From Parachlamydiales bacterium (lineage in GTDB: Bacteria; Chlamydiota; Chlamydiia; Chlamydiales; SM23-39), in NCBI GenBank assembly GCA_050302075.1, contig JBNLAH010000001.1, positions 196,157-260,156 of the forward strand: 64,000 nt of DNA, in the 5' to 3' direction. Position 1 is the first letter of the stretch. Every line of letters begins with the position of its first letter. Of the stretch, positions 1-64,000 are shown one piece after another. The notes beneath the pieces were generated by a model. That model was given only the letters and a program-made list of their open reading frames with translations. It searched no databases and had not been told where the DNA came from. The position numbers were made by a program, and so were the translations under genes.

Positions 1-93
1 AAGAAGTTGAAAATGATAAAAACTTTTTATTTTTTATGAAAAATCTAAGGAAAAGTAAATGAAAGTCCCCACTTATTTAGTAGGGACATTTAG

Positions 94-1638
94 TTATTTG
101 ATCTTTATTGTATAGTATCTTTGATAGTTTTGGTGACGAACAATCAAAACTACATACTTCTTGTCAGATACTTCCTTTAAAGCATCAACCAAATCATTCA
201 TATTGGTGATCTTCTTTTGATTTTTCCAGTTAATTACAACACCTGTAATTAAATAGTAAGGCCTCAGGCCTGCGATTGCAGCAGGTGAGTTGGGTTCAAC
301 TTTTGTAATTAGTGCACCTTCATCAATACCTTTTAGGCCTAGTTTTTCCAATACATCAAGTGATTGGCTAGCTAGGTTGTCAACATCTATCCCAAGTTTT
401 TGAATAAACTCTGCTGAACTTATTTCATTGTCAGATAGTGTACCTAGCTTCAAAGTAAGACCTTCTAATTTTCCACTTCGCAAAACTTTTAATTTAATTT
501 TAGTGCCTGGATTCATCATGGCAATTTCATTTCTGAACTTGCTAGGATTTTTAATTTTTTTACCATTAAGCTCTACTATAATATCTCCATTAAGTAGCCC
601 GCCTTTTTCAGCAGGGGAGTCTTTTATAATATCTGAAACTAAAATTCCTCGAATGTTTTTATCTAAACATAGTGCTTCAGCCAGGTCTTTATCAACCTCT
701 TGGAGCATAATTCCTAAATAGGCCCTTTTGACAAATCCAGAATCTATAATTTGATCTACAACATGTTTTGCCATGCTAGAAGGTATTGCAAAACCAATCC
801 CCATGTATCCACCAGACTTGGAAACAATTGCTGTGTTGATTCCAATAACCTCTCCTTTTAAGTTTAGAAGGGGGCCGCCTGAATTACCTGGGTTAATTGC
901 TGCATCTGTTTGTATAAAATCTTCCAAGGTTGTAATGCCAAGATCTTGTCTACCTTTTGCGCTAACCACTCCAACTGTTAACGAAGCTTCTAAAGCAAAA
1001 GGACTTCCAATTGCAATTACCCACTCTCCAATTTCTAGTGAATCAGAGTCACCTAGCTTTAAATAAGAAAGACCTTTCTCTTCAATTTTTAAAACGGCTA
1101 AATCTGTTCTAGGGTCTGTTCCAACAATAGTTGCTGGGTATTCCCTGCCATCGTTTAGTACAACGACAATTTCTTCTGTGTCTTTCACAACGTGATGATT
1201 AGTTAAAATATGGCCATCTTGTGAAATAATAAAGCCTGATCCTCTGGATTGTTGAGCTTCTCTTTGTTCTCTATTTCTAAATGCAGGGCCACCAAAAAAT
1301 CTTTGAAAAAACTCATCATTGAAAAAATCAAATGGGTCATTTCTAGAAAAAGGACTTAACTGTTGCTGCTTTATTGTAGCTTTGATAAAAACTGCTGCAG
1401 GTACAGCACTTTTGCCGATTTTAGTAAATGTTTGAGAAGTTTCAAGTAAGTATTTCTTACCATTAGAGTTTAAAGCCAAATCATCATCTGACTCAGAGTT
1501 GTTATCAGTTTTATGTTCATTTTCTGAAAAATATTGTGAAGTATTGCTTCTGTTAATACTTGCTGCATAGGACTGATTAAAAACAAGTAAGCTTCCTATT
1601 GAAACTACTGTTAGAAATTTGAAGATTTGAAATTTCAT
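94..1638 (-). CDS. htrA: Periplasmic serine protease Do (HtrA/DegP), trypsin domain plus 2 PDZ
   Basis: TNHHVV, DLAVLK and DAAINPGNSGGPL triad motifs; two PDZ-like regions; signal peptide. Start moved to ATG 1638, which follows a GGAGG RBS. Confidence 0.95.
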   Translation of the reverse strand: MKFQIFKFLTVVSIGSLLVFNQSYAASINRSNTSQYFSENEHKTDNNSESDDDLALNSNGKKYLLETSQTFTKIGKSAVPAAVFIKATIKQQQLSPFSRNDPFDFFNDEFFQRFFGGPAFRNREQREAQQSRGSGFIISQDGHILTNHHVVKDTEEIVVVLNDGREYPATIVGTDPRTDLAVLKIEEKGLSYLKLGDSDSLEIGEWVIAIGSPFALEASLTVGVVSAKGRQDLGITTLEDFIQTDAAINPGNSGGPLLNLKGEVIGINTAIVSKSGGYMGIGFAIPSSMAKHVVDQIIDSGFVKRAYLGIMLQEVDKDLAEALCLDKNIRGILVSDIIKDSPAEKGGLLNGDIIVELNGKKIKNPSKFRNEIAMMNPGTKIKLKVLRSGKLEGLTLKLGTLSDNEISSAEFIQKLGIDVDNLASQSLDVLEKLGLKGIDEGALITKVEPNSPAAIAGLRPYYLITGVVINWKNQKKITNMNDLVDALKEVSDKKYVVLIVRHQNYQRYYTIKIK

Positions 1639-1782
1639 ATCGAACCTCCAGGTTTTAGCGAAATTATATCTTTTAGGATAGAATTTCACAATATTCACTT
1701 CATGGCAATCGCTATTTTAAATTAATAAGGACTTTATCAAAAAATCAAAAAAGCAAATGACCTTAACTAAAAATTGCTTATA

Positions 1783-4713
1783 TTAGATTTTAAATTTCAG
1801 GAAGCTATCTCCAAGATCGCTGTTGTATAACTCTTTAGAACAGAAGCTTACCAGTTTTCCCTTTGTTTTCTGAGATAAGAGATGTTTTTCAACAGCTTTT
1901 GCAATGTCTTCTTTTTTCGCCATAAGAATTTTATCTCTATATGCTTGGCGAAGCTCTTTAGTTTTTCCAGTCCTCCTCCATATATATGCTGTAGATGCTC
2001 TAGACCCAGGTGAAACAGGGTCATCGATTGATTGAATAACACCAAGCTTTGCATCTTCAATATCTGACTCAGAAAATTTTTTGCCGGCAATCACTTCGAT
2101 TGCTTCATGAAATATCTCTACAGTATTTTTAATGTGTGGATCTCTATATCCATAAAAATAAAATTGACCTGATGTAGGGGAGTAGCTAGCTCCAGCTCCA
2201 TAAGCTCCACCAATTTCTCTAATTTTATTGTGTAAAATTAAATTTTCCATCAGCTCTGTTGCAATTAAAAGATATGGCGATGCAGGATCGGAAAAACCGA
2301 CAGTCTGGAATGCTAAAGAAGAAAAGGCCACTGATATTGGAATAGTATAAGCATGTGATTTTTCTAACTTAAAGTTATAATCTACTTTCCAGGGAACAAT
2401 TTTACTTTGCTTTAAGGAGCTCAAACTATAAAAATTTGTTTCCTTAATTTTTTCATAATGTGATTTATCACAACTGATTACTAAATGCATCTGATTTAAG
2501 GAAAGTAGCTGATTTTTTAGCTTTTTTAATTTCTCGATAAGCAGGGGAATTTCACGATCTGGATTGTAAGCTATTTTTCTAACTAACTTGAGAAAATGAA
2601 CCCCATGCCAATGATCATAAATTGAAGCTCCAGCTGAAAGGCCACTTAAAGATGAAACAATTGCATACTGCATGGCATTTTTTGTAAGTTTATTTTCAAG
2701 AGCGGCATTTAGTTGAAGAATTAGTTGGGTAATTCTCTTAGGGTCTTCTAATTTAGGATTTTTCAGGTACATTTTCAGTATTTCAAAGAGCTCTTCAGTA
2801 TTTCTGTAAAGCGCTTTTCCCCTAATGTTAAAGCTCGGATATAATTTTTTATAATCATCTGATTTGATATGAAGAGATATACTAGAGCTGATTCCACCAG
2901 TATGGGCTTCTTGATATTCTAATGCTTGATTATATGAGAATTTACCACAGCCCAGCTCTGTTAAAAGCTCTGTGAATAAAGAAACATATACAAGGTCTGT
3001 TTTTTCTATGTATGGTAAGTCAAAAAATAGGTCTACATACACTATCTGATTGGTAAATACATCATGAAAGAAAATATCTATTCCTTCTTTACTCTCATGA
3101 ATAAGGTGAAAATCTTTTATCTTTTTAGGAACATCTTTTATATGAATCTTTGGTAAACACTCTAAAGATTGATTCTCTAATTTTGATTGATATATTTTTA
3201 AATTTTTAGACTGCTTAATAATTTCTTTCTTATCACTAGGTGAAAGCTTTTCTTCAATTTTTGAGATAATTTTTTTTTCTTTTTGAAATTCATTATCCAA
3301 AAGTGTCTTGCTGGGTTGCATGTTTAAAGTTAAAAAGTGCTTATTGTCTAAAAAATATTTCTCGATGAAAGAAGGTAAGTATTTTGGATCTTTTGTTTTT
3401 TGTCTCAAATTTTCAAAAAGACTATGGATCATTAGAGTGTTTTCAGGGAAAGCTCCATATTTTTGGGCAAGTGCTGACCTGAAAAAGAGCGAAAGGCCAT
3501 AAGGATATGAGCTGTCCGTAATTTCAGTCCTACTAAACTCCAATTGATGAATAGCTGAAGCTATGGCTTTTTGAGATATATTATTTTTAACAATCTTCTG
3601 AAGGCTTTCTAATAAAAGGTCTTGAAGTTTTAAAACATTTGAAGAGTCTACTCCTCTACAAATAATAATCCATGGGACTTCGCTCATTTCTAAGTCTAAG
3701 TAAGAATCTGCTTGAGTTACTAGTGAAGACTCTAAAAGTTCGTTCTTTAAATAAGAAACATCTGTTCCCATTAAAATTTGATCTAGTAAAGATAGTGTTA
3801 AAAGATTTTCTTGATCAGAGGCTTTAGTTGTTAGCCAAGAAAAGCAAACTATATTTTTTGCTTTATTCTTATCTTCAGGAGATATTGGGTAAAAATCTTC
3901 TACTAATTTTGGTTCTTTGAATCTAGGTTGTTCATCGAATATGTAAGTGCTTTGTTGTTTGCTTGCATGTTTTAGAACTTTTTCATCAATAAAATCCAAA
4001 TGCTTTTGAGTTTCTAGATTTCCGTAAAAGAAAAAAGTGCAACTTGAAGGACTGTAAAATTTTTTGTGAAAATCGACTAGTTCTTTATGAGTTAACTCTG
4101 GTATTACAAAAGGATCTCCTCCAGAATTATGAGCATAAGGCAAATCAGGCACTAAATTAGATAAAATTGATTGCCAAACTCTTGAATCTATTGATGACAT
4201 CGCTCCTTTCATTTCATTATAGACAATTCCTTTGATTTGAAGAGGACCACTCTCTTTTAAGAGCTCAAGTCTATGTCCTTCCTGCAAAAAACTCTCTTTG
4301 GTAAGCAATGGGTTGAATACTGCATCTAGATAAACTTCTAATAAGTTGTAAAAATCTTTTTCAACCTGAGAGCTTGCAGGGTAACAAGTGAAATCAGCAC
4401 CTGTCATTGCATTCATAAAGGTGTTTAAAGATCTTCTTGCCATTGAAAAAAAAGGATCTTTAACTGGAAATTTTTTAGAACCACATAAAACAATATGCTC
4501 TAAAATATGGGCTACTCCATTAGAGCTGCTAGGAATAGTTTGAAAAAGTAATGAGAATAAGTTTTCATCATCATCATTGCATAAATGCATAATGTGTGCA
4601 CCCGTAGGTTCATGAACGCATTCAATGAGGGTGCACTTTATTTCGCTGATTGGAAGATACTTTGTAACTACAAAAGATTTATAGAAACTTCCTACTTTTT
4701 TTAACGCTGGCAT
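1783..4713 (-). CDS. M16C (PreP/insulinase-like) zinc metallopeptidase
   Basis: Inverted zinc motif HILEH, FMNAMT, and C-terminal IREIGGAYG and YRDP; next to htrA as in chlamydiae. Confidence 0.92.
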   Translation of the reverse strand: MPALKKVGSFYKSFVVTKYLPISEIKCTLIECVHEPTGAHIMHLCNDDDENLFSLLFQTIPSSSNGVAHILEHIVLCGSKKFPVKDPFFSMARRSLNTFMNAMTGADFTCYPASSQVEKDFYNLLEVYLDAVFNPLLTKESFLQEGHRLELLKESGPLQIKGIVYNEMKGAMSSIDSRVWQSILSNLVPDLPYAHNSGGDPFVIPELTHKELVDFHKKFYSPSSCTFFFYGNLETQKHLDFIDEKVLKHASKQQSTYIFDEQPRFKEPKLVEDFYPISPEDKNKAKNIVCFSWLTTKASDQENLLTLSLLDQILMGTDVSYLKNELLESSLVTQADSYLDLEMSEVPWIIICRGVDSSNVLKLQDLLLESLQKIVKNNISQKAIASAIHQLEFSRTEITDSSYPYGLSLFFRSALAQKYGAFPENTLMIHSLFENLRQKTKDPKYLPSFIEKYFLDNKHFLTLNMQPSKTLLDNEFQKEKKIISKIEEKLSPSDKKEIIKQSKNLKIYQSKLENQSLECLPKIHIKDVPKKIKDFHLIHESKEGIDIFFHDVFTNQIVYVDLFFDLPYIEKTDLVYVSLFTELLTELGCGKFSYNQALEYQEAHTGGISSSISLHIKSDDYKKLYPSFNIRGKALYRNTEELFEILKMYLKNPKLEDPKRITQLILQLNAALENKLTKNAMQYAIVSSLSGLSAGASIYDHWHGVHFLKLVRKIAYNPDREIPLLIEKLKKLKNQLLSLNQMHLVISCDKSHYEKIKETNFYSLSSLKQSKIVPWKVDYNFKLEKSHAYTIPISVAFSSLAFQTVGFSDPASPYLLIATELMENLILHNKIREIGGAYGAGASYSPTSGQFYFYGYRDPHIKNTVEIFHEAIEVIAGKKFSESDIEDAKLGVIQSIDDPVSPGSRASTAYIWRRTGKTKELRQAYRDKILMAKKEDIAKAVEKHLLSQKTKGKLVSFCSKELYNSDLGDSFLKFKI

Positions 4714-4772
4714 GTAATCTCTTTTCTAAATGAAGTTAATCTAATTTATAGAGAAGAAGATTTTTTGCCAAC

Positions 4773-5009
4773 TTATGTCCACTTACCTTTTTTCTTACAG
4801 TGCTTGCATTCTTGTGCAATATAATTGCACTCTCCCAACAAGAGCATTAACTTATTGCTATCTGCTTGAACCTTTTTCCAGTTAATATTTTTTTTATTTA
4901 AATCCTTTCTCAAAAGTTCGTCAGCTTTTTTTAGTTTATGCTGCATTGAATTAAAGGTTTTCCAGTAAGGGTTTCTATTTTTGTTGTTTGAAAGTATCTT
5001 CCTTTTCAT
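4773..5009 (-). CDS. Small basic Cys-containing hypothetical protein
   Basis: 78 aa ORF co-oriented with its neighbours; resembles 5015-5209 (DLxKKxI...QECxxC). Confidence 0.65.
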   Translation of the reverse strand: MKRKILSNNKNRNPYWKTFNSMQHKLKKADELLRKDLNKKNINWKKVQADSNKLMLLLGECNYIAQECKHCKKKGKWT

Positions 5010-5014
5010 AAAAT

Positions 5015-5209
5015 TTAATGCATTTTTTTACAGCAATTTTCACACTCTTGACCAATTCGGCAAATTTCTTGGCAGTCTCTTTGAAGAGTCTTAGCATCAA
5101 TGCTTTTCTTGTGTAAGTCAGAATCTAATTTTTGACATGCTCTATCAAGTTGTTTTGCTTTTTGCTCTAAATCTTTTTTCTCATTTGGATTTTGTTGTTG
5201 TCTTGGCAT
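5015..5209 (-). CDS. Small Cys-rich hypothetical protein
   Basis: 64 aa, GGAGG RBS upstream, six Cys. Confidence 0.65.
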   Translation of the reverse strand: MPRQQQNPNEKKDLEQKAKQLDRACQKLDSDLHKKSIDAKTLQRDCQEICRIGQECENCCKKMH

Positions 5210-5260
5210 TTTTCCTCCGTTGTTTGTGTACGCAATTTATTTTGCGTAAAAACTTTTCGA

Positions 5261-5491
5261 TCATTCGCATTTTTTTATTAGCTCAATTAGCTCAAGCTCT
5301 CTTATTTTTAGCTCGTCTAATTCAATTTGGTCTTTGTATGCTTGAGAGAAAAATGTAGCCATTCTAGGTTCTTTATATTCTTTGACTGCTTCAATCCTAA
5401 GTTGCAGAGCTGTCTGCATTTGCTTATTGATGCCCAGTTCAGTCTGCAGAACTTCTTTTTTTGCGTTTGTACTTCTATAATCGGCGCTCAT
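5261..5491 (-). CDS. Hypothetical coiled-coil protein
   Basis: 76 aa ATG ORF filling the intergenic gap; no recognisable motif. Confidence 0.45.
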   Translation of the reverse strand: MSADYRSTNAKKEVLQTELGINKQMQTALQLRIEAVKEYKEPRMATFFSQAYKDQIELDELKIRELELIELIKKCE

Positions 5492-5603
5492 TTATAATAT
5501 CTCTCTCTAAAGTTAATTATAAAAAAACGATTAATTTAATAAATTATAATTATCTGGGGCTTTTGATTATTAATTAAGATTTAAAGATTTAAAGCGTAAA
5601 TAA

Positions 5604-5630
5604 AAAAGGCGCTCTAGAGAAGCGCCTTTT
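5604..5630. terminator. Intrinsic (bidirectional-type) terminator after nrdB
   Basis: AAAAGGCGCT-N7-AGCGCCTTTT hairpin with A/T tracts on both sides. Confidence 0.8.
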
Positions 5631-5643
5631 ATAAGAAAAGATG

Positions 5644-6699
5644 TTAATCCCAAACAAGGTTGGAAGCTGATTGATACTCAGTGACTCTTGTCTCAAAGAA
5701 GTTTTTCTCCTTCCCGAGGTCAATTGTCTCACTCATCCAAGGGAATGGGTTTTTTGAACCATATTGGGGTTTTAGTCCAATTCTTTCTAGTCTTCTATCG
5801 GCAATGTTTTGAACATACTCCCTAAACATAGGAGCACTTAAGCCTAATATCCCAGTAGGTAGGCAATCCTCAGCATATTGATACTCCAGCTCGACAGCCT
5901 CCTTGATAAGGTCTGTGACTTCTTTTTTAAACTCATCTGTCCATACCTGTGGATTTTCTTGCTTTATTCCATTGATTAGATCAATTCCAAAGTTCAAGTG
6001 GATAGTTTCATCTCTTAAAATGTATTGGAACTGCTCTCCAATACCCACCATTTTATTTTGTCTTAAGAAAGATAAAATCATAACGAAGCCACTATAGAAG
6101 AAAATCCCTTCCATGATAATGTAAAATCCGATCAGGTTTTTTAAGAATTTTTGGATTCCCTCGTCGGTTTTTGTAGAAAAATCATCTTCCAAGATATCTT
6201 CGGTCAGCTTCATCTCAAAATTGTCTTTATTATAGATGCTGGTGATCTCATTATACATATTAAAGACCTCTCCTTCATCTAAAGCAAGAGAGTCTACAAT
6301 GTATAAAAAAGCATGAGTATGGATTGCTTCCTCAAAGGCCTGTCTTAGTAAGTATTGACGTGCTTCAGGGTTTGTCACATGTCGGAAAATCGATAAAACA
6401 ATATTGTTGCCAACTAAAGACTCCGCTGTTGAAAAGAAGCCCAAATTTCTCATAATTAGCCTTCTTTCTTGTTCTGAAAGCTCATTAGACTTCCATAACT
6501 CGATGTCTTTTGTCATTGCCACTTCATTTGGCATCCAGTGGTTTGCACAACCGTTAAGATAGTGCTCCCAAGCCCATTTATACTTAAGTGGCATTAACTG
6601 GTTAACATCAACTTCATTACAGTTGATTAGTCTTTTTTGAGTAACTTTTACTCGTTTTTTCATTCCATTCATTTCATCATTGGCATTTTTTAAAGTCAT
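5644..6699 (-). CDS. nrdB: Ribonucleotide reductase beta subunit, class Ic (Mn/Fe, R2c) type
   Basis: [21 protein letters not shown] (Phe at the radical-Tyr position), [16 protein letters not shown], and C-terminal [10 protein letters not shown]. Confidence 0.95.
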
Positions 6700-6713
6700 T
6701 ATTTTTTCTCCTC

Positions 6714-9700
6714 TTATTGGCAGCTTTCACAGCCTTCTTCTAAATTACAGACAGGTATTGGCTTTTCATCACGATTTACTTTGATATCACTGGATGCAGA
6801 TTTATTTTTCATCCAACGTGGCTGAATTCCTCTTTTATTAATATCCATTGAAGATTTTTCAATTTGTGTAGCTCCTAGAGATCTTAGATAGTAGTTTGTC
6901 TTCAAACCCATTTCCCAAGACAGCATATACATTTGAGAAAGCTTCTTTCCGCTTGGTTCAGCTAAATAAAGGTTTAAAGATTGTCCCATATCTATCCATT
7001 TTTGTCTTCGGCTCGCACATTCGATTAGCCATTCAGGCTCAACTTCAAAAGCAACTGGGAATCTTTTTTTGATTTCATCAGGAATTCTCTCAATTTCAGC
7101 AATTGAACCATCAAAATATTTTAGATCATCAATCATTTCATTATCCCAAAGATTATGCTCTTTAAGCTCTTTTACAAGATAAGGATTGATAATCGTAAAT
7201 TCTCCAGATAGATTTGATTTAACAAATAGATGCTTGTACATTGGTTCAATTGATTGAGTAATTCCAGTTATATTGGCAATTGTTGCAGTTGGTGCAATAG
7301 CCATTGTATTAGAATTTCTCATCCCATATTTTTTGATGTGCTCTCTAACAGGGCTCCAATCCATCTTGCTTGATTTATTAATTTTGACATTATCTCCTCT
7401 TTCTTTTTCGAGAAGTTCTATTGTATCAATTGGAAGTAGATCTCGATGCCATTTAGAGCCTTCGTAAGTTGAGTACTTGCCTTTTTCTTTAGCAAGTTCA
7501 CTTGAAGATAAAATTGCATAGTATGAAATCATTTCAGTAACTACATCAGCAAATTCAACTGCCTCAGCTGATGCATAGCTTATTTTTTTGATATAAAGAG
7601 CATCTTGGAAACCCATTAATCCTAGCCCAATAGGTCGATGTTTCAAGTTAGATGACTTTGCCTCAGGTATTGGATAAAAATTGATATCGATGACATTATC
7701 TAACATCCTGATTGCTGTTCTTATGGTGGTAGCAAGCCTTTTTTCATTAATTTCGCCATCTTCAATGTGCTTTGCTAAGTTTACTGAACCTAAATTGCAA
7801 ACAGCGGTTTCGGTTTCAGATGTATTTAACAATATTTCAGTGCAAAGATTGGATGAATGAACAGTTCCAATATGATCTTGAGGAGATCTAATGTTTGATG
7901 GATCTTTAAAGGTAATCCAAGGATGACCTGTTTCAAAAAGCATGCTGAGCATTTTTCTCCACAGCGAAGATGCATCAACTTTTTTGAATAGCTTTATTTT
8001 CCCATCATCTACCATTTTCTCATATTCTTGATATCTTTTTTCAAATGCTTTTCCGTAAAGATCGTGAAGATCAGAAGCATCACTTGGGCTAAACAAAGTC
8101 CACTCTTTCTTTTCTTTTACACGTTTCATGAATAGGTCGGGAATCCAGTTTGCAGTGTTCATATCATGGGTGCGCCTTCTTTCATCTCCAGTGTTTTTTC
8201 TGAGTTCTAAAAAGTCTTCTATATCCAGATGCCATGTTTCTAAATATGCACACATAGCTCCCTTCCTTTTTCCCCCCTGGTTGACTGCTACAGCTGTGTC
8301 ATTGGCAACTTTCAAGAATGGAATAACCCCTTGGGATTTTCCGTTAGTTCCCTTAATTACAGATCCTGTAGATCGAACATTTGTCCAATCATTTCCAAGT
8401 CCACCCGCCCATTTAGATAATTGGGCATCATCAGCTATGGTTTTGAAAATGTTATGCAGGTTGTCCATAATTGTTGATAAGTAACAAGAGGATAGTTGTG
8501 GATGACATGTGCCGGAATTGAAGAGGGTAGGGGTGCTTGATGTGAAATAAAATTGAGATAAGATATTATAAAATTCAATAGCTCTTTTATTTTTCTCGTT
8601 TTCATTAAGCGCAAGTCCCATAGCAACTCGCATCCAAAAAATTTGAGGAGTCTCAAGTTTTTTATTTTCATGGTGGATAAAGTATCTATCATAAAGTGTC
8701 TGCAATCCTAAATATGAAAAAAGATCATCTCTAGTTAAATCAATTGCAGAAGATAGTTCATCCAAATCAAAACTTAAAAGGTCTTCAGACAGCCTTTTTA
8801 GTTTGATACCATCTTTTATGTATCTCTTAAAATAGCTTTTGTGTGACTTGGTTAATGATGGGTCTGAAGATGGCAGGCTTAAAGTTTCCCTGTAAATGCA
8901 ATCCAACAGAAGACGAGCTGCAACTTTGCTGTACGCTGGCTCTTTTTCGATTTTACTCCTCGCAGCCATGATATTTGAAAGATCAAGCTCTTTTTCTTTC
9001 ATTCCATCATAAAAATTTAAAACAGAAGTTTCAAAAACCTCCGATGCAGAAACTAGTTTTTCTAAAGATCTACATGCATATGATATTTTTTGTTTGATTT
9101 GTGATTCAGTAATTGTTTTTTCTGAATTCTCTGAAGTTTTTACTTTGAACTTTCTTTTCTTGTCACTGGAAGAGTCAGTGTATTTTTTCTGTCTTTCGAT
9201 AAAATCCTTTTCTCTTTCAGCTCTTTGAAGAATATAATCCTTAGCAACATCAAAAAATTTGTTCTCCATTAAAAGGTTTTCAATGAAATCTTGAATCTTT
9301 GAAACTGATAATGTTTCTTCACTTTTGACTGATTCTTTTACGTTTTCTAGAACTTTTTCGGTCAATTCATTAACTGATGCAATAAGTTCTTCAGGAGAGT
9401 TACTGTCACTTGGGATTTTTCTTGTTTTTCTAAAGGCCTGTTCAATCGAAGATGTGATTTTTATCGGGTTGAACTTAACTAGTGTTGACTTGTCATGTCT
9501 TAAAATCTTTAAATTAGAAAGCGATTGATCTCTTTCAAGTTTTCGGTGATCTCGATAGATAATGTAGTCTTTAGCTACGTCATGGTAACCATTTTTCATA
9601 AGTGTCACTTCGACTACATCTTGAATACCCTCAACAGTCAAACGGGTTCCTTTTGACGCTAACTTTAAAATTTTTCTAACGATTAAGTCAGTTAGGTTTT

Positions 9701-9896
9701 CAATTACTTTCTGCAGCTCTTCTTCCAAAGGGCTTTCTTTTGAGATTTTTTTTGTATCTCGAAATGCAGATTCAAGTGCATATAAAATTCTTGCTCGATT
9801 AAACGGGACTAAAGTTCCATTTCTTTTAACAACTGTGTACAAGTTGTTGTTCGTTTCTTTTTTTTCTTCTTCGACAACAGAAAAATTTTTATTCAT
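6714..9896 (-). CDS. nrdA: Ribonucleotide reductase alpha subunit with repeated N-terminal ATP cones
   Basis: VVKRNG ATP cone plus further cone-like repeats, [21 protein letters not shown], and C-terminal CESCQ. Confidence 0.96.
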
Positions 9897-9944
9897 ATAA
9901 TGCTCTTTTTGACTTGTTGATGGTTTTCATAGATAAATTCTAGA

Positions 9945-9992
9945 TTACTACATCTAGTACCTTGTTTATCTTCTATATACTATATATTGTGC
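9945..9992. promoter_or_regulatory. Tandem NrdR boxes upstream of nrdA
   Basis: TTACTACATCTAGTAC (9945-9960) and ATACTATATATTGTGC (9977-9992) match acaCwAtATaTwGtgt and are 32 bp apart. Confidence 0.8.
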
Positions 9993-10137
9993 CTTAGTGT
10001 TTTAGTCTACAAAAAAAATGTTTTTAGCAATGTTTAAAAATGATCTAAAAAAAAAGTGCTTAGATATTTTTTTAACCTTTCAATTCCAAATATTTTCATG
10101 GTATGATAATCGTAGTTTTTAGTTCAGAAAAGTGCAT

Positions 10138-10977
10138 ATGAGAAAAGTACATCTTATTCCAAATATTGTTACTGCGTTTGGCTTAGCTTGCGGTCTTTTT
10201 GTAATCTTCAAAGTAAACATGGTAGAGCCCGGTAGCGGTAAATATGAAGTGATTTTAAGTTCAGCTCTTTTGTTGTTGCTAGCTGCATTAGCTGATTTTA
10301 TGGACGGAGCTTTTGCTAGAGTCTTTCGAGCAGAATCTGAGTTTGGAGTTATGTTTGACTCTTTAGCAGATGCTGTTTCTTTTGGAGTTGCTCCATCTGT
10401 TTTAGCTTTGAAAAGTTTATCTTTGGAGCAAGGTACTTTTATTTCATTTATTAGTGCCACTGGTGCAATGGTGTATTCTCTTTGTGGGGTTTTACGGTTA
10501 GTTAGGTTCAATATTAAAACTGTTGAAGCAAAAAAGGACATTATCAAATTGAATGATGAGAAAAAGCATTTTACTGGGTTACCGATACCAGCAGCAGCAG
10601 CAGCATCTGTTTCAGTAAATTTATTTTTCTTGTATCCTTTTTTTGTTAAATACTTCGAAATAGATCAAAATATAAGGGCGATTTCGCTTACAGTAGTAAA
10701 TGTTCTTATTGGATACTTAATGTTGAGTAAGTGGAAATTTCCTAGCTTAAAAGCATTGAATTTTCGAATTCCATCATTTAACCTGGTTTTTATAACAGTT
10801 GTGTTGGGTATCTTGTTCTTATATGGAATCCTTCACTATTTTGCGGTTGTATTCTTAGTTGTAACTTGGGTTTATATTATTACAGGTATTGTTTTGGCAA
10901 TAATAAGAAAAATCGCAGGAAAAAAATCAAAAACCTTGAAAGATTTTGAGCCAGACTCTGATGAATTTGACCTATGA
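10138..10977 (+). CDS. pssA: CDP-diacylglycerol-serine O-phosphatidyltransferase
   Basis: PNIVT, DFMDGAFAR...FGVMFDSLADAVSFGVAP, RLVRFN and FTGLPIPAAA. Confidence 0.93.
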   Translation: MRKVHLIPNIVTAFGLACGLFVIFKVNMVEPGSGKYEVILSSALLLLLAALADFMDGAFARVFRAESEFGVMFDSLADAVSFGVAPSVLALKSLSLEQGTFISFISATGAMVYSLCGVLRLVRFNIKTVEAKKDIIKLNDEKKHFTGLPIPAAAAASVSVNLFFLYPFFVKYFEIDQNIRAISLTVVNVLIGYLMLSKWKFPSLKALNFRIPSFNLVFITVVLGILFLYGILHYFAVVFLVVTWVYIITGIVLAIIRKIAGKKSKTLKDFEPDSDEFDL

Positions 10978-12097
10978 ATGGATTTTTGTTTTATTTCTAG
11001 TATCAGTTTTACTGTTAGCATATTTTTTTCACAAAAAGATTAAATCTTTGTCATACGAAATTTTGGAGCGTAATCAAAATAATATCATGCGCTTCACAGA
11101 AAGCATTCTAAACCAGCAATACTTAAGAGCAAAAGAGGACTTAGAACATAGGCAGAAATCTATTGAGGAATTAGTATCTCCGATCAAGCAAGTAATAGAA
11201 AAATTATCAGACAAGACTCATGACATAGAAAAGAAAAGAGAGGTAGCATATGTTAGTATTCATCAACAAATTCAACATCTAATAGAGTCTGAAAAGGAAC
11301 TAAAAAAACAGACATATAATTTAAATACAGCTCTTAAATCACCAAACATCAGAGGATCTTGGGGACAAGTTCACTTAAAAAGGGTAGTGGAACTTGCAGG
11401 TCTTTTAGAGCACTGCGATTTTTACGAGCAAAAAACAGTTGAAAAAGATGGTAAAGTTTATCGTCCTGATCTACTTGTTAGAATGCCGAGTGAAAAATAT
11501 ATTGTGATTGATTCAAAAGCTCCAATGGACTCGTATTTTAGCGCTATTGAAGAGAGTGATCCTGACAAAAAAGAAAAATACTTAAAAGATCATGCAAAAC
11601 AGCTTAGAAGGCATGTTAAAATGCTTTCATCAAAAGAATATCATAGGCAATTTTCATTGACGCCGGAGTATGTCATCCTTTTCTTGCCAGCTGAATCATT
11701 TTTTAGTGCAGCAGTTAAATCTGATCCAAAGCTAATTGAAATTAGCGCAGAGGACAATATTGTAATAGCAACCCCGACAACTCTTATTGCAATATTAAGA
11801 GTTGTAGCCCAAGTTTGGAAAGAAGATAAAGTTACTGAAAATACAATTGAGATTGCAAAACTTGGATCTGAGCTATATGAAAGAATAAATACCCTAGCTG
11901 AACATTGGGCAAAGCTTGGTAAAAGCATCAACCTGGCGGTTGATTCTTATAACTCGGCTACTTCATCGCTCAAAACTAGGCTTATTCCAACAGCTAGAAA
12001 ACTCAAAGACCAAGGCGTAAGCTCTTTGAAAGACATTAGCCTAGAAAATGTAATTGAAAAAAAGGCCAAAGACGAGGCTATTTGGCCGAACGAATAA
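10961..12097 (+). CDS. rmuC: DNA recombination protein RmuC
   Basis: RGSWG..LKRVVELAG, RPD..V.MP, IDSKAP, LFLPAES, ATPTTLIA.L; N-terminal TM. Confidence 0.92.
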   Translation: MNLTYEWIFVLFLVSVLLLAYFFHKKIKSLSYEILERNQNNIMRFTESILNQQYLRAKEDLEHRQKSIEELVSPIKQVIEKLSDKTHDIEKKREVAYVSIHQQIQHLIESEKELKKQTYNLNTALKSPNIRGSWGQVHLKRVVELAGLLEHCDFYEQKTVEKDGKVYRPDLLVRMPSEKYIVIDSKAPMDSYFSAIEESDPDKKEKYLKDHAKQLRRHVKMLSSKEYHRQFSLTPEYVILFLPAESFFSAAVKSDPKLIEISAEDNIVIATPTTLIAILRVVAQVWKEDKVTENTIEIAKLGSELYERINTLAEHWAKLGKSINLAVDSYNSATSSLKTRLIPTARKLKDQGVSSLKDISLENVIEKKAKDEAIWPNE

Positions 12098-12118
12098 GAT
12101 CGTTCGGCGTTTTGATTT

Positions 12119-13258
12119 TTACCTAAGATCTAAAACAAAATATGCTGGATAAGCAAAGTTATTATTAGATCTTGGAATGGCAAGGATTTTTACTTCTTTA
12201 CCACTATATTTGCTTAAATCAATTTTTGTGCTGTAAAGAAAGGCAAAAGGAATGTTGCTCTTATCTTTTAATAAAAAGTCTCCTGGCCTGTTTTGAATGT
12301 CATTACTATAAGGAGTTAAAATCCCTGTAATTGTCGTTGCATTGGCTCTTTGCTCTTTGTAAAAGTCATCAACAGTTTTATCACTATGAAAGGTCAGCCA
12401 ATTTTCAAATAGTGAATTTTCTATAGCATTCCAAAACTGAATAGCGCCTTTTAGCTTTAACTTAGCTATAGGTTTTTTTACTATAGGAGCTAGTTCTTCG
12501 ACTTTAACCTTTGGAAAAAGAGAATCATCTTTTATTTGATCTTCTTTTAGAGACTTCTCTTCCATGTAAGCTAACTTTTTCTCGAGGTAATTTTCTTTGA
12601 ATTTTACAAGCAGCTTTTTAGCTTCATTAGCTTTACTTGGAAAATCAGAGTATTCTTTAATGATTTTCTCCAGCAGGCTTATAACGCTTTTTGGAGACAT
12701 GGAGTCAAATGGCATTTTAGACTCTTCTTGATATACTGTATAGGCTTGATCTAGTAAACCAGTGACTTGTTGTTTTCTCTTGATCATATTGTTAAAGTAA
12801 TCGGGAGAACCAGCGTAAGAGACAAATTCTTTTGAAATGTAAAATTTTGTATTCTTAGGTGGCTTGATTTCTAGCCATTTTCGATTTTCATTGCAGACCT
12901 CTCCAACAATCTTTGTGCCAGACTCTAATTGTCCTATCACAGGAGCTTCAATACTAGGAGCAAGTCGTATGTTAACTCTGTTTGCTTCAACTGTGTTTTC
13001 TAAGACATAACTTCTAAAGATATAAGCTTTAACTTCATCTGGCGGCTGTATTGCCCAAAAAGCATCTTCATCACCGATGACTAAAATCAAGTCATCTTTG
13101 TTCTGTTGCATTATTATTTTGCCGTCCAAATCTGCTTTTGCTCTAACGCGAACCTTGTTTCCTACTACTCTTCCAGTAAATTTCTGAAAAGAGCTTTTAG
13201 GCTTGGCAAAAGCTGTGGAAAATATTAAAAGTAATCCACATAAAAAATATTTACCCAT
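12119..13258 (-). CDS. Exported bacterial SH3-domain protein (chlamydial CT017-like)
   Basis: Signal peptide; two SH3b-like repeats (KVRVRA, RVNIRLAP); C-terminal NNFAYPAYFVL. Confidence 0.75.
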   Translation of the reverse strand: MGKYFLCGLLLIFSTAFAKPKSSFQKFTGRVVGNKVRVRAKADLDGKIIMQQNKDDLILVIGDEDAFWAIQPPDEVKAYIFRSYVLENTVEANRVNIRLAPSIEAPVIGQLESGTKIVGEVCNENRKWLEIKPPKNTKFYISKEFVSYAGSPDYFNNMIKRKQQVTGLLDQAYTVYQEESKMPFDSMSPKSVISLLEKIIKEYSDFPSKANEAKKLLVKFKENYLEKKLAYMEEKSLKEDQIKDDSLFPKVKVEELAPIVKKPIAKLKLKGAIQFWNAIENSLFENWLTFHSDKTVDDFYKEQRANATTITGILTPYSNDIQNRPGDFLLKDKSNIPFAFLYSTKIDLSKYSGKEVKILAIPRSNNNFAYPAYFVLDLR

Positions 13259-13335
13259 CTTTTTTTTTAACTCCTTTCTATCTCTTTATTAAAATACTAG
13301 ATAGAATGAAGTTAAACGCCAAGTATTTTTAATTT

Positions 13336-14028
13336 TTAACTTCGTAATACTGCTTTAATGTGGTCACAATTTTTCTTTCCACAAGTGCAGCCTATAGGGT
13401 CTCCTAAAAAAACGCTATAACATTCTTTTGGGTCTAAAGGATTGTGCACATTAAATAATAATTTATCGCCAGTTTCTTTGACTTCCCATTCATCCTTGAA
13501 TGTAAGTTCTTCATCTTTTACTTCTTCATCAAAATTTTCTTCAATAGCGCCTGTTGAAACCTGCAAAGCTTTTGCGATTTGACAATGCAAGCAATTGCAA
13601 TGAGGCTCTGGTTTGGGTAAATGTTCTGAATCGCTAATCCCTAAAATCTTTACAATGTTTGCTATTTTGGAAATTATTTCAGATGGTAAGGAAGGGGAGT
13701 TAGCTTGACTTGGATTATGTTGCATAGCAGATCCAATAGAATCAAACTGATCTATTCCAAATTTAAAAGGAATTCCTAAAGACATCATATTATTGTCTTT
13801 TATATTTGGAACATTTTCCATCTCTTCTTCTACAAATTTTGCATGATATGCAAAAATTTTATCGATCGTTTTCTGATCTAAGTTAGGAACTTCAATTTTT
13901 GAGCCATTGTTTAACAAAACTACTAACACAAAACGATCGTGCTTTTCTTCTAAATGAAAAGAAGAAATATTTTTCCAAGATGTTGAAATATATGGTGGTA
14001 TGCTTAAAACTTTACGATTTACGATCAT
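13336..14028 (-). CDS. Conserved chlamydial protein (CT016-like) with Cys/His zinc motifs
   Basis: LSIPPYISTSW start, PHCNCLHCQ, and C-terminal SWIM-like CTCGKKNCDH. Confidence 0.75.
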   Translation of the reverse strand: MIVNRKVLSIPPYISTSWKNISSFHLEEKHDRFVLVVLLNNGSKIEVPNLDQKTIDKIFAYHAKFVEEEMENVPNIKDNNMMSLGIPFKFGIDQFDSIGSAMQHNPSQANSPSLPSEIISKIANIVKILGISDSEHLPKPEPHCNCLHCQIAKALQVSTGAIEENFDEEVKDEELTFKDEWEVKETGDKLLFNVHNPLDPKECYSVFLGDPIGCTCGKKNCDHIKAVLRS

Positions 14029-14058
14029 AGATAAGGTCCTAATTTATAATCCGTTATT

Positions 14059-14088
14059 ATTATACCAAATACAGATAGGGATAGTCAA
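14059..14088 (-). promoter_or_regulatory. Sigma66/70-type promoter for 13336-14028
   Basis: TTGACT-N18-TATAAT on the minus strand. Confidence 0.55.
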
Positions 14089-14333
14089 TTGATTTTAGCA
14101 GTCCACGTCCCTGTCTGCTGGTTTTTTACGTAAGCTCTTGTAAAGAAATAATTTAAAGTATTCCTTTTAAATACGATATTGAGTCGTTTCGTTGAATTTT
14201 TTATCTAATTTAATCTTTTTTTTGAATTAAAAAAAAGTGTCTACGCTAAAAAAACCAAATTAGCTATTGTCCGGTTTTAGGGGGCTTTATAACGTCTCCA
14301 TTAAAATTGAAATATTAACAAGGTGAGGAAGTT

Positions 14334-15641
14334 GTGAGTAGGAAAACCTTTGTTCTAGATACCAATGTCTTATTGCATGATCCAAAGTCATTTTTAAAAT
14401 TTAAAGAAAATGATGTTGTTATTCCGTTGATAGTATTAGAAGAGTTAGACAATTACAAGAAAAACCATAATGAACTAGGTCAAAATGCTAGAGAGGTGAT
14501 CAGGTATATAGACTCATTTAGAGAGCAGGAGAAAAAGCTTCAAGAAGGTGTCACTTTAGATCAGGGGCCTAAACTTAGAGTTCCAATTACATCAATTAGC
14601 TCTAGAAATAACAAATTTCCACTTCCATTAGATAGGAACTCCAATCGAATATTATTTTTAGCATATCAATTGCATCAAAATGGAGAGAAAGTTGTTTTTA
14701 TTTCAAAGGATTTTGTTACTCGGGTAAAGGCTGAAGCTATGAATCTTGACGCGCAAGATTTTATGGGGCTTCAAGTTGCATATGAGGACATGCATCAGGG
14801 AATACGTAAACTAGAGGTTCAAAAGCAAGAGATAGATCTTTTTTATAAAGATGGACATCTATCCCCAATGGGGAGCTTTTTTGCAAATGAGTACTGCGTG
14901 CTCACTTCTCCAGAAAATTCTTCAGCAGTTTGTAAATATAATCAAAAACTTGCAAAGCTAGAACCTTTAATCCACATTAAAAAAGATATCTGGGGTATAC
15001 AGCCGCTGAATGTTGAGCAAAAATGCGCCCTGGATCTTTTAATAAGGGAGGACATTCCTTTGGTTTCTTTAATCGGTCCTGCCGGAACTGGTAAAACATT
15101 GATGGCCTTGGCTTGTGGTATGAAGAAAGTCTTTGATGAGAATCTTTATTCAAAAATAATTGTATCAAGGCCTATTGTTCCCTTAGGTAAGGACATTGGA
15201 TACTTACCGGGAACAAAAGAAGAAAAGCTCTATCATTGGATGCAGCCTATATACGATAATTTGGAAGTCTTATGCAATAATATCAATGGGGAGTCGAATG
15301 CAAGGTCTACAATGGAATGGATAATGGAAAGCGGTAAAATTGAAATGGAAGCTGTTACATTTATTCGTGGTAGAACTTTGCCAAAGACCTATATGATTAT
15401 TGATGAGGCTCAAAATTTGACACCTCATGAAATTAAAACTATTATTTCTAGAGCGGGTAAAAAAACAAAAGTAATATTAACTGGCGACCCAACTCAAATT
15501 GATAATCCGTATTTAGATAAAGATTCAAATGGATTAACTTATACAATTGGAAAGTTTAAAGACCAAAGATTATTTGGCTGTATATTCCTAGATAAAACAG
15601 AAAGGTCGGAGCTAGCAGCTCTAGCGGCAGATATTATGTAA
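14334..15641 (+). CDS. phoH: PIN-PhoH family ATPase (PhoH2)
   Basis: VLDTNVLLHDP PIN domain, GPAGTGKT, GYLPG, IRGRT, DEAQN and GDPTQID. Confidence 0.92.
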   Translation: MSRKTFVLDTNVLLHDPKSFLKFKENDVVIPLIVLEELDNYKKNHNELGQNAREVIRYIDSFREQEKKLQEGVTLDQGPKLRVPITSISSRNNKFPLPLDRNSNRILFLAYQLHQNGEKVVFISKDFVTRVKAEAMNLDAQDFMGLQVAYEDMHQGIRKLEVQKQEIDLFYKDGHLSPMGSFFANEYCVLTSPENSSAVCKYNQKLAKLEPLIHIKKDIWGIQPLNVEQKCALDLLIREDIPLVSLIGPAGTGKTLMALACGMKKVFDENLYSKIIVSRPIVPLGKDIGYLPGTKEEKLYHWMQPIYDNLEVLCNNINGESNARSTMEWIMESGKIEMEAVTFIRGRTLPKTYMIIDEAQNLTPHEIKTIISRAGKKTKVILTGDPTQIDNPYLDKDSNGLTYTIGKFKDQRLFGCIFLDKTERSELAALAADIM

Positions 15642-15717
15642 AATTAAATTCAATATAGATGGCAAATATAAAGTCACGCTATAATGTCACCCCAATAAAT
15701 CTAAAAAGGTGTAATTT

Positions 15718-16104
15718 ATGGCAAATGCGAAACTTAAACTATCGCTTTTTATATTGAGAGTTTCAATTTTTATAGTTATGTTGGTGTGGACAGTAAGTTC
15801 ATTTTTAAATCCTCACTCTAATACTATTTTTAATAATTTGTTTGATCTATCTTACTCTACAGTTTATGTTGTAAGCACAATTGAATTTATTTTAATAGGT
15901 GGTTTTTTATTAGGTCTTTTTAAAACTACAACTTACGGTGCTGTTTTATTAATCCAGGCAATTTCGGTGTTTTCAGTTATTGATAAGTTTTTCAAGCCAT
16001 TTGCAGGGAGTAATTTGCTGTTTTTTGCTTCACTTCCAATGTTAGCTGCTTGCTTTATGTTATTTTTTCTAAGAAAAAAAGATACTTTTTTTTCTTTGCA
16101 GTAG
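15718..16104 (+). CDS. DoxX-like membrane protein
   Basis: Four TM segments; LRVSIFIVMLVW and NLLFFASLPML. Confidence 0.6.
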   Translation: MANAKLKLSLFILRVSIFIVMLVWTVSSFLNPHSNTIFNNLFDLSYSTVYVVSTIEFILIGGFLLGLFKTTTYGAVLLIQAISVFSVIDKFFKPFAGSNLLFFASLPMLAACFMLFFLRKKDTFFSLQ

Positions 16105-16107
16105 TAT

Positions 16108-16479
16108 CTATTTGAGACTCTGCTCTTTAAAAAGATACTTCCAAGGTATAGATAGGAGAATTAAGCAAGACCAAATAACGAGAGCGGAGATCAACATTAA
16201 AGGGATTGTATTTTCTAAAAATATAAAATTTACAACAACCCAAGTTATCTGGTAGAAAAACTGGAATATTAGTATCGGGGAAAACTTTAATGGGTAGACG
16301 GTTCCAATGAAGGAAGTTGTTGCAATTGCAATCCATGAGCTACCTATTAATTGCATAACAGGGCTTGGCGGAAATACTTTTTGGTAAGCAACGATTGAGG
16401 CTAACTCAGCATTGAAAATGCTTATAAATCCCAAGAATCCAGCCACAAAAATATTAATCAAATAGATTAACTTCAGCAT
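16108..16479 (-). CDS. Four-TM hypothetical membrane protein
   Basis: Hydrophobic 123 aa ORF with PLKFSPILIFQ. Confidence 0.65.
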   Translation of the reverse strand: MLKLIYLINIFVAGFLGFISIFNAELASIVAYQKVFPPSPVMQLIGSSWIAIATTSFIGTVYPLKFSPILIFQFFYQITWVVVNFIFLENTIPLMLISALVIWSCLILLSIPWKYLFKEQSLK

Positions 16480-16547
16480 TTTATCTTTTTTAAGAAGAAA
16501 ATAAACTTAGCGAAGTATTTGCATCAAGTTAAAAAATAAGCCTAAGG

Positions 16548-17036
16548 CTAATTAATAAAAATTTGATCTCCTTCAATTAAGATATTTATATAGCGATTAT
16601 ATCTATCAACATAAAATCTATAATCATATCTCTCTACATTCCCATCAGGGGATTCAACCGTCCACTCAACTACATGATATCCAGGAGTTAATCTAAATGA
16701 ATAATATCCTCTATTTCCACTTGATGTAGGAGGCTTTAAGTTGATTCGATATCCATCAATAAAAGCATCTATTATTTTTTCACCTGCAGAGGCGTTTTCT
16801 CTTATGTTAATTGATACTCTATTGTAGTAATAGTCATAGCCTCTATAGTAATATCTTCTAGGATATCTTGGGCCTATATAAAACCTGAACCTCACCCCGC
16901 TTCTTCCATCTCGATGCCCACGATGCCCTGAGCGCCTGGCTATTTTCGTTTTATCCTTTTTAATATGCTTTTCAGTAAAACCTAAAAGTGGTGAAAAGAA
17001 AATAATGGATAACAGTAGGCACTTTACAATTTTCAT
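16548..17036 (-). CDS. Exported hypothetical protein, Arg/Tyr-rich linker and PEGA/Ig-like C-terminus
   Basis: Signal peptide; FIDG...LTPGYHVVEW. Confidence 0.6.
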   Translation of the reverse strand: MKIVKCLLLSIIFFSPLLGFTEKHIKKDKTKIARRSGHRGHRDGRSGVRFRFYIGPRYPRRYYYRGYDYYYNRVSINIRENASAGEKIIDAFIDGYRINLKPPTSSGNRGYYSFRLTPGYHVVEWTVESPDGNVERYDYRFYVDRYNRYINILIEGDQIFIN

Positions 17037-17225
17037 GGTTTATATTCCCTTTATTCCTATTAATTCTATTAATAAACAAATTTTAATTAAAAATAAACAA
17101 TTTAATTAAATTGTAATTATAATTTGTTTATTTTGTTTGATTTAAAAATAAAAAATGAATAGATGGTTAATTATTTATTAACCTGTGAAATTGTAGTGTT
17201 ATTGACATTGGGAAATAAATTTAAA

Positions 17226-17257
17226 AGAAACTCCTCACTTTATAGTGAGGAGTTTCT
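17226..17257. terminator. Intrinsic terminator downstream of the DEAD-box gene
   Basis: Perfect 14 bp stem AGAAACTCCTCACT / AGTGAGGAGTTTCT. Confidence 0.8.
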
Positions 17258-17331
17258 AATAGCGATCTTTAATCAACAAAAAATGAGGTTAAACATATTG
17301 CTTAATCTCAAAAATTTAAAAGATAAAAAAA

Positions 17332-18714
17332 TTATCTTTTACGAAAAAAAGTCCTTTTTCGGTTTCTAGGACTCCTTTTCCGTTTAACTGAGTTTGAATC
17401 GAGCATGCTCTCATCAAACTCAAAATGACTTTGTTTTTGTAGGTGCTTTGAGATAAGGCATTTTGCAATATCCTCTAAGCTATATTCTTTTTTTAATGCT
17501 AAAAGAAGGTTCTCAGTATCTTCATGTAGTGGTTCTAGCTTAAGTTGATCTGCAAAACGTTTTTCTAAAACAGACCTCAGCTCAGATTTGGTTGGGAGGT
17601 TTGTGAAATTAATCTCTGAAACCCTTTTTAGTAAGATTTTTTTCACAAGGTATTTTTGATTTATAGCAATAAGTGTAATTGCAGTACCTTTATTGCCCAT
17701 TCTACCCGTTCTGCCAACTCGATGTGTAAAACTGTCTGATGAATAGGGTAGATCGTAATTAAAGACATAAGAGACGTCAGAGACATCAATTCCTCTGGCG
17801 GCCACATCCGTCGCAACTAATATCTTATCTGATGATGTTCTAAATTTATTGATAGAATTTTGTCTTTCTTTTTGAGACATATCGCCTTGTAGACTTACGA
17901 TCGGGAAACCTAAAGTTATTAAGTCTGAAGATAGTTCTTCTACTTCCTTTTTGGTATTACAAAAAATAACAGCTTTCTGAGGTAAGTGATATTGGAGGGT
18001 GTGTATAAGAGCGTGTTTTCTTTTTTTGTTTGGAACTAGGTAATAGATTTGATGAATATCTTTATGCTCTTTTTCTTCATTTGATAGATCTATCACTAGG
18101 GGATCTTTTAAAAACTTTTTCGAGATTTTTTGAATTCTAGAAGATAGCGTTGCTGAAAACAGCAGTGTTTGTCTTTTCTTGGGAAGGAAAGAAAATATGG
18201 CTTGAATATCTTCAAAAAATCCCATATTTAGCATTTCATCACCTTCATCTAAAACCACAATTGAGGGAGAGAAGTCATTTAAATGGTTAGATCTAAATAA
18301 ATCTAAAAGCCTACCTGGAGTTCCAACTATTATTCGATTATCTTTTTTGAGTTGCTTCAACTGCTTTCCCATAGGCTCTCCGCCATATATGGCTGTCGGA
18401 TTGACGTTTAGATATTTGCTAAACTTTTTCATTTCTTCACAAACTTGTAACGCGAGCTCTCTTGTAGGTGTTAGGATGAGTATTTGTGCATCCGGTGATT
18501 TAGAGATTAAATTTAATGAAGGAAGTCCAAAAGCGGCTGTTTTTCCTGACCCCGTTTGTGCTTTTGCGGTTATGTCCTTTCCTTCTAAGATGTTTGGTAT
18601 AGCGGAGCTTTGTATTGGGGTTGGTTTAAGATAGCCAACCTCTTGTACGGCCTTTAAAAGTTCTGGGTTCAGTTTAAACGATTCAAAGGTCTTAATTTTA
18701 TCAAATGTTTTCAT
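17332..18714 (-). CDS. DEAD-box RNA helicase
   Basis: Q motif, AQTGSGKT, PTRELA, GTPGR, DEGD (motif II variant), SAT, ARGID and HRVGRTGR; ATG 18714 follows AGGAG. Confidence 0.92.
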   Translation of the reverse strand: MKTFDKIKTFESFKLNPELLKAVQEVGYLKPTPIQSSAIPNILEGKDITAKAQTGSGKTAAFGLPSLNLISKSPDAQILILTPTRELALQVCEEMKKFSKYLNVNPTAIYGGEPMGKQLKQLKKDNRIIVGTPGRLLDLFRSNHLNDFSPSIVVLDEGDEMLNMGFFEDIQAIFSFLPKKRQTLLFSATLSSRIQKISKKFLKDPLVIDLSNEEKEHKDIHQIYYLVPNKKRKHALIHTLQYHLPQKAVIFCNTKKEVEELSSDLITLGFPIVSLQGDMSQKERQNSINKFRTSSDKILVATDVAARGIDVSDVSYVFNYDLPYSSDSFTHRVGRTGRMGNKGTAITLIAINQKYLVKKILLKRVSEINFTNLPTKSELRSVLEKRFADQLKLEPLHEDTENLLLALKKEYSLEDIAKCLISKHLQKQSHFEFDESMLDSNSVKRKRSPRNRKRTFFRKR

Positions 18715-19010
18715 ATCTCTCCTAAAGAGCATTAAGTTGTCATTAAAAAAAGTGTAAATCACTAGATAAATAACTCTTTAAATTACTAAGAGAGCTAAAT
18801 AAAGACTTTACAACTATATAGTTTTTAAAACTAATTTCTGGGATTAAATGATAGTAAAAAAAGCTATATTATACTAGAAAATTGTTAAGGGATTCTAATT
18901 CAAATTTAAAATTGTTGAATTATTATTTTAAAGTTTAGAGAACAAATACTTGCACAATCTTCTCTTCATAAAATGACTAAAAGATCATGCATTTAATTTG
19001 AAGAGTAGAA

Positions 19011-19292
19011 TTAACGTCTTCGTGGTCCTCTGTTAGGACGCTCTTCTTGAGGTCTAGCCTCGTTTACAGTAAGCGCTCTACCGTTGACTTCAGATCCATT
19101 TAAAGCTTCAATTGCAGCTTGAGCTTCCTCTGAGCTTTCCATTTCAACAAAGCCAAAGCCTTTTGATCTACCAGTGTTTCTATCCATAATCACATTAGCT
19201 GAAAGTACAGTTCCATGTGACTCAAATAAATTTTGAAGATCATTACTGTTTAATTCGTAGGATAAATTTCCAACATATATTTTTTTAGTCAC
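19011..19292 (-). CDS. RRM (RNP-1) RNA-binding protein
   Basis: IYVGNL (RNP2), KGFGFVEM (RNP1) and VNEARP. Confidence 0.93.
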   Translation of the reverse strand: MTKKIYVGNLSYELNSNDLQNLFESHGTVLSANVIMDRNTGRSKGFGFVEMESSEEAQAAIEALNGSEVNGRALTVNEARPQEERPNRGPRRR

Positions 19293-19538
19293 TTTAATTC
19301 TCCTAAAATGCTATGCGCAAATAAAACATAGCTTTCTATTATTTGATTAGTTTGTTTATCTTGAACCGACATAAGAGGCGATTTCGATCTCCTTTCGCCA
19401 AGATTTCTAATTTCGTATTTAAATTATAAGCACGAAAAGAAGAACCTTATATTAATAATAAATTTGTATGCAACATAAATTACAATAATTTCTCAAAAAA
19501 GAGAAAAATACGGAGGAGATAAGTTCTAGCAAGTTAAA

Positions 19539-19919
19539 CTACCTACGGTACTTAGCTGTTTTTTTTGCAATTTTTTTTGGCTGTTTCACATATTGACGCC
19601 CAGATGCTGCTCCTTTTCTTTTGGCCAAGTTGGTTGCAGCTTTTTCTCCTGGTGTTAAAGCCTCGATTGCCTTTTTTGGTAAATAGCGACTTTTCTTGGG
19701 GGTGCCAGCATATTGCCAATCCTGGTCTGTCCACTTTTGTAAAGAGTTGTTTTTATCTTTTTGTCCAATATAGCCTCCACCTCTTTCTTTATAGACCTTG
19801 CTTGCGATCTGTGCTTTTCTAGCTGACCACTGTCCAGATTTTCCACCTTTAGAGGATGCTATCACTTCACTTTTAACTTTTTGCCACAATTTTGGGTTTG
19901 ACTTACGACTAATGCTCAT
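19539..19919 (-). CDS. Basic hypothetical protein, DUF5872-like
   Basis: SKGGKSGQWSARKAQ...YKERGGGY.G...WTDQDW...RYLPKKA; GGAGG RBS. Confidence 0.75.
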   Translation of the reverse strand: MSISRKSNPKLWQKVKSEVIASSKGGKSGQWSARKAQIASKVYKERGGGYIGQKDKNNSLQKWTDQDWQYAGTPKKSRYLPKKAIEALTPGEKAATNLAKRKGAASGRQYVKQPKKIAKKTAKYRR

Positions 19920-19999
19920 ATTTAAACCTCCTTCAATTTAAAATTATCACATTGTCAATTAATTAAAATTGAAATAATAATTAATTAAGGGGGGAGATT

Positions 20000-20368
20000 A
20001 TGAGAACTACAGGAATTGATATTTCTAAATTAAAGAAAATTGGTTCGAAATATTTATATAGAAATAAGTTGTGGACTCTAAATAAAGCTTATAGATCTAC
20101 AGCAAAAGGGAAAAAGATGATGGTTTTAGCCACTAAAATCAAAGGTGGTAAGAAATTTGCAAAATTAATACATTTTGGAGCTGCTGGATATGGCCATAAT
20201 TATAGCAGCGAAGCTAAAAGAAGATATTTGGCTCGCAGCAAAAATATCCGAAACAAAGAAGGAAAGCTCACTAAAGATGATCCTTGGAGTGCAAACTATT
20301 GGGCTAGAAAAGTTCTTTGGCCAGCTAATAAACCTGCCACAGGTCCTAAAGGAAAGAAGGCAGCTTAA
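20000..20368 (+). CDS. Basic hypothetical protein, DUF5754-like
   Basis: KKMMV...IHFGAAGY...RRYLARS...SANYWARKVLW; GGGGGAG RBS. Confidence 0.65.
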   Translation: MRTTGIDISKLKKIGSKYLYRNKLWTLNKAYRSTAKGKKMMVLATKIKGGKKFAKLIHFGAAGYGHNYSSEAKRRYLARSKNIRNKEGKLTKDDPWSANYWARKVLWPANKPATGPKGKKAA

Positions 20369-20373
20369 TAATA

Positions 20374-21771
20374 TTATTTATGCGGGTATGCCATTTTATA
20401 CGGGTCAACTAGTTTGTCAAATTCATCTTCCCTTAAGTAGGCGAGTTTCTGGTTAGCTTCTTTCAAAGAGATGTTTTTTTCATAAGCATAGTGCACAAGC
20501 TTTGAGGCCTTGTCATACCCAATAGTTGGGCTTAAAGATGTGACTAGCATTAAAGATTTATTAAGATATTCATCAATTTTAGACTTGTTTGGTTTTGTGT
20601 CTTTTAAAAGAAAGTCAGTAAAGTTATTACTGCTGTCAGATAAGAGCTTAGCAGACTGAATAATATTGAAAATCATCATTGGTTTATAAACATTCATTTC
20701 TAAGTGCCCACCTGCACCAGCTAGCGTTACAGCTACATCATAACCAATTACCTGAGCAGAAGCCATGGCCAATGCTTCGCATTGTGTTGGATTGACCTTG
20801 CCTGGCATTATGGATGATCCAGGCTCATTTGATGGAATCTCAAGTTCATGAATGCCCGCTCTTGGCCCACAGCTTAAAAAACGAATATCATTTGCAATTT
20901 TATATAAAGAGCAAGCACATGTTTTTAAAGCTCCACTTGCCATTACAAGAGCGTCATGAGACCCTTGAACTGCAAATTTATTTGGGGCACTCACAAAAGG
21001 CAGCTTAGTTATATTGCTGATTTTTTCAGCAGCCATCTCAGAAAACCCCTTTAAGGCATTTAGTCCGGTTCCAATAGCCGTTCCACCTATTGCTAATTTA
21101 TATACATCGTTTAAAGTCCATTTTAGTCTATTTAAGTTCTCATCTAATAATGTAGCGTATCCTGAAAACTCTTGCCCAAGTGTTAAAGGTACCGCGTCTT
21201 GTAAGTGCGTGCGACCGATTTTTACTATGTTGTCCCATTCAACTGATTTTTCGCCGAGAGCTTCATGCATTTTTTCTAATTTTGGGATTAAGGTATCGGT
21301 AAAAATTATCCCGAGTGCAATGCACATAGCTGTTGGAAATGTATCATTAGATGATTGAGACATATTGACATGGTCATTAGGGTGAATCGGGTCTTTGCTT
21401 CCAAGCTTTCCACCTGCTATTTCTATAGCTCTATTAGATATAACTTCATTTACATTCATATTGAACTGGGTACCGCTCCCAGTCATCCAAACATGTAAAG
21501 GAAAGTGGTTGTTAAGCTTTCCTTCTATAACCTCTTCTGCAGCTTTTACAATTAGATTTGCTTTGTCTTTTGGTAATTTCCCAAGTTCGCAGTTTGTTAA
21601 GGCAGCAGCCTTTTTTAAAATAGCCATTGCTTGGATCATTTCAGTTGGAATTAAATCAGTTCCAATGCTGAAAAATTTCAATGACCTTTGAGTTTGAGCT
21701 CCCCAATATTTGTCATTTGGAACTTTTATTTCTCCAATGCTGTCAACCTCATTGCGGACGTCTTTTCCCAT
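20374..21771 (-). CDS. fumC: Fumarate hydratase class II
   Basis: [26 protein letters not shown] and [11 protein letters not shown]. Confidence 0.96.
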
Positions 21772-21909
21772 ATATCCTCTTTTTGAAGATCTTAGAAAAA
21801 AAATCTTTTTTTTGTAGGAAAAAATAGAATTTAAAAATATTTAGTTTTTAAATGTAGAATATTCAGAAATTTTCATTTGGTATAAGAAAAAGTGACTAGC
21901 TTAAATTTC

Positions 21910-22905
21910 TTAAAACGCTAAGGAAAATGAAAATTCTTTTTTACCTTTAATATCTGACTTGGTCAATAAAGTTCCTGCTAAAAATAGTGTAAAGTCATAC
22001 CAAGCATGAAGTGCTACGCTTTCTTTTAATGATTTATTCTTATAAGTAAGAAAGCCAAAGTATGCTCCCAATGATGTTAAAAAAGGGAGGCTAAAAGAAT
22101 AATACCTCCAACGATCCTCTGGGGCTAAAGCAAGAGCATTGGGAAAATGAGCTAATCCAAAAATCAAAGAGGACATAGTAATGGCAGCCCATGGAGGTAG
22201 AGCTTTATAGAATAAAGGTTGAATAAAACCTCTAAAAAAAGATTCTTCCCCAATTCCAATGGGTAGAGCTGCTAGGGGTTTTATCTCATCATAAGAAAGG
22301 TTACAATGAACATGTGATACATTATGATAGGCGATTTCACTAATAATCACTGCTAAAGAAAGTGCCCCTAAAAAACCACCCCAAACTTCAGGTTTTTTTA
22401 GAATCTTAGGATTGAAAGGCGCAAAGCTTAAATCAGCAAAGCTGTTAATTGGTATATTTTCTGTATCGTTATTATAGATGTGGGTATCACGATAAGCTGC
22501 ATAAATTCCATAAAAACTTATATTTTGTGAAGCGACAAGACCTGAAAACTTAAGAGCACTGTTAGGATTACTTAGATTATTTAAGGCATAAGCTGTGCCG
22601 GAGCTACTAAAAAGGCCTCCAGCTGTTTTAAAGTCCCCAAGGTAAGTATGTCCAAGCCCTGGAATTAGATATGATAAACTAACTGCAATAAAAGTATTTT
22701 TCTTACGAGTAGGCATAATTAGTTTAGTATTAATACCCAAATCTTTTAAAGAGGTAGGTGAGAGTTCTAAATCGCTATGTCCAAGAACTATTAAATCTTC
22801 ACTTTGAAATTTCTTTTCATTAGAGGGCTTATCAATATCATCATCAGCATAAGCAACGGAAAAATAAAGAAAGAAAATAAAAGCAAATATTTTTAATTTT
22901 TTCAT
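21910..22905 (-). CDS. CPBP (CAAX protease/Abi) family intramembrane metalloprotease
   Basis: EESFFRG, FGLAH and HAWYD motifs; signal peptide. Confidence 0.85.
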   Translation of the reverse strand: MKKLKIFAFIFFLYFSVAYADDDIDKPSNEKKFQSEDLIVLGHSDLELSPTSLKDLGINTKLIMPTRKKNTFIAVSLSYLIPGLGHTYLGDFKTAGGLFSSSGTAYALNNLSNPNSALKFSGLVASQNISFYGIYAAYRDTHIYNNDTENIPINSFADLSFAPFNPKILKKPEVWGGFLGALSLAVIISEIAYHNVSHVHCNLSYDEIKPLAALPIGIGEESFFRGFIQPLFYKALPPWAAITMSSLIFGLAHFPNALALAPEDRWRYYSFSLPFLTSLGAYFGFLTYKNKSLKESVALHAWYDFTLFLAGTLLTKSDIKGKKEFSFSLAF

Positions 22906-23056
22906 GAAAAACCCAAATTCGAGGAAGAGAAGTATAAAAAGAGATCTTTTTTTTGTCTAATTAGTATTAATAAGGTCTTTAAGTCGCCTAATATGCCTTT
23001 ACAATTTTTCAAATCTATGTAAATAAAAAAAATAAAAGCGTTATTGAGGTTAAATA

Positions 23057-23398
23057 ATGAATTATAAAAGAATTTTGGGCATTGTGATTTTTCTTTGTGG
23101 AGTTGCGCTTGTAATTATTTCTGTTTATATAAAAAATCAAGTAGACGAAGGTAAATTAAAAATAGCAAAAGCAGAAAAACAGGTTGAAGGTGGAAAAAAA
23201 TTATTCTCGCTTAATCCAGTTACAAAAGAAGTTGGAAAGAAAGTAGTTATTGATCCGGCAGAGAGAAAAATAGCAAAAGGTAAGCAAGATGTGAACTATT
23301 ATGAGAGAATGTCAGATAGATTGATGATTATAGGGATAGTTTGTGGGGCACTAGGGTTTGTAGTTTTTTTATTCGGTAAGAAAAAGCGATCGTCTTAA
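23057..23398 (+). CDS. Two-TM hypothetical membrane protein
   Basis: TM at each terminus; stop overlaps the next start (TAATG). Confidence 0.7.
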   Translation: MNYKRILGIVIFLCGVALVIISVYIKNQVDEGKLKIAKAEKQVEGGKKLFSLNPVTKEVGKKVVIDPAERKIAKGKQDVNYYERMSDRLMIIGIVCGALGFVVFLFGKKKRSS

Positions 23399-24705
23399 TG
23401 GCTTTCTTTTCGGTAATAAAAGAGTATATTAAAACCAGTCTTTGGGTAATTCCATTGACAATGGGGTTATCTGCTCTTTTTTTATCAATTGGTCTTTTTT
23501 ATTTTGAGCTAGTAAATGGCCCAATAATTAGCTCAAGTCTATTAAAAAAAGTGAGCATAGGCTCTTTTTCAAATACTTTTAGTACATTACTTGCTGCAAT
23601 AGTTATGGTGTTTGGTATCTTGTTACCTATGATTTTTTCTATACTTGTTAAAACCTCAAATCAATTTTCGCCAAGAATATTAAGGATATACCGCTCATCA
23701 TTGGCTCCTAAACTATTGGTAGGGCTAATGCTAGCGACTATCCTTTATTTTATGAGCCTTCTCATAATAGCTAATTATTTTTCTTCTCAAATTATTTCTC
23801 CAGCCTCATTGATTTTTGCTTTTATGCTTGCCATATTAACAATCTATTCAATCCCATCTTTTTTTGATCAGTTTGCAACTAGCTTAGAGCCAGTATATAT
23901 TGTAAGTCACATAGCAAATGATTTAAAAGCCAAGTTAAAAAACTTGGATACCCTTAACTCCAGTGATGAATACACGAACTCAAGACAGGATCGTTCTTAT
24001 CTTGATCCAGAAAAATATCAAATTAAGATAAATTCACCTATTTCAGGGTATATTCAAACAATTGATTATCAAGAAATAGTTGAAATTTGCAAAGATCACT
24101 TAACTACGGCAGCAATTCCAGTGCGTCCAGGGGAATTTATATTGAAAGATAGTCCGATCCTTTTTTCAAACGAAAGACAGATGTTAAGCAGTAATGTAAA
24201 ACAACGTATATATAAATCTTTTGTCTTTAGTAGCAAATGTTCAAAGATTAGTGATTTAGAGTTTCAGCTAGATGAATTAGTTGGGATTGTAGTAAGAGCG
24301 CTATCTCCTGGCATAACTGACATAGCTACGGCAATTGAATGTGTTAATTATTTAGGTTTCACTAGCAACGAATTATTAAACCGCCGTCTTAAAAGTGGTA
24401 TTCATTTAGATAAGAAAAATAAACCAAGATTATATAGTAAGGAGTTTGATTTTTATGGATTCATACATGCGGCATTTGATCCAATTAGACAAAATATCAA
24501 TGCACAGCCAATGGTAGTTATACATGTACTTAAAGTTCTTCAGAATCTAACAAGTAACTGTAAATATAAAGATAGAGCTGTGATACTTGCAAATGTAGCT
24601 CTGCAATTTGTCAAGGAGGCTAAGAAGCAAGTTAGTGATTCTGACATGGATAGCATGCAACGATTTTTAGATTCAATTGAATCTAATGTTCATAAATTGA
24701 AATAG
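23398..24705 (+). CDS. DUF2254-like membrane protein
   Basis: SNQFSPRILR, SGYIQTID, RPGEFI and RALSPGITDIATA. Confidence 0.8.
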   Translation: MAFFSVIKEYIKTSLWVIPLTMGLSALFLSIGLFYFELVNGPIISSSLLKKVSIGSFSNTFSTLLAAIVMVFGILLPMIFSILVKTSNQFSPRILRIYRSSLAPKLLVGLMLATILYFMSLLIIANYFSSQIISPASLIFAFMLAILTIYSIPSFFDQFATSLEPVYIVSHIANDLKAKLKNLDTLNSSDEYTNSRQDRSYLDPEKYQIKINSPISGYIQTIDYQEIVEICKDHLTTAAIPVRPGEFILKDSPILFSNERQMLSSNVKQRIYKSFVFSSKCSKISDLEFQLDELVGIVVRALSPGITDIATAIECVNYLGFTSNELLNRRLKSGIHLDKKNKPRLYSKEFDFYGFIHAAFDPIRQNINAQPMVVIHVLKVLQNLTSNCKYKDRAVILANVALQFVKEAKKQVSDSDMDSMQRFLDSIESNVHKLK

Positions 24706-24706
24706 C

Positions 24707-26035
24707 TTATAAAAACTCAAAATCTTCAAAAATAATATTTTTTCGATTTACTCCAAGATTTACAAACTGTCTAGTCAAGTCGTTTGTCATTCTTTTTGGA
24801 CCACACATTAATATGCTACAATCTTTTAATTTTTCAATTTTTTCTTGGACTTTCAAAACATTCAAACGATTGTTTTGTTCGGAGCAAAAAAAGAAGAAAC
24901 TAAAGTTTGGAGCTTTCAAACTAATGTCTCGAAATTCATCTAGAAAAATTGCATCTGATTTTTTATGCACACAGTAAAAAAGGGTAACTTTCCTTGTAGC
25001 ATTTTTAGAATTACACAAGTCTTTAGACCATATTAAGAAAGGAGCAATACCAATTCCACCTGCTATCCAAATTTGTGAATTTTTAGCCTTTGTATAATTA
25101 AATTTTCCATAAGGACCTTCAACATAGGCAATGTCTTTTGTTTTTAGTTTATCATATAATGACTTAGTAAAATCGCCTCTTACCTTAACTACAATTGAAA
25201 TGCTTGAGCCTTTAGAATTTCCTAAAAGTGTAAAGGGGTGTGACTCACTAGTTAATGAACTTTTTTTAAAACTGAAAAAAGCATATTGCCCAGGTATAAA
25301 TGCTAAATAGTTTTTCTTAGGTTCGAATGTTGCTTTTATTGTACTTTCATTTAGTTTCTTAATTTTAACTACTTCATAAATTGGATAGCTTAAGAAAAAT
25401 TCATAGATTATTTGCTTATATATTATGCTAGAAAGACCAATTACCATTGGTATAAGAAGTAGAATTGTTGCAAGTTCAGACCTTCCAAAAAGTTTATAAG
25501 AAATTAAAAAATGAAATGATGCTAAAATAAACACAAGACTCATAAATTTATGACTTATTTTCCACTTGTCATAAGGAAATAGCTTAAGTAGCGTAATTCC
25601 AAGTATTATGATCATTAACCAAAAGCTATAAGAGCCCAAATTAACAGAAGATCTATCATGCAAAGGGAAGAGAAATAATAAAAACTTGTCTATTCTGTGA
25701 GGGATCCACTTAAGTGCTAGAATCAATGGGTGAGCTAATATAAAAGAAAACCCCCAAATACCCATTAAGATATGTGTTCTATAAATCTGATCAAGTCCAC
25801 CAAACCAATCTTCTAGTTTTTTCCATCTTGAAGATAAAAAAAGTGATAAAGAAAAAAAACAATATCCAACTAATCCCAAAAAAGACCCTAGTCCTTTTAA
25901 AATATGGTTGGCCCCAATGCCTTTCCATGAATTTGATGTGGCTAAAAGCCAAATAGAAGCTATGCATGCTGTGAAAAAAAAGCAAAATAAGGCACTTTTT
26001 TTATGCGACTTGAAGGAGTTTTTATCACTATTCAT
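24707..26035 (-). CDS. Ferric-reductase-like transmembrane/FNR flavoprotein
   Basis: GGLDQIYRTH, heme His pairs, PGQYAF, HPFT, EGPYG, IAGGIGIAPF, CGP and FEDF. Confidence 0.88.
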   Translation of the reverse strand: MNSDKNSFKSHKKSALFCFFFTACIASIWLLATSNSWKGIGANHILKGLGSFLGLVGYCFFSLSLFLSSRWKKLEDWFGGLDQIYRTHILMGIWGFSFILAHPLILALKWIPHRIDKFLLFLFPLHDRSSVNLGSYSFWLMIIILGITLLKLFPYDKWKISHKFMSLVFILASFHFLISYKLFGRSELATILLLIPMVIGLSSIIYKQIIYEFFLSYPIYEVVKIKKLNESTIKATFEPKKNYLAFIPGQYAFFSFKKSSLTSESHPFTLLGNSKGSSISIVVKVRGDFTKSLYDKLKTKDIAYVEGPYGKFNYTKAKNSQIWIAGGIGIAPFLIWSKDLCNSKNATRKVTLFYCVHKKSDAIFLDEFRDISLKAPNFSFFFFCSEQNNRLNVLKVQEKIEKLKDCSILMCGPKRMTNDLTRQFVNLGVNRKNIIFEDFEFL

Positions 26036-26055
26036 ATTTTTATTATTTAAGCTGT

Positions 26056-27045
26056 TTAAATAATTAATACAACAGATCCGTCTACTTTTCCTTGTTTAAT
26101 TACCTGCAAAGCTTCATTTGCTTGACTTAATGGGAAACTAGTTACTTGGCTCTCTACATGGATATCGTGTAAAAGTTTCATGAACTCTTTACCATCTTTT
26201 CTCGTCAAGTTAGCTACAGAAGACATAGATCTTTCTCCCCAAAGCAATGAATAGGGAAAAGAAGGTATGTCACTCATGTGAATTCCAGCGCTAATTACAC
26301 GACCTCCTTTTTTTACTGACTTAAGTGCTTGTATGTATAGTTCTCCTGCAGGAGCAAAAATAATACAACTATCTAGCAAGGAAGGAGGCGCTAAATCAGA
26401 CCCACCAGCCCAAATAGCCCCAAGGGACAAGGCAAAATCTTGTTTTTTTTTGTCTTTTGGCCTAGTAAAAACATATACTTCGTAATTTAATGATTTAGCT
26501 ATTTGAATTAGTAAATGAGCTGATGATCCAAATCCGTAAAAGCCAATTTTTTTACGAGCGTTAGCCAACTTAAAGGCTCTATATCCTATTAATCCCGCAC
26601 AAAGCAGTGGCGCCGCTTTTATATCTTCATAATAAGAGGGGATAGAAAGAATGTAATCTTCGTGGGCTGTGCAAAATTCTGCAAACCCACCATTTTTTGT
26701 ATATCCTGTAAATTCAGCACTCTCGCAGAGGTTTTCTTTTCCTTCTACGCAAAATTCACAGCTTTGACAGCTTTTTCCAAGCCAAGGCACTCCTATCCGA
26801 TCACCTATTTTAAATTTAGAAGCTTTGCTTCCTAGCTGCTCTATTGTACCAACAATTTGATGCCCTAAAATCAAAGGCAGGTCTACAGGCATAAGATCTT
26901 GATCGATAATATGTACATCAGTGCGGCAAACACCACATACATTTATCTTAATTAAAACTTCTTTTTCTTTAGGTTTTGGCTTAGGTATATCTTTTAAAGA
27001 TAAATTTTTCCCAAAACTTTCAAGAACCATGGCTTTCATATACAA
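26056..27045 (-). CDS. Zinc-dependent alcohol dehydrogenase family protein
   Basis: CGVCRTD.H, GHQIVG, CxxCxxC...C, APLLCAG and YGFGSSAH. Confidence 0.92.
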   Translation of the reverse strand: MYMKAMVLESFGKNLSLKDIPKPKPKEKEVLIKINVCGVCRTDVHIIDQDLMPVDLPLILGHQIVGTIEQLGSKASKFKIGDRIGVPWLGKSCQSCEFCVEGKENLCESAEFTGYTKNGGFAEFCTAHEDYILSIPSYYEDIKAAPLLCAGLIGYRAFKLANARKKIGFYGFGSSAHLLIQIAKSLNYEVYVFTRPKDKKKQDFALSLGAIWAGGSDLAPPSLLDSCIIFAPAGELYIQALKSVKKGGRVISAGIHMSDIPSFPYSLLWGERSMSSVANLTRKDGKEFMKLLHDIHVESQVTSFPLSQANEALQVIKQGKVDGSVVLII

Positions 27046-27135
27046 GACCTCTTTTCATATCAAAAAAACTTTAGGATTAAACTATAAGAAAAAAAATTGT
27101 TATGGTATGGAAAAATGAGGTTTTGAGGAGGTTAT

Positions 27136-27516
27136 ATGCATAATATTAGGCCATTTTGGGATTTTCCTTTGTTGAAAGAAGAATATTTTGATAACTCACT
27201 ATCTGGTTTAACAGTATCTGAAGATGATGAGCATGTTTACGTAGAAGCTCAAGTGCCAGGTGTTCCAATAGAAGATATTCATGTTGAATTTGAAGATGGT
27301 TATTTAACCATACACGCTGAAGTCAAAGAGGAAGAAAAGAAAAAAAAGTATTATAAAAAATCTCAAAATGTTTTTTCTTATTCTCTAAGCATTCCTGGAA
27401 AAATTGATACCAAAAGTGATATTAATGCCTTGTGTAAAAATGGCATTTTAAAAATTATTTTCAAAAAATTAGAAAGTAAGCCACCAGGTAAAAAAATCCA
27501 TGTAAGAGAAGAGTAA
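27136..27516 (+). CDS. Small heat shock protein (Hsp20/alpha-crystallin)
   Basis: VEAQVPGV..EDI.V....GYLTI and A.CKNGILKI. Confidence 0.88.
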   Translation: MHNIRPFWDFPLLKEEYFDNSLSGLTVSEDDEHVYVEAQVPGVPIEDIHVEFEDGYLTIHAEVKEEEKKKKYYKKSQNVFSYSLSIPGKIDTKSDINALCKNGILKIIFKKLESKPPGKKIHVREE

Positions 27517-27783
27517 GTGATTTAGCTTACGTTTGATACTATCTAGCTTAGTTTTTTAAAATATTTGGTATAAAAACAGTCAAAATTCCAAATTTGAATT
27601 AACCTACGTTATTTTTCTTTAGTTAGAATAGTTTAATAGTGTATCATTTCTTTCATGAAAACTCTTAATGATAGCTTAAGTATTTATTTTAAAGTCCCAT
27701 TTGTCGTGCGCTTAGCGCGCATGTAGTCTTTTTCTTTTAAATTTATAATCTAATTTCTTTCTAAAAATAAACTTGGTAGTTAT

Positions 27784-28878
27784 ATGAATAATTCAACAAG
27801 GCTATCTTCATTTGGGATTGGTCTTACAATATTTTCTATGTTTTTCGGAGCCGGTAATAGCATTTTTCCTCTTTACGTTGGAGTTGTATCAAAAGATCTT
27901 TGGTATATTTCTTTTCTAGGGCTTTTCTTGACGGCAGTTGTAATGCCAATTTTGGGGATCTTGGCAATTTTAAAATCAAAAGGGGATCCGATGCATTTTT
28001 TTGGAAGGATGGGAAAGCCATTTGGTTTTTTTATTGCCTTTTTTGTGATATGTTTACTAGGTCCATTAGGATCAACTCCAAGATGCATAGCTATTTCTTA
28101 TTCAACTTTGATCAGTAATAATTCAGTTCCAATGCCCTTATTTTCGTTATTTGCATGTCTATTAATTTTCTTTTGTTCTCTTAAGAAAAAATATATTTTA
28201 GCAATCATTGGATATATATTAACGCCGGTTCTACTTCTGTCTTTGATTAGTATTATTATAACAGGGCTGATATCTGAAGGCTCAGTACAAAAGCAAGTTG
28301 AAAGCACTCAAAATCTATTTTATTTTGGTCTTTTTGAAGGGTATAAGACCATGGACCTTCTGGCGTCATTTTTCTTTTCTTCTACAATATTAAGTATAAT
28401 TGCTGAATCGCAATCTTCAAAGCGTTTATTAATTAGAGGAGGGCTAATCGGAGGGGCAATGCTCACATTAATGTATATGGGGTTTTGTTTTATAGCAGGA
28501 ACCCATGCTGATTTTTTAAGCAGTGTTTCTCAAGAGCAATTACTAGGAAGATTGGCAGAGATATTACTGGGTGATAAAGCGTCTTTTATAGTAAAAATCA
28601 CAGTAGCTACAGCATGTTTGACAACAGCTATTGCTCTTGTTACTGCCTTTACAGATTTTTTGCAAACTAGATTATTAAAAAACAAATTTCCTTACCCGGT
28701 AGTACTTGCGAAGTCTTTGTTTTTGACTTTTTGCATATCTATATTCGAATTCTCACATATATCTAAAATGCTTTCTTTTATTTTGCAGATAATTTACCCA
28801 GGGTTGATTTTGCTGACCTTATTTAGTTGTTTTTTTAACCAAAGACAGGTGGTTTTTAGAGGGAAAAATTCTACCTAG
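27784..28878 (+). CDS. brnQ: Branched-chain amino acid permease (LIVCS)
   Basis: FSMFFGAGN.IFP, GY.TMDLLASFFF and ACLTTAIAL. Confidence 0.9.
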   Translation: MNNSTRLSSFGIGLTIFSMFFGAGNSIFPLYVGVVSKDLWYISFLGLFLTAVVMPILGILAILKSKGDPMHFFGRMGKPFGFFIAFFVICLLGPLGSTPRCIAISYSTLISNNSVPMPLFSLFACLLIFFCSLKKKYILAIIGYILTPVLLLSLISIIITGLISEGSVQKQVESTQNLFYFGLFEGYKTMDLLASFFFSSTILSIIAESQSSKRLLIRGGLIGGAMLTLMYMGFCFIAGTHADFLSSVSQEQLLGRLAEILLGDKASFIVKITVATACLTTAIALVTAFTDFLQTRLLKNKFPYPVVLAKSLFLTFCISIFEFSHISKMLSFILQIIYPGLILLTLFSCFFNQRQVVFRGKNST

Positions 28879-28957
28879 ATGTCATTTTGATTAGCATTGT
28901 TTTTAATCTTAAACCAAGGTAGCTTAGTAGCCTTTGTTTTTAACATAGGAGAAAAAA

Positions 28958-29539
28958 ATGAGAAAAACAATGTTCTTAGCAGCTTTATTTGTATGCATGA
29001 AGGCATTTTCATTACCTAGTGATTCTATTGATCAAAAAGTAGATGAGGAGCCAAGTCAACCAGTAATTTTGCAAAAGGTTTTCGAAAAAACAAAAAAAAA
29101 TAAAAACTGGAAAGCATCTGTACCTAGTGATTCTATTGATCAAAAAGTAGATGAGGATCAAAGTGAACCAGTAATTTTACAAAAGATATTCGAAAGAACG
29201 AAAAAAAATAAAAACTGGAAGGCATCTGTTAAAACAGGAGCTCATGAGCAGATTGTGTATATGGATATTTCGACTTCAACTACACCTGATAATGAAATTG
29301 GAAAATCAACTAGCTCATTTGATCAAGTAATCTTAATTGCAACCGGAGCTGCTAGGGTATCATTAAATGGAAAGACGTCATCAGTAAAAAACGGTGATAT
29401 GATTTTCATACCAAAAGGAACTGTATATAATATCTCTAATAAAAGCAGAGTCAGCAAACTAAAATTGGCAAGCTTTTGTTCTAATGTCTCTTCTCCTGAA
29501 GACATTGTCTATAAAAATAAGATAGATGAAAGAAGATAG
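28958..29539 (+). CDS. Exported cupin-domain protein with internal duplication
   Basis: Signal peptide; TGAHEQIVYM...GDMIFIPKGT..NI.N cupin pattern. Confidence 0.75.
   Translation: MRKTMFLAALFVCMKAFSLPSDSIDQKVDEEPSQPVILQKVFEKTKKNKNWKASVPSDSIDQKVDEDQSEPVILQKIFERTKKNKNWKASVKTGAHEQIVYMDISTSTTPDNEIGKSTSSFDQVILIATGAARVSLNGKTSSVKNGDMIFIPKGTVYNISNKSRVSKLKLASFCSNVSSPEDIVYKNKIDERR
29013..29229 (+). repeat. In-frame tandem duplication, 2 x 108 bp (36 aa)
   Basis: TACCTAGTGATTCTATTGATCAAAAAGTAGATGAGGA... begins at both 29013 and 29121. Confidence 0.95.
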
Positions 29540-29597
29540 TCAGTTTTGCATCTATTTTCATTGTTAATTAACCGTGGAATTAGATGCCATTTTAAGT

Positions 29598-30395
29598 CTA
29601 CAACATAGTCTTAAATATAAGGTCTTTTAAATTTGATATGAAAACTGGTCCTAAATACCAGTTGTAAATATTTTCTTTTTTTAAAAGGCCTAGTCTCTCT
29701 GCCATAATAGGTGTGAAGGTTGCATTTTCATGAGTTTTTCCAATATTAGAATACTCTTCTTCGGAAACTTCTATTAAAGGATTTTTATCAGGATTGCTAC
29801 CATTTTCCCACTTGCTGAAAGTTTCTCTTATGGACTCTGATCGTACTAGTCCCTGAGCTGCACAAGATATATAAACATCTCCTCGGTAGTTTTTTAGGAT
29901 ATTTTGCAAAATTGGAATAATAGCTTTTGTCAATATAGTTTTAGCTATTCCCTTATTTCGGTAGTCTGGAAGAATTTGGAACCAGCCTAGCTCAATTAAA
30001 AAAGTATCTTGAATGCAATTGTAAAGATCTAAAAATGACCTAAGAATGAGTTTTCCATCTTGGCTTTCTATAAAGCCTTTTTTGTGAAGAAATTTATGTG
30101 GAATGCAAATCAAAGTAGAAATACCAATGGTAGCTCCATTGTGTTTAATTAAGAAAACCTGTGATGTTTTATATTCTTTGTCAGGGCTGATTCCTGAAAA
30201 ACTACTATGCGCATCTTCAGTATCTTCAAATAATACTCTGCGGTCCATTCCCAACCCTTCCGGTAGATTCAGATCATCACTAGATTTTGCTGTTTGGACT
30301 GAATAGGTGATACCATTGCAAAATATATCTAGTTGGTTTGTGTTAAATGTTTGAAGGTACCTTTGTTGTGATGATACTGGTGATGCAGCTGCCAT
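29598..30395 (-). CDS. GNAT-fold acetyltransferase-like protein
   Basis: Motif A ILPDYRNKGIAK; Ser/Ala/Gln-rich N-terminus. Confidence 0.7.
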   Translation of the reverse strand: MAAASPVSSQQRYLQTFNTNQLDIFCNGITYSVQTAKSSDDLNLPEGLGMDRRVLFEDTEDAHSSFSGISPDKEYKTSQVFLIKHNGATIGISTLICIPHKFLHKKGFIESQDGKLILRSFLDLYNCIQDTFLIELGWFQILPDYRNKGIAKTILTKAIIPILQNILKNYRGDVYISCAAQGLVRSESIRETFSKWENGSNPDKNPLIEVSEEEYSNIGKTHENATFTPIMAERLGLLKKENIYNWYLGPVFISNLKDLIFKTML

Positions 30396-30531
30396 TGAAA
30401 TTCTCCAAAATTTTTGGACATTTTATGATTAAAAAAAAAGAAGTCCACTAAAAAAAATATTTCACACCTTAAGCGAGATGATAGTCTGGTGAACTGTTGA
30501 CAAGTCATATTGTTTTTGTTAACTAGAAAAA

Positions 30532-30684
30532 ATGATACGTAAGTTACCATCTGGGAAGTACAGGCTATATTCTAGAAAAAAAGATCCAAAAACAGGAAAA
30601 AGACGAAACCTGGGAACTTTCAATACTCGGAAGGCTGCTGAAAAGCACGAAAGAGAAATCCATTACTTCAAAGGACACAAATAG
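30532..30684 (+). CDS. 50 aa basic small protein (absent from the ORF track)
   Basis: MIRKLPSGKYRLYSRKKDPKTGKRRNLGTFNTRKAAEKHEREIHYFKGHK*; resembles a widespread conserved small-protein family (from recall). Confidence 0.8.
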   Translation: MIRKLPSGKYRLYSRKKDPKTGKRRNLGTFNTRKAAEKHEREIHYFKGHK

Positions 30685-30759
30685 AGTACTTTTAAGAGTT
30701 AAAGACTAAAAAAAAGTCCTCTGTTATTATCTTAAAAAAAGATAATTTTCTAGTCTACT

Positions 30760-31845
30760 ATGTCTACAAAACCAATTGCCTTTGATTTTTCTCTTTCTGA
30801 CTGGAAGGATTGGACAACTAAAGAATCCATACCTAATTATAGGGCAAAGCAAATTTTTGAATGGATATTTGAAAAAAATGTTACTGATCCATCTTTGTTT
30901 AGGAATCTACCCTTAGCAATTAGAGAGAAATTAATTACATCTTTTTGTTGGGAACCTCTCACTTTGGATTCTAGACTGACTTCAGAAGACGATAGTCAGA
31001 AACTTCTCCTTAAGACTAAGGATAATCTTTTGATAGAGCTTGTTATTATGCTATATGATAGACGCACAACACTTTGCGTTAGCTCTCAAGTAGGGTGTAG
31101 AATGGGATGCACCTTTTGCCAAACAGGAAAGATGGGATTTAAAAGGAACCTAACTTCCGGAGAGATTTTAGCTCAATTGCTAATAGCCAATCAAATATTG
31201 GAAAAAAGAAAAGTGACTAACATAGTTTTTATGGGGATGGGGGAGCCTCTAGACAACTATAATGCAGTAGTTAAAGCGTGCTCTATAATGATCGACCCTT
31301 TGGCTTTTAATTTATCTAAATCAAGAGTGACTATATCTACATCAGGGCTTGTTCCAGAAATCAAGAAATTAGGTTCTGATTTGCCGGTCAGATTGGCTAT
31401 ATCTCTGCATAATCCGGATAATGAGAAACGAAGTAAATTAATGCCAATCAATCGCAAATATAGCTTAGAAGAGCTGAAAAATGCTTTATTAGATTATCCG
31501 GCATCTTCTCGCCACGGAATTACTTTTGAATATGTGATGATTGAAGGGGTTAATGATAGCTTACAGGATGCAAAGAAATTAGTACACTTTCTGCATGGAA
31601 TAAAGGCTAAAGTAAATTTGATACCGGTGAACCCATTCCCAGGAGTTGCTATTACAGCTTCCACAGAAGAGCGCATTCGATCTTTTCAACTTTATTTGAC
31701 CTCTCGTTCTATCCCAGCTCCGGTCCGCTACAGTAAGGGGAAAGATGTTAGTGGAGGGTGTGGTCAACTTGCAGCAAAGAGAGAAAATGAATTAGATATG
31801 GATCCTAGAAAACTGAGCAAGTTAAGACGCTTAGCTTCATCTTGA
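30760..31845 (+). CDS. rlmN: 23S rRNA/tRNA m2A methyltransferase, radical SAM
   Basis: CVSSQVGCRMGCTFC, MGMGEPL, SLH, EYVMI and GCGQL. Confidence 0.93.
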   Translation: MSTKPIAFDFSLSDWKDWTTKESIPNYRAKQIFEWIFEKNVTDPSLFRNLPLAIREKLITSFCWEPLTLDSRLTSEDDSQKLLLKTKDNLLIELVIMLYDRRTTLCVSSQVGCRMGCTFCQTGKMGFKRNLTSGEILAQLLIANQILEKRKVTNIVFMGMGEPLDNYNAVVKACSIMIDPLAFNLSKSRVTISTSGLVPEIKKLGSDLPVRLAISLHNPDNEKRSKLMPINRKYSLEELKNALLDYPASSRHGITFEYVMIEGVNDSLQDAKKLVHFLHGIKAKVNLIPVNPFPGVAITASTEERIRSFQLYLTSRSIPAPVRYSKGKDVSGGCGQLAAKRENELDMDPRKLSKLRRLASS

Positions 31846-32000
31846 TCTTACTTAGATCAAAAGAAAAATCAAAATCATTCATTTAATTCAGGCTTAGATA
31901 ATTAAAGTTTTAATCTGCATCAGTTTCGTTTAATTCAATTAAAAAAAAATTTACAATAAATACTTGTTTGTTAATATAAAAAAAAGGAGGAGGTATTTTT

Positions 32001-32186
32001 ATGAAGACTATTAGAGCATTATCAATAATTGCTTTAGCTGCATACTTGATCTTTCAAGGTTTATATTATTTAGCTGAGTTAACATCACCTGTAACTCATG
32101 CAGCTATTGGTATTTTAGGTTTAGGTGCTGGAGTACTTATGTTCATTTCTCTTGGACATTGGGTCGATGTTTCTAAAGAAAAATAA
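32001..32186 (+). CDS. Small two-TM protein
   Basis: Strong AGGAGGAGG RBS; followed by hairpin TTCCTAGCC...GGCTAGGAA. Confidence 0.7.
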   Translation: MKTIRALSIIALAAYLIFQGLYYLAELTSPVTHAAIGILGLGAGVLMFISLGHWVDVSKEK

Positions 32187-32256
32187 TCTGGGATACAAGA
32201 AAAACTAATTTCCTAGCCTGATTAAAGAGAGGGCTAGGAAGTTTAATTTCATATTC

Positions 32257-33120
32257 TTAAGGTATAACAACTTCTGCTTTTGACTGTGAAACCCATTTTC
32301 CTGTTTCTAGAAAATGGCTGACTTGTTTTTTTGCTATATTTTCATCTAAATCACAAGGAAGGTCATTTGCACCTGTATAATGAATTCCCAATACTTTAGT
32401 GCGGCCTTCTAGTGATTGAGCTACTGACTTAAGGTTGTGCATCTTGTCATCAATAAAGATTACCTTTTTAGGGATCCAATTAATTTCCTTAAAGAAGCTC
32501 ATTAAAACAGGACCTTTATCATGCAAAGATGTTATTAGAACTCCTGACTTATAAATAGGAGGGAACTCAAGACTTGGATCTTTAGCAAGCTTAAGGGTTC
32601 CTATATCAGATAATTTATTTCCAATCCCAAATTGAAACCCAAATTTTTGTAATTCGTCGACTCTCCAGTCAATAAAACTCTCTACTTTTCCAATTTTTCC
32701 TCCTGGAGCTGCAGTAAAAGCTATTACTGGAATTTCTTCTCGCTGTTTTTTTTCTATAAAATCAATGCTTTTATTATTGATTACAGAGTGGGGGGCTTTC
32801 ATCAATATCTCGCGAAAAATATACCTTTTTTCTCCATGTTCGTTGACAGCGACTTTTTTGCCTCCTAATAATTGGTCTAGGTATTTTTCCCACTTAGGTT
32901 TTAAGATAGGATCATTTGGAGTTATCAGAGTTTGATCAACATCAAAAAGTACCAAAGTCTCTTTGTCAGCGTCTTCAAGCAGTTTTTCTATGAAATTCCA
33001 GTCACTAGTTTTAAGGATTTCAGAAGCAGATTGCTTTGAGTCTACACAGGTAGTAGAATAGCTTGGAATTGAATTAGATAAAAATAAAAACACTAGAAAT
33101 AATTTTAAAAATAAATTCAT
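32257..33120 (-). CDS. Exported HAD-superfamily protein (DUF2608-like)
   Basis: LFDVDQTL, FTA, KG and IFIDD...NL; signal peptide from ATG 33120. Confidence 0.8.
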   Translation of the reverse strand: MNLFLKLFLVFLFLSNSIPSYSTTCVDSKQSASEILKTSDWNFIEKLLEDADKETLVLFDVDQTLITPNDPILKPKWEKYLDQLLGGKKVAVNEHGEKRYIFREILMKAPHSVINNKSIDFIEKKQREEIPVIAFTAAPGGKIGKVESFIDWRVDELQKFGFQFGIGNKLSDIGTLKLAKDPSLEFPPIYKSGVLITSLHDKGPVLMSFFKEINWIPKKVIFIDDKMHNLKSVAQSLEGRTKVLGIHYTGANDLPCDLDENIAKKQVSHFLETGKWVSQSKAEVVIP

Positions 33121-33285
33121 TTTAAAACCAATTATTGTTACAATGAAATGAGATGTTATTTTAACAAAGGTCAATTTTATTGTATTTTGTTAAAATAATA
33201 ATATTATTATTTTTCTGGAAAAAAATCTAAAAATGCTTTTATATTTCTATTCTCAAATTTTTTAAAAGTTTGTCTAGATATTTTA

Positions 33286-33900
33286 ATGAGTAATAATAAT
33301 ATTTTTTTATTAGAGGATATTCCAGCAGTTCCTTTTTACTTCATTAGACATGGAGAGACAGATTGGAATGTAAACAAGTTATGTCAGGGTAGAAAGGATA
33401 TTCCCTTAAACACTAATGGTATTAAAAGTGCATATTCTGCAGCAAAAAAGCTTGCAAATGTTTCTTTTGACCTTATTTTGACAAGTCCCTTGCTTCGGGC
33501 TAAGCAAACTGCTGAAATTCTATCAAAAGAACTAAAAGTCGATTTTGAAATTGCAGAAGAATTTGCTGAGCGGGGCTTTGGCGAGCTGGAAGGTAAGTCA
33601 AGTTTTCTAATGTATGAATTTGAAAAACAAGAAATAAAAGGGAATATTTCTGAGACTTTGAAAGTTGAAAAAATAGAGGATCTTCAATCTAGAGTCAAAA
33701 AAGGTCTGAAAAATATTTTAGATCCAAATTTGCAAGTTTTATTAGTTTCGCATGGGAGGCTTTTTTTTGCGCTTAATCAAATGCTTTCAATAAAGCTGAT
33801 AAACCAAATTCAGAATACAGAGCCGCTTCTTATTAAACCAAGCAAGGGCCATTGGGAGATAATAGACTCATCTGATGAGAGTTTTTATCTATTAAAATAG
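33286..33900 (+). CDS. Histidine phosphatase family protein
   Basis: IRHGETDWN, SPLLRAKQTA, FGELEG and VSHG. Confidence 0.9.
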   Translation: MSNNNIFLLEDIPAVPFYFIRHGETDWNVNKLCQGRKDIPLNTNGIKSAYSAAKKLANVSFDLILTSPLLRAKQTAEILSKELKVDFEIAEEFAERGFGELEGKSSFLMYEFEKQEIKGNISETLKVEKIEDLQSRVKKGLKNILDPNLQVLLVSHGRLFFALNQMLSIKLINQIQNTEPLLIKPSKGHWEIIDSSDESFYLLK

Positions 33901-33923
33901 ATTAAGTACAAGAAAATTCAATT

Positions 33924-34544
33924 TTAATAGTTTAGAATCTCAACTTCTCCACTTTTCAAATGATAGTATGCTGGAAAAATTTGTAATTTTTCATTTTTGA
34001 TAAGCTTCTTGAAGCCTTTGTTCTGTGCTAACTTATTTCTCATTGCTATAGCATTGGCTTTAATTGCAGCTTCTAAACGATCTTGGTGATTCTTCAATCT
34101 TATTTTTTTGACAGATGGAGAAATAAGCGCTGCTATCTCAGGGATGTCTTTGTCTTGTTTCTGTAGAACAGCGTTCACTGCTCCACAATTTTCATGACCA
34201 AGTACTAAGATAATAGATGAATGTAATTGATGGACAGCATAAGCAATGCTTTCTTTTGCAGTAGAATCTATAACATTACCAGCAAGCCGAACAACAAAAA
34301 GGTCTCCTATTCCTTCGTCAAAGATAATCTCAGGACTGACTCTTGAATCAGAGCAGCTCACAACTACAGCAAAAGGCTCCTGTTCAAAAACAGTTTCTTT
34401 CCTCCTTTCTAGAGTTCGATTTGGATGAATAAGATTTCCATTCATAAATCTATTATTCCCATCAAGCAATCGATTAAGGTCATTTGAATCCCCAAACAAT
34501 CCACAAGAGGTTAAAAATAGCGATAATATGAATAGACGGACCAT
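33924..34544 (-). CDS. Beta-class carbonic anhydrase, probable lipoprotein
   Basis: CSDSRV, GDLFVVRLAGN and GHENCGAV; lipobox LTSC. Confidence 0.9.
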   Translation of the reverse strand: MVRLFILSLFLTSCGLFGDSNDLNRLLDGNNRFMNGNLIHPNRTLERRKETVFEQEPFAVVVSCSDSRVSPEIIFDEGIGDLFVVRLAGNVIDSTAKESIAYAVHQLHSSIILVLGHENCGAVNAVLQKQDKDIPEIAALISPSVKKIRLKNHQDRLEAAIKANAIAMRNKLAQNKGFKKLIKNEKLQIFPAYYHLKSGEVEILNY

Positions 34545-34841
34545 TAGTTTTCTCCTTTTTCACAATGAAATTATTCGAAAATCGTTCTAAAAAAATTTTC
34601 GTAAAAAGTTAAGCTATTAAATCAAAATAAAGCTCTTTATTTTCTTAATAAGAAGAATAAGTTGATAAAATCAATTGTTTTTTGTCAGGTAGTTCTGATG
34701 TCCACTTTTTAACTATTGTGATTTAAAGATATGTATTGACTGTGAGATTTCCAAGTAAAGAGATTGATATTAGATCTTTAATTTGGAATTATTTTTTGGT
34801 TTTTGTAGACTTTGCGCAAATTAAACTAGTATTGGGAAAAA

Positions 34842-35417
34842 ATGAAACTTGAACTCGATTGTACTTGGGACAATAAGAAAAATAGAGCAAAGCAAAGAAT
34901 CCAGTTTGACTATCTTCCTAAATCAATTTTTGGGATGCCTGTAGATAAAATAACTTTAATACAAAAGTTAGCTCAAAGGGCGCATGTTGAAGGACCTTCT
35001 ATTCTTAAAGATATAGAGGAAATTTCAAATCAATTTCCTAAAAGTCTCTATGCTCTACTGAATTATTATAAGACTTTACAGTTTTTTGAATATTTAGAAG
35101 AGGTAGATGAAGTTTTTATAAAAATGAAAAAACTATTTCCAGAAGAAATTTTTACAAAATGTATTGCTAGTGAATTACTTTTAAATAATAAGGAATATGA
35201 AAAGTTTCCAGAAATTTTCAATCATATTGAGGTGCTAAAGGGTGCTTTTCCTAAAAGACGGGACTTCTTTTTTGAAGAGGCACTTTTTTTCCATAATTTA
35301 TGGGGGCGCTATTTATTTGAGACAGGTAATGGATTTCAAGCTGAAAAGCACAAAAAGCTTATCTTATTAATCGTAAATACGCTGCAAAACTATCAAATGA
35401 TTTCTTCCCAAATTTAA
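34842..35417 (+). CDS. Hypothetical alpha-helical protein
   Basis: 191 aa ATG ORF; no clear motif. Confidence 0.6.
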   Translation: MKLELDCTWDNKKNRAKQRIQFDYLPKSIFGMPVDKITLIQKLAQRAHVEGPSILKDIEEISNQFPKSLYALLNYYKTLQFFEYLEEVDEVFIKMKKLFPEEIFTKCIASELLLNNKEYEKFPEIFNHIEVLKGAFPKRRDFFFEEALFFHNLWGRYLFETGNGFQAEKHKKLILLIVNTLQNYQMISSQI

Positions 35418-35611
35418 AAATTACAAAGAATTAAGGGCAAAGACAGCTATTTAAAACTTCTTAGTTACAACGTCTAATAAGTATAGATAGAGGTGCTTTG
35501 GGATCTAAACATGAAAAAAATTGTCAGATCAAAGGAATGTAAAAGTTTTATTCAGCAGCTTTTAGAATTTTCAGATGAAAAGTAATATCATTTGGATTTA
35601 CAATTTAGGCT

Positions 35612-36220
35612 ATGAATATTCAAAATTTTTCTCCCAAGACTTTCAAAAAAATTGATGTTACTAATTTAAGAAAATCACTGATGTTTTACCATGTTAAGGA
35701 ACTAAGAGAGCTCGCTGTTAGGTTATCTCTAGTAGATAGAGGAAATAAGAAAATGATTATTCTTCGCATCTGTCACTTTTTATCAACAGGAGAAAAACTG
35801 GCAGTTCCAAAGTTTCCAAAAGAGTCCTGTGCTCAGAGAGGAAAAACCTATCATTTAGAGCAAAATGCATTAATGCTGAAAGGTGCATATAAAAATGATT
35901 TAAAAACCAGAGAGTTTTTTAAAAGTTTCATTGGCCCACACTTTCACTTCACAGCTTTTGGGATTGATTGGTTAAATGAGAAATGGCTTGAAGGTAACCC
36001 ACCAACTTATCTTGAATTCGCAAATATGTGGGAAGATGAGTATCGCAGGAGAAAAGAGAATCCAGCTTCTCCAAAAGAGGAATGGGCGTATATTAATTTT
36101 GTGAAAAAGTTTTTGGAAGTCTCGCCAGAAGCAACCCAATCAAATATTCATAAAGCTTGGCAAAAAGAGCGAGAAAAGCAAAAGGCTAAAGCCAATCAGC
36201 TTATTGAGAATTTTTTGTGA
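35612..36220 (+). CDS. SAP-like/DUF6434-like protein
   Basis: VKELRELA..L.L...GNK..II.RI..FL.TG; YKND..TREFFKSFIGPHFHF; EWAYINF. Confidence 0.65.
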   Translation: MNIQNFSPKTFKKIDVTNLRKSLMFYHVKELRELAVRLSLVDRGNKKMIILRICHFLSTGEKLAVPKFPKESCAQRGKTYHLEQNALMLKGAYKNDLKTREFFKSFIGPHFHFTAFGIDWLNEKWLEGNPPTYLEFANMWEDEYRRRKENPASPKEEWAYINFVKKFLEVSPEATQSNIHKAWQKEREKQKAKANQLIENFL

Positions 36221-36350
36221 AGTTTATAATTCATAATTCTAGAAGAAAGTTATCTCTTAATAATCGATAATGTTGGATGTAATTTTGTCGTACTTTAGAA
36301 AAATTGCTATTGAAAAAACAGCATCTCCTCTTGAAGATACTGGTTATTAA

Positions 36351-37172
36351 CTATTGAGATTTTTCTAAGTGTAATTGATATAAAGAAAATGAATTGCTGA
36401 AAATATGCACAGTAGAAGAAGAAGTAACTCCTCCTGTTATTTCCCTTGATAATCCCCAGAAAAGGGAGGTTAAAAAAATTGTATTAAAAACAGCAAGATT
36501 AAACCATCCTTGACTAGGTCTACAATGTAAGATTGTAAAAATCAAGGAACTCCAAAAAACACGTATTATTTTACTACTATCACTATCTGGATTTTTTTGA
36601 TAGCTCCTCATGACAGAATGAAGTTTTTTTCTAAAAACCAATTCTTCTAAAACAGGGATAAAAAATGCTACGTCAAAGATCCGAAGGGGCTCAAATTTAA
36701 AATTTTTAATAATTTCTTGTGTGGCTTCAAATTCAAGTTTGAAAGTATTTAAAAGTTTTATAGTGGATTTTAAAGTCATTTCTGACATGGGGATAGTTAT
36801 ACTAGATAGGATAAACCCTAATGCTAGTTGTTTTATTTTACTCGTTTTAAGTAGATCTAAAGATTTTCCCAAACAAAGTCTTGAAAAAGCATTTCTTAGA
36901 AGAAGCGAACTCATCTTCTGATATGTAGAAGAGTTCCATTTTTTGTAATTTCGATAGCTCTTAATGTAACTATAACTTCTGATCGGCAGAGTAAATACAT
37001 CTACTGTAGAAGAATACCCTAAATTAAGAAAAAATTTAAGGAAGTCTGTTGTTTTTTTTGAACTTTTTAAGTTCGCCAAACTTAATCTGGAATTATCCAT
37101 AAGTGAAAAAGTAGGAGAGATAGCCAAACCTAATCTATTATAAGTTAAAGAAGTATCTGAATAAAAGCTCAT
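36351..37172 (-). CDS. CPBP family protease-like membrane protein
   Basis: PVLEELVFR, FTILH and HIFSN. Confidence 0.75.
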   Translation of the reverse strand: MSFYSDTSLTYNRLGLAISPTFSLMDNSRLSLANLKSSKKTTDFLKFFLNLGYSSTVDVFTLPIRSYSYIKSYRNYKKWNSSTYQKMSSLLLRNAFSRLCLGKSLDLLKTSKIKQLALGFILSSITIPMSEMTLKSTIKLLNTFKLEFEATQEIIKNFKFEPLRIFDVAFFIPVLEELVFRKKLHSVMRSYQKNPDSDSSKIIRVFWSSLIFTILHCRPSQGWFNLAVFNTIFLTSLFWGLSREITGGVTSSSTVHIFSNSFSLYQLHLEKSQ

Positions 37173-37328
37173 TTTCCCTTTTTTTTTGCGATCATTTTAA
37201 TATTTTTATTACTTTTAAATAAAGTAATTGTAGTATTTATCATTACTTAATGATTTAATTTAACATAAAATATTAATTTTATCACGAGCTGGTACTTTTT
37301 TTTAACAAAGCTTGATATACTCATATCT

Positions 37329-37856
37329 TTAAGTAGGATCGATGAGTTGTCCATTTTTCGATACATATGTTTCAGTACACAAGCTTCGATTAAAACAACA
37401 AGGTCTTCGTTTTCCTTTCAGCAACATAGCGCAAGCATTCTCAATTCGTCGCTTACGCGTTTCTGGTTGTTTAGTTGAGCGTATCCAGCGGATCCAATCC
37501 CAACGTGCCATTGTTGTGATTTCTATCCATGTACCGAGCGCTTTTGAGGTGGCCAGAGCCTCTTTCAAATCTGATGGTATCTCAGGTTCTAGCCATTCTT
37601 TTGTTGGTTCTATTTCAAGTGTTACGGTATCTCCTGCATTTATCTTAGCAGCATCGCTCATTGTTTGGCTTATCCTAAACCAGTGACTTCCTTTACCATC
37701 TGGCTCTAGCTCCATTTGAAAGTGGAACCCATTAATAATTCCTTTAATCATTGTCATACCTCTAGAAGGGAGCTTTGCGCTTGCACTTTCTGGCAATCTG
37801 AGGATAGTCCAAGAACCTATTTTAAATAATTTTGCTTCAAAATGAATAATTGACAT
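37329..37856 (-). CDS. DUF1905 + YdeI/OmpD-associated protein
   Basis: LPSRG...G.ING..F...LEPDGKGSHW, and PSDL..AL...WIRSTKQPETRKRRI. Confidence 0.8.
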   Translation of the reverse strand: MSIIHFEAKLFKIGSWTILRLPESASAKLPSRGMTMIKGIINGFHFQMELEPDGKGSHWFRISQTMSDAAKINAGDTVTLEIEPTKEWLEPEIPSDLKEALATSKALGTWIEITTMARWDWIRWIRSTKQPETRKRRIENACAMLLKGKRRPCCFNRSLCTETYVSKNGQLIDPT

Positions 37857-38055
37857 ATATCTCTTGTTATTTTTTATTGATGATCCTGTGGCTAGCTCAA
37901 TAATATAGCAGCCAAAATTTGAAGTAAATTTTCGCAAAAATTCTCATTTATTTTAAGAACTACCGTTATCTATAGAATGCAATAAACATGATGTAGCAAT
38001 GATAGATTGCGACTAAAACTTTATAAAAGATAATCAAAATAAAGACTGAACCAAG

Positions 38056-38523
38056 TTATAAGGCATTTGATTGATTTATCATTTTGATATGAAGGATGCC
38101 ATCTTCATCAAACGGGGAACCAACGCTCTGATACTTATGACTCTCGTAAAATTTCTTCAAATACAGCTGAGCTGAAATAATTATTGGAGTGGTATTCTTA
38201 ATTTTTTTTAAATAGAGCTCAATTTGAGCCATCATTTCGTTTGCAATTCCTTGGCCTCGTTCCGATTTTTTTACTACAACGCGGCCAAAACTTAAGGCAT
38301 CAGTATATAATGTCCCTATTGGAAAGAACCTCAAATAAGCTACCAAATTGTTATTTTTTATACCTAGAAGATGTATTGTTTTTTGATCTTGGTAGTCGAT
38401 ATCTTGATAAATGCATTTTTGCTCGACAGCAAAGACTTCTTCTCGCAAATTTAAAATATCATAAAGCTCTTGATTAGTCAGTTCTTGAAATGAGAGCCAT
38501 TTCCAGTTTATCATGGTTTGCAA
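38056..38523 (-). CDS. elaA: ElaA-like GNAT acetyltransferase
   Basis: ELY.IL.LR.EVF.VEQ.C.YQDID, GRVVV, SAQ.YL..FY and EDGI.H. Confidence 0.85.
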   Translation of the reverse strand: MQTMINWKWLSFQELTNQELYDILNLREEVFAVEQKCIYQDIDYQDQKTIHLLGIKNNNLVAYLRFFPIGTLYTDALSFGRVVVKKSERGQGIANEMMAQIELYLKKIKNTTPIIISAQLYLKKFYESHKYQSVGSPFDEDGILHIKMINQSNAL

Positions 38524-38806
38524 ATTTGCTTTTTTTTGAGGAATTATTCCAACTAGTATTTAAAAAAACAAGTCCTTGAATATTTTGAAGTGAAAAAGGA
38601 ATAGCTTTTAGAGACAGAGAAATAGAAAACCGGTTTTGCTAGTTGATTCTGATAAAAAGCTTTTTATTCATTAATTTACTCACTTATACCTGGAAATTTG
38701 AAGAAAAGAATCTATGAAAATATCAGATAGGAAAAATTCATGTTTAAATTTCGGCGGTTGGTATTTCCAGAATACTTTACAATCCAAGTTCGATGAGGAA
38801 TAAAAG

Positions 38807-39856
38807 ATGATACCTATTGAGATGAAAAAAAAGTATTACAGAGCTTTAGTTGCTAAAGATCCAAATTATGACGGTGTTTTTTATGTCGGGGTAAAGAGTA
38901 CTGGAGTTTTTTGCAGATCAGTTTGTCCAGCTCGCAAGCCGAAATTTGAGAACTGTGAATTTTATGCTGTAGCAAAAGAAGCTCTTTTGGCTGGTTTTCG
39001 ACCTTGTAAGCGTTGTCTTCCATTGTCTTATCCAGATGAAGTTCCAGAAGTAGTTCGTGAGCTAATTCAAGCAATAGAAGATCATCCAGAAAAAAAGTGG
39101 AAGGAAGCAGATTTTCGTAAAAAATCAACCAGTGCAGCTCAAGCGTCCAGGCTTTTTAAAAAGAGGTTTGGGATGACTTTTGTTGCCTATGCTAGAGCTC
39201 ATCGCTTAGCAATGGCACTGAAACAAATCAAAGGGCGAAGAGCTGTGATTGAGGCTCAGATCGATTCTGGATATGATTCAGGTAGTGGATTTCGTGATGC
39301 TTTTTCTAAAATCATGGGTACTCCACCTGCAAAATCAAAAGAAGTAAGGCTTTTGAAAGCTGATTGGATTGATACTCCACTTGGGCCAATGGTTGCAATT
39401 GCTGATGAAAGGGCTTTATATCAATTAGAATTTATAAATAATCGTAGAATAGAACAAGAAATTCAGAGACTTCAAGATAAACTCAATATGACGATAATTC
39501 CAGGGAAAACAGAGGTTATCAATTTAATAGAAAAAGAGCTTAATCAGTATTTTAAAGGTGGGTTAGAACAGTTTCTTACACCAATAATGATGATTGGGAC
39601 TCCCTTTCAAAAGAGAGTGTGGTTAGAACTTAAGAAAATTCCCATAGGAGAGACTCGCTCTTATTCCGATATTGCTAAAAAATTGGGAACTTCAAAAGCT
39701 GTTCGTGCTGTTGGAAGTGCAAATGGGGCTAATCGACTGGCTATTATAATTCCCTGTCATCGAGTGATCAATATTGACGGTCGGCTCGGAGGTTATAAAG
39801 GTGGTCTTGCTCGAAAAAATTGGTTACTTGAACATGAGGCTAAATATGAGAAGTGA
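38807..39856 (+). CDS. ada: Bifunctional Ada regulator / O6-methylguanine-DNA methyltransferase
   Basis: TGVFCRSVCPAR, GFRPCKRC, AraC HTH and IIPCHRVI. Confidence 0.92.
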   Translation: MIPIEMKKKYYRALVAKDPNYDGVFYVGVKSTGVFCRSVCPARKPKFENCEFYAVAKEALLAGFRPCKRCLPLSYPDEVPEVVRELIQAIEDHPEKKWKEADFRKKSTSAAQASRLFKKRFGMTFVAYARAHRLAMALKQIKGRRAVIEAQIDSGYDSGSGFRDAFSKIMGTPPAKSKEVRLLKADWIDTPLGPMVAIADERALYQLEFINNRRIEQEIQRLQDKLNMTIIPGKTEVINLIEKELNQYFKGGLEQFLTPIMMIGTPFQKRVWLELKKIPIGETRSYSDIAKKLGTSKAVRAVGSANGANRLAIIIPCHRVINIDGRLGGYKGGLARKNWLLEHEAKYEK

Positions 39857-40418
39857 TAATCAAAGATGTTTCGGAACAGGAAAAGAATTCTATGAAAAGT
39901 ATCATGATGAGGAATGGGGGGTTCCCGTTCACGACGATCGACTTCTTTTCGAAATGCTTTGTTTAGAAGGAGCACAAGCTGGTTTAAGCTGGGAGACAAT
40001 TCTTAAGAGACGAGATGGGTATCGATATTTATTTCATCTATTTGAACCAGAAATTGTAGCGAAAATGACAGATAATGAGCTTGAAAAATTGCTAAAGGAT
40101 CCAAGAATCATCAGAAATCGTCAAAAAGTATTTAGCGTACGAAAAAATGCGAAGGTAGTATTGAAAATTCAAGAGGAGTTTGGATCATTAAATGCCTATC
40201 TCTGGAGCTTTGTAGATAATAAGCCCATTATTAATCACTTTGAGAAAATAGATGAGATCCCTTCAAGTTCTGCTATTAGCCATGAGCTCTCAAAGGATTT
40301 AAAAAGAAGAGGTATGTCGTTTGTAGGTACAACAATAATTTATGCATTTATGCAAGCTGTTGGAATAGTAAATGATCACTTAATAAAATGCCCATGTCAT
40401 TTAAATTCTAAAATTTGA
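39846..40418 (+). CDS. tag: DNA-3-methyladenine glycosylase I
   Basis: YHDEEWG.P, LEGAQAGLSW, IIRNRQK and QAVG.VNDH...C; ATG 39846 overlaps the end of ada. Confidence 0.93.
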   Translation: MRSDNQRCFGTGKEFYEKYHDEEWGVPVHDDRLLFEMLCLEGAQAGLSWETILKRRDGYRYLFHLFEPEIVAKMTDNELEKLLKDPRIIRNRQKVFSVRKNAKVVLKIQEEFGSLNAYLWSFVDNKPIINHFEKIDEIPSSSAISHELSKDLKRRGMSFVGTTIIYAFMQAVGIVNDHLIKCPCHLNSKI

Positions 40419-40604
40419 GAGCTATTGCAGAGTAAGATAAAATAACCTTAACCTACACTAAACCAACATCTTAATTTCAATCTTCTTTGTTTTTTTATTC
40501 GTTTAATTTTGGAAAAATTACAATTAATTAATTTAATGTTCGGTTTTTTTATTGATTGTTTTTATTTTTATGTTTAATAATTTCTATTTTTTATAGGAGT
40601 TATT

Positions 40605-41177
40605 ATGAAAAAAATTATCTTTTTGTTCTTTATGGGATTCGCAACTTTAGCTTTTTCAGACCAACTTATTATTCCTTCTGAAACAGTAGACTCTAAACTG
40701 AGTTTTCCTAATGAAACAAAACAAAGCCCTAAGCAAGGATTTTTCTATGTTCGTTTTGCTGCTGCAGAAAAAAAACTGAAAAAAAATTCTGATATTTTAC
40801 CCGGTCTTGGTTTTGGCTATCGTAAGTTAACTGGAAATGGGGCTGCAGATATTTCTATTAGCGGAATAGGTATTCAAGAGGACAGAAACAGCAAATTTGT
40901 TTGGACAGCTCCAAAGGCTTCTTATATTCATTTTCTCACACCTGAGGCACAAAAAAGTACATATGTAGGAGGTGGTTTAGCTTGGGGTGGAATAAGTTCA
41001 AGCAAACAAAAATTTATCGGTCTTATCACATATGCAACAATAGGTTATGAATTTCTTCGAAAAAGTGATGTTCTAGGATTTTCTGAACTGAACATCAGTC
41101 AAGCAGCTATCAAAGTTTATCAAAGAGGAAAATTTCCAGAACCTGTAGTTGAATTTACAGTGGGAATGGGATTTTAA
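40605..41177 (+). CDS. Small outer-membrane beta-barrel-like protein
   Basis: Signal peptide, alternating Gly/aromatic strands and C-terminal Phe (VGMGF). Confidence 0.6.
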   Translation: MKKIIFLFFMGFATLAFSDQLIIPSETVDSKLSFPNETKQSPKQGFFYVRFAAAEKKLKKNSDILPGLGFGYRKLTGNGAADISISGIGIQEDRNSKFVWTAPKASYIHFLTPEAQKSTYVGGGLAWGGISSSKQKFIGLITYATIGYEFLRKSDVLGFSELNISQAAIKVYQRGKFPEPVVEFTVGMGF

Positions 41178-41549
41178 TTCGATCGTGTTGGTATCTAGCT
41201 GATATATCCTTATATAAAGCACCGCATTAAGCAAAACTTTTTATTAGGGAGAGTTTTTACGCAATTTTTTCTCCCTACAATAAGTTGCTGTTGAAGCTGA
41301 TTATTTACAGTTAGATCCATGATTCCATATGTCCAAGCATTTTAATTTTAGAAATAGGATCTAAAAGGCTGGTGAACAAAAACCATTGAAAACTTAGCAA
41401 AAGATATTAAATTATTTTTCTTTAAAAAATAGAAAAATTTTTATTACAGTTTTAGTGAATTTTTTTTAAGTTTAAATCTTAAATTCAGATAATTTACTTC
41501 TGATATCTTTTATTTTCATTTATAATATCTTAGATATTTTGGATTAAAA

Positions 41550-42224
41550 ATGAATTGTGTTGTCAATTTTATTTTAGGAACCATCTGTTCACAAGTAGCA
41601 GATAGAGGATTAGCAAATTCATTGGGTGTAGAAACCCTCAAACATGGGACAAGTTTTTTTTCCTATGCGAATATCCGCAGGCTTGGAGGCGTGCCAAAAT
41701 ATGAAAGTTTTTCATCAAAGTTATTAGCAAATTCTCTCAAAAAGAACTCAAGTTATTTTTATGTGTTTAAGGAAAATATATCTTTTTATAAAGGCTTAGT
41801 GTTGCCACGTATGCACATAATTAACAGCTCTGTTAGGACCATCCAAAAGCAAATTCCTTTTGATTCTTTTCTTGGAAAATCTCTAATTGCCTTAGGTGCA
41901 GCAATAAATGTTATAGCGACCCCCACTATCAATTTTCGATATCGAAAAGAAGAAATAACAGGACGCTTTGAAAGTGACCTTCAGTACCGTTTTGGGAAGT
42001 CAAAAGAGTCTTCAATAGCCTACAAGACTAAGGAAAAAGTAGAGAATTGGCGTATTGGTTCAATTCTAGTTGGAGTAAATGCTTCATGGTTAAATCGAGT
42101 GAAGGAAAATCCCAGACAACTATTAAAGGGTGTAATTCAGCTCATTGGAGCAGTTCTTCTTACTTGGTATGCAGGTAATTCAGTAAGAACTATTTCATTT
42201 GTCGCAGGGGCTATTCTTGCTTGA
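41550..42224 (+). CDS. Hypothetical protein with C-terminal hydrophobic segments
   Basis: 224 aa ORF; no family recognised. Confidence 0.6.
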   Translation: MNCVVNFILGTICSQVADRGLANSLGVETLKHGTSFFSYANIRRLGGVPKYESFSSKLLANSLKKNSSYFYVFKENISFYKGLVLPRMHIINSSVRTIQKQIPFDSFLGKSLIALGAAINVIATPTINFRYRKEEITGRFESDLQYRFGKSKESSIAYKTKEKVENWRIGSILVGVNASWLNRVKENPRQLLKGVIQLIGAVLLTWYAGNSVRTISFVAGAILA

Positions 42225-42412
42225 TCTCCAATATCATCTACCCAAAATGATATTAGGTTGCGATTAAGATTTAAAGGCAGAGAGAGATACATTTAGGACT
42301 ACTTTTCTCACAGTTTTATTTCCATTTATCTTTCTCAAAAAAACAACTGATTTGAATTTTAATTAAGTAATACATAGCATATTCAGCATTCTTAATTATA
42401 ATAATAAGTTAC

Positions 42413-45250
42413 ATGAAGAAAATAATATTTTTATTTCTTGCAGTTTTTGCATCTAATTATTGTTACTCTATTGAAGAAAACCACCATAAAGACAGGCTTT
42501 TAAAAATTCTGGAACTTATGCAGGAAAGATTCCTTTTTTCCACTCATAAAAAAGAAAGTGTAGAGAACAATAAAATTATTTTTCAGGAAGTGGATGAAAT
42601 TGTAGAACAAACTCTTAAAACATATCCTGAAGATTTATCATTAAGGGTTCTCTGCATTCGTTTGTTATACATTCAAGGAAATCACTATCTTTACAGAGAT
42701 CTGCCAGTATTAGCACAGAAAAAATTGCTTACAGCAAAAGAACTTTGTGAAAAAGAACTCTCTCCTCTTTGCGAATCAGTAGAAAAAATCTGTGAGGAAC
42801 TTGTTAATGCTGACAACCGTCTACCTTCTTTTTACGCTATGGTTTTGCGCCTTCTTGGAAAAGCTTATATTTTTTCTTCAGACTCTCACAACAAACTATT
42901 AAAAGATGAAGGGGAAGCCTTGTTAAGACAGGCTATAAAAATTCGAGAGCATATCGACAGTCAATCAGAAACCGGATGTTATCAAGATACAATTGACAAT
43001 GCCATCATCGGTAATACTCATATTTTTAAAAGGGAACTAGCTTCTTATATTATTCTTGATAAAGGTGAGCTTGATGAGGCAGAAAACCTTTTTTTAGAGA
43101 TGCTAAAGATCGATGATCCTATGAATCAACAGTTATGTCTAAAAAGACTCATGGTCATTTATCAGAGAAAGGGACAGAAAAAAGACACATTATTAGAAAG
43201 ACAATGCCAATATAAAAATGCTATTGAAACAGCTAATAAACTAATTCAGTATTTAGAGAAAAATCCTGAAATTTTTCGCATCTCTCTTATACTGACCCAA
43301 ATTGGGCAACTTTATTTTGATCCGCAAAATCCTTTTCGTGATTTAGAAATTAGTCGCAAATTTTTTGAGCAGGCAAAAAAAACATGTTCTGATGAATTAA
43401 AGTCGATTTCCATTTTGTTACATCAAGGATTATCCAAGGTTTACCAAGAAATTGCTAAGAAAGAAGAATGGAAATATGCTGAAATATCCAGTACAACATA
43501 TTTGCGAGAATTATCTCAGGCGCCTGAGAGAAAAGTTGTTGCTTATGAGCAACTTGGAGACCTTTATTTTGAGCAGAAAAAATATATTGTTGCCACAACA
43601 CTTTATAGCAATGCTTTAAGCATTCTTCGCAAGTTTCCTGATTTGCTCGATAATCCATTGTGGGTGCGTCTTATGCAAAAAATGGAAAAAGTAGAGAGAA
43701 GTGTTTTTCCAGCTAAAGACCAGGACCTATTGTTATATACTCAAAGCTTGTCAACTTATCGGAAGAGATTGGATAAGATGCGTCAAAAAGCAAAAGATAT
43801 GATTGGTAATAAGCCAGTGAAAGAGGTCTTTGAATATATCACATTGGAGTATAAAAAATTGATACAATTGATATTAAAAGATCTTGGTGCAAATGAATCT
43901 TTCCCTCCTTTTACGCTAATCTGTGGAGGTTCCATGAGTTGGAATGTCGCAACACCTTACTCTGACGTGGAGCTAGCTTTTTTGATAGATTCTGAAAGAT
44001 CTGAAATAGAAAAAACAATGATTAAGAAGTTAGCTACCTTATTGACTCTTAGACTTAATGCGATTGGAGAGGCTCCTGCCGGTTGTTTAAAATTGGATTC
44101 TCTTTCTTGGTTGGGTGTCGATGAAGGCCCATCTCCTCGGGGGATCATGCTTGACCCATTCCAGTTAGCCACGCCTCAAAAATATTTTATTGGAACTCCA
44201 GAAGAGTTTGCTTTACTTCAAAAAAACCTTTCAACTGTTCAAAAAAATGATTCTCGCAGTATGACCCAATTTGGTTCTTCATTTATGCATGCTTCATTTG
44301 TATTTGGTAACCAGAAGCTTCATTTGCTCTATAAAAATCAATTACAAAATATATTCAGTCCACAGGAAAAAAAGGAAATTTCTAATGATAGAATAAAAAA
44401 AGACCTAACTCGTTGGGAGATAAAACATGCTCGGGATGCCTATGGGGAAAGGTGCAGTGTAAAGCATGATCTTTATAGAGTGCTTGATATAATCCTTTAT
44501 GATTTGGCTTTTCGATTTTCAATGCTTGAGGCAAAAGACCTTTGGGAGGTTTTCGAAAAGTTAGAGGCTCGTGGAATTATAGACCATAAAATGGCAACTA
44601 ATGGACTTAAAATTCTTGACCTGATCGGTGAATTGAGGATCAAAACCTATCTTTCAGCTCAGTGTCAAAGAGAGTGGATTGACCCTCAAACAGCTGAAAT
44701 TGCAATGATCCGGGATTTTCTAAAATCCTTATATGAACATGTTAAAGATCTTATTCCTGAAGTAAATCTAAAGGATATTACTTCTTCAGACAGCATTGAG
44801 TCTTTATTGAAAAAACTTGTTTTTAATAAAGCATTTTATGGTGCTAACCATCCTGTTGTATCTCAAAGCCATGCCCAACTTGGTTTGGCTTTAATAAAAA
44901 TTAAACATTTTCATGAAGCTGCCCACGAGTTCAAAAAGGCTATAAGTATAGATAGTTTTATCTACGGTACTCATCATCCCAGAGTGGAAAATTACCATCG
45001 TCAGCTTGAGTTTTGCCAGGAAAAAATAGACTCCCAAAATATACTTTCTATTACACCTTGTCACAGTCATTGTAAAGAGTTAGAGTTTATAATTTCCCAT
45101 CCTTCTTACAAGTCTTTTGACTTAAAATTGCAAGCGTTATCAGCTTTAAGGCAGGGGGATTTATTTAGAGCTAATGTTTTTTTTGATTTATCTAAGATTG
45201 TCTTTGATTGTTATCACAAAGATTGTCAACCTTGTAAGCACGAATTCTAG
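42413..45250 (+). CDS. TPR-repeat protein with DUF294/GlnD-like nucleotidyltransferase domain
   Basis: Signal peptide, TPR-like helices, GGSMSWNVATPYSDVELAFL (GS..D-x-E), SVKHDLYR, and C-terminal YGANHP/YGTHHP kinesin-light-chain-type TPRs. Confidence 0.75.
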   Translation: MKKIIFLFLAVFASNYCYSIEENHHKDRLLKILELMQERFLFSTHKKESVENNKIIFQEVDEIVEQTLKTYPEDLSLRVLCIRLLYIQGNHYLYRDLPVLAQKKLLTAKELCEKELSPLCESVEKICEELVNADNRLPSFYAMVLRLLGKAYIFSSDSHNKLLKDEGEALLRQAIKIREHIDSQSETGCYQDTIDNAIIGNTHIFKRELASYIILDKGELDEAENLFLEMLKIDDPMNQQLCLKRLMVIYQRKGQKKDTLLERQCQYKNAIETANKLIQYLEKNPEIFRISLILTQIGQLYFDPQNPFRDLEISRKFFEQAKKTCSDELKSISILLHQGLSKVYQEIAKKEEWKYAEISSTTYLRELSQAPERKVVAYEQLGDLYFEQKKYIVATTLYSNALSILRKFPDLLDNPLWVRLMQKMEKVERSVFPAKDQDLLLYTQSLSTYRKRLDKMRQKAKDMIGNKPVKEVFEYITLEYKKLIQLILKDLGANESFPPFTLICGGSMSWNVATPYSDVELAFLIDSERSEIEKTMIKKLATLLTLRLNAIGEAPAGCLKLDSLSWLGVDEGPSPRGIMLDPFQLATPQKYFIGTPEEFALLQKNLSTVQKNDSRSMTQFGSSFMHASFVFGNQKLHLLYKNQLQNIFSPQEKKEISNDRIKKDLTRWEIKHARDAYGERCSVKHDLYRVLDIILYDLAFRFSMLEAKDLWEVFEKLEARGIIDHKMATNGLKILDLIGELRIKTYLSAQCQREWIDPQTAEIAMIRDFLKSLYEHVKDLIPEVNLKDITSSDSIESLLKKLVFNKAFYGANHPVVSQSHAQLGLALIKIKHFHEAAHEFKKAISIDSFIYGTHHPRVENYHRQLEFCQEKIDSQNILSITPCHSHCKELEFIISHPSYKSFDLKLQALSALRQGDLFRANVFFDLSKIVFDCYHKDCQPCKHEF

Positions 45251-45338
45251 ATATGCCTGTGCCTACTAGTTCAGAAAATACTATCAAATTATCCTCTATA
45301 GTCTGCTTGTATTTGCATCAAGTTATTCTTTAATATAT

Positions 45339-45821
45339 TTAAGAATTAACTTGGGGTTTAGGAGAGTGAAAATAGGAAATAAGTTGCTTTGCATTTAAAG
45401 CAAAAAGAGCAATGAAAAGAATGCTTAATGGACTTGATAAATGCATTGAGAGGCCACATCCAAAAATCATTATAACACAGCTCATAATCTTTGCAGCTAT
45501 CATCCAAACTTTATCTAAAGCACTAAAAAGTTTCTCAAGCTTTGGAAGATTTCCAATATTTGCAATTTTTTGTATTCCATACGTCAGAAGAGGCATTGTA
45601 AGTCCAACACTTCCTAATGAAATAATACTTAAATCACTAAGATACAACTCAGATGCTGCAGCCATTAGAAAGATTGAGGAAGCAGGTTGCTGTAAGATTT
45701 TTCCAGCTACCCGTGTAATAGAAGATTCTGAGGATGTCTCCATAAGATTTCCAGCTGCTGAAGACACTCCTACTGAAGCTTCTAAATACATAATTAAATC
45801 ATGTAAATATATTGGACCCAT
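45339..45821 (-). CDS. Multi-TM Inc-like hypothetical protein, paralogue 1
   Basis: MGPIYL...KILQQPA...QKIANI.NLP.LEK.FS.LDKV; homologous to 50838 and 53909. Confidence 0.8.
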   Translation of the reverse strand: MGPIYLHDLIMYLEASVGVSSAAGNLMETSSESSITRVAGKILQQPASSIFLMAAASELYLSDLSIISLGSVGLTMPLLTYGIQKIANIGNLPKLEKLFSALDKVWMIAAKIMSCVIMIFGCGLSMHLSSPLSILFIALFALNAKQLISYFHSPKPQVNS

Positions 45822-46135
45822 AATTACTATTAGTTGATTAATTGTAAATTAATTATATATTAATGATAACTAAAAAACAAGAAATTGAATTATTATCAAT
45901 AATAATTTGATAGACACGTTATAATATAAAACTCAACTTTAAGTAAAATTATTTTTTTAAATAAACTAAAAATCTTTGCTTTAAGCGTTTATAAAAAAGA
46001 TAAATAAGTATGATTTTTTATAAAATAAAATGTTACAAATAATTTTAGACTTAGTTCTTATATTTTCTATAAAATTTTTTATAGTATTCTAGAAACATTT
46101 AAGCTTTCAGCTAGTTCGGAATATGTCTAAACAAA

Positions 46136-46171
46136 TGGAGATAAAGAGAAGTGTTCAGAATTTTTAACTGG
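46136..46171 (+). repeat. ssrA-end/att-like repeat 1 (degenerate)
   Basis: TGGAGATAAAGAGAAGTGTTCAGAATTTTTAACTGG. Confidence 0.75.
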
Positions 46172-46296
46172 AAGGAATTTTCAAACAAAATTGGGCAATA
46201 GGCTGTTTAGCCAACAGTTTGTTGTCTAATTAATAGTGATCTAATTTCATAGCCTCCTCAATGACGTGTTTGGAGCTATTAATTGTCTGCTAGGTT

Positions 46297-47586
46297 TTAG
46301 TTTTTACTGTTTAAAGTCTTAAAGCTAGCTCTGTAGCTTGCAACTATGAGTAGTACCATCAAAATAAAAACAAGTATCTTAAGATAGAGAGCTATAGCAG
46401 CAATTGATCCAAAGGTAACTAAGAGTCCTTGCGTGGTCAGTGATGGAACTGCCATCATAATAGGAAGTGCGATCATCTCAGTAACGATTTTGGTTTTGAA
46501 TCGGTTTTGATAGGGTAGATAGAGATATAATATTTGAGTTAAAGGGAAGAACAGAAAGCTAGCAGTAGTCACAAGAAGTCCATTAAAGACTCCTAGCCCT
46601 GGCCAAGATAAAGAGGAACTTAGAAAGATAATCCCTCCTACCAGGATAGATAGGGAGGCATAGAGAGCGGTGGTTTTCCATCCTTTCTTTAAAATGAGCC
46701 AGGTACCTAATATTACCCAAATAATAGAAATTGCAATTGTTGCAGAGACTACAAATCTTAAGTAACTGCCCATAAAAAGTTGGTAATCAGCTGGTTTCAG
46801 AGACTGAGTCTTAATCTGGAACTTAATGAGAATATCTAAAAAGTTTTTGATCATAGTAGAACCAGCTAATAAATAAGCAGCGCTTAAGATAGGAAAGTGA
46901 GTTTGTGATGAAGAAGACTCTTGGGGATGGATCAAACTATCCGGCAATCTTTTCCATGACCAGTTGAAGGTGAAGAAAGAAAAGACTACGAGGGCTATAG
47001 CTGGAATAACCATAGCCATTAGGGACCATTTGGAGGCGCCAATTGCCATTAAGCCTAAATTTGATACAATGGCTCCAGCAACACCCAAGACAAATGCAAG
47101 TGGAATATAATATTTTATTCCTTCAGGTAGGGAAGAAATACGATTAATAAACCCCCAGACAAATAGTGAATAAAGACTAAAGTTGAAAACACTTAGCATT
47201 ATGTACATCAGAGATATAACCCAGTGAGTTATCAAAGGTTTATATATTCCAAACGCTTCTGGTACCCCATTCAGTACCAAATGTTCTTGAAAAAACATTA
47301 GCCCAGTAAGAAGAACTATTACTCCTGTTAAAGCGATTAAAGTGCCCCTAAATACTTTTTCGAAGGGTTTGTAAATTGAAAAAATAAGAAGAGAGAGTGC
47401 CAGGATTATTTGGGGTAAGAATGTAGATACTTTAAGAGCTGGAATTTGAGCAAATCCTAGTTGTTTTCCTATGAGGGCATTTTGAGATAAATGAAAAAGA
47501 GTACTGCTACAAGAGAGGAGCACCAACAGCCATAAAGCTGGAAGAAAGATGAATTTTATGGCTTTTCGTAAGTTGGCATTTGTCAT
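46297..47586 (-). CDS. Divergent NTT/TLC (Npt1/Npt2-like) MFS transporter
   Basis: About 11-12 TM; LFVWGFINRI...KYYIPL, KKGWKTTAL and QILYLYL....RFKTK echo TLC-family motifs. Confidence 0.6.
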   Translation of the reverse strand: MTNANLRKAIKFIFLPALWLLVLLSCSSTLFHLSQNALIGKQLGFAQIPALKVSTFLPQIILALSLLIFSIYKPFEKVFRGTLIALTGVIVLLTGLMFFQEHLVLNGVPEAFGIYKPLITHWVISLMYIMLSVFNFSLYSLFVWGFINRISSLPEGIKYYIPLAFVLGVAGAIVSNLGLMAIGASKWSLMAMVIPAIALVVFSFFTFNWSWKRLPDSLIHPQESSSSQTHFPILSAAYLLAGSTMIKNFLDILIKFQIKTQSLKPADYQLFMGSYLRFVVSATIAISIIWVILGTWLILKKGWKTTALYASLSILVGGIIFLSSSLSWPGLGVFNGLLVTTASFLFFPLTQILYLYLPYQNRFKTKIVTEMIALPIMMAVPSLTTQGLLVTFGSIAAIALYLKILVFILMVLLIVASYRASFKTLNSKN

Positions 47587-47863
47587 GATAAATCCTGTTT
47601 TTTTAATTTTTTAAGCCGCTTGTACTTATAAGCTCATTTTTTCTATCTGATTTTCAACATGCAATCGGGTGCTCTATTCTACATTTTTTAGAACGATTGT
47701 TGCAAAAGGAAAGGAAGTTGGATGCTTCCTTTGCGGTTTCCTTTTTTTAGAGAAAATCTTTCTTAAGGATTTGACTTCATATTAAAATCTGATGGATTTG
47801 CATCTTTATCAGGGTTTTCAATTAAGAGCTTAAAGACTGAGATTGGATACAAAAAGTGTCCAA

Positions 47864-47899
47864 CCAGGTAGGAAGGATGCATTCAGAACTTTTGATTGG
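47864..47899 (+). repeat. ssrA-end/att-like repeat 2
   Basis: CCAGGTAGGAAGGATGCATTCAGAACTTTTGATTGG. Confidence 0.8.
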
Positions 47900-47966
47900 A
47901 AAAAAGTTGAATCAACTGATATGGTGCCCTTGCTAAAAATAAGGTTTTTGCACAAGAGCTAGTATT

Positions 47967-48806
47967 TTGAAAAAACTCTCTCTACTCCTTTTTCTATTGG
48001 TTATTTCTAAGGGACTTGCTGAAGAGAAATTAACAAGTCATTCATTGCCTACAGTTGTCATCACTTGCGCCTCAGGTGAACTAGGAGGAGCAATAGGAAA
48101 AAAATTGGCAAGTGCAAATAATTTGATTTTGACTGGTCGAAATCTAAAGAAACTTCAAATTCTTCAAAAAGAATTACAATCTAAATTCCCACACAATTAC
48201 GAAATAATTTTGCTAGACTATTGTGATTCATCTTCCATTCATGAATTTGAGAAAACTTTAAAAGTTAAAAAATCTGAAATTTCAGGCCTAGTTTTAATAA
48301 CGCCACGCCCCCAGTTTTGCAGTAGCCTACTAGAGTCTGAAGCAAATTGGATGAGTTTATTTCGACTTACTTTTACAGGTCCTATAGAGGTTCTCAAAAA
48401 AGTATTATCTCACACAGCCTCTCTACGTAAAATAGTTGTAATAGCGGGAACAACATCTGTTCAGCTGATCCCTGAGTATGGACCTACTTGTGTCATAAGA
48501 AGAATGTGGACGACTTATGTGAAAGCACTATCGCACCAGTTGGGTTCTAAAGGAATTTGTATAAACGCCTTATCACCAGGAGTTGTATTAACAGACTTCC
48601 ATGTTGAAAGAATAGCAATTAAAGCAAGACAAAATTATATTGATTACAATGATCAGATGAAGCAAGAGGTCGCGCAAATTCCTCTAGGACGTCATGCACT
48701 ACCTAGAGAAGTAGCGCAAACTGTAAAATTCCTTTTATCAAATGACTCAGACTTTATCAACGGAATCAATTTAGTGGTTGATGGGGGATCTACATTAAGC
48801 TATTAA
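47967..48806 (+). CDS. Atypical short-chain dehydrogenase/reductase
   Basis: VITCASGELG, INALSPG..LT, IPLGR...P.EVA and SDFING..LVVDGG; signal-like N-terminus. Confidence 0.82.
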   Translation: MKKLSLLLFLLVISKGLAEEKLTSHSLPTVVITCASGELGGAIGKKLASANNLILTGRNLKKLQILQKELQSKFPHNYEIILLDYCDSSSIHEFEKTLKVKKSEISGLVLITPRPQFCSSLLESEANWMSLFRLTFTGPIEVLKKVLSHTASLRKIVVIAGTTSVQLIPEYGPTCVIRRMWTTYVKALSHQLGSKGICINALSPGVVLTDFHVERIAIKARQNYIDYNDQMKQEVAQIPLGRHALPREVAQTVKFLLSNDSDFINGINLVVDGGSTLSY

Positions 48807-48971
48807 TGCTTATTTACCGTCTTTTTAAGTTTGGGAATAAAGAGAAATGAATTTTTCTAGATATGAGGTTTTTTCATTTAACGCTCTTTCCTAATTAAGG
48901 CATCAGAAGCTAGATCAACAACTATTTATGAGCCAGATAATAATTAACAAACCGACTGTCAAAGGGTACTT

Positions 48972-49502
48972 ATGAAACAGTTAAAGGAAACTATGCCTTC
49001 GCAGCTTGTTAAGTCTCTCGAAGAGATATACCAGCCGGCTGGCTTGAATATTCGTGATTTTGAAAGAGAAACCGAGAGTCAAGATTATGGAGCCTGTCGA
49101 TTCAGGCTAAATAGTCAAAAGATTGTGTTTCGTGTTGCAAAGACTACTCCAAAAAAAGTTGGACAATTTGTTGTTATATGGAAAAGAGCTGCAAGTGGTG
49201 TTATTGAGCCCTATGAAGTAAAAGACGATGTAAATTTTTTTGTAATTGCAGTACAAGCAAATGGCCATGTAGGTCAGTTTGTATTTCCTAAAAATGTTTT
49301 GCATGCAAAAGGAATTCTTTCAGGGAAAGGCTCTGAGGGCAAAAGAGCAATTAGGGTCTTTCCTGTATGGGATATTACTACAAGTCGACAAGCTAAGAAT
49401 ACTCAAGCATGGCAGCTTGATTATTTTTTCGAAATCACTAAAAATCAAGAAGAGAACATTTCAAATATTCAAAAAAGGTATAAGTATGACAATAAGTCCT
49501 AA
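48972..49502 (+). CDS. MepB family protein
   Basis: ESQDYGAC.F, FRVAK.TPKK.GQFV..WKR, GQFVFP, GKRAIRVFP.W and TQAWQL.YF. Confidence 0.85.
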   Translation: MKQLKETMPSQLVKSLEEIYQPAGLNIRDFERETESQDYGACRFRLNSQKIVFRVAKTTPKKVGQFVVIWKRAASGVIEPYEVKDDVNFFVIAVQANGHVGQFVFPKNVLHAKGILSGKGSEGKRAIRVFPVWDITTSRQAKNTQAWQLDYFFEITKNQEENISNIQKRYKYDNKS

Positions 49503-49857
49503 GCCCAACCTCCAGCTTGTTTATGTATCTGATATAAAGCATTCAACAGATTTTTATAAAATGATTTTTAAGGCTGAACCAGTGTTTACAAGTCCTCGTT
49601 ATGTGGCATTTTCGGCTGGAGAAGGCGCATTGTTTGCTATTTGGGCAGGAGGAACAGTTCCTGATGTATCTTCTCCCAGATATTCTGAGGTGGGAATTAT
49701 GCTACCTTCTAATGAAGCTGTAGACCAGCTCTATGAGGAATGGAAGCAGAATTCTGATATTAACATCGTTCAGGAACCCCAGACTGAAGTTTTTGGTCGT
49801 ACTTTTCTTGTAAAAGACCCTGATGGTCATATTATTCGCGTTTGCCTAAAAGATTAA
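49486..49857 (+). CDS. VOC/glyoxalase-bleomycin resistance family protein
   Basis: LVYVSD...S..FY and FGRTFLVKDPDGHIIRV; ATG 49486. Confidence 0.85.
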   Translation: MTISPKPNLQLVYVSDIKHSTDFYKMIFKAEPVFTSPRYVAFSAGEGALFAIWAGGTVPDVSSPRYSEVGIMLPSNEAVDQLYEEWKQNSDINIVQEPQTEVFGRTFLVKDPDGHIIRVCLKD

Positions 49858-49918
49858 TGAAATAAGATGTTCAAACCCGTAATCCGCTGAGATTGGATGA
49901 AAAAAGTGTCCAATTAAT

Positions 49919-49954
49919 TGGAGGTGGAGAGACTCGTTCAGAACTTTTAATTTG
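49919..49954 (+). repeat. ssrA-end/att-like repeat 3
   Basis: TGGAGGTGGAGAGACTCGTTCAGAACTTTTAATTTG; first 14 nt identical to 59670-59683. Confidence 0.92.
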
Positions 49955-50209
49955 ATGAAAGCTCATCAAAGTTCTCTCTTTTTAAACTCCTTTTATCATA
50001 TCCCCAGATCAGAGTCTTACGTGTTTCTAGTTTAGACAATTTTGTGCTTTCAAACCGACTTTCAGAAACGCTTTAAACTTCATGATCTATTTTTCTGGGA
50101 TGTCTCCAAAATTTCTCTTTTAAAAATAGTTTATTGGTAAATTTTAAGTTGTTTTTTTTGTTAATATTGATAAAGTTTTGCCCCACTTTAGAAACCTAAG
50201 GAGTATAAT

Positions 50210-50755
50210 ATGTGTGTTAGTTTTAGAAAACTTGGTACTGCGATTCTTGGAGCAAGTGCAGCTGGTTATGCTGCTGGAAGATTTAGCAATCAAAGACAAG
50301 TGCAAGCACAAATAGATGCTAGGGTAGAAAGTGCATATCTGCAGGCGCAACGAGAGGCAAAAGCTAAGATGCGCGAGCAAATGTACAATCGACTAGGAAT
50401 TGTGAGATTTGGTAATGCGCGAGCAAATTATGCTCCTGCTTTTGTTGTAGCAACAGTACCTCCATTTTCTGATATGCCAGTAGCTAAATTTGAAGGAGGG
50501 GGCATCCTTCCTGGTAGTGGTATAATGATGGACAAGGTGCGTATGACTGGCCAAAATGTATCTGAATGTCTAGCTGAATGTGTGGATGCTATAGAAGAGG
50601 ATCAAGCTCTTATTGTTATACACGATGGGCAGGCAGTGTTCGTTATAGGTTGTGGAGGACGTCCTGAATCGGATTGGAGTGCAGTACGCAAAGCTTTAGG
50701 AATTAATGAAAGTGTTTCAGGGGGGAAGATAACAGATGTTGACAATAGCATCTAA
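50210..50755 (+). CDS. Hypothetical protein
   Basis: 181 aa ORF with AAGGAG RBS; visibly more G+C-rich than its flanks. Confidence 0.65.
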   Translation: MCVSFRKLGTAILGASAAGYAAGRFSNQRQVQAQIDARVESAYLQAQREAKAKMREQMYNRLGIVRFGNARANYAPAFVVATVPPFSDMPVAKFEGGGILPGSGIMMDKVRMTGQNVSECLAECVDAIEEDQALIVIHDGQAVFVIGCGGRPESDWSAVRKALGINESVSGGKITDVDNSI

Positions 50756-50837
50756 TGTGAGTTGATTCAGAAAATACTATCAAATCATTCTCTCTAGCCT
50801 TCTTATAATTGCATGTCAAGCTGTTCTTTTAATATAT

Positions 50838-51332
50838 TTAAGAATTGACTTGGGCTTTAGAATTTTGAAAATAGGGCATAAGTTGCTTTGTATATAAAAC
50901 AGCATTTAATGCAAAAAGACCTATGAAAAGAAGGATTAGTGGACTTGATAAAGATGCTGAGAGGTTATACCCAATAATCATTGCACCACAGCTCATAACC
51001 TTTGCAGCTATCGACAAAACTTTATCTAAAGTACTAAAAAATTTCTCAAGCTTTGGAAGATTTGCAATGTTTGCAATTTTTTGCATTCCATGCGTTATAA
51101 GAGGCGCTATTAGCCCAATGCATCCTGATAAAATAGTGATTTCGTTTCTATAGTAAAAACCAGATACTATGCTCATTGTAAAGAGTGAGAAAGCAGGTTG
51201 CTGTAAAATTTTTCCAGCTATCTTACTAGTAGAAGATTCTGGTCTTGTTTCAATAAAGTTTCCAGCTGTTGAAGACAATCCTGTTGCAGCCATCAAGTAC
51301 ATAAATGGCCTATCTAAATATCCTGGTCCCAT
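50838..51332 (-). CDS. Multi-TM Inc-like hypothetical protein, paralogue 2
   Basis: Homologous to 45339 and 53909, including the flanks. Confidence 0.8.
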   Translation of the reverse strand: MGPGYLDRPFMYLMAATGLSSTAGNFIETRPESSTSKIAGKILQQPAFSLFTMSIVSGFYYRNEITILSGCIGLIAPLITHGMQKIANIANLPKLEKFFSTLDKVLSIAAKVMSCGAMIIGYNLSASLSSPLILLFIGLFALNAVLYTKQLMPYFQNSKAQVNS

Positions 51333-51843
51333 AATTTTACCTATTATTAATAGGTCTCTATTTTATATTAATTAAAATAAATAAACAAGAAACTAGATTA
51401 TTTTATAATTACTTTGGGTATATATTGTAATTTAATTTCTAGTTTTTTATTTAAAATGTTATATTATTAATTGCCGTAAATAACTGCAAGTTTGTTTCTT
51501 ATATTTTTTCCCCATTTATACTAATTTGTAGATATCTGAGAAATATTTCAAAGTAATAAAAATTTTTTTTTAATGTTTGTCTTCAATTGCGCTCAGTTAT
51601 TTTAATCTATTCAAATATATTTCTAAAAAACTGGGATTAGGAAATTACTTGTAAGTCTTATGATATAATTCATAAGATCATTGTAAAATTCAATTAAGTT
51701 AAGTCAAAATAAAGCGAAACAAAAAGCAAACTGAATGAAGCTTTTGCCTTAAAAGTAAACATTGCTCGTAAAAGATAAGCTTTCTTTCACAATCGAAAAA
51801 AAACTTAACAAGTCCCTCAACATAAATGTTTTCATTTGCAAAA

Positions 51844-51879
51844 TGGAGGTGGAGAGACGAGTTCAGAACTTTTGACTAT
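51844..51879 (+). repeat. ssrA-end/att-like repeat 4
   Basis: TGGAGGTGGAGAGACGAGTTCAGAACTTTTGACTAT. Confidence 0.92.
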
Positions 51880-52055
51880 GCTTTGAAAAGAAATCTTTTT
51901 CATTTACGTGGGAGAGGATGTTAAGTAGATCATTTTTATACAAGACAAAAAGGGAACATAAATAAAACTGCATTCAGCTTTTATCTTCAAAATAAATAAA
52001 TATATCTGCCATAATTTTCCGATTTAAAAAACATATCTTTAAATGGATTTAGATT

Positions 52056-53693
52056 ATGAAGTGTTATATAAAAAGTTTTTGTAAATTGTTTAGTGTTTTT
52101 CTAGCTGTAATCGGGTGTTTGTCTTCCCAACCATTATTCTCTGAAGCTTTAAAAACTGAAATGTTTTCTGTCGAAAAACCAGTTTTGCCAAAAATTTCCA
52201 ATCTTCAACTCCCAACACTAAACTCTGAAGTCTGTTCAAATCAAGACGGAAAAATACTACAGAGTTATAAAAAGAAGTTTGAAAAAAAATATGGCCGTAA
52301 TTTTTTAAAAAAACAGTGCAATTACAATTTTCTTTCTCTGGTTTGTAAAAAAGATTTGCAATGTGCTACTAGCATGCAAAAAAAAGCAGTTCAATTCCTA
52401 AAAATGATCTTTGAAGAACTCTCTAAAGCCAATTATAGCAAAGAAGACTTTCGTCATTATATGAACTGGTCTTTGAATATTTCTAGTTCATTATTTTTTG
52501 AAAAATATCTTTTTGCAGAGGAAGAGTTAAATGATTTATTTTACAAGCTCAATGATATTTCTGTCAGATCTCTCACTCCTAGATCAGCAGAAGAAAAAGG
52601 AAGGCATGAGGCATTTGCCTTAAAAAGCAAAAATGGGAAAGTTGCAGCTTTGATAAAAGTTGTAAAAGGTCCTAGGAATGCTTGGGCTAAAGTAGCACCT
52701 ATCATGGAGCAAAACGGTTCTGCAGGTCTTTATGAAAAGGTGGGTTATGATATTGATGTAATCTTAGGTTTGAAAATGACCCCGGCCACGTTGCTTGGGA
52801 AAATGCAATTAGAAAATGGTGAGACTGAAGATGTGGTCATCCAAAACTTTATTTCTAACTCCATTGATTTAGGTAATCTTTTGTATCGAGAAGATGGTGC
52901 TGAACTTATTATGAGCATTCCTACAGCTCCAGCTCAGATGATGGCCTTAAGTGGTATGATTAAAGGTCGTTTAGGTGGACACTTGGGTAATTATCTGTTT
53001 CATTTAAAAGATGGAGTAATAGATACAGTTTATGATATTGATTTAGAAGAACTTTTACCTCCTTGCAATCGACTTGAAAAAGGAATGACTCTATACCCTT
53101 TAAAAGAAGATAGAAATCAAGCCGATCGAATCAATGTATCTGATCTTAGCTCAGATTTACAGGAAATGGCTTATAAATCTGCTCCCTTATGTAGAATGTG
53201 TATTTTAGGATTACCACAGAATGGAAAGCCTTTTGAAAGGGCATGTTTGAAAATTATTGTGCATGATTTGCTTCCCTGTTTGCTAGATGAGTATCATGAA
53301 TATTTAAATGATGAAAAAGAAATTAGAAGAGAGTGCTTGCAAGCTCAAAAGGAACGTCTTTTAAAAATTCAGGAAATTTGCAAACAGCAATTAGAACTTC
53401 CTGAAATTTCGCTAACTCCAAGAGACCTTTATTTTTATCTTTTTGGAGGAAAACATCTTTATAAATTAGCCCGTGAAAGAGGATATCCTCCAATTATTAT
53501 TTTCAATCAAGTCATTGGAGATCCTCTTCAACATAGTATGATTGATTTTTCACGTCCTGAAAAAATGCCTTTTTGTAAATTTTTGAATGAGAGAGATACT
53601 TCAGAGCAGAAAAAAGCTCATAGTGATTTTATATTTGATAATCTGCTTATCTTAGAAAATCAAGAATCTCTAGCAGGTCAAGGCAATCAATAA
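52056..53693 (+). CDS. Exported PI3/PI4-kinase-like (type II PI4K fold) protein
   Basis: AALIK, EKVGYDID..LG...TPAT, IQNFI, GGHLGNYL and DIDLEELLP in PI4K order; signal peptide. Confidence 0.55.
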   Translation: MKCYIKSFCKLFSVFLAVIGCLSSQPLFSEALKTEMFSVEKPVLPKISNLQLPTLNSEVCSNQDGKILQSYKKKFEKKYGRNFLKKQCNYNFLSLVCKKDLQCATSMQKKAVQFLKMIFEELSKANYSKEDFRHYMNWSLNISSSLFFEKYLFAEEELNDLFYKLNDISVRSLTPRSAEEKGRHEAFALKSKNGKVAALIKVVKGPRNAWAKVAPIMEQNGSAGLYEKVGYDIDVILGLKMTPATLLGKMQLENGETEDVVIQNFISNSIDLGNLLYREDGAELIMSIPTAPAQMMALSGMIKGRLGGHLGNYLFHLKDGVIDTVYDIDLEELLPPCNRLEKGMTLYPLKEDRNQADRINVSDLSSDLQEMAYKSAPLCRMCILGLPQNGKPFERACLKIIVHDLLPCLLDEYHEYLNDEKEIRRECLQAQKERLLKIQEICKQQLELPEISLTPRDLYFYLFGGKHLYKLARERGYPPIIIFNQVIGDPLQHSMIDFSRPEKMPFCKFLNERDTSEQKKAHSDFIFDNLLILENQESLAGQGNQ

Positions 53694-53711
53694 AAAGTCG
53701 AAATTTAGAAA

Positions 53712-53742
53712 AAAATGAGGCAACAAACTGTTGCCTCATTTT
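53712..53742. terminator. Bidirectional intrinsic terminator
   Basis: Perfect 14 bp stem AAAATGAGGCAACA-AAC-TGTTGCCTCATTTT between convergent genes. Confidence 0.85.
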
Positions 53743-53795
53743 CAACAGCTTACTGGCAAATATTAATAATAGTGATCTGAGTTCATAGGATTTAA

Positions 53796-53831
53796 GGGGA
53801 GTGTAGGGATAAATTCAGAACTTTTGATTGG
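53796..53831 (+). repeat. ssrA-end/att-like repeat 5
   Basis: GGGGAGTGTAGGGATAAATTCAGAACTTTTGATTGG. Confidence 0.8.
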
Positions 53832-53908
53832 CATGGGGTTATAGTAATGTCTTCTCATCCCCCCTATAACATGCTTATAATAACACTTAAGCTATTCTTT
53901 TAATATAT

Positions 53909-54409
53909 TTAAGGATTAACGAGGTCTTTAGAAGGTTGAAAATAGTGCATAAGTTGCTTTGTATATAAAACAGCATTTAATGCAAAAAGACTTAAGAAAA
54001 GAAGGATTAGTGGACTTGATAAAGATATTGAGAGCTTATATCCAAAAATCATTGCACCACAGCTCATAACTTTTGCAGCTATCGACAAAACTTTATCTAA
54101 AGTACTAAAAAATTTCTCAAGCGTTGGAAGATTTGCAATATTTGCAATTTTTTGCATTCCAAGCGTTAGAAGAGGCATTGCAAGTCCAACACTACCTAAT
54201 AAAATATAGCTCCTGAGTCCAAGATCTAGATCTAGATCTGATACTTCATTCATTAGAAGGATTGAGACAGCAGGTTGCTGTAAGATTTTTCCAACTACCT
54301 TACCGATAGAAGATTCTGAGTCTGTTTCAATGAAGTTTCCAACTGTTGAAGACAATCCTGCTGTAGCCATCAAGTACATAATTGGCTTATCTAGATATAT
54401 TGGTCCCAT
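53909..54409 (-). CDS. Multi-TM Inc-like hypothetical protein, paralogue 3
   Basis: Homologous to 45339 and 50838. Confidence 0.8.
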   Translation of the reverse strand: MGPIYLDKPIMYLMATAGLSSTVGNFIETDSESSIGKVVGKILQQPAVSILLMNEVSDLDLDLGLRSYILLGSVGLAMPLLTLGMQKIANIANLPTLEKFFSTLDKVLSIAAKVMSCGAMIFGYKLSISLSSPLILLFLSLFALNAVLYTKQLMHYFQPSKDLVNP

Positions 54410-54441
54410 AATTTTACCATTAGTTAATTAACTATGTGTTA

Positions 54442-54470
54442 ATTATATATTAATTAAAATAAATAGACAA
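54442..54470 (-). promoter_or_regulatory. Sigma66/70-type promoter of paralogue 3
   Basis: TTGTCT-N17-TATAAT; similar sequence lies upstream of paralogues 1 and 2. Confidence 0.6.
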
Positions 54471-54623
54471 GAATCTGATTTTTTAATAATAATTACTTGA
54501 TATTTATATAATAATATAGTTGCGTTTTTAATTTAAAATGATGTTTTTTATAAAATAAATTACGGCAAGTAGCTATAAGTTTAAATAACTTGAATCAGTT
54601 CTTTATAGCCCTTTGCTACAAAT

Positions 54624-54659
54624 TAACAGTGGAGAGACGCTTTCAGAACTTTTGATTGG
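54624..54659 (+). repeat. ssrA-end/att-like repeat 6
   Basis: TAACAGTGGAGAGACGCTTTCAGAACTTTTGATTGG. Confidence 0.88.
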
Positions 54660-54717
54660 GATAATTTCGCTAAAAAGGCTATAACTTTTTCTAAAATTTA
54701 TATCAGTAGAAGAGCCT

Positions 54718-55029
54718 ATGGATAGAGGAGAAGTAATACTTTACACAACAGCAGATGGTCAGACCTCCATCTAATATATTTCTGAGATGCCATTCATTAT
54801 TTTAAGAGCAAAAAACTCAAATAAGATAGGTATGTTGCGGACATCTGCTATAGAGCTCGGAATCAAGTTTGTGGATTTTACTGATACAATTACAATTGGT
54901 ACTTATCAAGAGCAGCTAGAGCGAACAAAAGTCACTCAGAAAGCTGATCTAATTTACTATGGAATCGTATTATTTGGTGATTGGGAAAAAGTACCAGAAT
55001 TGACTAAAAAGTTTTCTCTCTGGAAGTAA
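54718..55029 (+). pseudogene. Deletion junction: RhuM/Fic-associated N-terminal stub joined to the C-terminal half of a DUF2000-like gene
   Basis: MDRGEVILYTTADGQTSI* (54718-54774), then in the same frame YISEMPFIILRAKNSNKI...YYGIVLFGD...LTKKFSLWK. Confidence 0.6.
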
Positions 55030-55041
55030 GGCCTGAATATC

Positions 55042-55929
55042 ATGAATATTTCAATAGATGCTTCTCTAGTCAGTCGTTTGATTGCCTCTCAATTTCCTAA
55101 CTGGAAACATCTTCCTATTGAACCTGTAGCGATGAGTGGGTGGGATAATCGAACCTTCCATTTAGGTAAAAAAATGTTGGTTCGCCTTCCAAGCAAAGCA
55201 GATTATGAACTGCAAGTGGAAAAGGAGCATGAGTGGTTACCAAAACTCGCTCTAGCGCTTCCAGTTTCAATTCCTATTCCTTTGGCAATGGGCAGGCCAG
55301 AGTATGGGTATCCTTGGAAATGGTCGATTTATCAATGGCTTGAAGGTGAGACTGTAGCTACTGATTTGCCGAGTGATTTAGTTGCATTTGCCCTTGATCT
55401 TGCCAGTTTTCTGAAAGCTTTACATAAAATCGATACTGAGGGAGGGCCCTCGCCAGGATTACACAGTTTTTATCGAGGTGGACCGTTATCAATTTACGAT
55501 TCGGATACACGTAAAGCAATTCTTTCCTTAAAAAGGAAAATTGATGCAAAGACAGCAACGGATATTTGGGAAAAAGCTTTATCAACTTCTTGGAAGGATC
55601 ATCCTGTGTGGGTTCACGGAGACATCAGCGCCGGCAACCTTTTAGTTAAAGCTAATAAACTTTGTGCTGTGATTGATTTTGGGCAACTAGCAGTAGGTGA
55701 TCCAGCATGTGATCTTGCTATCAACTGGACGTTATTTTATGGGAAAAGTAGGAATGCCTTTCAAAAGGCATTTTCTTTTGATGAAGATACTTGGGTACGG
55801 GCTCAGGGGTGGGTTTTATGGAAAGCGTTAATTGTAGCAGTTGGTGGTACCAATCCAAGTAATTTCGAGTCGAAGCAGTGTTGGCGTATTCTTGAAGAAG
55901 TAATAGAAGATCACCGTAAGTCTAATTGA
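55042..55929 (+). CDS. Aminoglycoside phosphotransferase (APH) family protein
   Basis: GWDNRTFHLG, VRLPS, WVHGDISAGNLL and VIDFG....GDPACDL. Confidence 0.9.
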   Translation: MNISIDASLVSRLIASQFPNWKHLPIEPVAMSGWDNRTFHLGKKMLVRLPSKADYELQVEKEHEWLPKLALALPVSIPIPLAMGRPEYGYPWKWSIYQWLEGETVATDLPSDLVAFALDLASFLKALHKIDTEGGPSPGLHSFYRGGPLSIYDSDTRKAILSLKRKIDAKTATDIWEKALSTSWKDHPVWVHGDISAGNLLVKANKLCAVIDFGQLAVGDPACDLAINWTLFYGKSRNAFQKAFSFDEDTWVRAQGWVLWKALIVAVGGTNPSNFESKQCWRILEEVIEDHRKSN

Positions 55930-56094
55930 TACTCTCTCAATTTAATTTAATAATCCTGACTTGATCCATTTTTTCAGATTGATACTTGATTTTGCAAAAG
56001 CATCTGCAGGACTTTTATTAAAGGGGGCAGGCCAAGGACGAAGGTTAGGGTAGCGTTACAGCTGGGATTTTTAGTTACATGTCACTAAAAACAA

Positions 56095-56122
56095 AAGGCT
56101 TTAGCCGTAAAACTAAAGCCTT
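56095..56122 (-). terminator. Hairpin immediately downstream (minus sense) of the ssrA-end copy at 56132
   Basis: AAGGCTTTAG-N8-CTAAAGCCTT followed by a U-tract on the minus strand. Confidence 0.7.
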
Positions 56123-56131
56123 AAAATTAGT

Positions 56132-56167
56132 TGGAGGTGGAGAGACGCATTCAGAACTTTTGATTGG
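56132..56167 (+). repeat. ssrA-end/att-like repeat 7 (best match to consensus)
   Basis: TGGAGGTGGAGAGACGCATTCAGAACTTTTGATTGG. Confidence 0.93.
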
Positions 56168-56228
56168 TCTAAAATGGATCAAAATTTTAATGTAATTAAC
56201 TGTTATTTAGTCAGTTAAGCTTTTGTTG

Positions 56229-56293
56229 TTGACGTTGAGAATTGGATAGAATATACTGCAGTTGTTGATTAATTGATGTAAATACTATCCAAT
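56229..56293 (+). promoter_or_regulatory. abiE promoter with overlapping inverted-repeat operator
   Basis: TTGACG-N17-TATACT; imperfect IR ATTGGATAGAATATAC (56241-56256) / GTAAATACTATCCAAT (56278-56293). Confidence 0.7.
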
Positions 56294-56920
56294 ATGAAAA
56301 GAAAATCAAAAGCTATTCGAGATAAAGCTATTGAAATATTTAAGCTTCATGGAGGTATTCTCAGATCTTCAAAGGCTATTAAGGAAGGAATACATCCTCG
56401 TATTCTTTATGAATTACGTAATCAGGGTATTATTGAAGAGCTTCAAAGGGGATTATATGCTTTAACCGATTTACCTGACATTGAAGATCCTGATTTAGTT
56501 GCAATTTCAAAAATGATACCTGATGGAGTTATTTGTTTAATATCGGCTCTTTATTTTCATCGTTTGACAGTACAAATTCCAAGATGGATAGATATTGCAG
56601 TTAAGAGAAAATATGTTCCTCCTAAAGTCAAACATCCTCCAATCCAAATTCATTGGTTTTCAGATAAATTTTATAAATCAGGCATAGAAAAATATAATTT
56701 TGGGGGAGCTGAAATAAAAATATATTCTCGAGAAAAATCGATTATTGATTGCTTCAGATTGAGAAAAAAAATAGGGATTGATGTTGCTGTAGAAGCTTTG
56801 AAGAATTATTTAAAACAGGATAATCTTAATATTCATCTTTTGTTGGATTTTGCAAAGGAATCGAGAGTAATTAAATTATTAGAACCATATCTACAGGCTT
56901 TAATTTATGATCAATCATAA
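56294..56920 (+). CDS. abiEi: Type IV TA antitoxin, AbiEi family
   Basis: N-terminal wHTH (G.I..L.RGLY), GVICLISALYFH.LT.QIP and IYSREKSI.DCFR.R.KIG. Confidence 0.88.
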   Translation: MKRKSKAIRDKAIEIFKLHGGILRSSKAIKEGIHPRILYELRNQGIIEELQRGLYALTDLPDIEDPDLVAISKMIPDGVICLISALYFHRLTVQIPRWIDIAVKRKYVPPKVKHPPIQIHWFSDKFYKSGIEKYNFGGAEIKIYSREKSIIDCFRLRKKIGIDVAVEALKNYLKQDNLNIHLLLDFAKESRVIKLLEPYLQALIYDQS

Positions 56921-57791
56921 CATAAAAAACATTTCAGTTTCAGTAAAAGCCCGTCTATTAAACCTTGCTCGCAATTCAAAAAGACCTTTTCAGGAATTAT
57001 TGCAATATTATGGAATGGAGCGTTTTCTTTTTAGACTATCAGAATCTAATCATAGAGATGTATTTATTTTAAAAGGAGCTCTTCTTTTAAAAGTTTGGAG
57101 AATTTCTGATTCTCGAGCAACGATGGATATTGATACTTTAGCAAGAACATCAAATTCTTTGGAAAATCTTAATAAAATAACAAAAGAGATATGCGAGCAT
57201 GTTCCATCTATTGATGATGGTGTTGAATTTCTTTCGTCTTCCGTTAGAGTAGAAAAAATGCAATTGCAGAAAGAGTATGAAGGTATTCGAATTCGTTTTG
57301 AAGGCTGTCTTGGTTCTGCAAAAATTCCAATGCAAATTGATGTTGGGTTTGGGGATGTTATTACTCCTGCGGTTGAAGAATACCAATATCCAAATCTTCT
57401 AGATTTTCCAGGACCAAAACTTAAAATGTATCCTCAAGAAACACTTATTGCAGAGAAAATTTTAACAATGGTTGAAAAAGGAGAAACAAATAGTAGAATA
57501 AAGGATTTTTATGACGTTTGGCTTCTAATTCGACACAATACATTTTCTCATGAGATATTGAAATTAGCTTTGGATAGAACTTTTAAATCTCGTAATATGC
57601 AATATAATTTCAAAACAGTTCGATCTTCGATTGAAATATATTTAAAAAGCGTTCAGGCAAATTTATTATGGGAAAGATTTAAACTAAAGAAAATACCTCA
57701 GATATATCAGCATATTTCATTTGAAATTTTAACAAATGAAATAATCAATCTTTTAGAGAAGATAGAAGAAAATATTTTACTCAAATTATAA
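56907..57791 (+). CDS. abiEii: Type IV TA toxin, AbiEii nucleotidyltransferase
   Basis: ERFLFRLS, FILKGALL, RATMDID, IDVGFGD, AEK and SRIKDFYD; overlaps abiEi. Confidence 0.9.
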   Translation: MINHNIKNISVSVKARLLNLARNSKRPFQELLQYYGMERFLFRLSESNHRDVFILKGALLLKVWRISDSRATMDIDTLARTSNSLENLNKITKEICEHVPSIDDGVEFLSSSVRVEKMQLQKEYEGIRIRFEGCLGSAKIPMQIDVGFGDVITPAVEEYQYPNLLDFPGPKLKMYPQETLIAEKILTMVEKGETNSRIKDFYDVWLLIRHNTFSHEILKLALDRTFKSRNMQYNFKTVRSSIEIYLKSVQANLLWERFKLKKIPQIYQHISFEILTNEIINLLEKIEENILLKL

Positions 57792-57815
57792 TATTGAGAA
57801 TTAAAATAATAAGCC

Positions 57816-58463
57816 TTAAATAATCTGAAGTCTTAAATTAAAATCAGAAAGATCATAAAAAAATGAATTTTTATGAATATAGGGGTTCATTCTTTGCCTT
57901 TCATTTAGCTCTTTTTCCCAATTTTCCTTATTGTTTAAGGCGTCAGAAGCGGCATCAACAACTATTGCAGATCCAGATAAAATAAGTGCAGTGCTGGTTC
58001 CAGCGCTAAATGGAGCGGCCAAGACACCTACAAGAATTTGACCTATACCAAACCAATATTTCAATTTAACTCCACTAGGCTGTTCTAGTTTGCATAAGTG
58101 AGCCATATTCTTTAAGCTAATCGGTTTTACGGATACAGATCGAGTTTTATAATATATTTGTAAAGCAAAATTCATCATAGGATCTAAAAGCTCCTCATTT
58201 GATAGGCTATGAATAAACTTATCAATGAGCAAAGATCCTTTTTCAAGATCTCCCTTAGAAAGATAAACCGCAGCTCTCATGCCTGTTATTTTGCTTTTCT
58301 GTTCAGGTTCGAAAGTTTCCCATTCGTCCAATGTTTGCAAACTTTCTAAAAACCTCTCTTCTTGAAAGTAATGAATAAAAGACTCTGCATATCGACTACT
58401 TAAAGGAGATGCAAAAATAAATAAGGGAAACGGTAAAAATATAAACAATCTCAGAAAATGCAT
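57816..58463 (-). CDS. Exported hypothetical protein (TPR-like, hydrophobic C-terminal hairpin)
   Basis: ATG 58463 after GGAGG; signal peptide; GILAAPFSAG-type segment. Confidence 0.6.
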   Translation of the reverse strand: MHFLRLFIFLPFPLFIFASPLSSRYAESFIHYFQEERFLESLQTLDEWETFEPEQKSKITGMRAAVYLSKGDLEKGSLLIDKFIHSLSNEELLDPMMNFALQIYYKTRSVSVKPISLKNMAHLCKLEQPSGVKLKYWFGIGQILVGVLAAPFSAGTSTALILSGSAIVVDAASDALNNKENWEKELNERQRMNPYIHKNSFFYDLSDFNLRLQII

Positions 58464-58663
58464 GAAGTTCCTCCAAACATTTTTATAAAAAGACATCCTG
58501 CAAGTATTGATCCCCAAAGGAGCACTATTCCTTTACGCATTTTTTTTTTGTCATTCATTTGCCAAGCTGTTTTTAGCATTAATATGCTGGGAGGTAATGC
58601 AAAAAAAGAAAATAGTAAAAGTCCTAAACGGACTATAGAAAAAACAATGTATCCTAGTTCCAT
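58451..58663 (-). CDS. Small two-TM protein
   Basis: 70 aa, overlapping the next gene operon-style. Confidence 0.5.
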   Translation of the reverse strand: MELGYIVFSIVRLGLLLFSFFALPPSILMLKTAWQMNDKKKMRKGIVLLWGSILAGCLFIKMFGGTSCIF

Positions 58664-58741
58664 AAAACCCCCATTTTGAGGAAGAAAAATATATATAAAT
58701 AAAAATTATATTGTCAAGTAGCTACGAATGACTTTTGGAAG

Positions 58742-59371
58742 TTAATATTTACTTTTTATGGAATGACTAAGATTCCCTATAAAATAGCATCTAGGACTAG
58801 AAATCAAATGTACACTTTTGGGATCTAATTTTGAGCCAACCGATATTTCTAATTTTACAGTATCAAGTAAATCACATTCTATCTCTATTTCATCATTCAA
58901 TTGCACCTGAGTCAATGAATCTTTTAATATAAGAAGATCGTAATCAAAAGAAACTGTTTTATTTGTTGTTATTAGTTTTACAATAGCAATTTTCTGGCTA
59001 GTAATGTTTTTTAATAGTATTTTCCATTTTATTTCGAATGTTCCTTCCAATTTAAGAGTTATGTAGGGATCTCTTAAAAACGGTACTGAAAAAAAAGTTC
59101 CATCTCCTGTTATATTTTTTGGGGATTCGAATTCAGTATAATTCCATTCCCTGGTCGAATGAAAATAATTTGATGTATTTGAATAGTGGTTATTGATTGT
59201 ATCAGCTTGCTGAATAGAGTTATTGTTGCTGTTATTCATAGAAATAGGATTACCATGTTTAGTCTTAGACTGCACTTTCTGAACAGGAGAATTCTCTTTT
59301 TTTGAGGAAAACGTGAATTTAAACTTATCAAAGATTTTAGGTGACATTTTTTCTATTGGATAATTTAACAA
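58742..59371 (-). CDS. Hypothetical protein (start uncertain; ATG 59347 is plausible)
   Basis: About 200 aa ORF with an Asn/Ser-rich low-complexity N-terminal part. Confidence 0.55.
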   Translation of the reverse strand: MLNYPIEKMSPKIFDKFKFTFSSKKENSPVQKVQSKTKHGNPISMNNSNNNSIQQADTINNHYSNTSNYFHSTREWNYTEFESPKNITGDGTFFSVPFLRDPYITLKLEGTFEIKWKILLKNITSQKIAIVKLITTNKTVSFDYDLLILKDSLTQVQLNDEIEIECDLLDTVKLEISVGSKLDPKSVHLISSPRCYFIGNLSHSIKSKY

Positions 59372-59400
59372 AAAAGCCTATCAGATTTGATAGGCCTTTT
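59370..59400 (-). terminator. Terminator behind the displaced ssrA 3' copy
   Basis: GCCTATCA-GATT-TGATAGGC stem with a U-tract on the minus strand. Confidence 0.75.
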
Positions 59401-59413
59401 GACTATATTTGTC

Positions 59414-59439
59414 AATGAAGGTGGAGAGAATCGAACTCT
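59414..59439 (+). repeat. 26 bp direct repeat of the ssrA 3' end (attR-like)
   Basis: AATGAAGGTGGAGAGAATCGAACTCT versus AATGGAGGTGGAGAGAATCGAACTCT at 59668-59693; 1 mismatch. Confidence 0.92.
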
Positions 59440-59630
59440 ATGATTTTTTCTAAACTGGATCAAACTTCGATAAATAACATTAATAATATCAATAAGTTAA
59501 GTGATGTTCAAATGTTCTATCTTATTTTGGTTTTAGCCGCTTTTTTGCAGTCTAGTGCGTAAGTAGTGCGTAAATGAATTTAACAAAGCAGATTTTGAAA
59601 TTGTAAATTTAAGATATTTCTCTTTAAAAA

Positions 59631-59661
59631 TAAAAGACTTCGCTTGGATTTTGCGAAGTCT
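59631..59661 (-). terminator. ssrA terminator
   Basis: AGACTTCGC-N9-GCGAAGTCT stem followed by a U-rich tract on the minus strand. Confidence 0.78.
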
Positions 59662-59669
59662 AGAATGAA

Positions 59670-60072
59670 TGGAGGTGGAGAGAATCGAACTCTCGTCCTT
59701 AGCAAACTCAATATTAATGACTACATGCTTATCTCCTTTGTTAATAATCTACTCTGATGAAAGGAGCAACACTACAAGTAGATTTAATCCTCGTTGTCTT
59801 GGGTATCTTTTCAGAGGATCAGAGAAAAGGACCCAAACCCAGAAATATGACGGTAGATTCTAAAACTCTGGATCTGATTTTAGGCTACCGGGCGCTTAAA
59901 ACTGTTAGGTCTTAAGCAGCAGCTGCAAAAGTTTCTACTCCAGCAGAGAAGTCAACTTTTACGATTTTGCTTTCTTTAGCAATTATAGTGTAATCGGCTT
60001 TTTAAGAGGCCAACCGATCAACCTCTGCATGCCACTAATACGAAATTTCCAAGTCGAAACCTGTTCACCCCC
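59670..60072 (-). ncRNA. ssrA: tmRNA; tag peptide (A)AKESKIVKVDFSAGVETFAAAA* at 59980-59912
   Basis: 5' GGGGGTGAACAGGTTTCGAC; 3' GGACGAGAGTTCGATTCTCTCCACCTCCA with G3.U alanine identity pair and T-arm; CCA not encoded; extended -10 TGTTATAAT at 60088-60080. Confidence 0.96.
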
Positions 60073-60205
60073 GTTAGTGATTATAACATAATTTTGAATT
60101 AAATCATAGTAGCAGTTGAGCTGGATTTTAATAAAGATAAACTCTAAAGTATTAATACTTATGCTATTAATTAAAATATATCTTACTTAGAAGGGGTTAT
60201 TCTAA

Positions 60206-63200
60206 ATGTTTCATTATCAACAAGATGAGTCATTTTCTGATCGAGAGGACAGAATAGAGATTTTTTGGAGAGAGAACGAAATCTTTAAAAAGTCCATTGA
60301 AATGAGAGCAAAAGGGGAATTATTTTCATTTTATGACGGTCCTCCATTTGCAACGGGACTGCCACACTATGGACATCTTTTGGCTGGAACAATTAAGGAT
60401 ATTATTCCGAGATATAAGACAATGAAAGGGTATTATGTCCCAAGAAGATTTGGCTGGGACTGTCATGGTCTTCCAGTTGAGAATGAAATTGAAAAAGCTA
60501 AAGAATTATCTGGAGCGGCATCAATAGAAAAATTTGGGATAGCCAATTTTAATGAAGAGTGTAGAAAAATTGTTTTAAGATATACATCTGAGTGGCAAGA
60601 GACAGTAGAGCGAATGGGCAGATGGGTTGATTTTGAAAATACCTATAAAACAATGGATCTTACGTTCATGGAGTCTGTCTGGTGGGTTTTTAAACAGTTA
60701 TTTGACAAAGGTCTAGTTTATGAAGGGTTCAAGGTGATGCCTTTTTCAGCAAAACTTGGAACACCACTTTCAAATTTTGAAGCAAATTTAAACTATCGTG
60801 ATGTAAATGATCCATCCGTAACTGCTATTTTTCAGTCAGAAGATGATGAAAAAACAGCTTTTTTGGCATGGACAACAACTCCTTGGACTCTTCCATCAAA
60901 TTTAGCTTTAGCTGTAGGTCCGGATATCATTTATGTGAAAGTTTATTCTAAGAAGCATGATATGAATTTCATCCTGGCGAAAGATCGTTTATCTTCGCAT
61001 TTTAAAGAAGATGACAGTTTTGAGATTTTGAAAGAATTTAGAGGTAGTGAACTAGAAGGCGAGAGATATAAGCCCTTATTTAGGTATTTTGATGATCAAG
61101 CAGATGCTTTCAAAATTATTTGTGATGACTTTGTAACAACAGAGGATGGTACTGGTATTGTACATTCTGCTCCAGCATTTGGTGAGGTTGACTTTTTTGC
61201 TTGTAAAAAGGCTGGGATTGAACTTGTTTGCCCTGTTGATAACAATGGAAAATTTACTAAGGAAGTACCTGATTATGAAGGCATGCTAGTTAAAGATGCT
61301 GATAAATTAATTATTAAAGACCTTAAAGCAGCTGGAAAAATATTTTCACACTCTCAGATTAGGCACCGCTATCCGTTTTGTTGGAGATCTGACACTCCAT
61401 TAATTTATAAGGCTGTGAGTACCTGGTTTGTATCTGTAGAAAAGATAAAAGATGAGTTATTAAAGGCAAACGAAGAAATTAATTGGGTTCCATCTCATAT
61501 TAAATATGGAAGGTTTGGGAAATGGCTTGAAAATGCCAGAGACTGGGCAATCAGCCGAAATCGTTATTGGGGTACTCCTATACCAATTTTTATAAGTGAT
61601 GATGGAGACATTAAAGTAATCGGATCAGTAAAAGAACTTGAAGAAAAAACAAAACAAAAGATTACTGACTTGCATCGCCATTTTATTGATGATTTAACAT
61701 TTGAAGAGAATGGTAAAAAATACCATAGAGTCAAGGAAGTTTTTGATTGTTGGTTTGAGTCTGGATCAATGCCGTATGCGCAGAATCACTACCCATTTGA
61801 TTCAAAAGAACAAACAGAAAAGTCATTTCCAGCAGATTTTATTGCTGAAGGATTGGATCAGACAAGGGGCTGGTTTTATACATTGAATGTTTTATCTGTA
61901 GCTTTGTTTAATAAACCAGCTTTTAAGAACGTGATTGTTAATGGAATTATCTTAGCCGAAGATGGGACAAAGATGTCTAAGAGGCTCAAAAACTACCCAG
62001 ATCCTAAAGACGTTATAAATAATTTTGGTGCAGATGCCATTAGAATGTATATGCTAAACAGTCCAGCAGTTAAAGCAGATGATTTGCGATTTTCAGAAAA
62101 GGGGGTAGAGCTTGTCTTGAGACAGATTTTAATTCCTTTTTGGAACTCTTTTGTGTTTTTGTCAACTTACGCAAAAATATATAACTGGGCTCCTAGTAAA
62201 AACAGTAATCAGCCAGCTGGACTTATAGATAAATGGATACTATCTAAGCTTCAGGGGCTAATTAATAAAGTTGAAACAGCTCTTGATAATTATGAGCTTA
62301 ATTCAGCCGTTAGTCCTTTCATTGAATTTATAGATGATTTGACAAACTGGTTTATAAGAAGATCTAGGCAAAGATTTTGGGCCGATGAAGACAGCCAAGA
62401 TAGGAGAGATGCATTTCAAACACTTTATCTAGTGCTTTTAAAACTTAGTAAAATAGCAGCGCCATTTATTCCATTTTTAAGTGAGGCAATCTATCAAGAG
62501 CTTAAAACACCTGAAATGAAAGAATCTGTACACCTATGTGATTTTCCAAAGTACAAAGAGGATCTCAGGGATATTTCTTTAGAAGAACAAATGAGCTACA
62601 TTCAACGGGCTGTTAGTTTAGGCCATTCTCTTCGAAAAGAGCAGAAGTTAAAAGTAAGACAACCTCTATCGCTAGCACAAGTTGCAACTTCGAATAAGAA
62701 AATATTAGAAGCTTTAAAAGAGCAAAAAAATCTGATATTGGAGGAGTTAAACGTTAAAAATTTAGAAGTTCACTCGGATGAATCTAAATTTGTAGAAAGA
62801 ATAGCAAAGCCAAACTTTAGAGTACTTGGAAAGAAAATTGGAAAGCTTATGCCAGAAGCTCAAAAAGAAATTCAAAAGTTTGAAACTAAGCAGCTAGATG
62901 CCATTGAGCTTGGAAATCCGGTTGAGGTAGTTATTAATGGAAATAAAATTCTTCTGACAAAAGAAGATGTTTTTATTGAAAGGAAAATATCCGAAGGAAC
63001 AGTAGCGTCCAGTGATCAAGAAATAGCTATTATAATTGACACTAAAATAACAGAAGACCTTTTACTGGAAGGGTATGCTAGGGAGCTTGTAAATAAAATT
63101 AATACAATGAGACGTGAACTCGGACTTCATGTATCAGACAGAATTAATGTTGTAATTGATGCACCTGAAGTTATTGAAAAAAGTTTTGAGCTTTTTAAAA

Positions 63201-63313
63201 ATTATATTATTGGTGAAATCCTTGCTCTTGATGTTAAATTCGAGAAAACTACTGGAACGACATGGGATCTAAATTCAATTGAAACTGTGATAAAAATAGA
63301 AAAAGCTAATTAA
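60206..63313 (+). CDS. ileS: Isoleucyl-tRNA synthetase, type 2 (eukaryote/archaea-like)
   Basis: DGPPFATGLPHYGH, GWDCHGLP, WTTTPWTLP, ISRNRYWG and KMSKR; no C-terminal zinc finger. Confidence 0.97.
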   Translation: MFHYQQDESFSDREDRIEIFWRENEIFKKSIEMRAKGELFSFYDGPPFATGLPHYGHLLAGTIKDIIPRYKTMKGYYVPRRFGWDCHGLPVENEIEKAKELSGAASIEKFGIANFNEECRKIVLRYTSEWQETVERMGRWVDFENTYKTMDLTFMESVWWVFKQLFDKGLVYEGFKVMPFSAKLGTPLSNFEANLNYRDVNDPSVTAIFQSEDDEKTAFLAWTTTPWTLPSNLALAVGPDIIYVKVYSKKHDMNFILAKDRLSSHFKEDDSFEILKEFRGSELEGERYKPLFRYFDDQADAFKIICDDFVTTEDGTGIVHSAPAFGEVDFFACKKAGIELVCPVDNNGKFTKEVPDYEGMLVKDADKLIIKDLKAAGKIFSHSQIRHRYPFCWRSDTPLIYKAVSTWFVSVEKIKDELLKANEEINWVPSHIKYGRFGKWLENARDWAISRNRYWGTPIPIFISDDGDIKVIGSVKELEEKTKQKITDLHRHFIDDLTFEENGKKYHRVKEVFDCWFESGSMPYAQNHYPFDSKEQTEKSFPADFIAEGLDQTRGWFYTLNVLSVALFNKPAFKNVIVNGIILAEDGTKMSKRLKNYPDPKDVINNFGADAIRMYMLNSPAVKADDLRFSEKGVELVLRQILIPFWNSFVFLSTYAKIYNWAPSKNSNQPAGLIDKWILSKLQGLINKVETALDNYELNSAVSPFIEFIDDLTNWFIRRSRQRFWADEDSQDRRDAFQTLYLVLLKLSKIAAPFIPFLSEAIYQELKTPEMKESVHLCDFPKYKEDLRDISLEEQMSYIQRAVSLGHSLRKEQKLKVRQPLSLAQVATSNKKILEALKEQKNLILEELNVKNLEVHSDESKFVERIAKPNFRVLGKKIGKLMPEAQKEIQKFETKQLDAIELGNPVEVVINGNKILLTKEDVFIERKISEGTVASSDQEIAIIIDTKITEDLLLEGYARELVNKINTMRRELGLHVSDRINVVIDAPEVIEKSFELFKNYIIGEILALDVKFEKTTGTTWDLNSIETVIKIEKAN

Positions 63314-64000
63314 TATAATTTTCTTTTTCTATATAAGGTTATAATTGCAATTATTATTATAACAAAAACAGACCAAGTAAATATTTTTGGGAAAGATAAA
63401 AGCGGGAAATGAGGTTGCTCTGGCCTTCCCCAACGATTAGGGGGCCAAAAAATAACATCAGAACTTCCTTTAAGATTTTCTTGAGGAACAAAGCCAAAGT
63501 CCCTTGAATCGGAGCTATTTGCATGATTATCCCCAAGAGCCAAGTAACCATTTGCAGGAATTGTCAACCCGTACTCTTGAATCATTTGAACATCTAACTC
63601 GTTGTTATCTAATAAAGGTGGTCCTAGGTCAATAAATGGTTCATATGAAAGAGAGTTTTTTTCAATTTCAATTTCTTTTTCAATAAACTTCTCTAAAACA
63701 ATATCTCCTTTTTTATAGATTGGTTTGCCCAGCAAATAGAGTTCGCCATCGCGAAAATAAGTATATCGAGAGGGAGATAAGTATTGATTTTTAGATCTAG
63801 GTGAAAAGAGCTGGTTCCATTGGACTCCCAAGTTATAAAGCATTTGAATATTTTCACTTGAATGTACGTAAAGAGGATGGTCTTTTGGCATTTTTTTTAG
63901 AAATCCACCAAAAGGTAAAATATTGAAAATGTTTTTAAGGATGTTTGGAGCTTTCAGCATCATGCTATCTAGCTGAACTTTATATAAAACGCCATCATCG
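63310..64000 (-). CDS. lepB: Signal peptidase I, long chlamydial type (C-terminal part; runs off the window)
   Basis: YLALGDNHANSSDSRDFGFVP box E and C-terminal TM; convergent with ileS. Confidence 0.88.
   Translation of the reverse strand, partial: DDGVLYKVQLDSMMLKAPNILKNIFNILPFGGFLKKMPKDHPLYVHSSENIQMLYNLGVQWNQLFSPRSKNQYLSPSRYTYFRDGELYLLGKPIYKKGDIVLEKFIEKEIEIEKNSLSYEPFIDLGPPLLDNNELDVQMIQEYGLTIPANGYLALGDNHANSSDSRDFGFVPQENLKGSSDVIFWPPNRWGRPEQPHFPLLSFPKIFTWSVFVIIIIAIITLYRKRKLY

Follow-up and report, generated by a model that had tools for sequence, protein, structure and literature searches.

Immediately downstream of the tmRNA gene (ssrA) of this Parachlamydiales bacterium, an environmental chlamydia, within the 64,000-nucleotide stretch of DNA that we analysed and call the window, lies a run of about nine small gene modules (45251-59669), none with a recombinase (Table 1). 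The array begins at a TPR gene, which ends at 45250 in a region syntenic with locus L047, and extends to the tmRNA. Spaced along it are seven repeats of 36 nt each, all on the plus strand. An earlier, sequence-only reading had seen in these repeats the sites of an integron-like cassette platform anchored on the end of ssrA.

Table 1. Features of the array and of the adjoining tmRNA gene, in window coordinates.
Feature	Position	Strand	Description
Module 0	45251..46135		160-aa membrane protein gene 45339-45821 (-), paralogue 1; left side without repeat
Repeat 1	46136..46171	+	Farthest from tmRNA, most decayed; profile E 3.6e-4
Module 1	46172..47863		429-aa TLC-family nucleotide transporter-like protein, 46297-47586 (-); Pfam PF03219
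Repeat 2	47864..47899	+	Core decayed, right arm exact; left-arm motif precedes, 47837-47863
Module 2	47900..49918		Short-chain dehydrogenase 47967-48806, MepB-like 48972-49502, glyoxalase-fold within 49279-49857; Pfam scan
Repeat 3	49919..49954	+	Core exact; left-arm motif TTGGAT, 9 nt, GTCCAAT, TAAT at 49887-49918
Module 3	49955..51843		181-aa protein without assigned function 50210-50755; membrane protein paralogue 2, 50838-51332 (-)
Repeat 4	51844..51879	+	Core exact, right arm 3 mismatches; profile E 2.2e-10
Module 4	51880..53795		545-aa protein 52056-53693, no Pfam match
Repeat 5	53796..53831	+	Core decayed, right arm exact; profile E 6.1e-6
Module 5	53832..54623		Membrane protein paralogue 3, 53909-54409 (-)
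Repeat 6	54624..54659	+	First 6 nt of core replaced; profile E 2.3e-10
Module 6	54660..56131		5'-truncated DUF2000 ORF 54787-55029; APH-family phosphotransferase 55042-55929
Terminator-type hairpin	56095..56122	-	9 nt from repeat 7 core, -14.5 kcal/mol; largest flank family
Repeat 7	56132..56167	+	36/36 against family consensus; left end of AbiE module; score 48.3, E 4.3e-14
Module 7a	56168..57815		AbiEi/AbiEii pair, 56294-56920 and 56907-57791; Pfam PF13338, PF08843
Module 7b	57816..59415		Two ORFs without assigned function, 57816-58517 (-) and 58742-59371 (-)
Terminator-type hairpin	59376..59395	-	Left of the 59416 copy; second flank family
tmRNA 3' end copy	59416..59439	+	24 nt, 1 mismatch; core continued by 10 nt from the tmRNA body, usual right arm absent
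Hairpin	59635..59661	-	Immediately downstream of present tmRNA 3' end; read from sequence
tmRNA gene (ssrA)	59670..60072	-	Integration target; ARAGORN; Rfam RF00023 match G000:C1:255823-256228

The modules are as small as first claimed, spanning 0.25-3.3 kb here and 0.37-4.0 kb across 45 cassettes from 21 sources, and their genes lie in both orientations. Three of those genes encode paralogous membrane proteins, all on the minus strand, a relationship that had been overlooked. By eye, the N-terminus of the 545-aa protein of module 4 resembles a signal peptide. The TLC protein of module 1 is 84% identical to that of L109 and 82% identical to that of L081; in both the module begins at a perfect repeat, and their left flanks are unrelated. 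The leader running from repeat 6 into module 6 (54631-54775) is 96.6% identical to L047, and two further cassettes, L041_c4 and L042_c3, share 82% identity starting from position 1. The repeat-bounded AbiE module (1.7 kb) recurs in two unrelated metagenome samples, at 98.1% identity in run X3 and 97.4% in run X2, where the other 1849 nt of its contig do not match the window. Where a module matches another genome the homology breaks off at the repeats, differences between genomes break there too, and on these comparisons the modules behave as units. They are also tightly packed, because several cargo ORFs terminate within the right arm of a repeat. One cassette boundary, near 57816, escaped the earlier reading; an X2 contig joins a repeat straight to that position.

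In each repeat a 22-nt arm that is not tmRNA follows a core common to every copy, the final 14 nt of the tmRNA (59670-59683) in reverse complement. This composition had been recognised from the window and holds, with the core exact in the same three copies and decayed in the other four. The left 15-mer, allowing up to 3 mismatches, matches 6 times in the window against 0.51 expected, a number reached in 0 of 100 shuffles; the right 18-mer matches 8 times against 0.30 expected, seven of these being the repeats and the eighth lying at 21862 with 3 mismatches. Run on the window, a profile derived from 177 junctions in other genomes recovered exactly the seven repeats (E between 4.3e-14 and 3.6e-4, the next best match having E 0.63), with scores, from distal to proximal, of 16.7, 29.4, 36.5, 36.5, 22.4, 36.5 and 48.3. 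All seven lie between ORFs at spacings of 0.83-2.06 kb, so the description of co-oriented, intergenic repeats is confirmed, coordinates included. Overlooked until now was a left-arm motif of about 27 nt preceding the repeats that start at 47864 and 49919, with a common outer boundary, CTGAG.

Elsewhere in the same genome the repeat occurs once on a 506-bp contig (C89) and once as an orphan (C2:55214-55249), two copies likewise missing from the earlier account. It is present in 46 of 101 genomes of the family and in 28 of 53 genera; a reversed control pattern scored 0 in every one of the 101. By our tally, 25 genomes carry repeat and tmRNA on the same contig, and in each of the 25 one or more repeats follow the tmRNA 3' end downstream, on the other strand. 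The repeat is tied to the tmRNA locus rather than scattered. Conservation drops abruptly at its positions 1 and 36, and the conserved part is a single linear stretch of 36 nt; neither the 52 nt on its left nor the 60 nt on its right contain a second arm.

Next to the tmRNA, the 24-nt copy of its 3' end, which the sequence-only reading did not report, marks where a 254-bp unit (59416-59669) begins on the left; that unit has no ORF of 50 aa or more inside. The hairpin that follows the present tmRNA 3' end is taken to be its terminator. Hairpins of this kind are enriched to the left of the cores. Over 183 cores, the 45 nt on the left fold at -10.5 kcal/mol on average, compared with -5.3 and -5.1 in control windows, although the junctions are mutually related and the p-values of this comparison therefore overstate the effect. 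The same flank families are found behind the tmRNA and at repeats, the largest cluster joining 7 tmRNA-proximal and 19 repeat junctions; the family of the hairpin beside repeat 7 also stands directly behind the tmRNA in other genomes.

What enzyme might have built such an array? Pfam finds no recombinase or transposase family among the 56 ORFs of the window, as had been said, and no serine recombinase (PF00239) in the whole assembly, which carries three PF00589 genes, none of them within the window. With no serine recombinase in the genome the array is unable to move by itself now, and with no recombinase for its modules in either window or assembly any movement would need an enzyme supplied in trans. 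The earlier proposal of cassettes moved in trans stands as far as the missing enzyme goes; the movement itself we infer.

A candidate enzyme comes from relatives. In L118, an intact ORF for a 496-aa large serine recombinase (LSR) runs antisense into the tmRNA 3' end. Its domains follow the order PF00239 Resolvase (3-152), PF07508 Recombinase (177-263) and PF13408 Zn_ribbon_recom (278-328), and a phmmer search against solved structures gave no match at E 1e-3. The protein ends in ...PTNWRWRESNSRP, its final 10 residues encoded by antisense tmRNA. A 36/36 repeat 7.76 kb from the LSR marks the opposite end of a 7.8-kb element, which encodes a DUF1398 protein, an aldo-keto reductase, a 477-aa protein, a SpoVG-like protein, a CHC2-AAA_25 primase-helicase, a 172-aa protein and the LSR, the 477-aa and 172-aa products being without assigned function. 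An LSR gene at the island edge, its 3' end overlapping ssrA or a repeat, is found in L118 and again in L092, L186-L195, L204 and L211. In L136 an LSR stump reads in frame through the repeat (...PTNWRWRDAFRTFDW...), and in L144 a tblastn match to the LSR C-terminus enters the repeat in a frame interrupted by stops. Stumps adjoin the tmRNA in L115, L138 and a further genome (G049:C38:10107-10370), and others occur in L113, L128, L038 and L031. Across the order, 78 of 400 genomes have LSR homologues, many of the matches partial or stop-containing; of the best 30 loci, 11 adjoin tmRNA (7 of them full length), 6 adjoin tRNA genes and 13 adjoin no RNA gene.

Read against these elements, the repeat appears to be the right arm and core of the attachment site of a tmRNA-specific LSR, from a family spread across the chlamydial order. 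On the plus strand, the left arm of the site corresponds to the final ~25 nt of the LSR gene (TTGGAT, 9 nt, ATCCAACCAAT); the core, antisense of the tmRNA end, is the 14 nt TGGAGGTGGAGAGA; and the right arm is the 22 nt CGCATTCAGAACTTTTGATTGG. By eye there is a faint hint of a dyad, CCAAYCAA at -9..-1 and its reverse complement at 27-36, which would centre near core positions 13/14, where the crossover may lie. The repeats would then be hybrid att sites of an LSR element family and not the sites of the integron-like platform first suggested.

We put at about 0.7 the probability that the region 45251-59669 arose by tandem accretion of non-autonomous members of this tmRNA-specific LSR family. 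The LSR would recombine the site of an element with the tmRNA end, leaving the right arm at the far end of the insert as the repeat, and the other end of the element would provide a new tmRNA 3' end and terminator. Insertion would thereby recreate the target, so that inserts would pile up, the newest adjoining the tmRNA. Every LSR gene would have been lost from this genome, or was never there, which would make the modules cis-mobilizable at best; they could move only through the LSR of an incoming autonomous element, singly or as composites. The evidence supports the earlier suggestion of recurrent site-specific insertion at the 3' end of ssrA, with the repeats as its marks.

Several observations count against an LSR-built array. 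Neither the window nor the tmRNA locus contains an LSR gene or stump, so the LSR link is drawn from relatives, and in the 101-genome family sample no PF00239 match falls on a contig with a repeat or tmRNA. Seventeen LSR loci were retrieved from these genomes, and 8 of them overlap a tRNA gene (Leu, Ser, Phe or Tyr). Repeat decay from the tmRNA outwards is not monotonic, the boundary near 57816 has no repeat in the window, and 146 of 223 left flanks cluster with no other. In the metagenome runs, the AbiE contig may stem from a different organism than the divergent tmRNA pieces. The left-arm motif is kept at 11 of 183 junctions and missing at 172, which makes most internal sites half sites. Classical LSRs require two half sites, and hybrid sites are not recombined without a directionality factor.

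Much of this would also suit a pure graveyard, in which each module is the random-deletion remnant of a once autonomous LSR element of ~8 kb, the repeats are inert scars and nothing below full-element size ever moved. The sequence-only reading had named full-size islands in relatives as the sign of such a graveyard, and relatives do hold them: the L118 element is one, and the tmRNA-adjoining LSR loci belong here too. LSR C-terminal stumps beside tmRNA or repeats in many genomes (that of G049 included), the numerous broken LSR matches, the frequent loss of the left arm and a genome without an LSR all lean the same way. Part of the pattern is decay of autonomous elements, since relatives hold LSR-bearing islands and other arrays hold LSR stumps. 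As an account of the whole array, however, we think decay unlikely, if by no means negligible. The newest insert has a perfect repeat, yet no LSR trace at its opposite end. Terminator hairpins belonging to shared families are over-represented at the right ends of modules, a pattern not expected if random deletions had set those ends, and two modules retain just the left-arm motif with an identical outer boundary. The near-identity of a repeat-bounded module across unrelated samples (97-98%) and the tight packing, with ORFs ending inside the right arm, also weigh against decay alone.

The other alternatives dispense with the LSR. XerC/XerD acting on a dif-like site, as in IMEX, or the genome's third integrase could be imagined as the enzyme, given the three PF00589 genes and a tally in which 13 of 46 repeat-bearing genomes show only two Xer-like genes, as would fit an ever-present enzyme. 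We hold this to be highly improbable: the third integrase sits 95 kb off, at tRNA-Met, with its own island; tblastn with all three proteins finds nothing in 40 array loci; PF00589 matches in 5 relatives never fall on the array contig; no dif-like dyad is visible by eye, and a search of the genome brought up no dif site for comparison; and the repeat codes, in frame, for the tail of an LSR. That same tail weighs against a true integron analogue, with a resident integrase, an attI-like tmRNA end and a promoter capturing folded single-stranded cassette sites. Co-oriented sites, compact cargo modules and cargo stop codons inside the site recall such a platform, but there is no resident integrase in window or genome, genes face both ways, and the linear 36-nt block lacks attC-like paired arms. 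An integron analogue is close to refuted, and the interpretation from which we started is partly supported.

Among known systems, mobile integrons share with the array compact, mostly promoterless, co-oriented modules with one recombination site each, and entry at one fixed end. They differ in their platform tyrosine recombinase (IntI), folded single-stranded attC sites and common promoter; the window has no IntI or PF00589 match, no attI and no promoter unit. IMEX elements, which use XerCD at dif, were set aside as a parallel, the target here being the tmRNA end. In staphylococcal SCC, LSRs insert at the 3' end of rlmH (orfX), and ccr-less pseudo-SCC composites depend on CcrAB in trans. By description, SCC resembles the array as read here in LSR insertion into the end of a single-copy, essential gene (its 3' end), in tandem composites with short direct repeats and in recombinase-less members, whereas the SCC target is protein-coding, SCC needs both CcrA and CcrB, and its elements are much larger. 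The ICESt1/ICESt3 family of Streptococcus thermophilus offers accretion-mobilization of CIMEs by ICEs: recombinase-less, att-flanked elements in tandem with an autonomous element whose recombinase can move them, as may hold here, but with a tyrosine integrase, the fda 3' end as target and conjugative elements.

The closest known system is the ssrA genomic islands of Dehalococcoides with the LSR DsiB, integrase-less members included (McMurdie et al. 2011; PMC3146451). There, islands follow ssrA in tandem on its downstream side, with direct repeats of the ssrA 3' end as their borders; a gene for an LSR of ~500-540 aa occupies one edge, and the 3' end of this gene overlaps ssrA or a repeat; and about half of the islands have no integration module and were read as cis-mobilizable and gathered by accretion (PMC3146451). 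The window matches this in islands directly downstream of ssrA, in bounding repeats of its 3' end and in tandem members without an integration module (here 7 repeats and about 9 modules), and the edge LSR overlapping ssrA or a repeat is present in chlamydial relatives, though absent from this genome. By contrast, the modules here are 0.25-4 kb with 1-3 genes where Dehalococcoides islands are phage-sized, the recombinase-less state is the rule in our sample, and the 22-nt non-tmRNA arm is conserved across the whole order. The integration module differs too: the L118 element has a primase-helicase and a SpoVG-like gene and lacks the DsiA/RecF/ParB/Mom module (no second small serine recombinase of the DsiA kind, ParB or Mom homologue was seen), and its LSR is likened to DsiB by description. 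The host phylum, finally, is Chlamydiota. The array thus reads as a series of small gene packets of foreign origin, each probably bearing the att-site scar of a serine-recombinase element that is intact in relatives: the chlamydial form of a genomic-island type already described, not a new integron.

On our reading, which we hold at roughly 70%, the array between the TPR gene and the tmRNA is a recombinase-less tandem accretion of a family of elements that carry a tmRNA-specific large serine recombinase (LSR). All seven co-oriented copies of the 36-nt repeat proposed by the sequence-only reading proved to be where it had placed them, on the plus strand and between ORFs. Each joins a 14-nt core, the reverse complement of the last 14 nt of the tmRNA (exact in three copies, decayed in four), to a 22-nt right arm. 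The window holds six matches to the left 15-mer at up to three mismatches (0.51 expected) and eight to the right 18-mer (0.30 expected), seven of the latter being the repeats and one a three-mismatch match at 21862. A repeat profile built from 177 junctions, all of them from other genomes, finds these seven copies and no others in the window, at E 4.3e-14 to 3.6e-4. Its next match has E 0.63, and at 20-46 kb the profile search gave no further decayed repeats above noise. Accessory-type genes are abundant in the 20 kb left of the TPR gene; since no repeat was found there, that stretch either belongs to the hot spot as an older portion, now completely eroded, or has nothing to do with the array. 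A Pfam scan of the 56 window ORFs gave no recombinase or transposase, as had been claimed.

The repeat is tied to ssrA rather than scattered. In the genome's own 1.84-Mb assembly it occurs at the array locus only, barring two copies: one near-perfect, with unique flanks on a 506-bp contig, perhaps a variant array junction within the population sampled, and one decayed orphan with no tRNA, tmRNA or LSR near it. Of 101 genomes sampled from the same family, 46 carry a 31-nt version (up to three mismatches), which covers 28 of 53 genera; a reversed control pattern had no match in any of the 101. Repeat and tmRNA stand on one contig in 25 genomes, every one of which matches the window in having, downstream of the tmRNA 3' end, one or more repeats on the opposite strand. 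The other 21, in which the two lie on separate, mostly short contigs, were left out of this geometry count. An exact 26-nt version returned 107 stretches from a species-level genome collection, nearly all labelled chlamydiae and belonging to several families. Conservation in an ungapped stack of 70 copies starts exactly at the base matching the tmRNA end and ends at position 36, although positions 1-36 partly served to select these copies; to the right of that, all that stands out is an A-rich stretch and a single conserved T. A core variant, TGGAGGTGGTTGGA in place of TGGAGGTGGAGAGA, appears in 8 of 183 junctions (L045, L038, L039 and others among the loci of relatives), and in L045, the one checked, it differs from the host's tmRNA end.

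Features of the array and of related loci (plain numbers, window positions; G000, the window's own assembly, with its contigs C1, C2, C6 and C89)
Feature	Position	Strand	Remarks
Accessory-type genes	21900-42300		DUF2254, ferric reductase-like, alcohol dehydrogenase, Hsp20, GNAT acetyltransferase, Ada, 3-methyladenine glycosylase, two Rce1-like proteases
Repeats (starts)	46136, 47864, 49919, 51844, 53796, 54624, 56132	plus	
Three paralogous membrane proteins	45339-45821, 50838-51332, 53909-54409	minus	160-166 aa; no Pfam family
TLC-type transporter-like protein			
Dehydrogenase, MepB-like protein, glyoxalase-fold protein			
Two proteins of unknown function			
Leader before DUF2000 ORF	54660-54775		about 115 nt
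Truncated DUF2000 ORF	54787-55029		with APH-family kinase
AbiEi/AbiEii pair (AbiE module)	56139-57824		
Two further ORFs of unknown function			
Empty unit	59416-59669		254 bp; no ORF reaching 50 aa; starts with 24 nt copied from the tmRNA end
tmRNA	59670-60072	minus	ARAGORN
Near-perfect repeat	C89:205-240		
Decayed orphan repeat	C2:55214-55249		
LSR stump, C-terminal	G000:C6:178222-178437		tRNA-Leu type
Second integrative island	G000:C1:343875-352173		about 84-92 kb past window end; 352-aa tyrosine integrase and 274-aa neighbour next to tRNA-Met
Primase-helicase homologue of that island	C1:343875-345140		38% identity with the L118 element's primase-helicase

About nine modules lie between the TPR gene and the tmRNA. 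The three membrane-protein paralogues, each in a different module, are 73-83% identical in DNA, including about 100 nt up- and downstream; a homologue in L047, the nearest syntenic relative, is oppositely oriented and stops right at a partial right arm. Module 6 begins with a gene truncated at its 5' end, since its DUF2000 ORF matches the 133-position profile only from 53 to 133. The leader before this ORF is 92-97% identical to leaders in L047 and L038, whose cassettes are otherwise different. In the tmRNA-end copy at 59416, the usual right arm gives way to 10 nt from the tmRNA body together with other sequence, and the following 20 nt or so resemble those after the 56132 repeat (CTAAA.TGGATCAAA); the unit it heads may be an empty cassette or a second site type.

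The link between repeat and recombinase came from LSR proteins used as tblastn queries against 79 loci with exact 26-nt repeat matches. At L118 an intact ORF of 496 aa, with Resolvase, Recombinase and zinc-ribbon domains, extends into the 3' end of the tmRNA and ends ...PTNWRWRESNSRP, its last ten residues being encoded by antisense tmRNA. A perfect 36-nt repeat stands at the opposite end of this element, 7.76 kb off, and its cargo includes a primase-helicase, a SpoVG-like gene and an aldo-keto reductase. The same LSR gene without its N-terminus adjoins the tmRNA in L092, followed by four repeats, and only its last 80 or so codons do so in L115 and L138. A stump in L136 continues in frame through a full repeat (...PTNWRWRDAFRTFDW...), the match to the LSR C-terminus in L144 enters a full repeat in a frame broken by stops, and L113, L128, L038 and L031 hold more stumps. 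Given these ORFs and stumps running into tmRNA or repeats, the 22-nt arm is the right arm of the LSR element family's attachment site. In a circular element it would double as the recombinase gene's last codons.

An LSR homologue at E ≤1e-30 occurs in 78 of 400 genomes of the order, C-terminal pieces being common among the matches. Among the best 30 loci, the neighbour of the LSR 3' end is tmRNA in 11 (seven full length without stops) and tRNA-Tyr, tRNA-Leu or tRNA-Met in six; no RNA gene was found there in the remaining 13. Within the family, PF00239 is present in 38 of 101 genomes. We fetched 17 large PF00239 proteins, and in eight (L067, L069, L071, L072, L074, L075, L076 and L079) the 3' end of the ORF runs antisense into a tRNA gene (Leu, Ser, Phe, Tyr), the protein's tail (e.g. 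...WGRxDSN...) being encoded by the tRNA T-arm and acceptor end; none of the 17 loci is on a contig with tmRNA or repeat. The target switches between tRNA and tmRNA within one LSR clade. Against PDB sequences the LSR had no match at E 1e-3.

The lack of a recombinase for the array holds across the window's own genome, which gave no PF00239 match and has three tyrosine recombinases (PF00589) without a link to the array. Neither an LSR stump nor remnants of the L118 element's genes were detectable in the window, and no LSR catalytic domain is left anywhere in the assembly, despite a stump on C6 that shares 64% identity with the L067 protein over 75 aa. Two of the tyrosine recombinases are Xer-like; the third adjoins tRNA-Met about 95 kb from the array, in its own island. 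As the array's enzyme a tyrosine recombinase was rejected: tblastn found no relatives of the three in 40 array loci, the PF00589 matches in five relatives are on no array contig, and counts in the 101 genomes showed no link to the arrays. Of the 46 repeat-bearing genomes, 13 show only the two Xer-like genes. XerCD/dif was dropped after a fuzzy search, run with two textbook dif motifs as well as a generic inner palindrome, turned up no convincing site. Nor is the right arm the remnant of one conserved gene's minus-strand 3' end, the ORFs that stop in it (RhuM-like, hydrolase and NUDIX by eye, without a Pfam scan) being mutually unrelated. A tRNA-like fold or mature-tmRNA primer-binding site was dropped too, the core having no preceding CCA complement by eye.

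At LSR-linked junctions the 25 nt left of the core read TTGGAT, 9 nt, ATCCAACCAAT. This left-arm motif also precedes the L118 element's distal repeat and, shortened, the window repeats at 47864 and 49919, whose left flanks have a 27-nt block in common at 93% identity; it is found in only 11 of 183 distinct junctions. Because CCAAYCAA stands at -9 to -1 and its reverse complement at 27-36 (by eye), the dyad is centred near core positions 13/14, where repeat-tmRNA identity ends, a hint that this marks the crossover. Folded in the tmRNA sense, the 45 nt left of 183 cores average -10.5 kcal/mol, with 51% at -10 or below, against means of -5.3 and -5.1 in two control windows further left (about 10% at -10 or below in each) and -4.7 for shuffled sequence; p-values here are overstated because the junctions are mutually related. 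When the left flanks of 40 tmRNA-proximal and 183 repeat junctions were clustered, both kinds fell into the same families. The largest cluster holds 7 tmRNA-proximal and 19 repeat junctions, including relatives of the 56132 repeat's flank, members of the second are like the flank at 59416, and 146 of the 223 are singletons. Such common families fit serial insertion at the tmRNA end, and the left flanks of repeats fit former tmRNA terminators: each insert would cut off the old terminator and supply a new one.

Cassettes measure 365-3987 nt (n = 45, 21 sources), and repeats are co-oriented in every source except one. The TGA of the right arm is the stop codon of several cargo ORFs. The TPR gene and tmRNA flank the locus in L047 too, with almost entirely different content between them, and L042 has three cassettes in common with three different genomes. 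Differences between genomes break at the repeats, in line with the sequence-only reading: the window's transporter module is 84% identical to that of L109 and 82% to that of L081, in both of which the module starts at a perfect repeat preceded by unrelated left flanks. In the window copy the repeat is decayed and 71 nt are inserted.

The public metagenome runs (X1, X2, X3 and X6) consist of contigs only, so they give no view of circles or empty sites. The AbiE module is 98.1% identical on a 1,774-nt contig of X3, and 56079-57188 is 97.4% identical in X2, on a contig whose other 1,849 nt do not fit the window; tmRNA pieces in these AbiE-bearing runs are only about 90-91% alike and may not be from the AbiE contigs' organism. 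One X2 contig runs straight from a repeat into 57816. The window's last interval therefore probably comprises two modules that have lost the site between them. X1 yielded low-depth small contigs with the repeat and other flanks. Short joints at repeats in X2, X3 and X6 (side 20-35 nt) probably belong to other organisms' arrays and were not counted as excision products; the X1 contigs were set aside as well.

The interpretation given by the sequence-only reading stands in part: the modules are packed and LSR-less, but relatives hold the LSR element, and their stumps speak for partial decay. The modules could instead be deletion remnants of autonomous elements, and some such arrays in other genomes clearly arise by decay, since LSR stumps remain. 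Packed modules, conserved terminator ends and a near-identical AbiE module in unrelated samples suggest that at least some modules may travel as small units, alone or composite with a helper element; against this, most internal sites have no left arm, and classical LSRs are not known to use hybrid sites. That the recombinase-less modules are true mobile cassettes, served by a rare LSR-encoding helper at a minimal site of terminator hairpin, core and arm, seems to us rather doubtful. Tied to that idea, and just as tentative, is a shared cassette pool across the chlamydial order with the tmRNA end in the role of attI. We favour accretion of tmRNA-specific LSR elements, whose arrays look integrase-less because scars are common and autonomous elements rare (in the 400-genome sample, tmRNA adjoins just those 11 of the best 30 LSR loci).

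Chlamydiae are intracellular and thought to have few routes of gene exchange. Here one fixed chromosomal site collects small foreign modules in about half of one family's sampled genomes, among them defence genes, transporters and detoxification-type enzymes, and the 36-nt site is conserved across the order. The concrete enzyme this points to is a tmRNA-specific LSR whose two partner sites are defined base by base; environmental chlamydiae could also gain a genetic tool in such a native, site-specific integrase of known target. Should the small modules turn out to move in trans, cassette arrays would have a second way of arising, evolved independently; should the mobile-cassette reading be true, obligate intracellular bacteria would have a serine-recombinase counterpart to the integron. 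A full-text literature search (main texts) found no description of the system in Chlamydiae.

The closest described system is the family of ssrA islands (ssrA-GIs) in Dehalococcoides. There, tandem islands lie behind ssrA with 20-bp repeats as their bounds; the gene for DsiB, a serine recombinase of about 540 aa, overlaps ssrA or the repeat; and the integration module is missing from 15 of 31 islands, which the authors take to be cis-mobilizable elements (PMC3146451). The chlamydial arrays are like these islands in being tandem behind ssrA and repeat-bound and in having integrase-less members; the serine recombinase overlap is found in relatives but not in the window or its genome. They are unlike them in module size, in the autonomous element's accessory genes and in phylum, and also in their long conserved non-tmRNA arm and in the dominance of the recombinase-less state.

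Follow-up and report, generated by a model that had tools for sequence, protein, structure and literature searches.

A large serine recombinase gene that reads through its own attP, and the tandem repeats it probably left downstream of ssrA in environmental chlamydiae

Introduction

Repeats beside a conserved RNA gene can be read as traces of integration, as remnants of a gene, or as both. The 64,000-nucleotide stretch of a Parachlamydiales genome analysed here (the window) raises this question, since a short repeat recurs downstream of ssrA. A preliminary description, made from the sequence alone, had proposed that this repeat varies like coding sequence because it is the orphan C-terminus of an integrase, probably a large serine recombinase (LSR), whose gene runs through attP. 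In addition, integration was suspected to swap the tail of the protein as a built-in switch. We therefore asked which gene, if any, reads through the repeat, whether its tail is under coding constraint, and how the array arose.

Results

Repeat copies, stubs and cargo in the window

Translation of the 36-nt copies confirmed the positions and readings proposed for seven copies, all of which are on the same strand downstream of ssrA: WR*REVFRIFNW at 46136, PGRKDAFRTFDW at 47864, WRWRDSFRTFNL at 49919, WRWRDEFRTFDY at 51844, GECRDKFRTFDW at 53796, *QWRDAFRTFDW at 54624 and WRWRDAFRTFDW at 56132. The motif TTCAGAAYTTTT matched seven times in the window, on the + strand only, while shuffled sequence gave a mean of 0.26 matches and a maximum of 2 (0/100 shuffles reached 7). 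Every good copy opens with the 14 nt TGGAGGTGGAGAGA, which are also the final 14 nt of ssrA in antisense, and antisense ssrA at 59670 does read WRWRESNSRP*. Three copies had escaped the preliminary description: a second-type copy at 59416, whose tail is related to that at 56132 (SKMDQ/SKLDQ), and two on the contigs C89 (506 nt) and C2, of which the C2 copy is degenerate.

The stubs described as EIGxKKCP were likewise recovered, reading EIGYKKCPT at 47837 and EIG*KKCPI at 49887. The 49919 copy shares the frame of its stub and the 46136 copy is preceded by CLNKW, both as described, while a short deletion puts the 47864 copy out of frame with its stub. These stubs are relics of the LSR gene. The features are as follows, with P and P' for the left and right arms of attP.

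46136..46201, + strand: most distal junction, degenerate; core relic and P' arm, WR*REVFRIFNWKEFSNKIGQ*; CLNK upstream is a relic of the LSR CPxN codons
46297..47586, - strand: cargo, TLC-like transporter
47800..47863, + strand: LSR C-terminus relic (…SLKTEIGYKKCPT), left (P) arm of an older element
47864..47962, + strand: junction with short core deletion; P' arm and orphan tail read PGRKDAFRTFDWKKVESTDMVPLLKIRFLHKS*
49887..49918, + strand: LSR C-terminal relic EIG*KKCPIN, in frame with the 49919 repeat
49919..50035, + strand: attP-like (P/P') junction; 14-nt ssrA-end block, P' arm, 38-codon orphan tail
51844..51924, + strand: junction; core, P' arm, orphan tail WRWRDEFRTFDYALKRNLFHLRGRGC*
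53796..53903, + strand: junction with degenerate core; P' arm and tail read GECRDKFRTFDWHGV...
54624..54725, + strand: junction with truncated core
56095..56122, - strand: displaced ssrA-type intrinsic terminator hairpin, then U-run (z -3.5)
56132..56218, + strand: best-preserved junction; TGGAGGTGGAGAGA, P' arm, tail WRWRDAFRTFDWSKMDQNFNVINCYLVS*
56294..57791, + strand: cargo, AbiEi/AbiEii toxin-antitoxin pair
59372..59399, - strand: second displaced terminator hairpin (z -5.9)
59416..59562, + strand: second-type junction; 20 nt in common with the ssrA end, then 47-codon open tail *RWRESNSMIFSKLDQ...
59635..59661, - strand: current ssrA terminator (z -4.8)
59670..60072, - strand: ssrA (tmRNA); antisense reading WRWRESNSRP*

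Parts of this array recur elsewhere. The hairpin-core-arm unit (window 56067-56186) is found at 80-95% identity in many other genomes, and the TLC-like transporter gene immediately after a repeat in three other MAG contigs (82-84% nucleotide identity). A contig from another study matches 56139-57824 at ~98% and has a different left-hand flank, and 54631-54775 is 96.6% identical to genome G004, the ileS genes of the same pair being only 72% identical. The repeat itself was present in 25 genomes of a set of 61 relatives and in 104 of a set of 401 from the order, with 1 and 0 matches, respectively, for a reversed-pattern control. The window and G051, G053, G008 and G037 have tandem islands on the downstream side of ssrA, delimited by copies of the ssrA 3' end. 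The motif also occurs in 3 related IMG/VR contigs; there it falls within a coding gene on the opposite strand and lacks the TGGAGG context, and we took these matches as chance.

The parent gene is a large serine recombinase convergent with ssrA

The suspected identity of the parent gene held in relatives, since all five full-length relatives carry the Pfam domains Resolvase, Recombinase and Zn_ribbon_recom. In related Chlamydiota this LSR is ~500 aa long, is convergent with ssrA and has its last codons on antisense ssrA; its N-terminus reads MKAILLARVSSKEQ, serine pair included. The convergence had been predicted, and a tmRNA gene overlaps the end of the LSR match in 19 of the 30 best loci, with a tRNA at that end in 2 further loci of these 30. 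Protein-database entries of 495-496 aa end in C-x3-WRWRESNSRP*, the pattern put forward for a search. The ssrA-joined tails end ...CPTNWRWRESNSRP*, and their ssrA-encoded part varies in length with the host (ESNSRP*, ESNSRPKQTTY*, ESNSRPWQITN*). The closest named NCBIfam family is CcrB, at 86 bits against a cut-off of 900, so the LSR does not qualify as a Ccr equivalog. The A118 integrase structure 4KIS aligns with residues 218-443, and the tail is a C-terminal extension past the aligned part. Upstream of the LSR, 4 of 6 elements have conserved genes for a SpoVG-like protein, a CHC2-primase/AAA_25 protein and a 172-aa protein without a Pfam match; no second Resolvase gene was seen in this region.

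LSR sequence, detected as matches to the relic ORF, is carried by 174 of 400 genomes of the order. In the window genome, which is 96% complete, no LSR gene was found, and within the window the LSR is represented by relics of 10-22 codons only. At present, the array would therefore be able to move only with a recombinase supplied to it.

The recombinase gene reads through the repeat

As had been proposed, the repeat is the in-frame continuation of the LSR gene. The 125-aa relic L187 reads in frame into the repeat, and L224, a near-intact metagenomic LSR with a single frameshift, reads through it and ends ...CPTNWRWRDAFRTFDWSRVKIPSVLTSSTRVQRIT*. Decayed LSR genes and L224 cross the repeat in frame as ...CPTNWRWRDAFRTFDW..., and the proteins P0001, P0002 and P0004 also read through it. 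Among 293 sites, 14 were P/P' junctions with an LSR relic, all with decayed genes. Neither the metagenome pattern scan (3 stretches) nor the 401-genome pattern scan gave a native-tailed LSR of full length, and in a protein search (18 matches / 30 candidates) the native tail was on truncated forms only, among the matches listed. In 5 of 6 loci the element is bounded by the LSR-ssrA junction at one end and an orphan repeat at the other; in the sixth, L260, the LSR adjoins an ssrA-like end and a tmRNA gene was not detected. These data show that the LSR gene extends through attP when the element is free.

The native tail varies as coding sequence outside a conserved arm

The claim that the repeat varies like coding sequence was borne out by the open frame and the low pN/pS; the block TTC AGA ACT TTT is also fixed at third positions, which places much of the conservation in the DNA itself. 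Among 195 non-redundant copies, 93% had at least 8 open codons downstream of the repeat in this frame, whereas the two other frames gave 53% and 58%, and pN/pS was 0.58 in this frame and 1.17 and 0.74 in the others. The third codon positions of TTC AGA ACT TTT were conserved at 0.97 or more, a value that is inflated since the copies were fetched with a pattern that includes this motif. As the 22-nt arm is fixed at synonymous sites too, it would be a recombinase half-site and coding sequence at once.

It seems rather unlikely that the conserved arm is a binding site only, with an accidental open frame and no protein role beyond WRWR. Such a site would account for the third positions, and the one wholly variable codon would suit a spacer that the recombinase does not contact. 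Consistent with this, an AlphaFold model of a 311-aa relic with the native tail had a mean pLDDT of 53.8, with residues 228-311, which include the tail, below 50, and the equivalent dsiB overlap was deemed unlikely to be functional in the passages on it by McMurdie et al. (PMC3146451). Yet stops are depleted in this frame alone for ~10 codons past the conserved block, the same frame has the lowest pN/pS, and a K/R followed by a hydrophobic position is kept through different codons. Tail position 15 is hydrophobic in 153 of 195 copies. Moreover, members of related tail families turn up on separate contigs (L155, L162, L223, L224).

Repeated integration at ssrA probably built the array

The integration target is the 3' end of ssrA, and the repeats are very probably the junctions of repeated site-specific integration there by a CcrB/DsiB-like LSR. 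Each scar holds one half of the DNA target of the recombinase, and this half doubles as the severed tail of its gene. When the element is free, the left arm encodes ...YK(E/D)CPTN, the shared block TGGAGGTGGAGAGA WRWR, and the right arm (P') DAFRTFDW, followed by ~10-25 codons. Integration joins the LSR gene to antisense ssrA, which supplies the tail ESNSRP*, while the P' arm ends up as an orphaned tail at the other end of the element, beside the displaced ssrA terminator. The 22-nt P' arm is the putative right half-site of attP. LSR att sites are 40-50 bp long, and their outer motif lies ~5 bp nearer the centre in attB than in attP (PMC11722253). Counted from the shared block, GAACT begins after 4 nt in ssrA and after 9 nt in the repeat, and this 5-bp outward shift would fit LSR attP and attB half-sites. 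A symmetry scan for the crossover axis gave no clear winner; the candidates are the GA in GGAGAGA (best allowed) and the T of GGAGGTGG (by eye), with half-site lengths favouring the left edge. The duplicated tRNA-Tyr flank in G052 was an ambiguous clue to the crossover and was set aside.

The seven junctions of the window and the second-type one would then bound short cassettes now devoid of an LSR, which were either mobilised in trans, as for SCC, or are decayed elements. At most internal junctions (186 of 293 sites) the left arms are of the terminator type and not of the LSR type, which the canonical attP x attB scheme does not predict. We rejected the LSR codons IGYKECP as a replacement ssrA terminator, since L259 and L256 fold no better than shuffles (z -0.7 and -0.8). 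No joints were found in contigs of the source sample (X1). Joints in X2, X3 and X6 were discarded as evidence of excision, since their sides are short or their inserts unknown and their probable source is other organisms with the same repeat.

According to the parts of the Islander paper (PMC4383910) that cover tRNA and tmRNA islands, most of these use tyrosine recombinases, and G000 has three such genes. It is nevertheless very improbable that a tDNA-island integrase or XerC/D built the array, with the repeats as ordinary displaced ssrA fragments. All three G000 genes are outside the array and not near it, no recombinase is among the 21 ORFs of the array, and the window has no PF00589 match. 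The array-bearing genomes G053 and G037 have two genes each, off the ssrA contig in G053 and not within ~90 kb of ssrA in G037, while in relatives the gene that adjoins ssrA and reads into the repeat is the LSR. An integron was rejected likewise, since there is no tyrosine recombinase at the array and the repeat is tied to an LSR gene.

Discussion

Integration alters the tail of the LSR and the native tail is under coding constraint, so that a built-in switch can be envisaged in which the full-tail LSR, present only in the circle or at internal P/P' junctions, integrates, and the ssrA-tailed form is inactive or biased towards excision. A similar idea was raised for Dehalococcoides dsiB in 2011, in the corresponding passage of PMC3146451, and a title cited in PMC4383910 states that the C-terminus of Mx8 IntP is altered by integration. 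The tail lies, however, beyond the part aligned to the A118 integrase and has no confident structure, and the ssrA-encoded tails differ in length by host; we regard the switch as tentative and somewhat improbable. A broader conjecture, which we consider unlikely, is that of an integron-like serine-recombinase cassette system in Chlamydiota. In such a system, the terminator-type left arm of each short LSR-less cassette would rebuild the ssrA end and the target, allowing unlimited stacking, and the swapped LSR tail would set or bias direction in place of a directionality factor.

The integrative elements and cassette arrays described here are widespread in environmental chlamydiae and apparently undescribed, as no report of this family in chlamydiae was found in the literature searched. 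They explain the variable region beside ssrA, where transporters, a toxin-antitoxin pair for defence and further accessory genes are found. Next to tRNA genes, relatives of this LSR have tails of antisense-tRNA sequence, and tRNA targets were called unknown for serine recombinases in the relevant part of the 2014 Islander paper (PMC4383910). As its target is short, defined and placed in a conserved chlamydial gene, the recombinase might also interest those who work on genetically intractable organisms.

The close precedents are the Dehalococcoides ssrA islands, where dsiB overlaps attL, and the SCC cassette arrays. As far as the island descriptions in McMurdie et al. (2011; PMC3146451) go, both the Dehalococcoides system and ours target the T-arm region at the ssrA 3' end and form tandem islands with direct repeats of the ssrA end and extra conserved bases alongside. 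Both have a CcrB-like LSR of ~500-540 aa beside ssrA whose gene always overlaps attL, so that the neighbour sets its stop codon, and in both some islands lack an integrase. Here, this overlap was found in relatives (19 of 30 loci) and is absent from the window genome. Dehalococcoides belongs to another phylum, and the likeness to DsiB is drawn from its description. The accessory genes differ, with DsiA and RecF-like, ParB-like and Mom-like proteins in Dehalococcoides, and SpoVG-like, CHC2-primase/AAA_25 and 172-aa proteins here, where neither DsiA nor the six-gene integration module was found. The units here are also much shorter (0.8-3.3 kb), and the native tail is conserved and constrained, whereas the DsiB ends are described as divergent. 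Since this constraint sets our elements apart from Dehalococcoides, it makes the function of the tail a testable question. At ssrA, they are the second and an independent example of a gene for a serine recombinase that spans its own attP.

SCC and SCCmec elements, with CcrAB or CcrC, include recombinase-less cassettes for which mobilisation in trans was shown (PMC11470126, in its sections on these elements). Like ours, they are LSR-driven, lie at the 3' end of a conserved single-copy gene and form tandem att-flanked cassettes, many without a recombinase and with defence genes aboard; the SCC target is rlmH rather than ssrA, and most SCC use two recombinases. An SCC recombinase gene is not known to span the att site. 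Genes that do extend across attP are those of Mx8 IntP and the SSV integrases (PMC4383910, where it mentions them), integration altering the C-terminal region in Mx8 and splitting the gene in SSV, but these are tyrosine recombinases. Finally, the A118/LI, phiC31 and SPbeta integrases share the domain architecture of the chlamydial LSR, and the outer motif of the putative chlamydial attP half-site would lie 5 bp farther out than in attB, as the rule for LSR sites has it. Unlike these, the chlamydial LSR has attP inside its gene and a C-terminal extension of ~55 aa, and its insertion seems to recur at an occupied site.

The ssrA 3′ end and the repeat array

The plus-strand reading of the 3′ end of the tmRNA gene ssrA, TGGAGGTGGAGAGA followed by ATCGAACTCTCGTCCTTAG, translates as WRWRESNSRP and a stop. 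Seven copies of a repeat of ∼36 nt, all on one strand, follow at lower coordinates, downstream of ssrA; the translations that the preliminary description gave for these copies were all reproduced exactly on re-translation. The motif TTCAGAAYTTTT occurs 7 times in the window against 0.26 expected, a count that was reached in 0 of 100 shuffles. In the good copies the first 14 nt equal the ssrA end (the shared block, which encodes WRWR), and thereafter the sequence diverges into CGCATTCAGAACTTTTGATTGG.

Features of the ssrA region
59670-60072, minus strand: ssrA (tmRNA), called by ARAGORN, Rfam score 159 bits
46136, 47864, 49919, 51844, 53796, 54624 and 56132, all on the same strand: repeat copies, by translation
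59416: eighth junction, 20 nt in common with ssrA, followed by a 47-codon open tail, distinct but related

On the ssrA-sense strand, a hairpin followed by a U-run stands behind ssrA itself (z −4.8) and just outside the junctions at 56132 (z −3.5) and 59416 (z −5.9); they represent terminators of ssrA, either current or displaced. Elsewhere in the window's own genome (G000) there is one more repeat copy on a 506-nt contig and a degenerate one on contig C2. The 506-nt contig (C89) carries the repeat alone with 1-2 differences, as do small low-depth contigs from X1, a run of the source sample, that correspond to window positions 49917, 51842, 56123 and 56132. C89 and the small X1 contigs probably come from another, less abundant carrier of this element family in the source sample.

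A large serine recombinase gene runs through the attachment site

Upstream of the repeat, the frame chosen in the preliminary description is mostly closed within 12 codons (207 copies). An exception is locus L187, where the repeat copy ends a 125-aa ORF (...EKRQLLNLVFQNLQLRDVNLSVQVTESFKTMVDYKECPTNWRWRDAFRTFDW...). With this ORF as query, matches were obtained in 174 of 400 genomes of the order, many of them in open frames of 495-582 aa. The suspicion that the parent gene encodes a large serine recombinase (LSR) was borne out, as Resolvase, Recombinase and Zn_ribbon_recom domains were present in five of five full-length proteins. Among NCBIfam families CcrB scores best (86 bits, far under its cut-off). 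The alignment to the structure of the A118 serine integrase (4KIS) covers residues 218-443 and leaves over a C-terminal extension of ∼55 aa. The proteins end in ...CPTNWRWRESNSRP and a stop, or run a few codons further in antisense ssrA. The predicted C-terminal peptide WRWRESNSRP was found on 495-496-aa proteins in the protein database, one cluster having 42 members. An orientation convergent with ssrA had also been proposed, and the tmRNA gene indeed overlaps the match end in 19 of the best 30 loci, while the others have a tRNA there (2) or neither (9).

Whole elements of 5-13 kb were recognized in five of six loci inspected, with an LSR-ssrA fusion on one side and an orphan repeat on the other. 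At the sixth, L260, the LSR adjoins an ssrA-like end, and no tmRNA gene was detected by ARAGORN. That the parent gene passes through attP is seen on a metagenome contig (L224), where an LSR gene with one frameshift as its sole interruption reads through the repeat site to the end ...CPTNWRWRDAFRTFDWSRVKIPSVLTSSTRVQRIT and a stop; truncated database proteins share this type of end. Anchored on the shared block, 293 distinct sites were classed by their left and right arms.

Arm combinations at 293 distinct sites
Left LSR coding, right ssrA: 25
Left LSR coding, right repeat arm: 14
Left non-LSR, right repeat arm: 186
Left non-LSR, right ssrA: 43
Left other, right other: 25

The window stubs at 47837 (EIGYKKCPT) and 49887 (EIG-stop-KKCPI) align to the LSR C-terminus and are relics of recombinase genes of older elements. 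In relatives, intact LSR genes were found at the ssrA- or tRNA-proximal junction only and the internal LSR-type junctions were decayed in 14 of 14 cases, which suggests that new elements would enter beside ssrA, displacing older ones outward.

An accessory module is present in four of the six elements. Upstream of the LSR in L256, L259, L260 and L261 it comprises three conserved genes, for a SpoVG-like protein (∼89 aa), a primase/helicase-like protein with a CHC2 zinc finger and AAA_25 (∼572 aa) and a ∼172-aa protein without a family. The module suggests that the excised element replicates.

The repeat arm as coding sequence and DNA site

The repeat had been described as varying like coding sequence. 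Among 195 non-redundant copies, at least 8 codons are open past the conserved block in 93% (53% and 58% in the other frames) and at least 13 codons in 76% (36% and 41%), and it is not until about codon 23 that stops become frequent in this frame. Of the 195 tails, 113 have K, R or N at position 14 and 153 have L, F, I, V or M at position 15. For codons 13-24, 210 non-independent pairs of 94 copies gave a pN/pS of 0.58 in this frame, compared with 1.17 and 0.74 in the two alternatives. The open frame and the pN/pS ratio uphold the coding description, but the third positions of TTC AGA ACT TTT are also conserved (at least 0.97, a value inflated by the use of the same motif to retrieve the copies), which counts against a purely coding reading. 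The repeat arm would accordingly be both coding sequence and DNA site. The distance from the shared block to the start of GAACT is 4 nt in ssrA and 9 nt in the repeat, and a 5-bp outward shift of this kind has been described for LSR attP half-sites relative to attB ones (PMC11722253). On this basis we read the 22-nt arm as the putative right half-site of attP, also encoding DAFRTFDW. A crossover point was sought within the site and not located.

Distribution of the repeat in relatives

The repeat motif was present in 25 of 61 related genomes (a reversed-pattern control gave one match overall), in 104 of 401 genomes of the order (control 0) and in at least 141 stretches of a species-genome collection. 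Among the matches listed from this collection, nearly all were labelled Chlamydiae, Parachlamydiales, Simkaniaceae, Rhabdochlamydiaceae, Waddliaceae or Anoxychlamydiales, and a few bins otherwise. In the related genomes G051, G053, G008 and G037 the copies share this position downstream of ssrA and this orientation. Unlike these usual same-strand arrays, G046:C3 has copies facing each other ∼470 nt apart, at 3149(-) and 3623(+) (L002/L037). A phage gene in IMG/VR (L043-L045) with AGGTGGAGAGAC-NNN-TTCAGAACTTTT on the antisense strand was judged a chance match.

Several of the related LSRs (L211, L214, L215, L217, L219 and L221) terminate in peptides of a kind characteristic of antisense tRNA (...CPKGWGRLDSNQRRPKS..., ...WGNQDLNLRPTGYES...), and two of these adjoin tRNA-Tyr or tRNA-Met genes; serine recombinases targeting tRNA genes were not known according to the 2014 Islander paper (PMC4383910). 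In L033 (G052:C1), a 74-nt tRNA-Tyr downstream flank occurs at 10002-10075 and 12725-12798, with a copy fused to the repeat arm, while the tRNA-Tyr gene retains its own. A copy of the host's target flank appears to be part of this element.

Cargo and present state of the array

The intervals between repeats hold 1-3 genes each, among whose products are a TLC-like transporter, an SDR, MepB, a glyoxalase, AbiEi/AbiEii, a DUF2000 fragment with an APH-family kinase, and several unknowns. The kinase gene (55042-55929) is not called as a resistance gene, since it falls far short of the cut-off of every NCBIfam model for aminoglycoside and macrolide kinases (best 42 bits, cut-off 205). The units are short (0.8-3.3 kb) and without an LSR, and several have left arms of the terminator type.

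Genes for paralogous small membrane proteins, with an AT-rich stretch upstream of each
45339-45821, minus strand
50838-51332, minus strand
53909-54409, minus strand

All three match one gene of the related genome G004 (∼72% nucleotide identity). The units at 45268 and 50768 start with TTCAGAAAATACTATCAAAT, which may represent two further, very degenerate repeat arms, in which case the array may extend as far as 45250, where the TPR gene stops.

Different genomes have cassettes in common in a pattern that does not follow the backbone. Three other contigs likewise have the transporter cassette behind a repeat (82-84% identity). Over 145 nt at 54631 the identity to G004 is 96.6%, compared with only 72% for the ileS region, and the G004 array at this locus contains different cassettes. 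The segment 56139-57824 has a ∼98% match in a contig of another study, where the left-hand sequence differs.

No recombinase was found among 21 ORFs scanned in the array and no Resolvase-domain gene in G000, where tblastn for the LSR returned relics only (at most 26 aa). The three tyrosine recombinases of G000 all lie away from the array. The third (G000:C1:350790-351266, outside the window, a 354-aa frame beside two XerC/D-like ones) has frames of similar length in G008 and G051 and no link to the array. Source-sample contigs contained no rearranged joints.

Comparison with known systems

The overall interpretation of the repeat as an orphan integrase C-terminus, with attP inside the integrase gene, is supported, apart from the idea of a tail switch upon integration. 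No chlamydial report of such a system was found in literature searches, supplements aside. Dehalococcoides has tandem ssrA islands with a CcrB-like LSR, DsiB, whose gene always overlaps attL. It was proposed that DsiB might be fully functional only when the element is circular or has another island next to it, and 15 of the islands described lack an integrase (McMurdie et al. 2011, PMC3146451). SCC likewise forms tandem cassettes, many without a recombinase, that are mobilised in trans by Ccr enzymes (PMC11470126), and the Mx8 and SSV integrases extend across attP (PMC4383910). Given these precedents, the chlamydial system belongs to a known kind, as a further case, which differs from Dehalococcoides in its conserved accessory module of SpoVG-like, CHC2/AAA_25 primase-helicase-like and 172-aa proteins.
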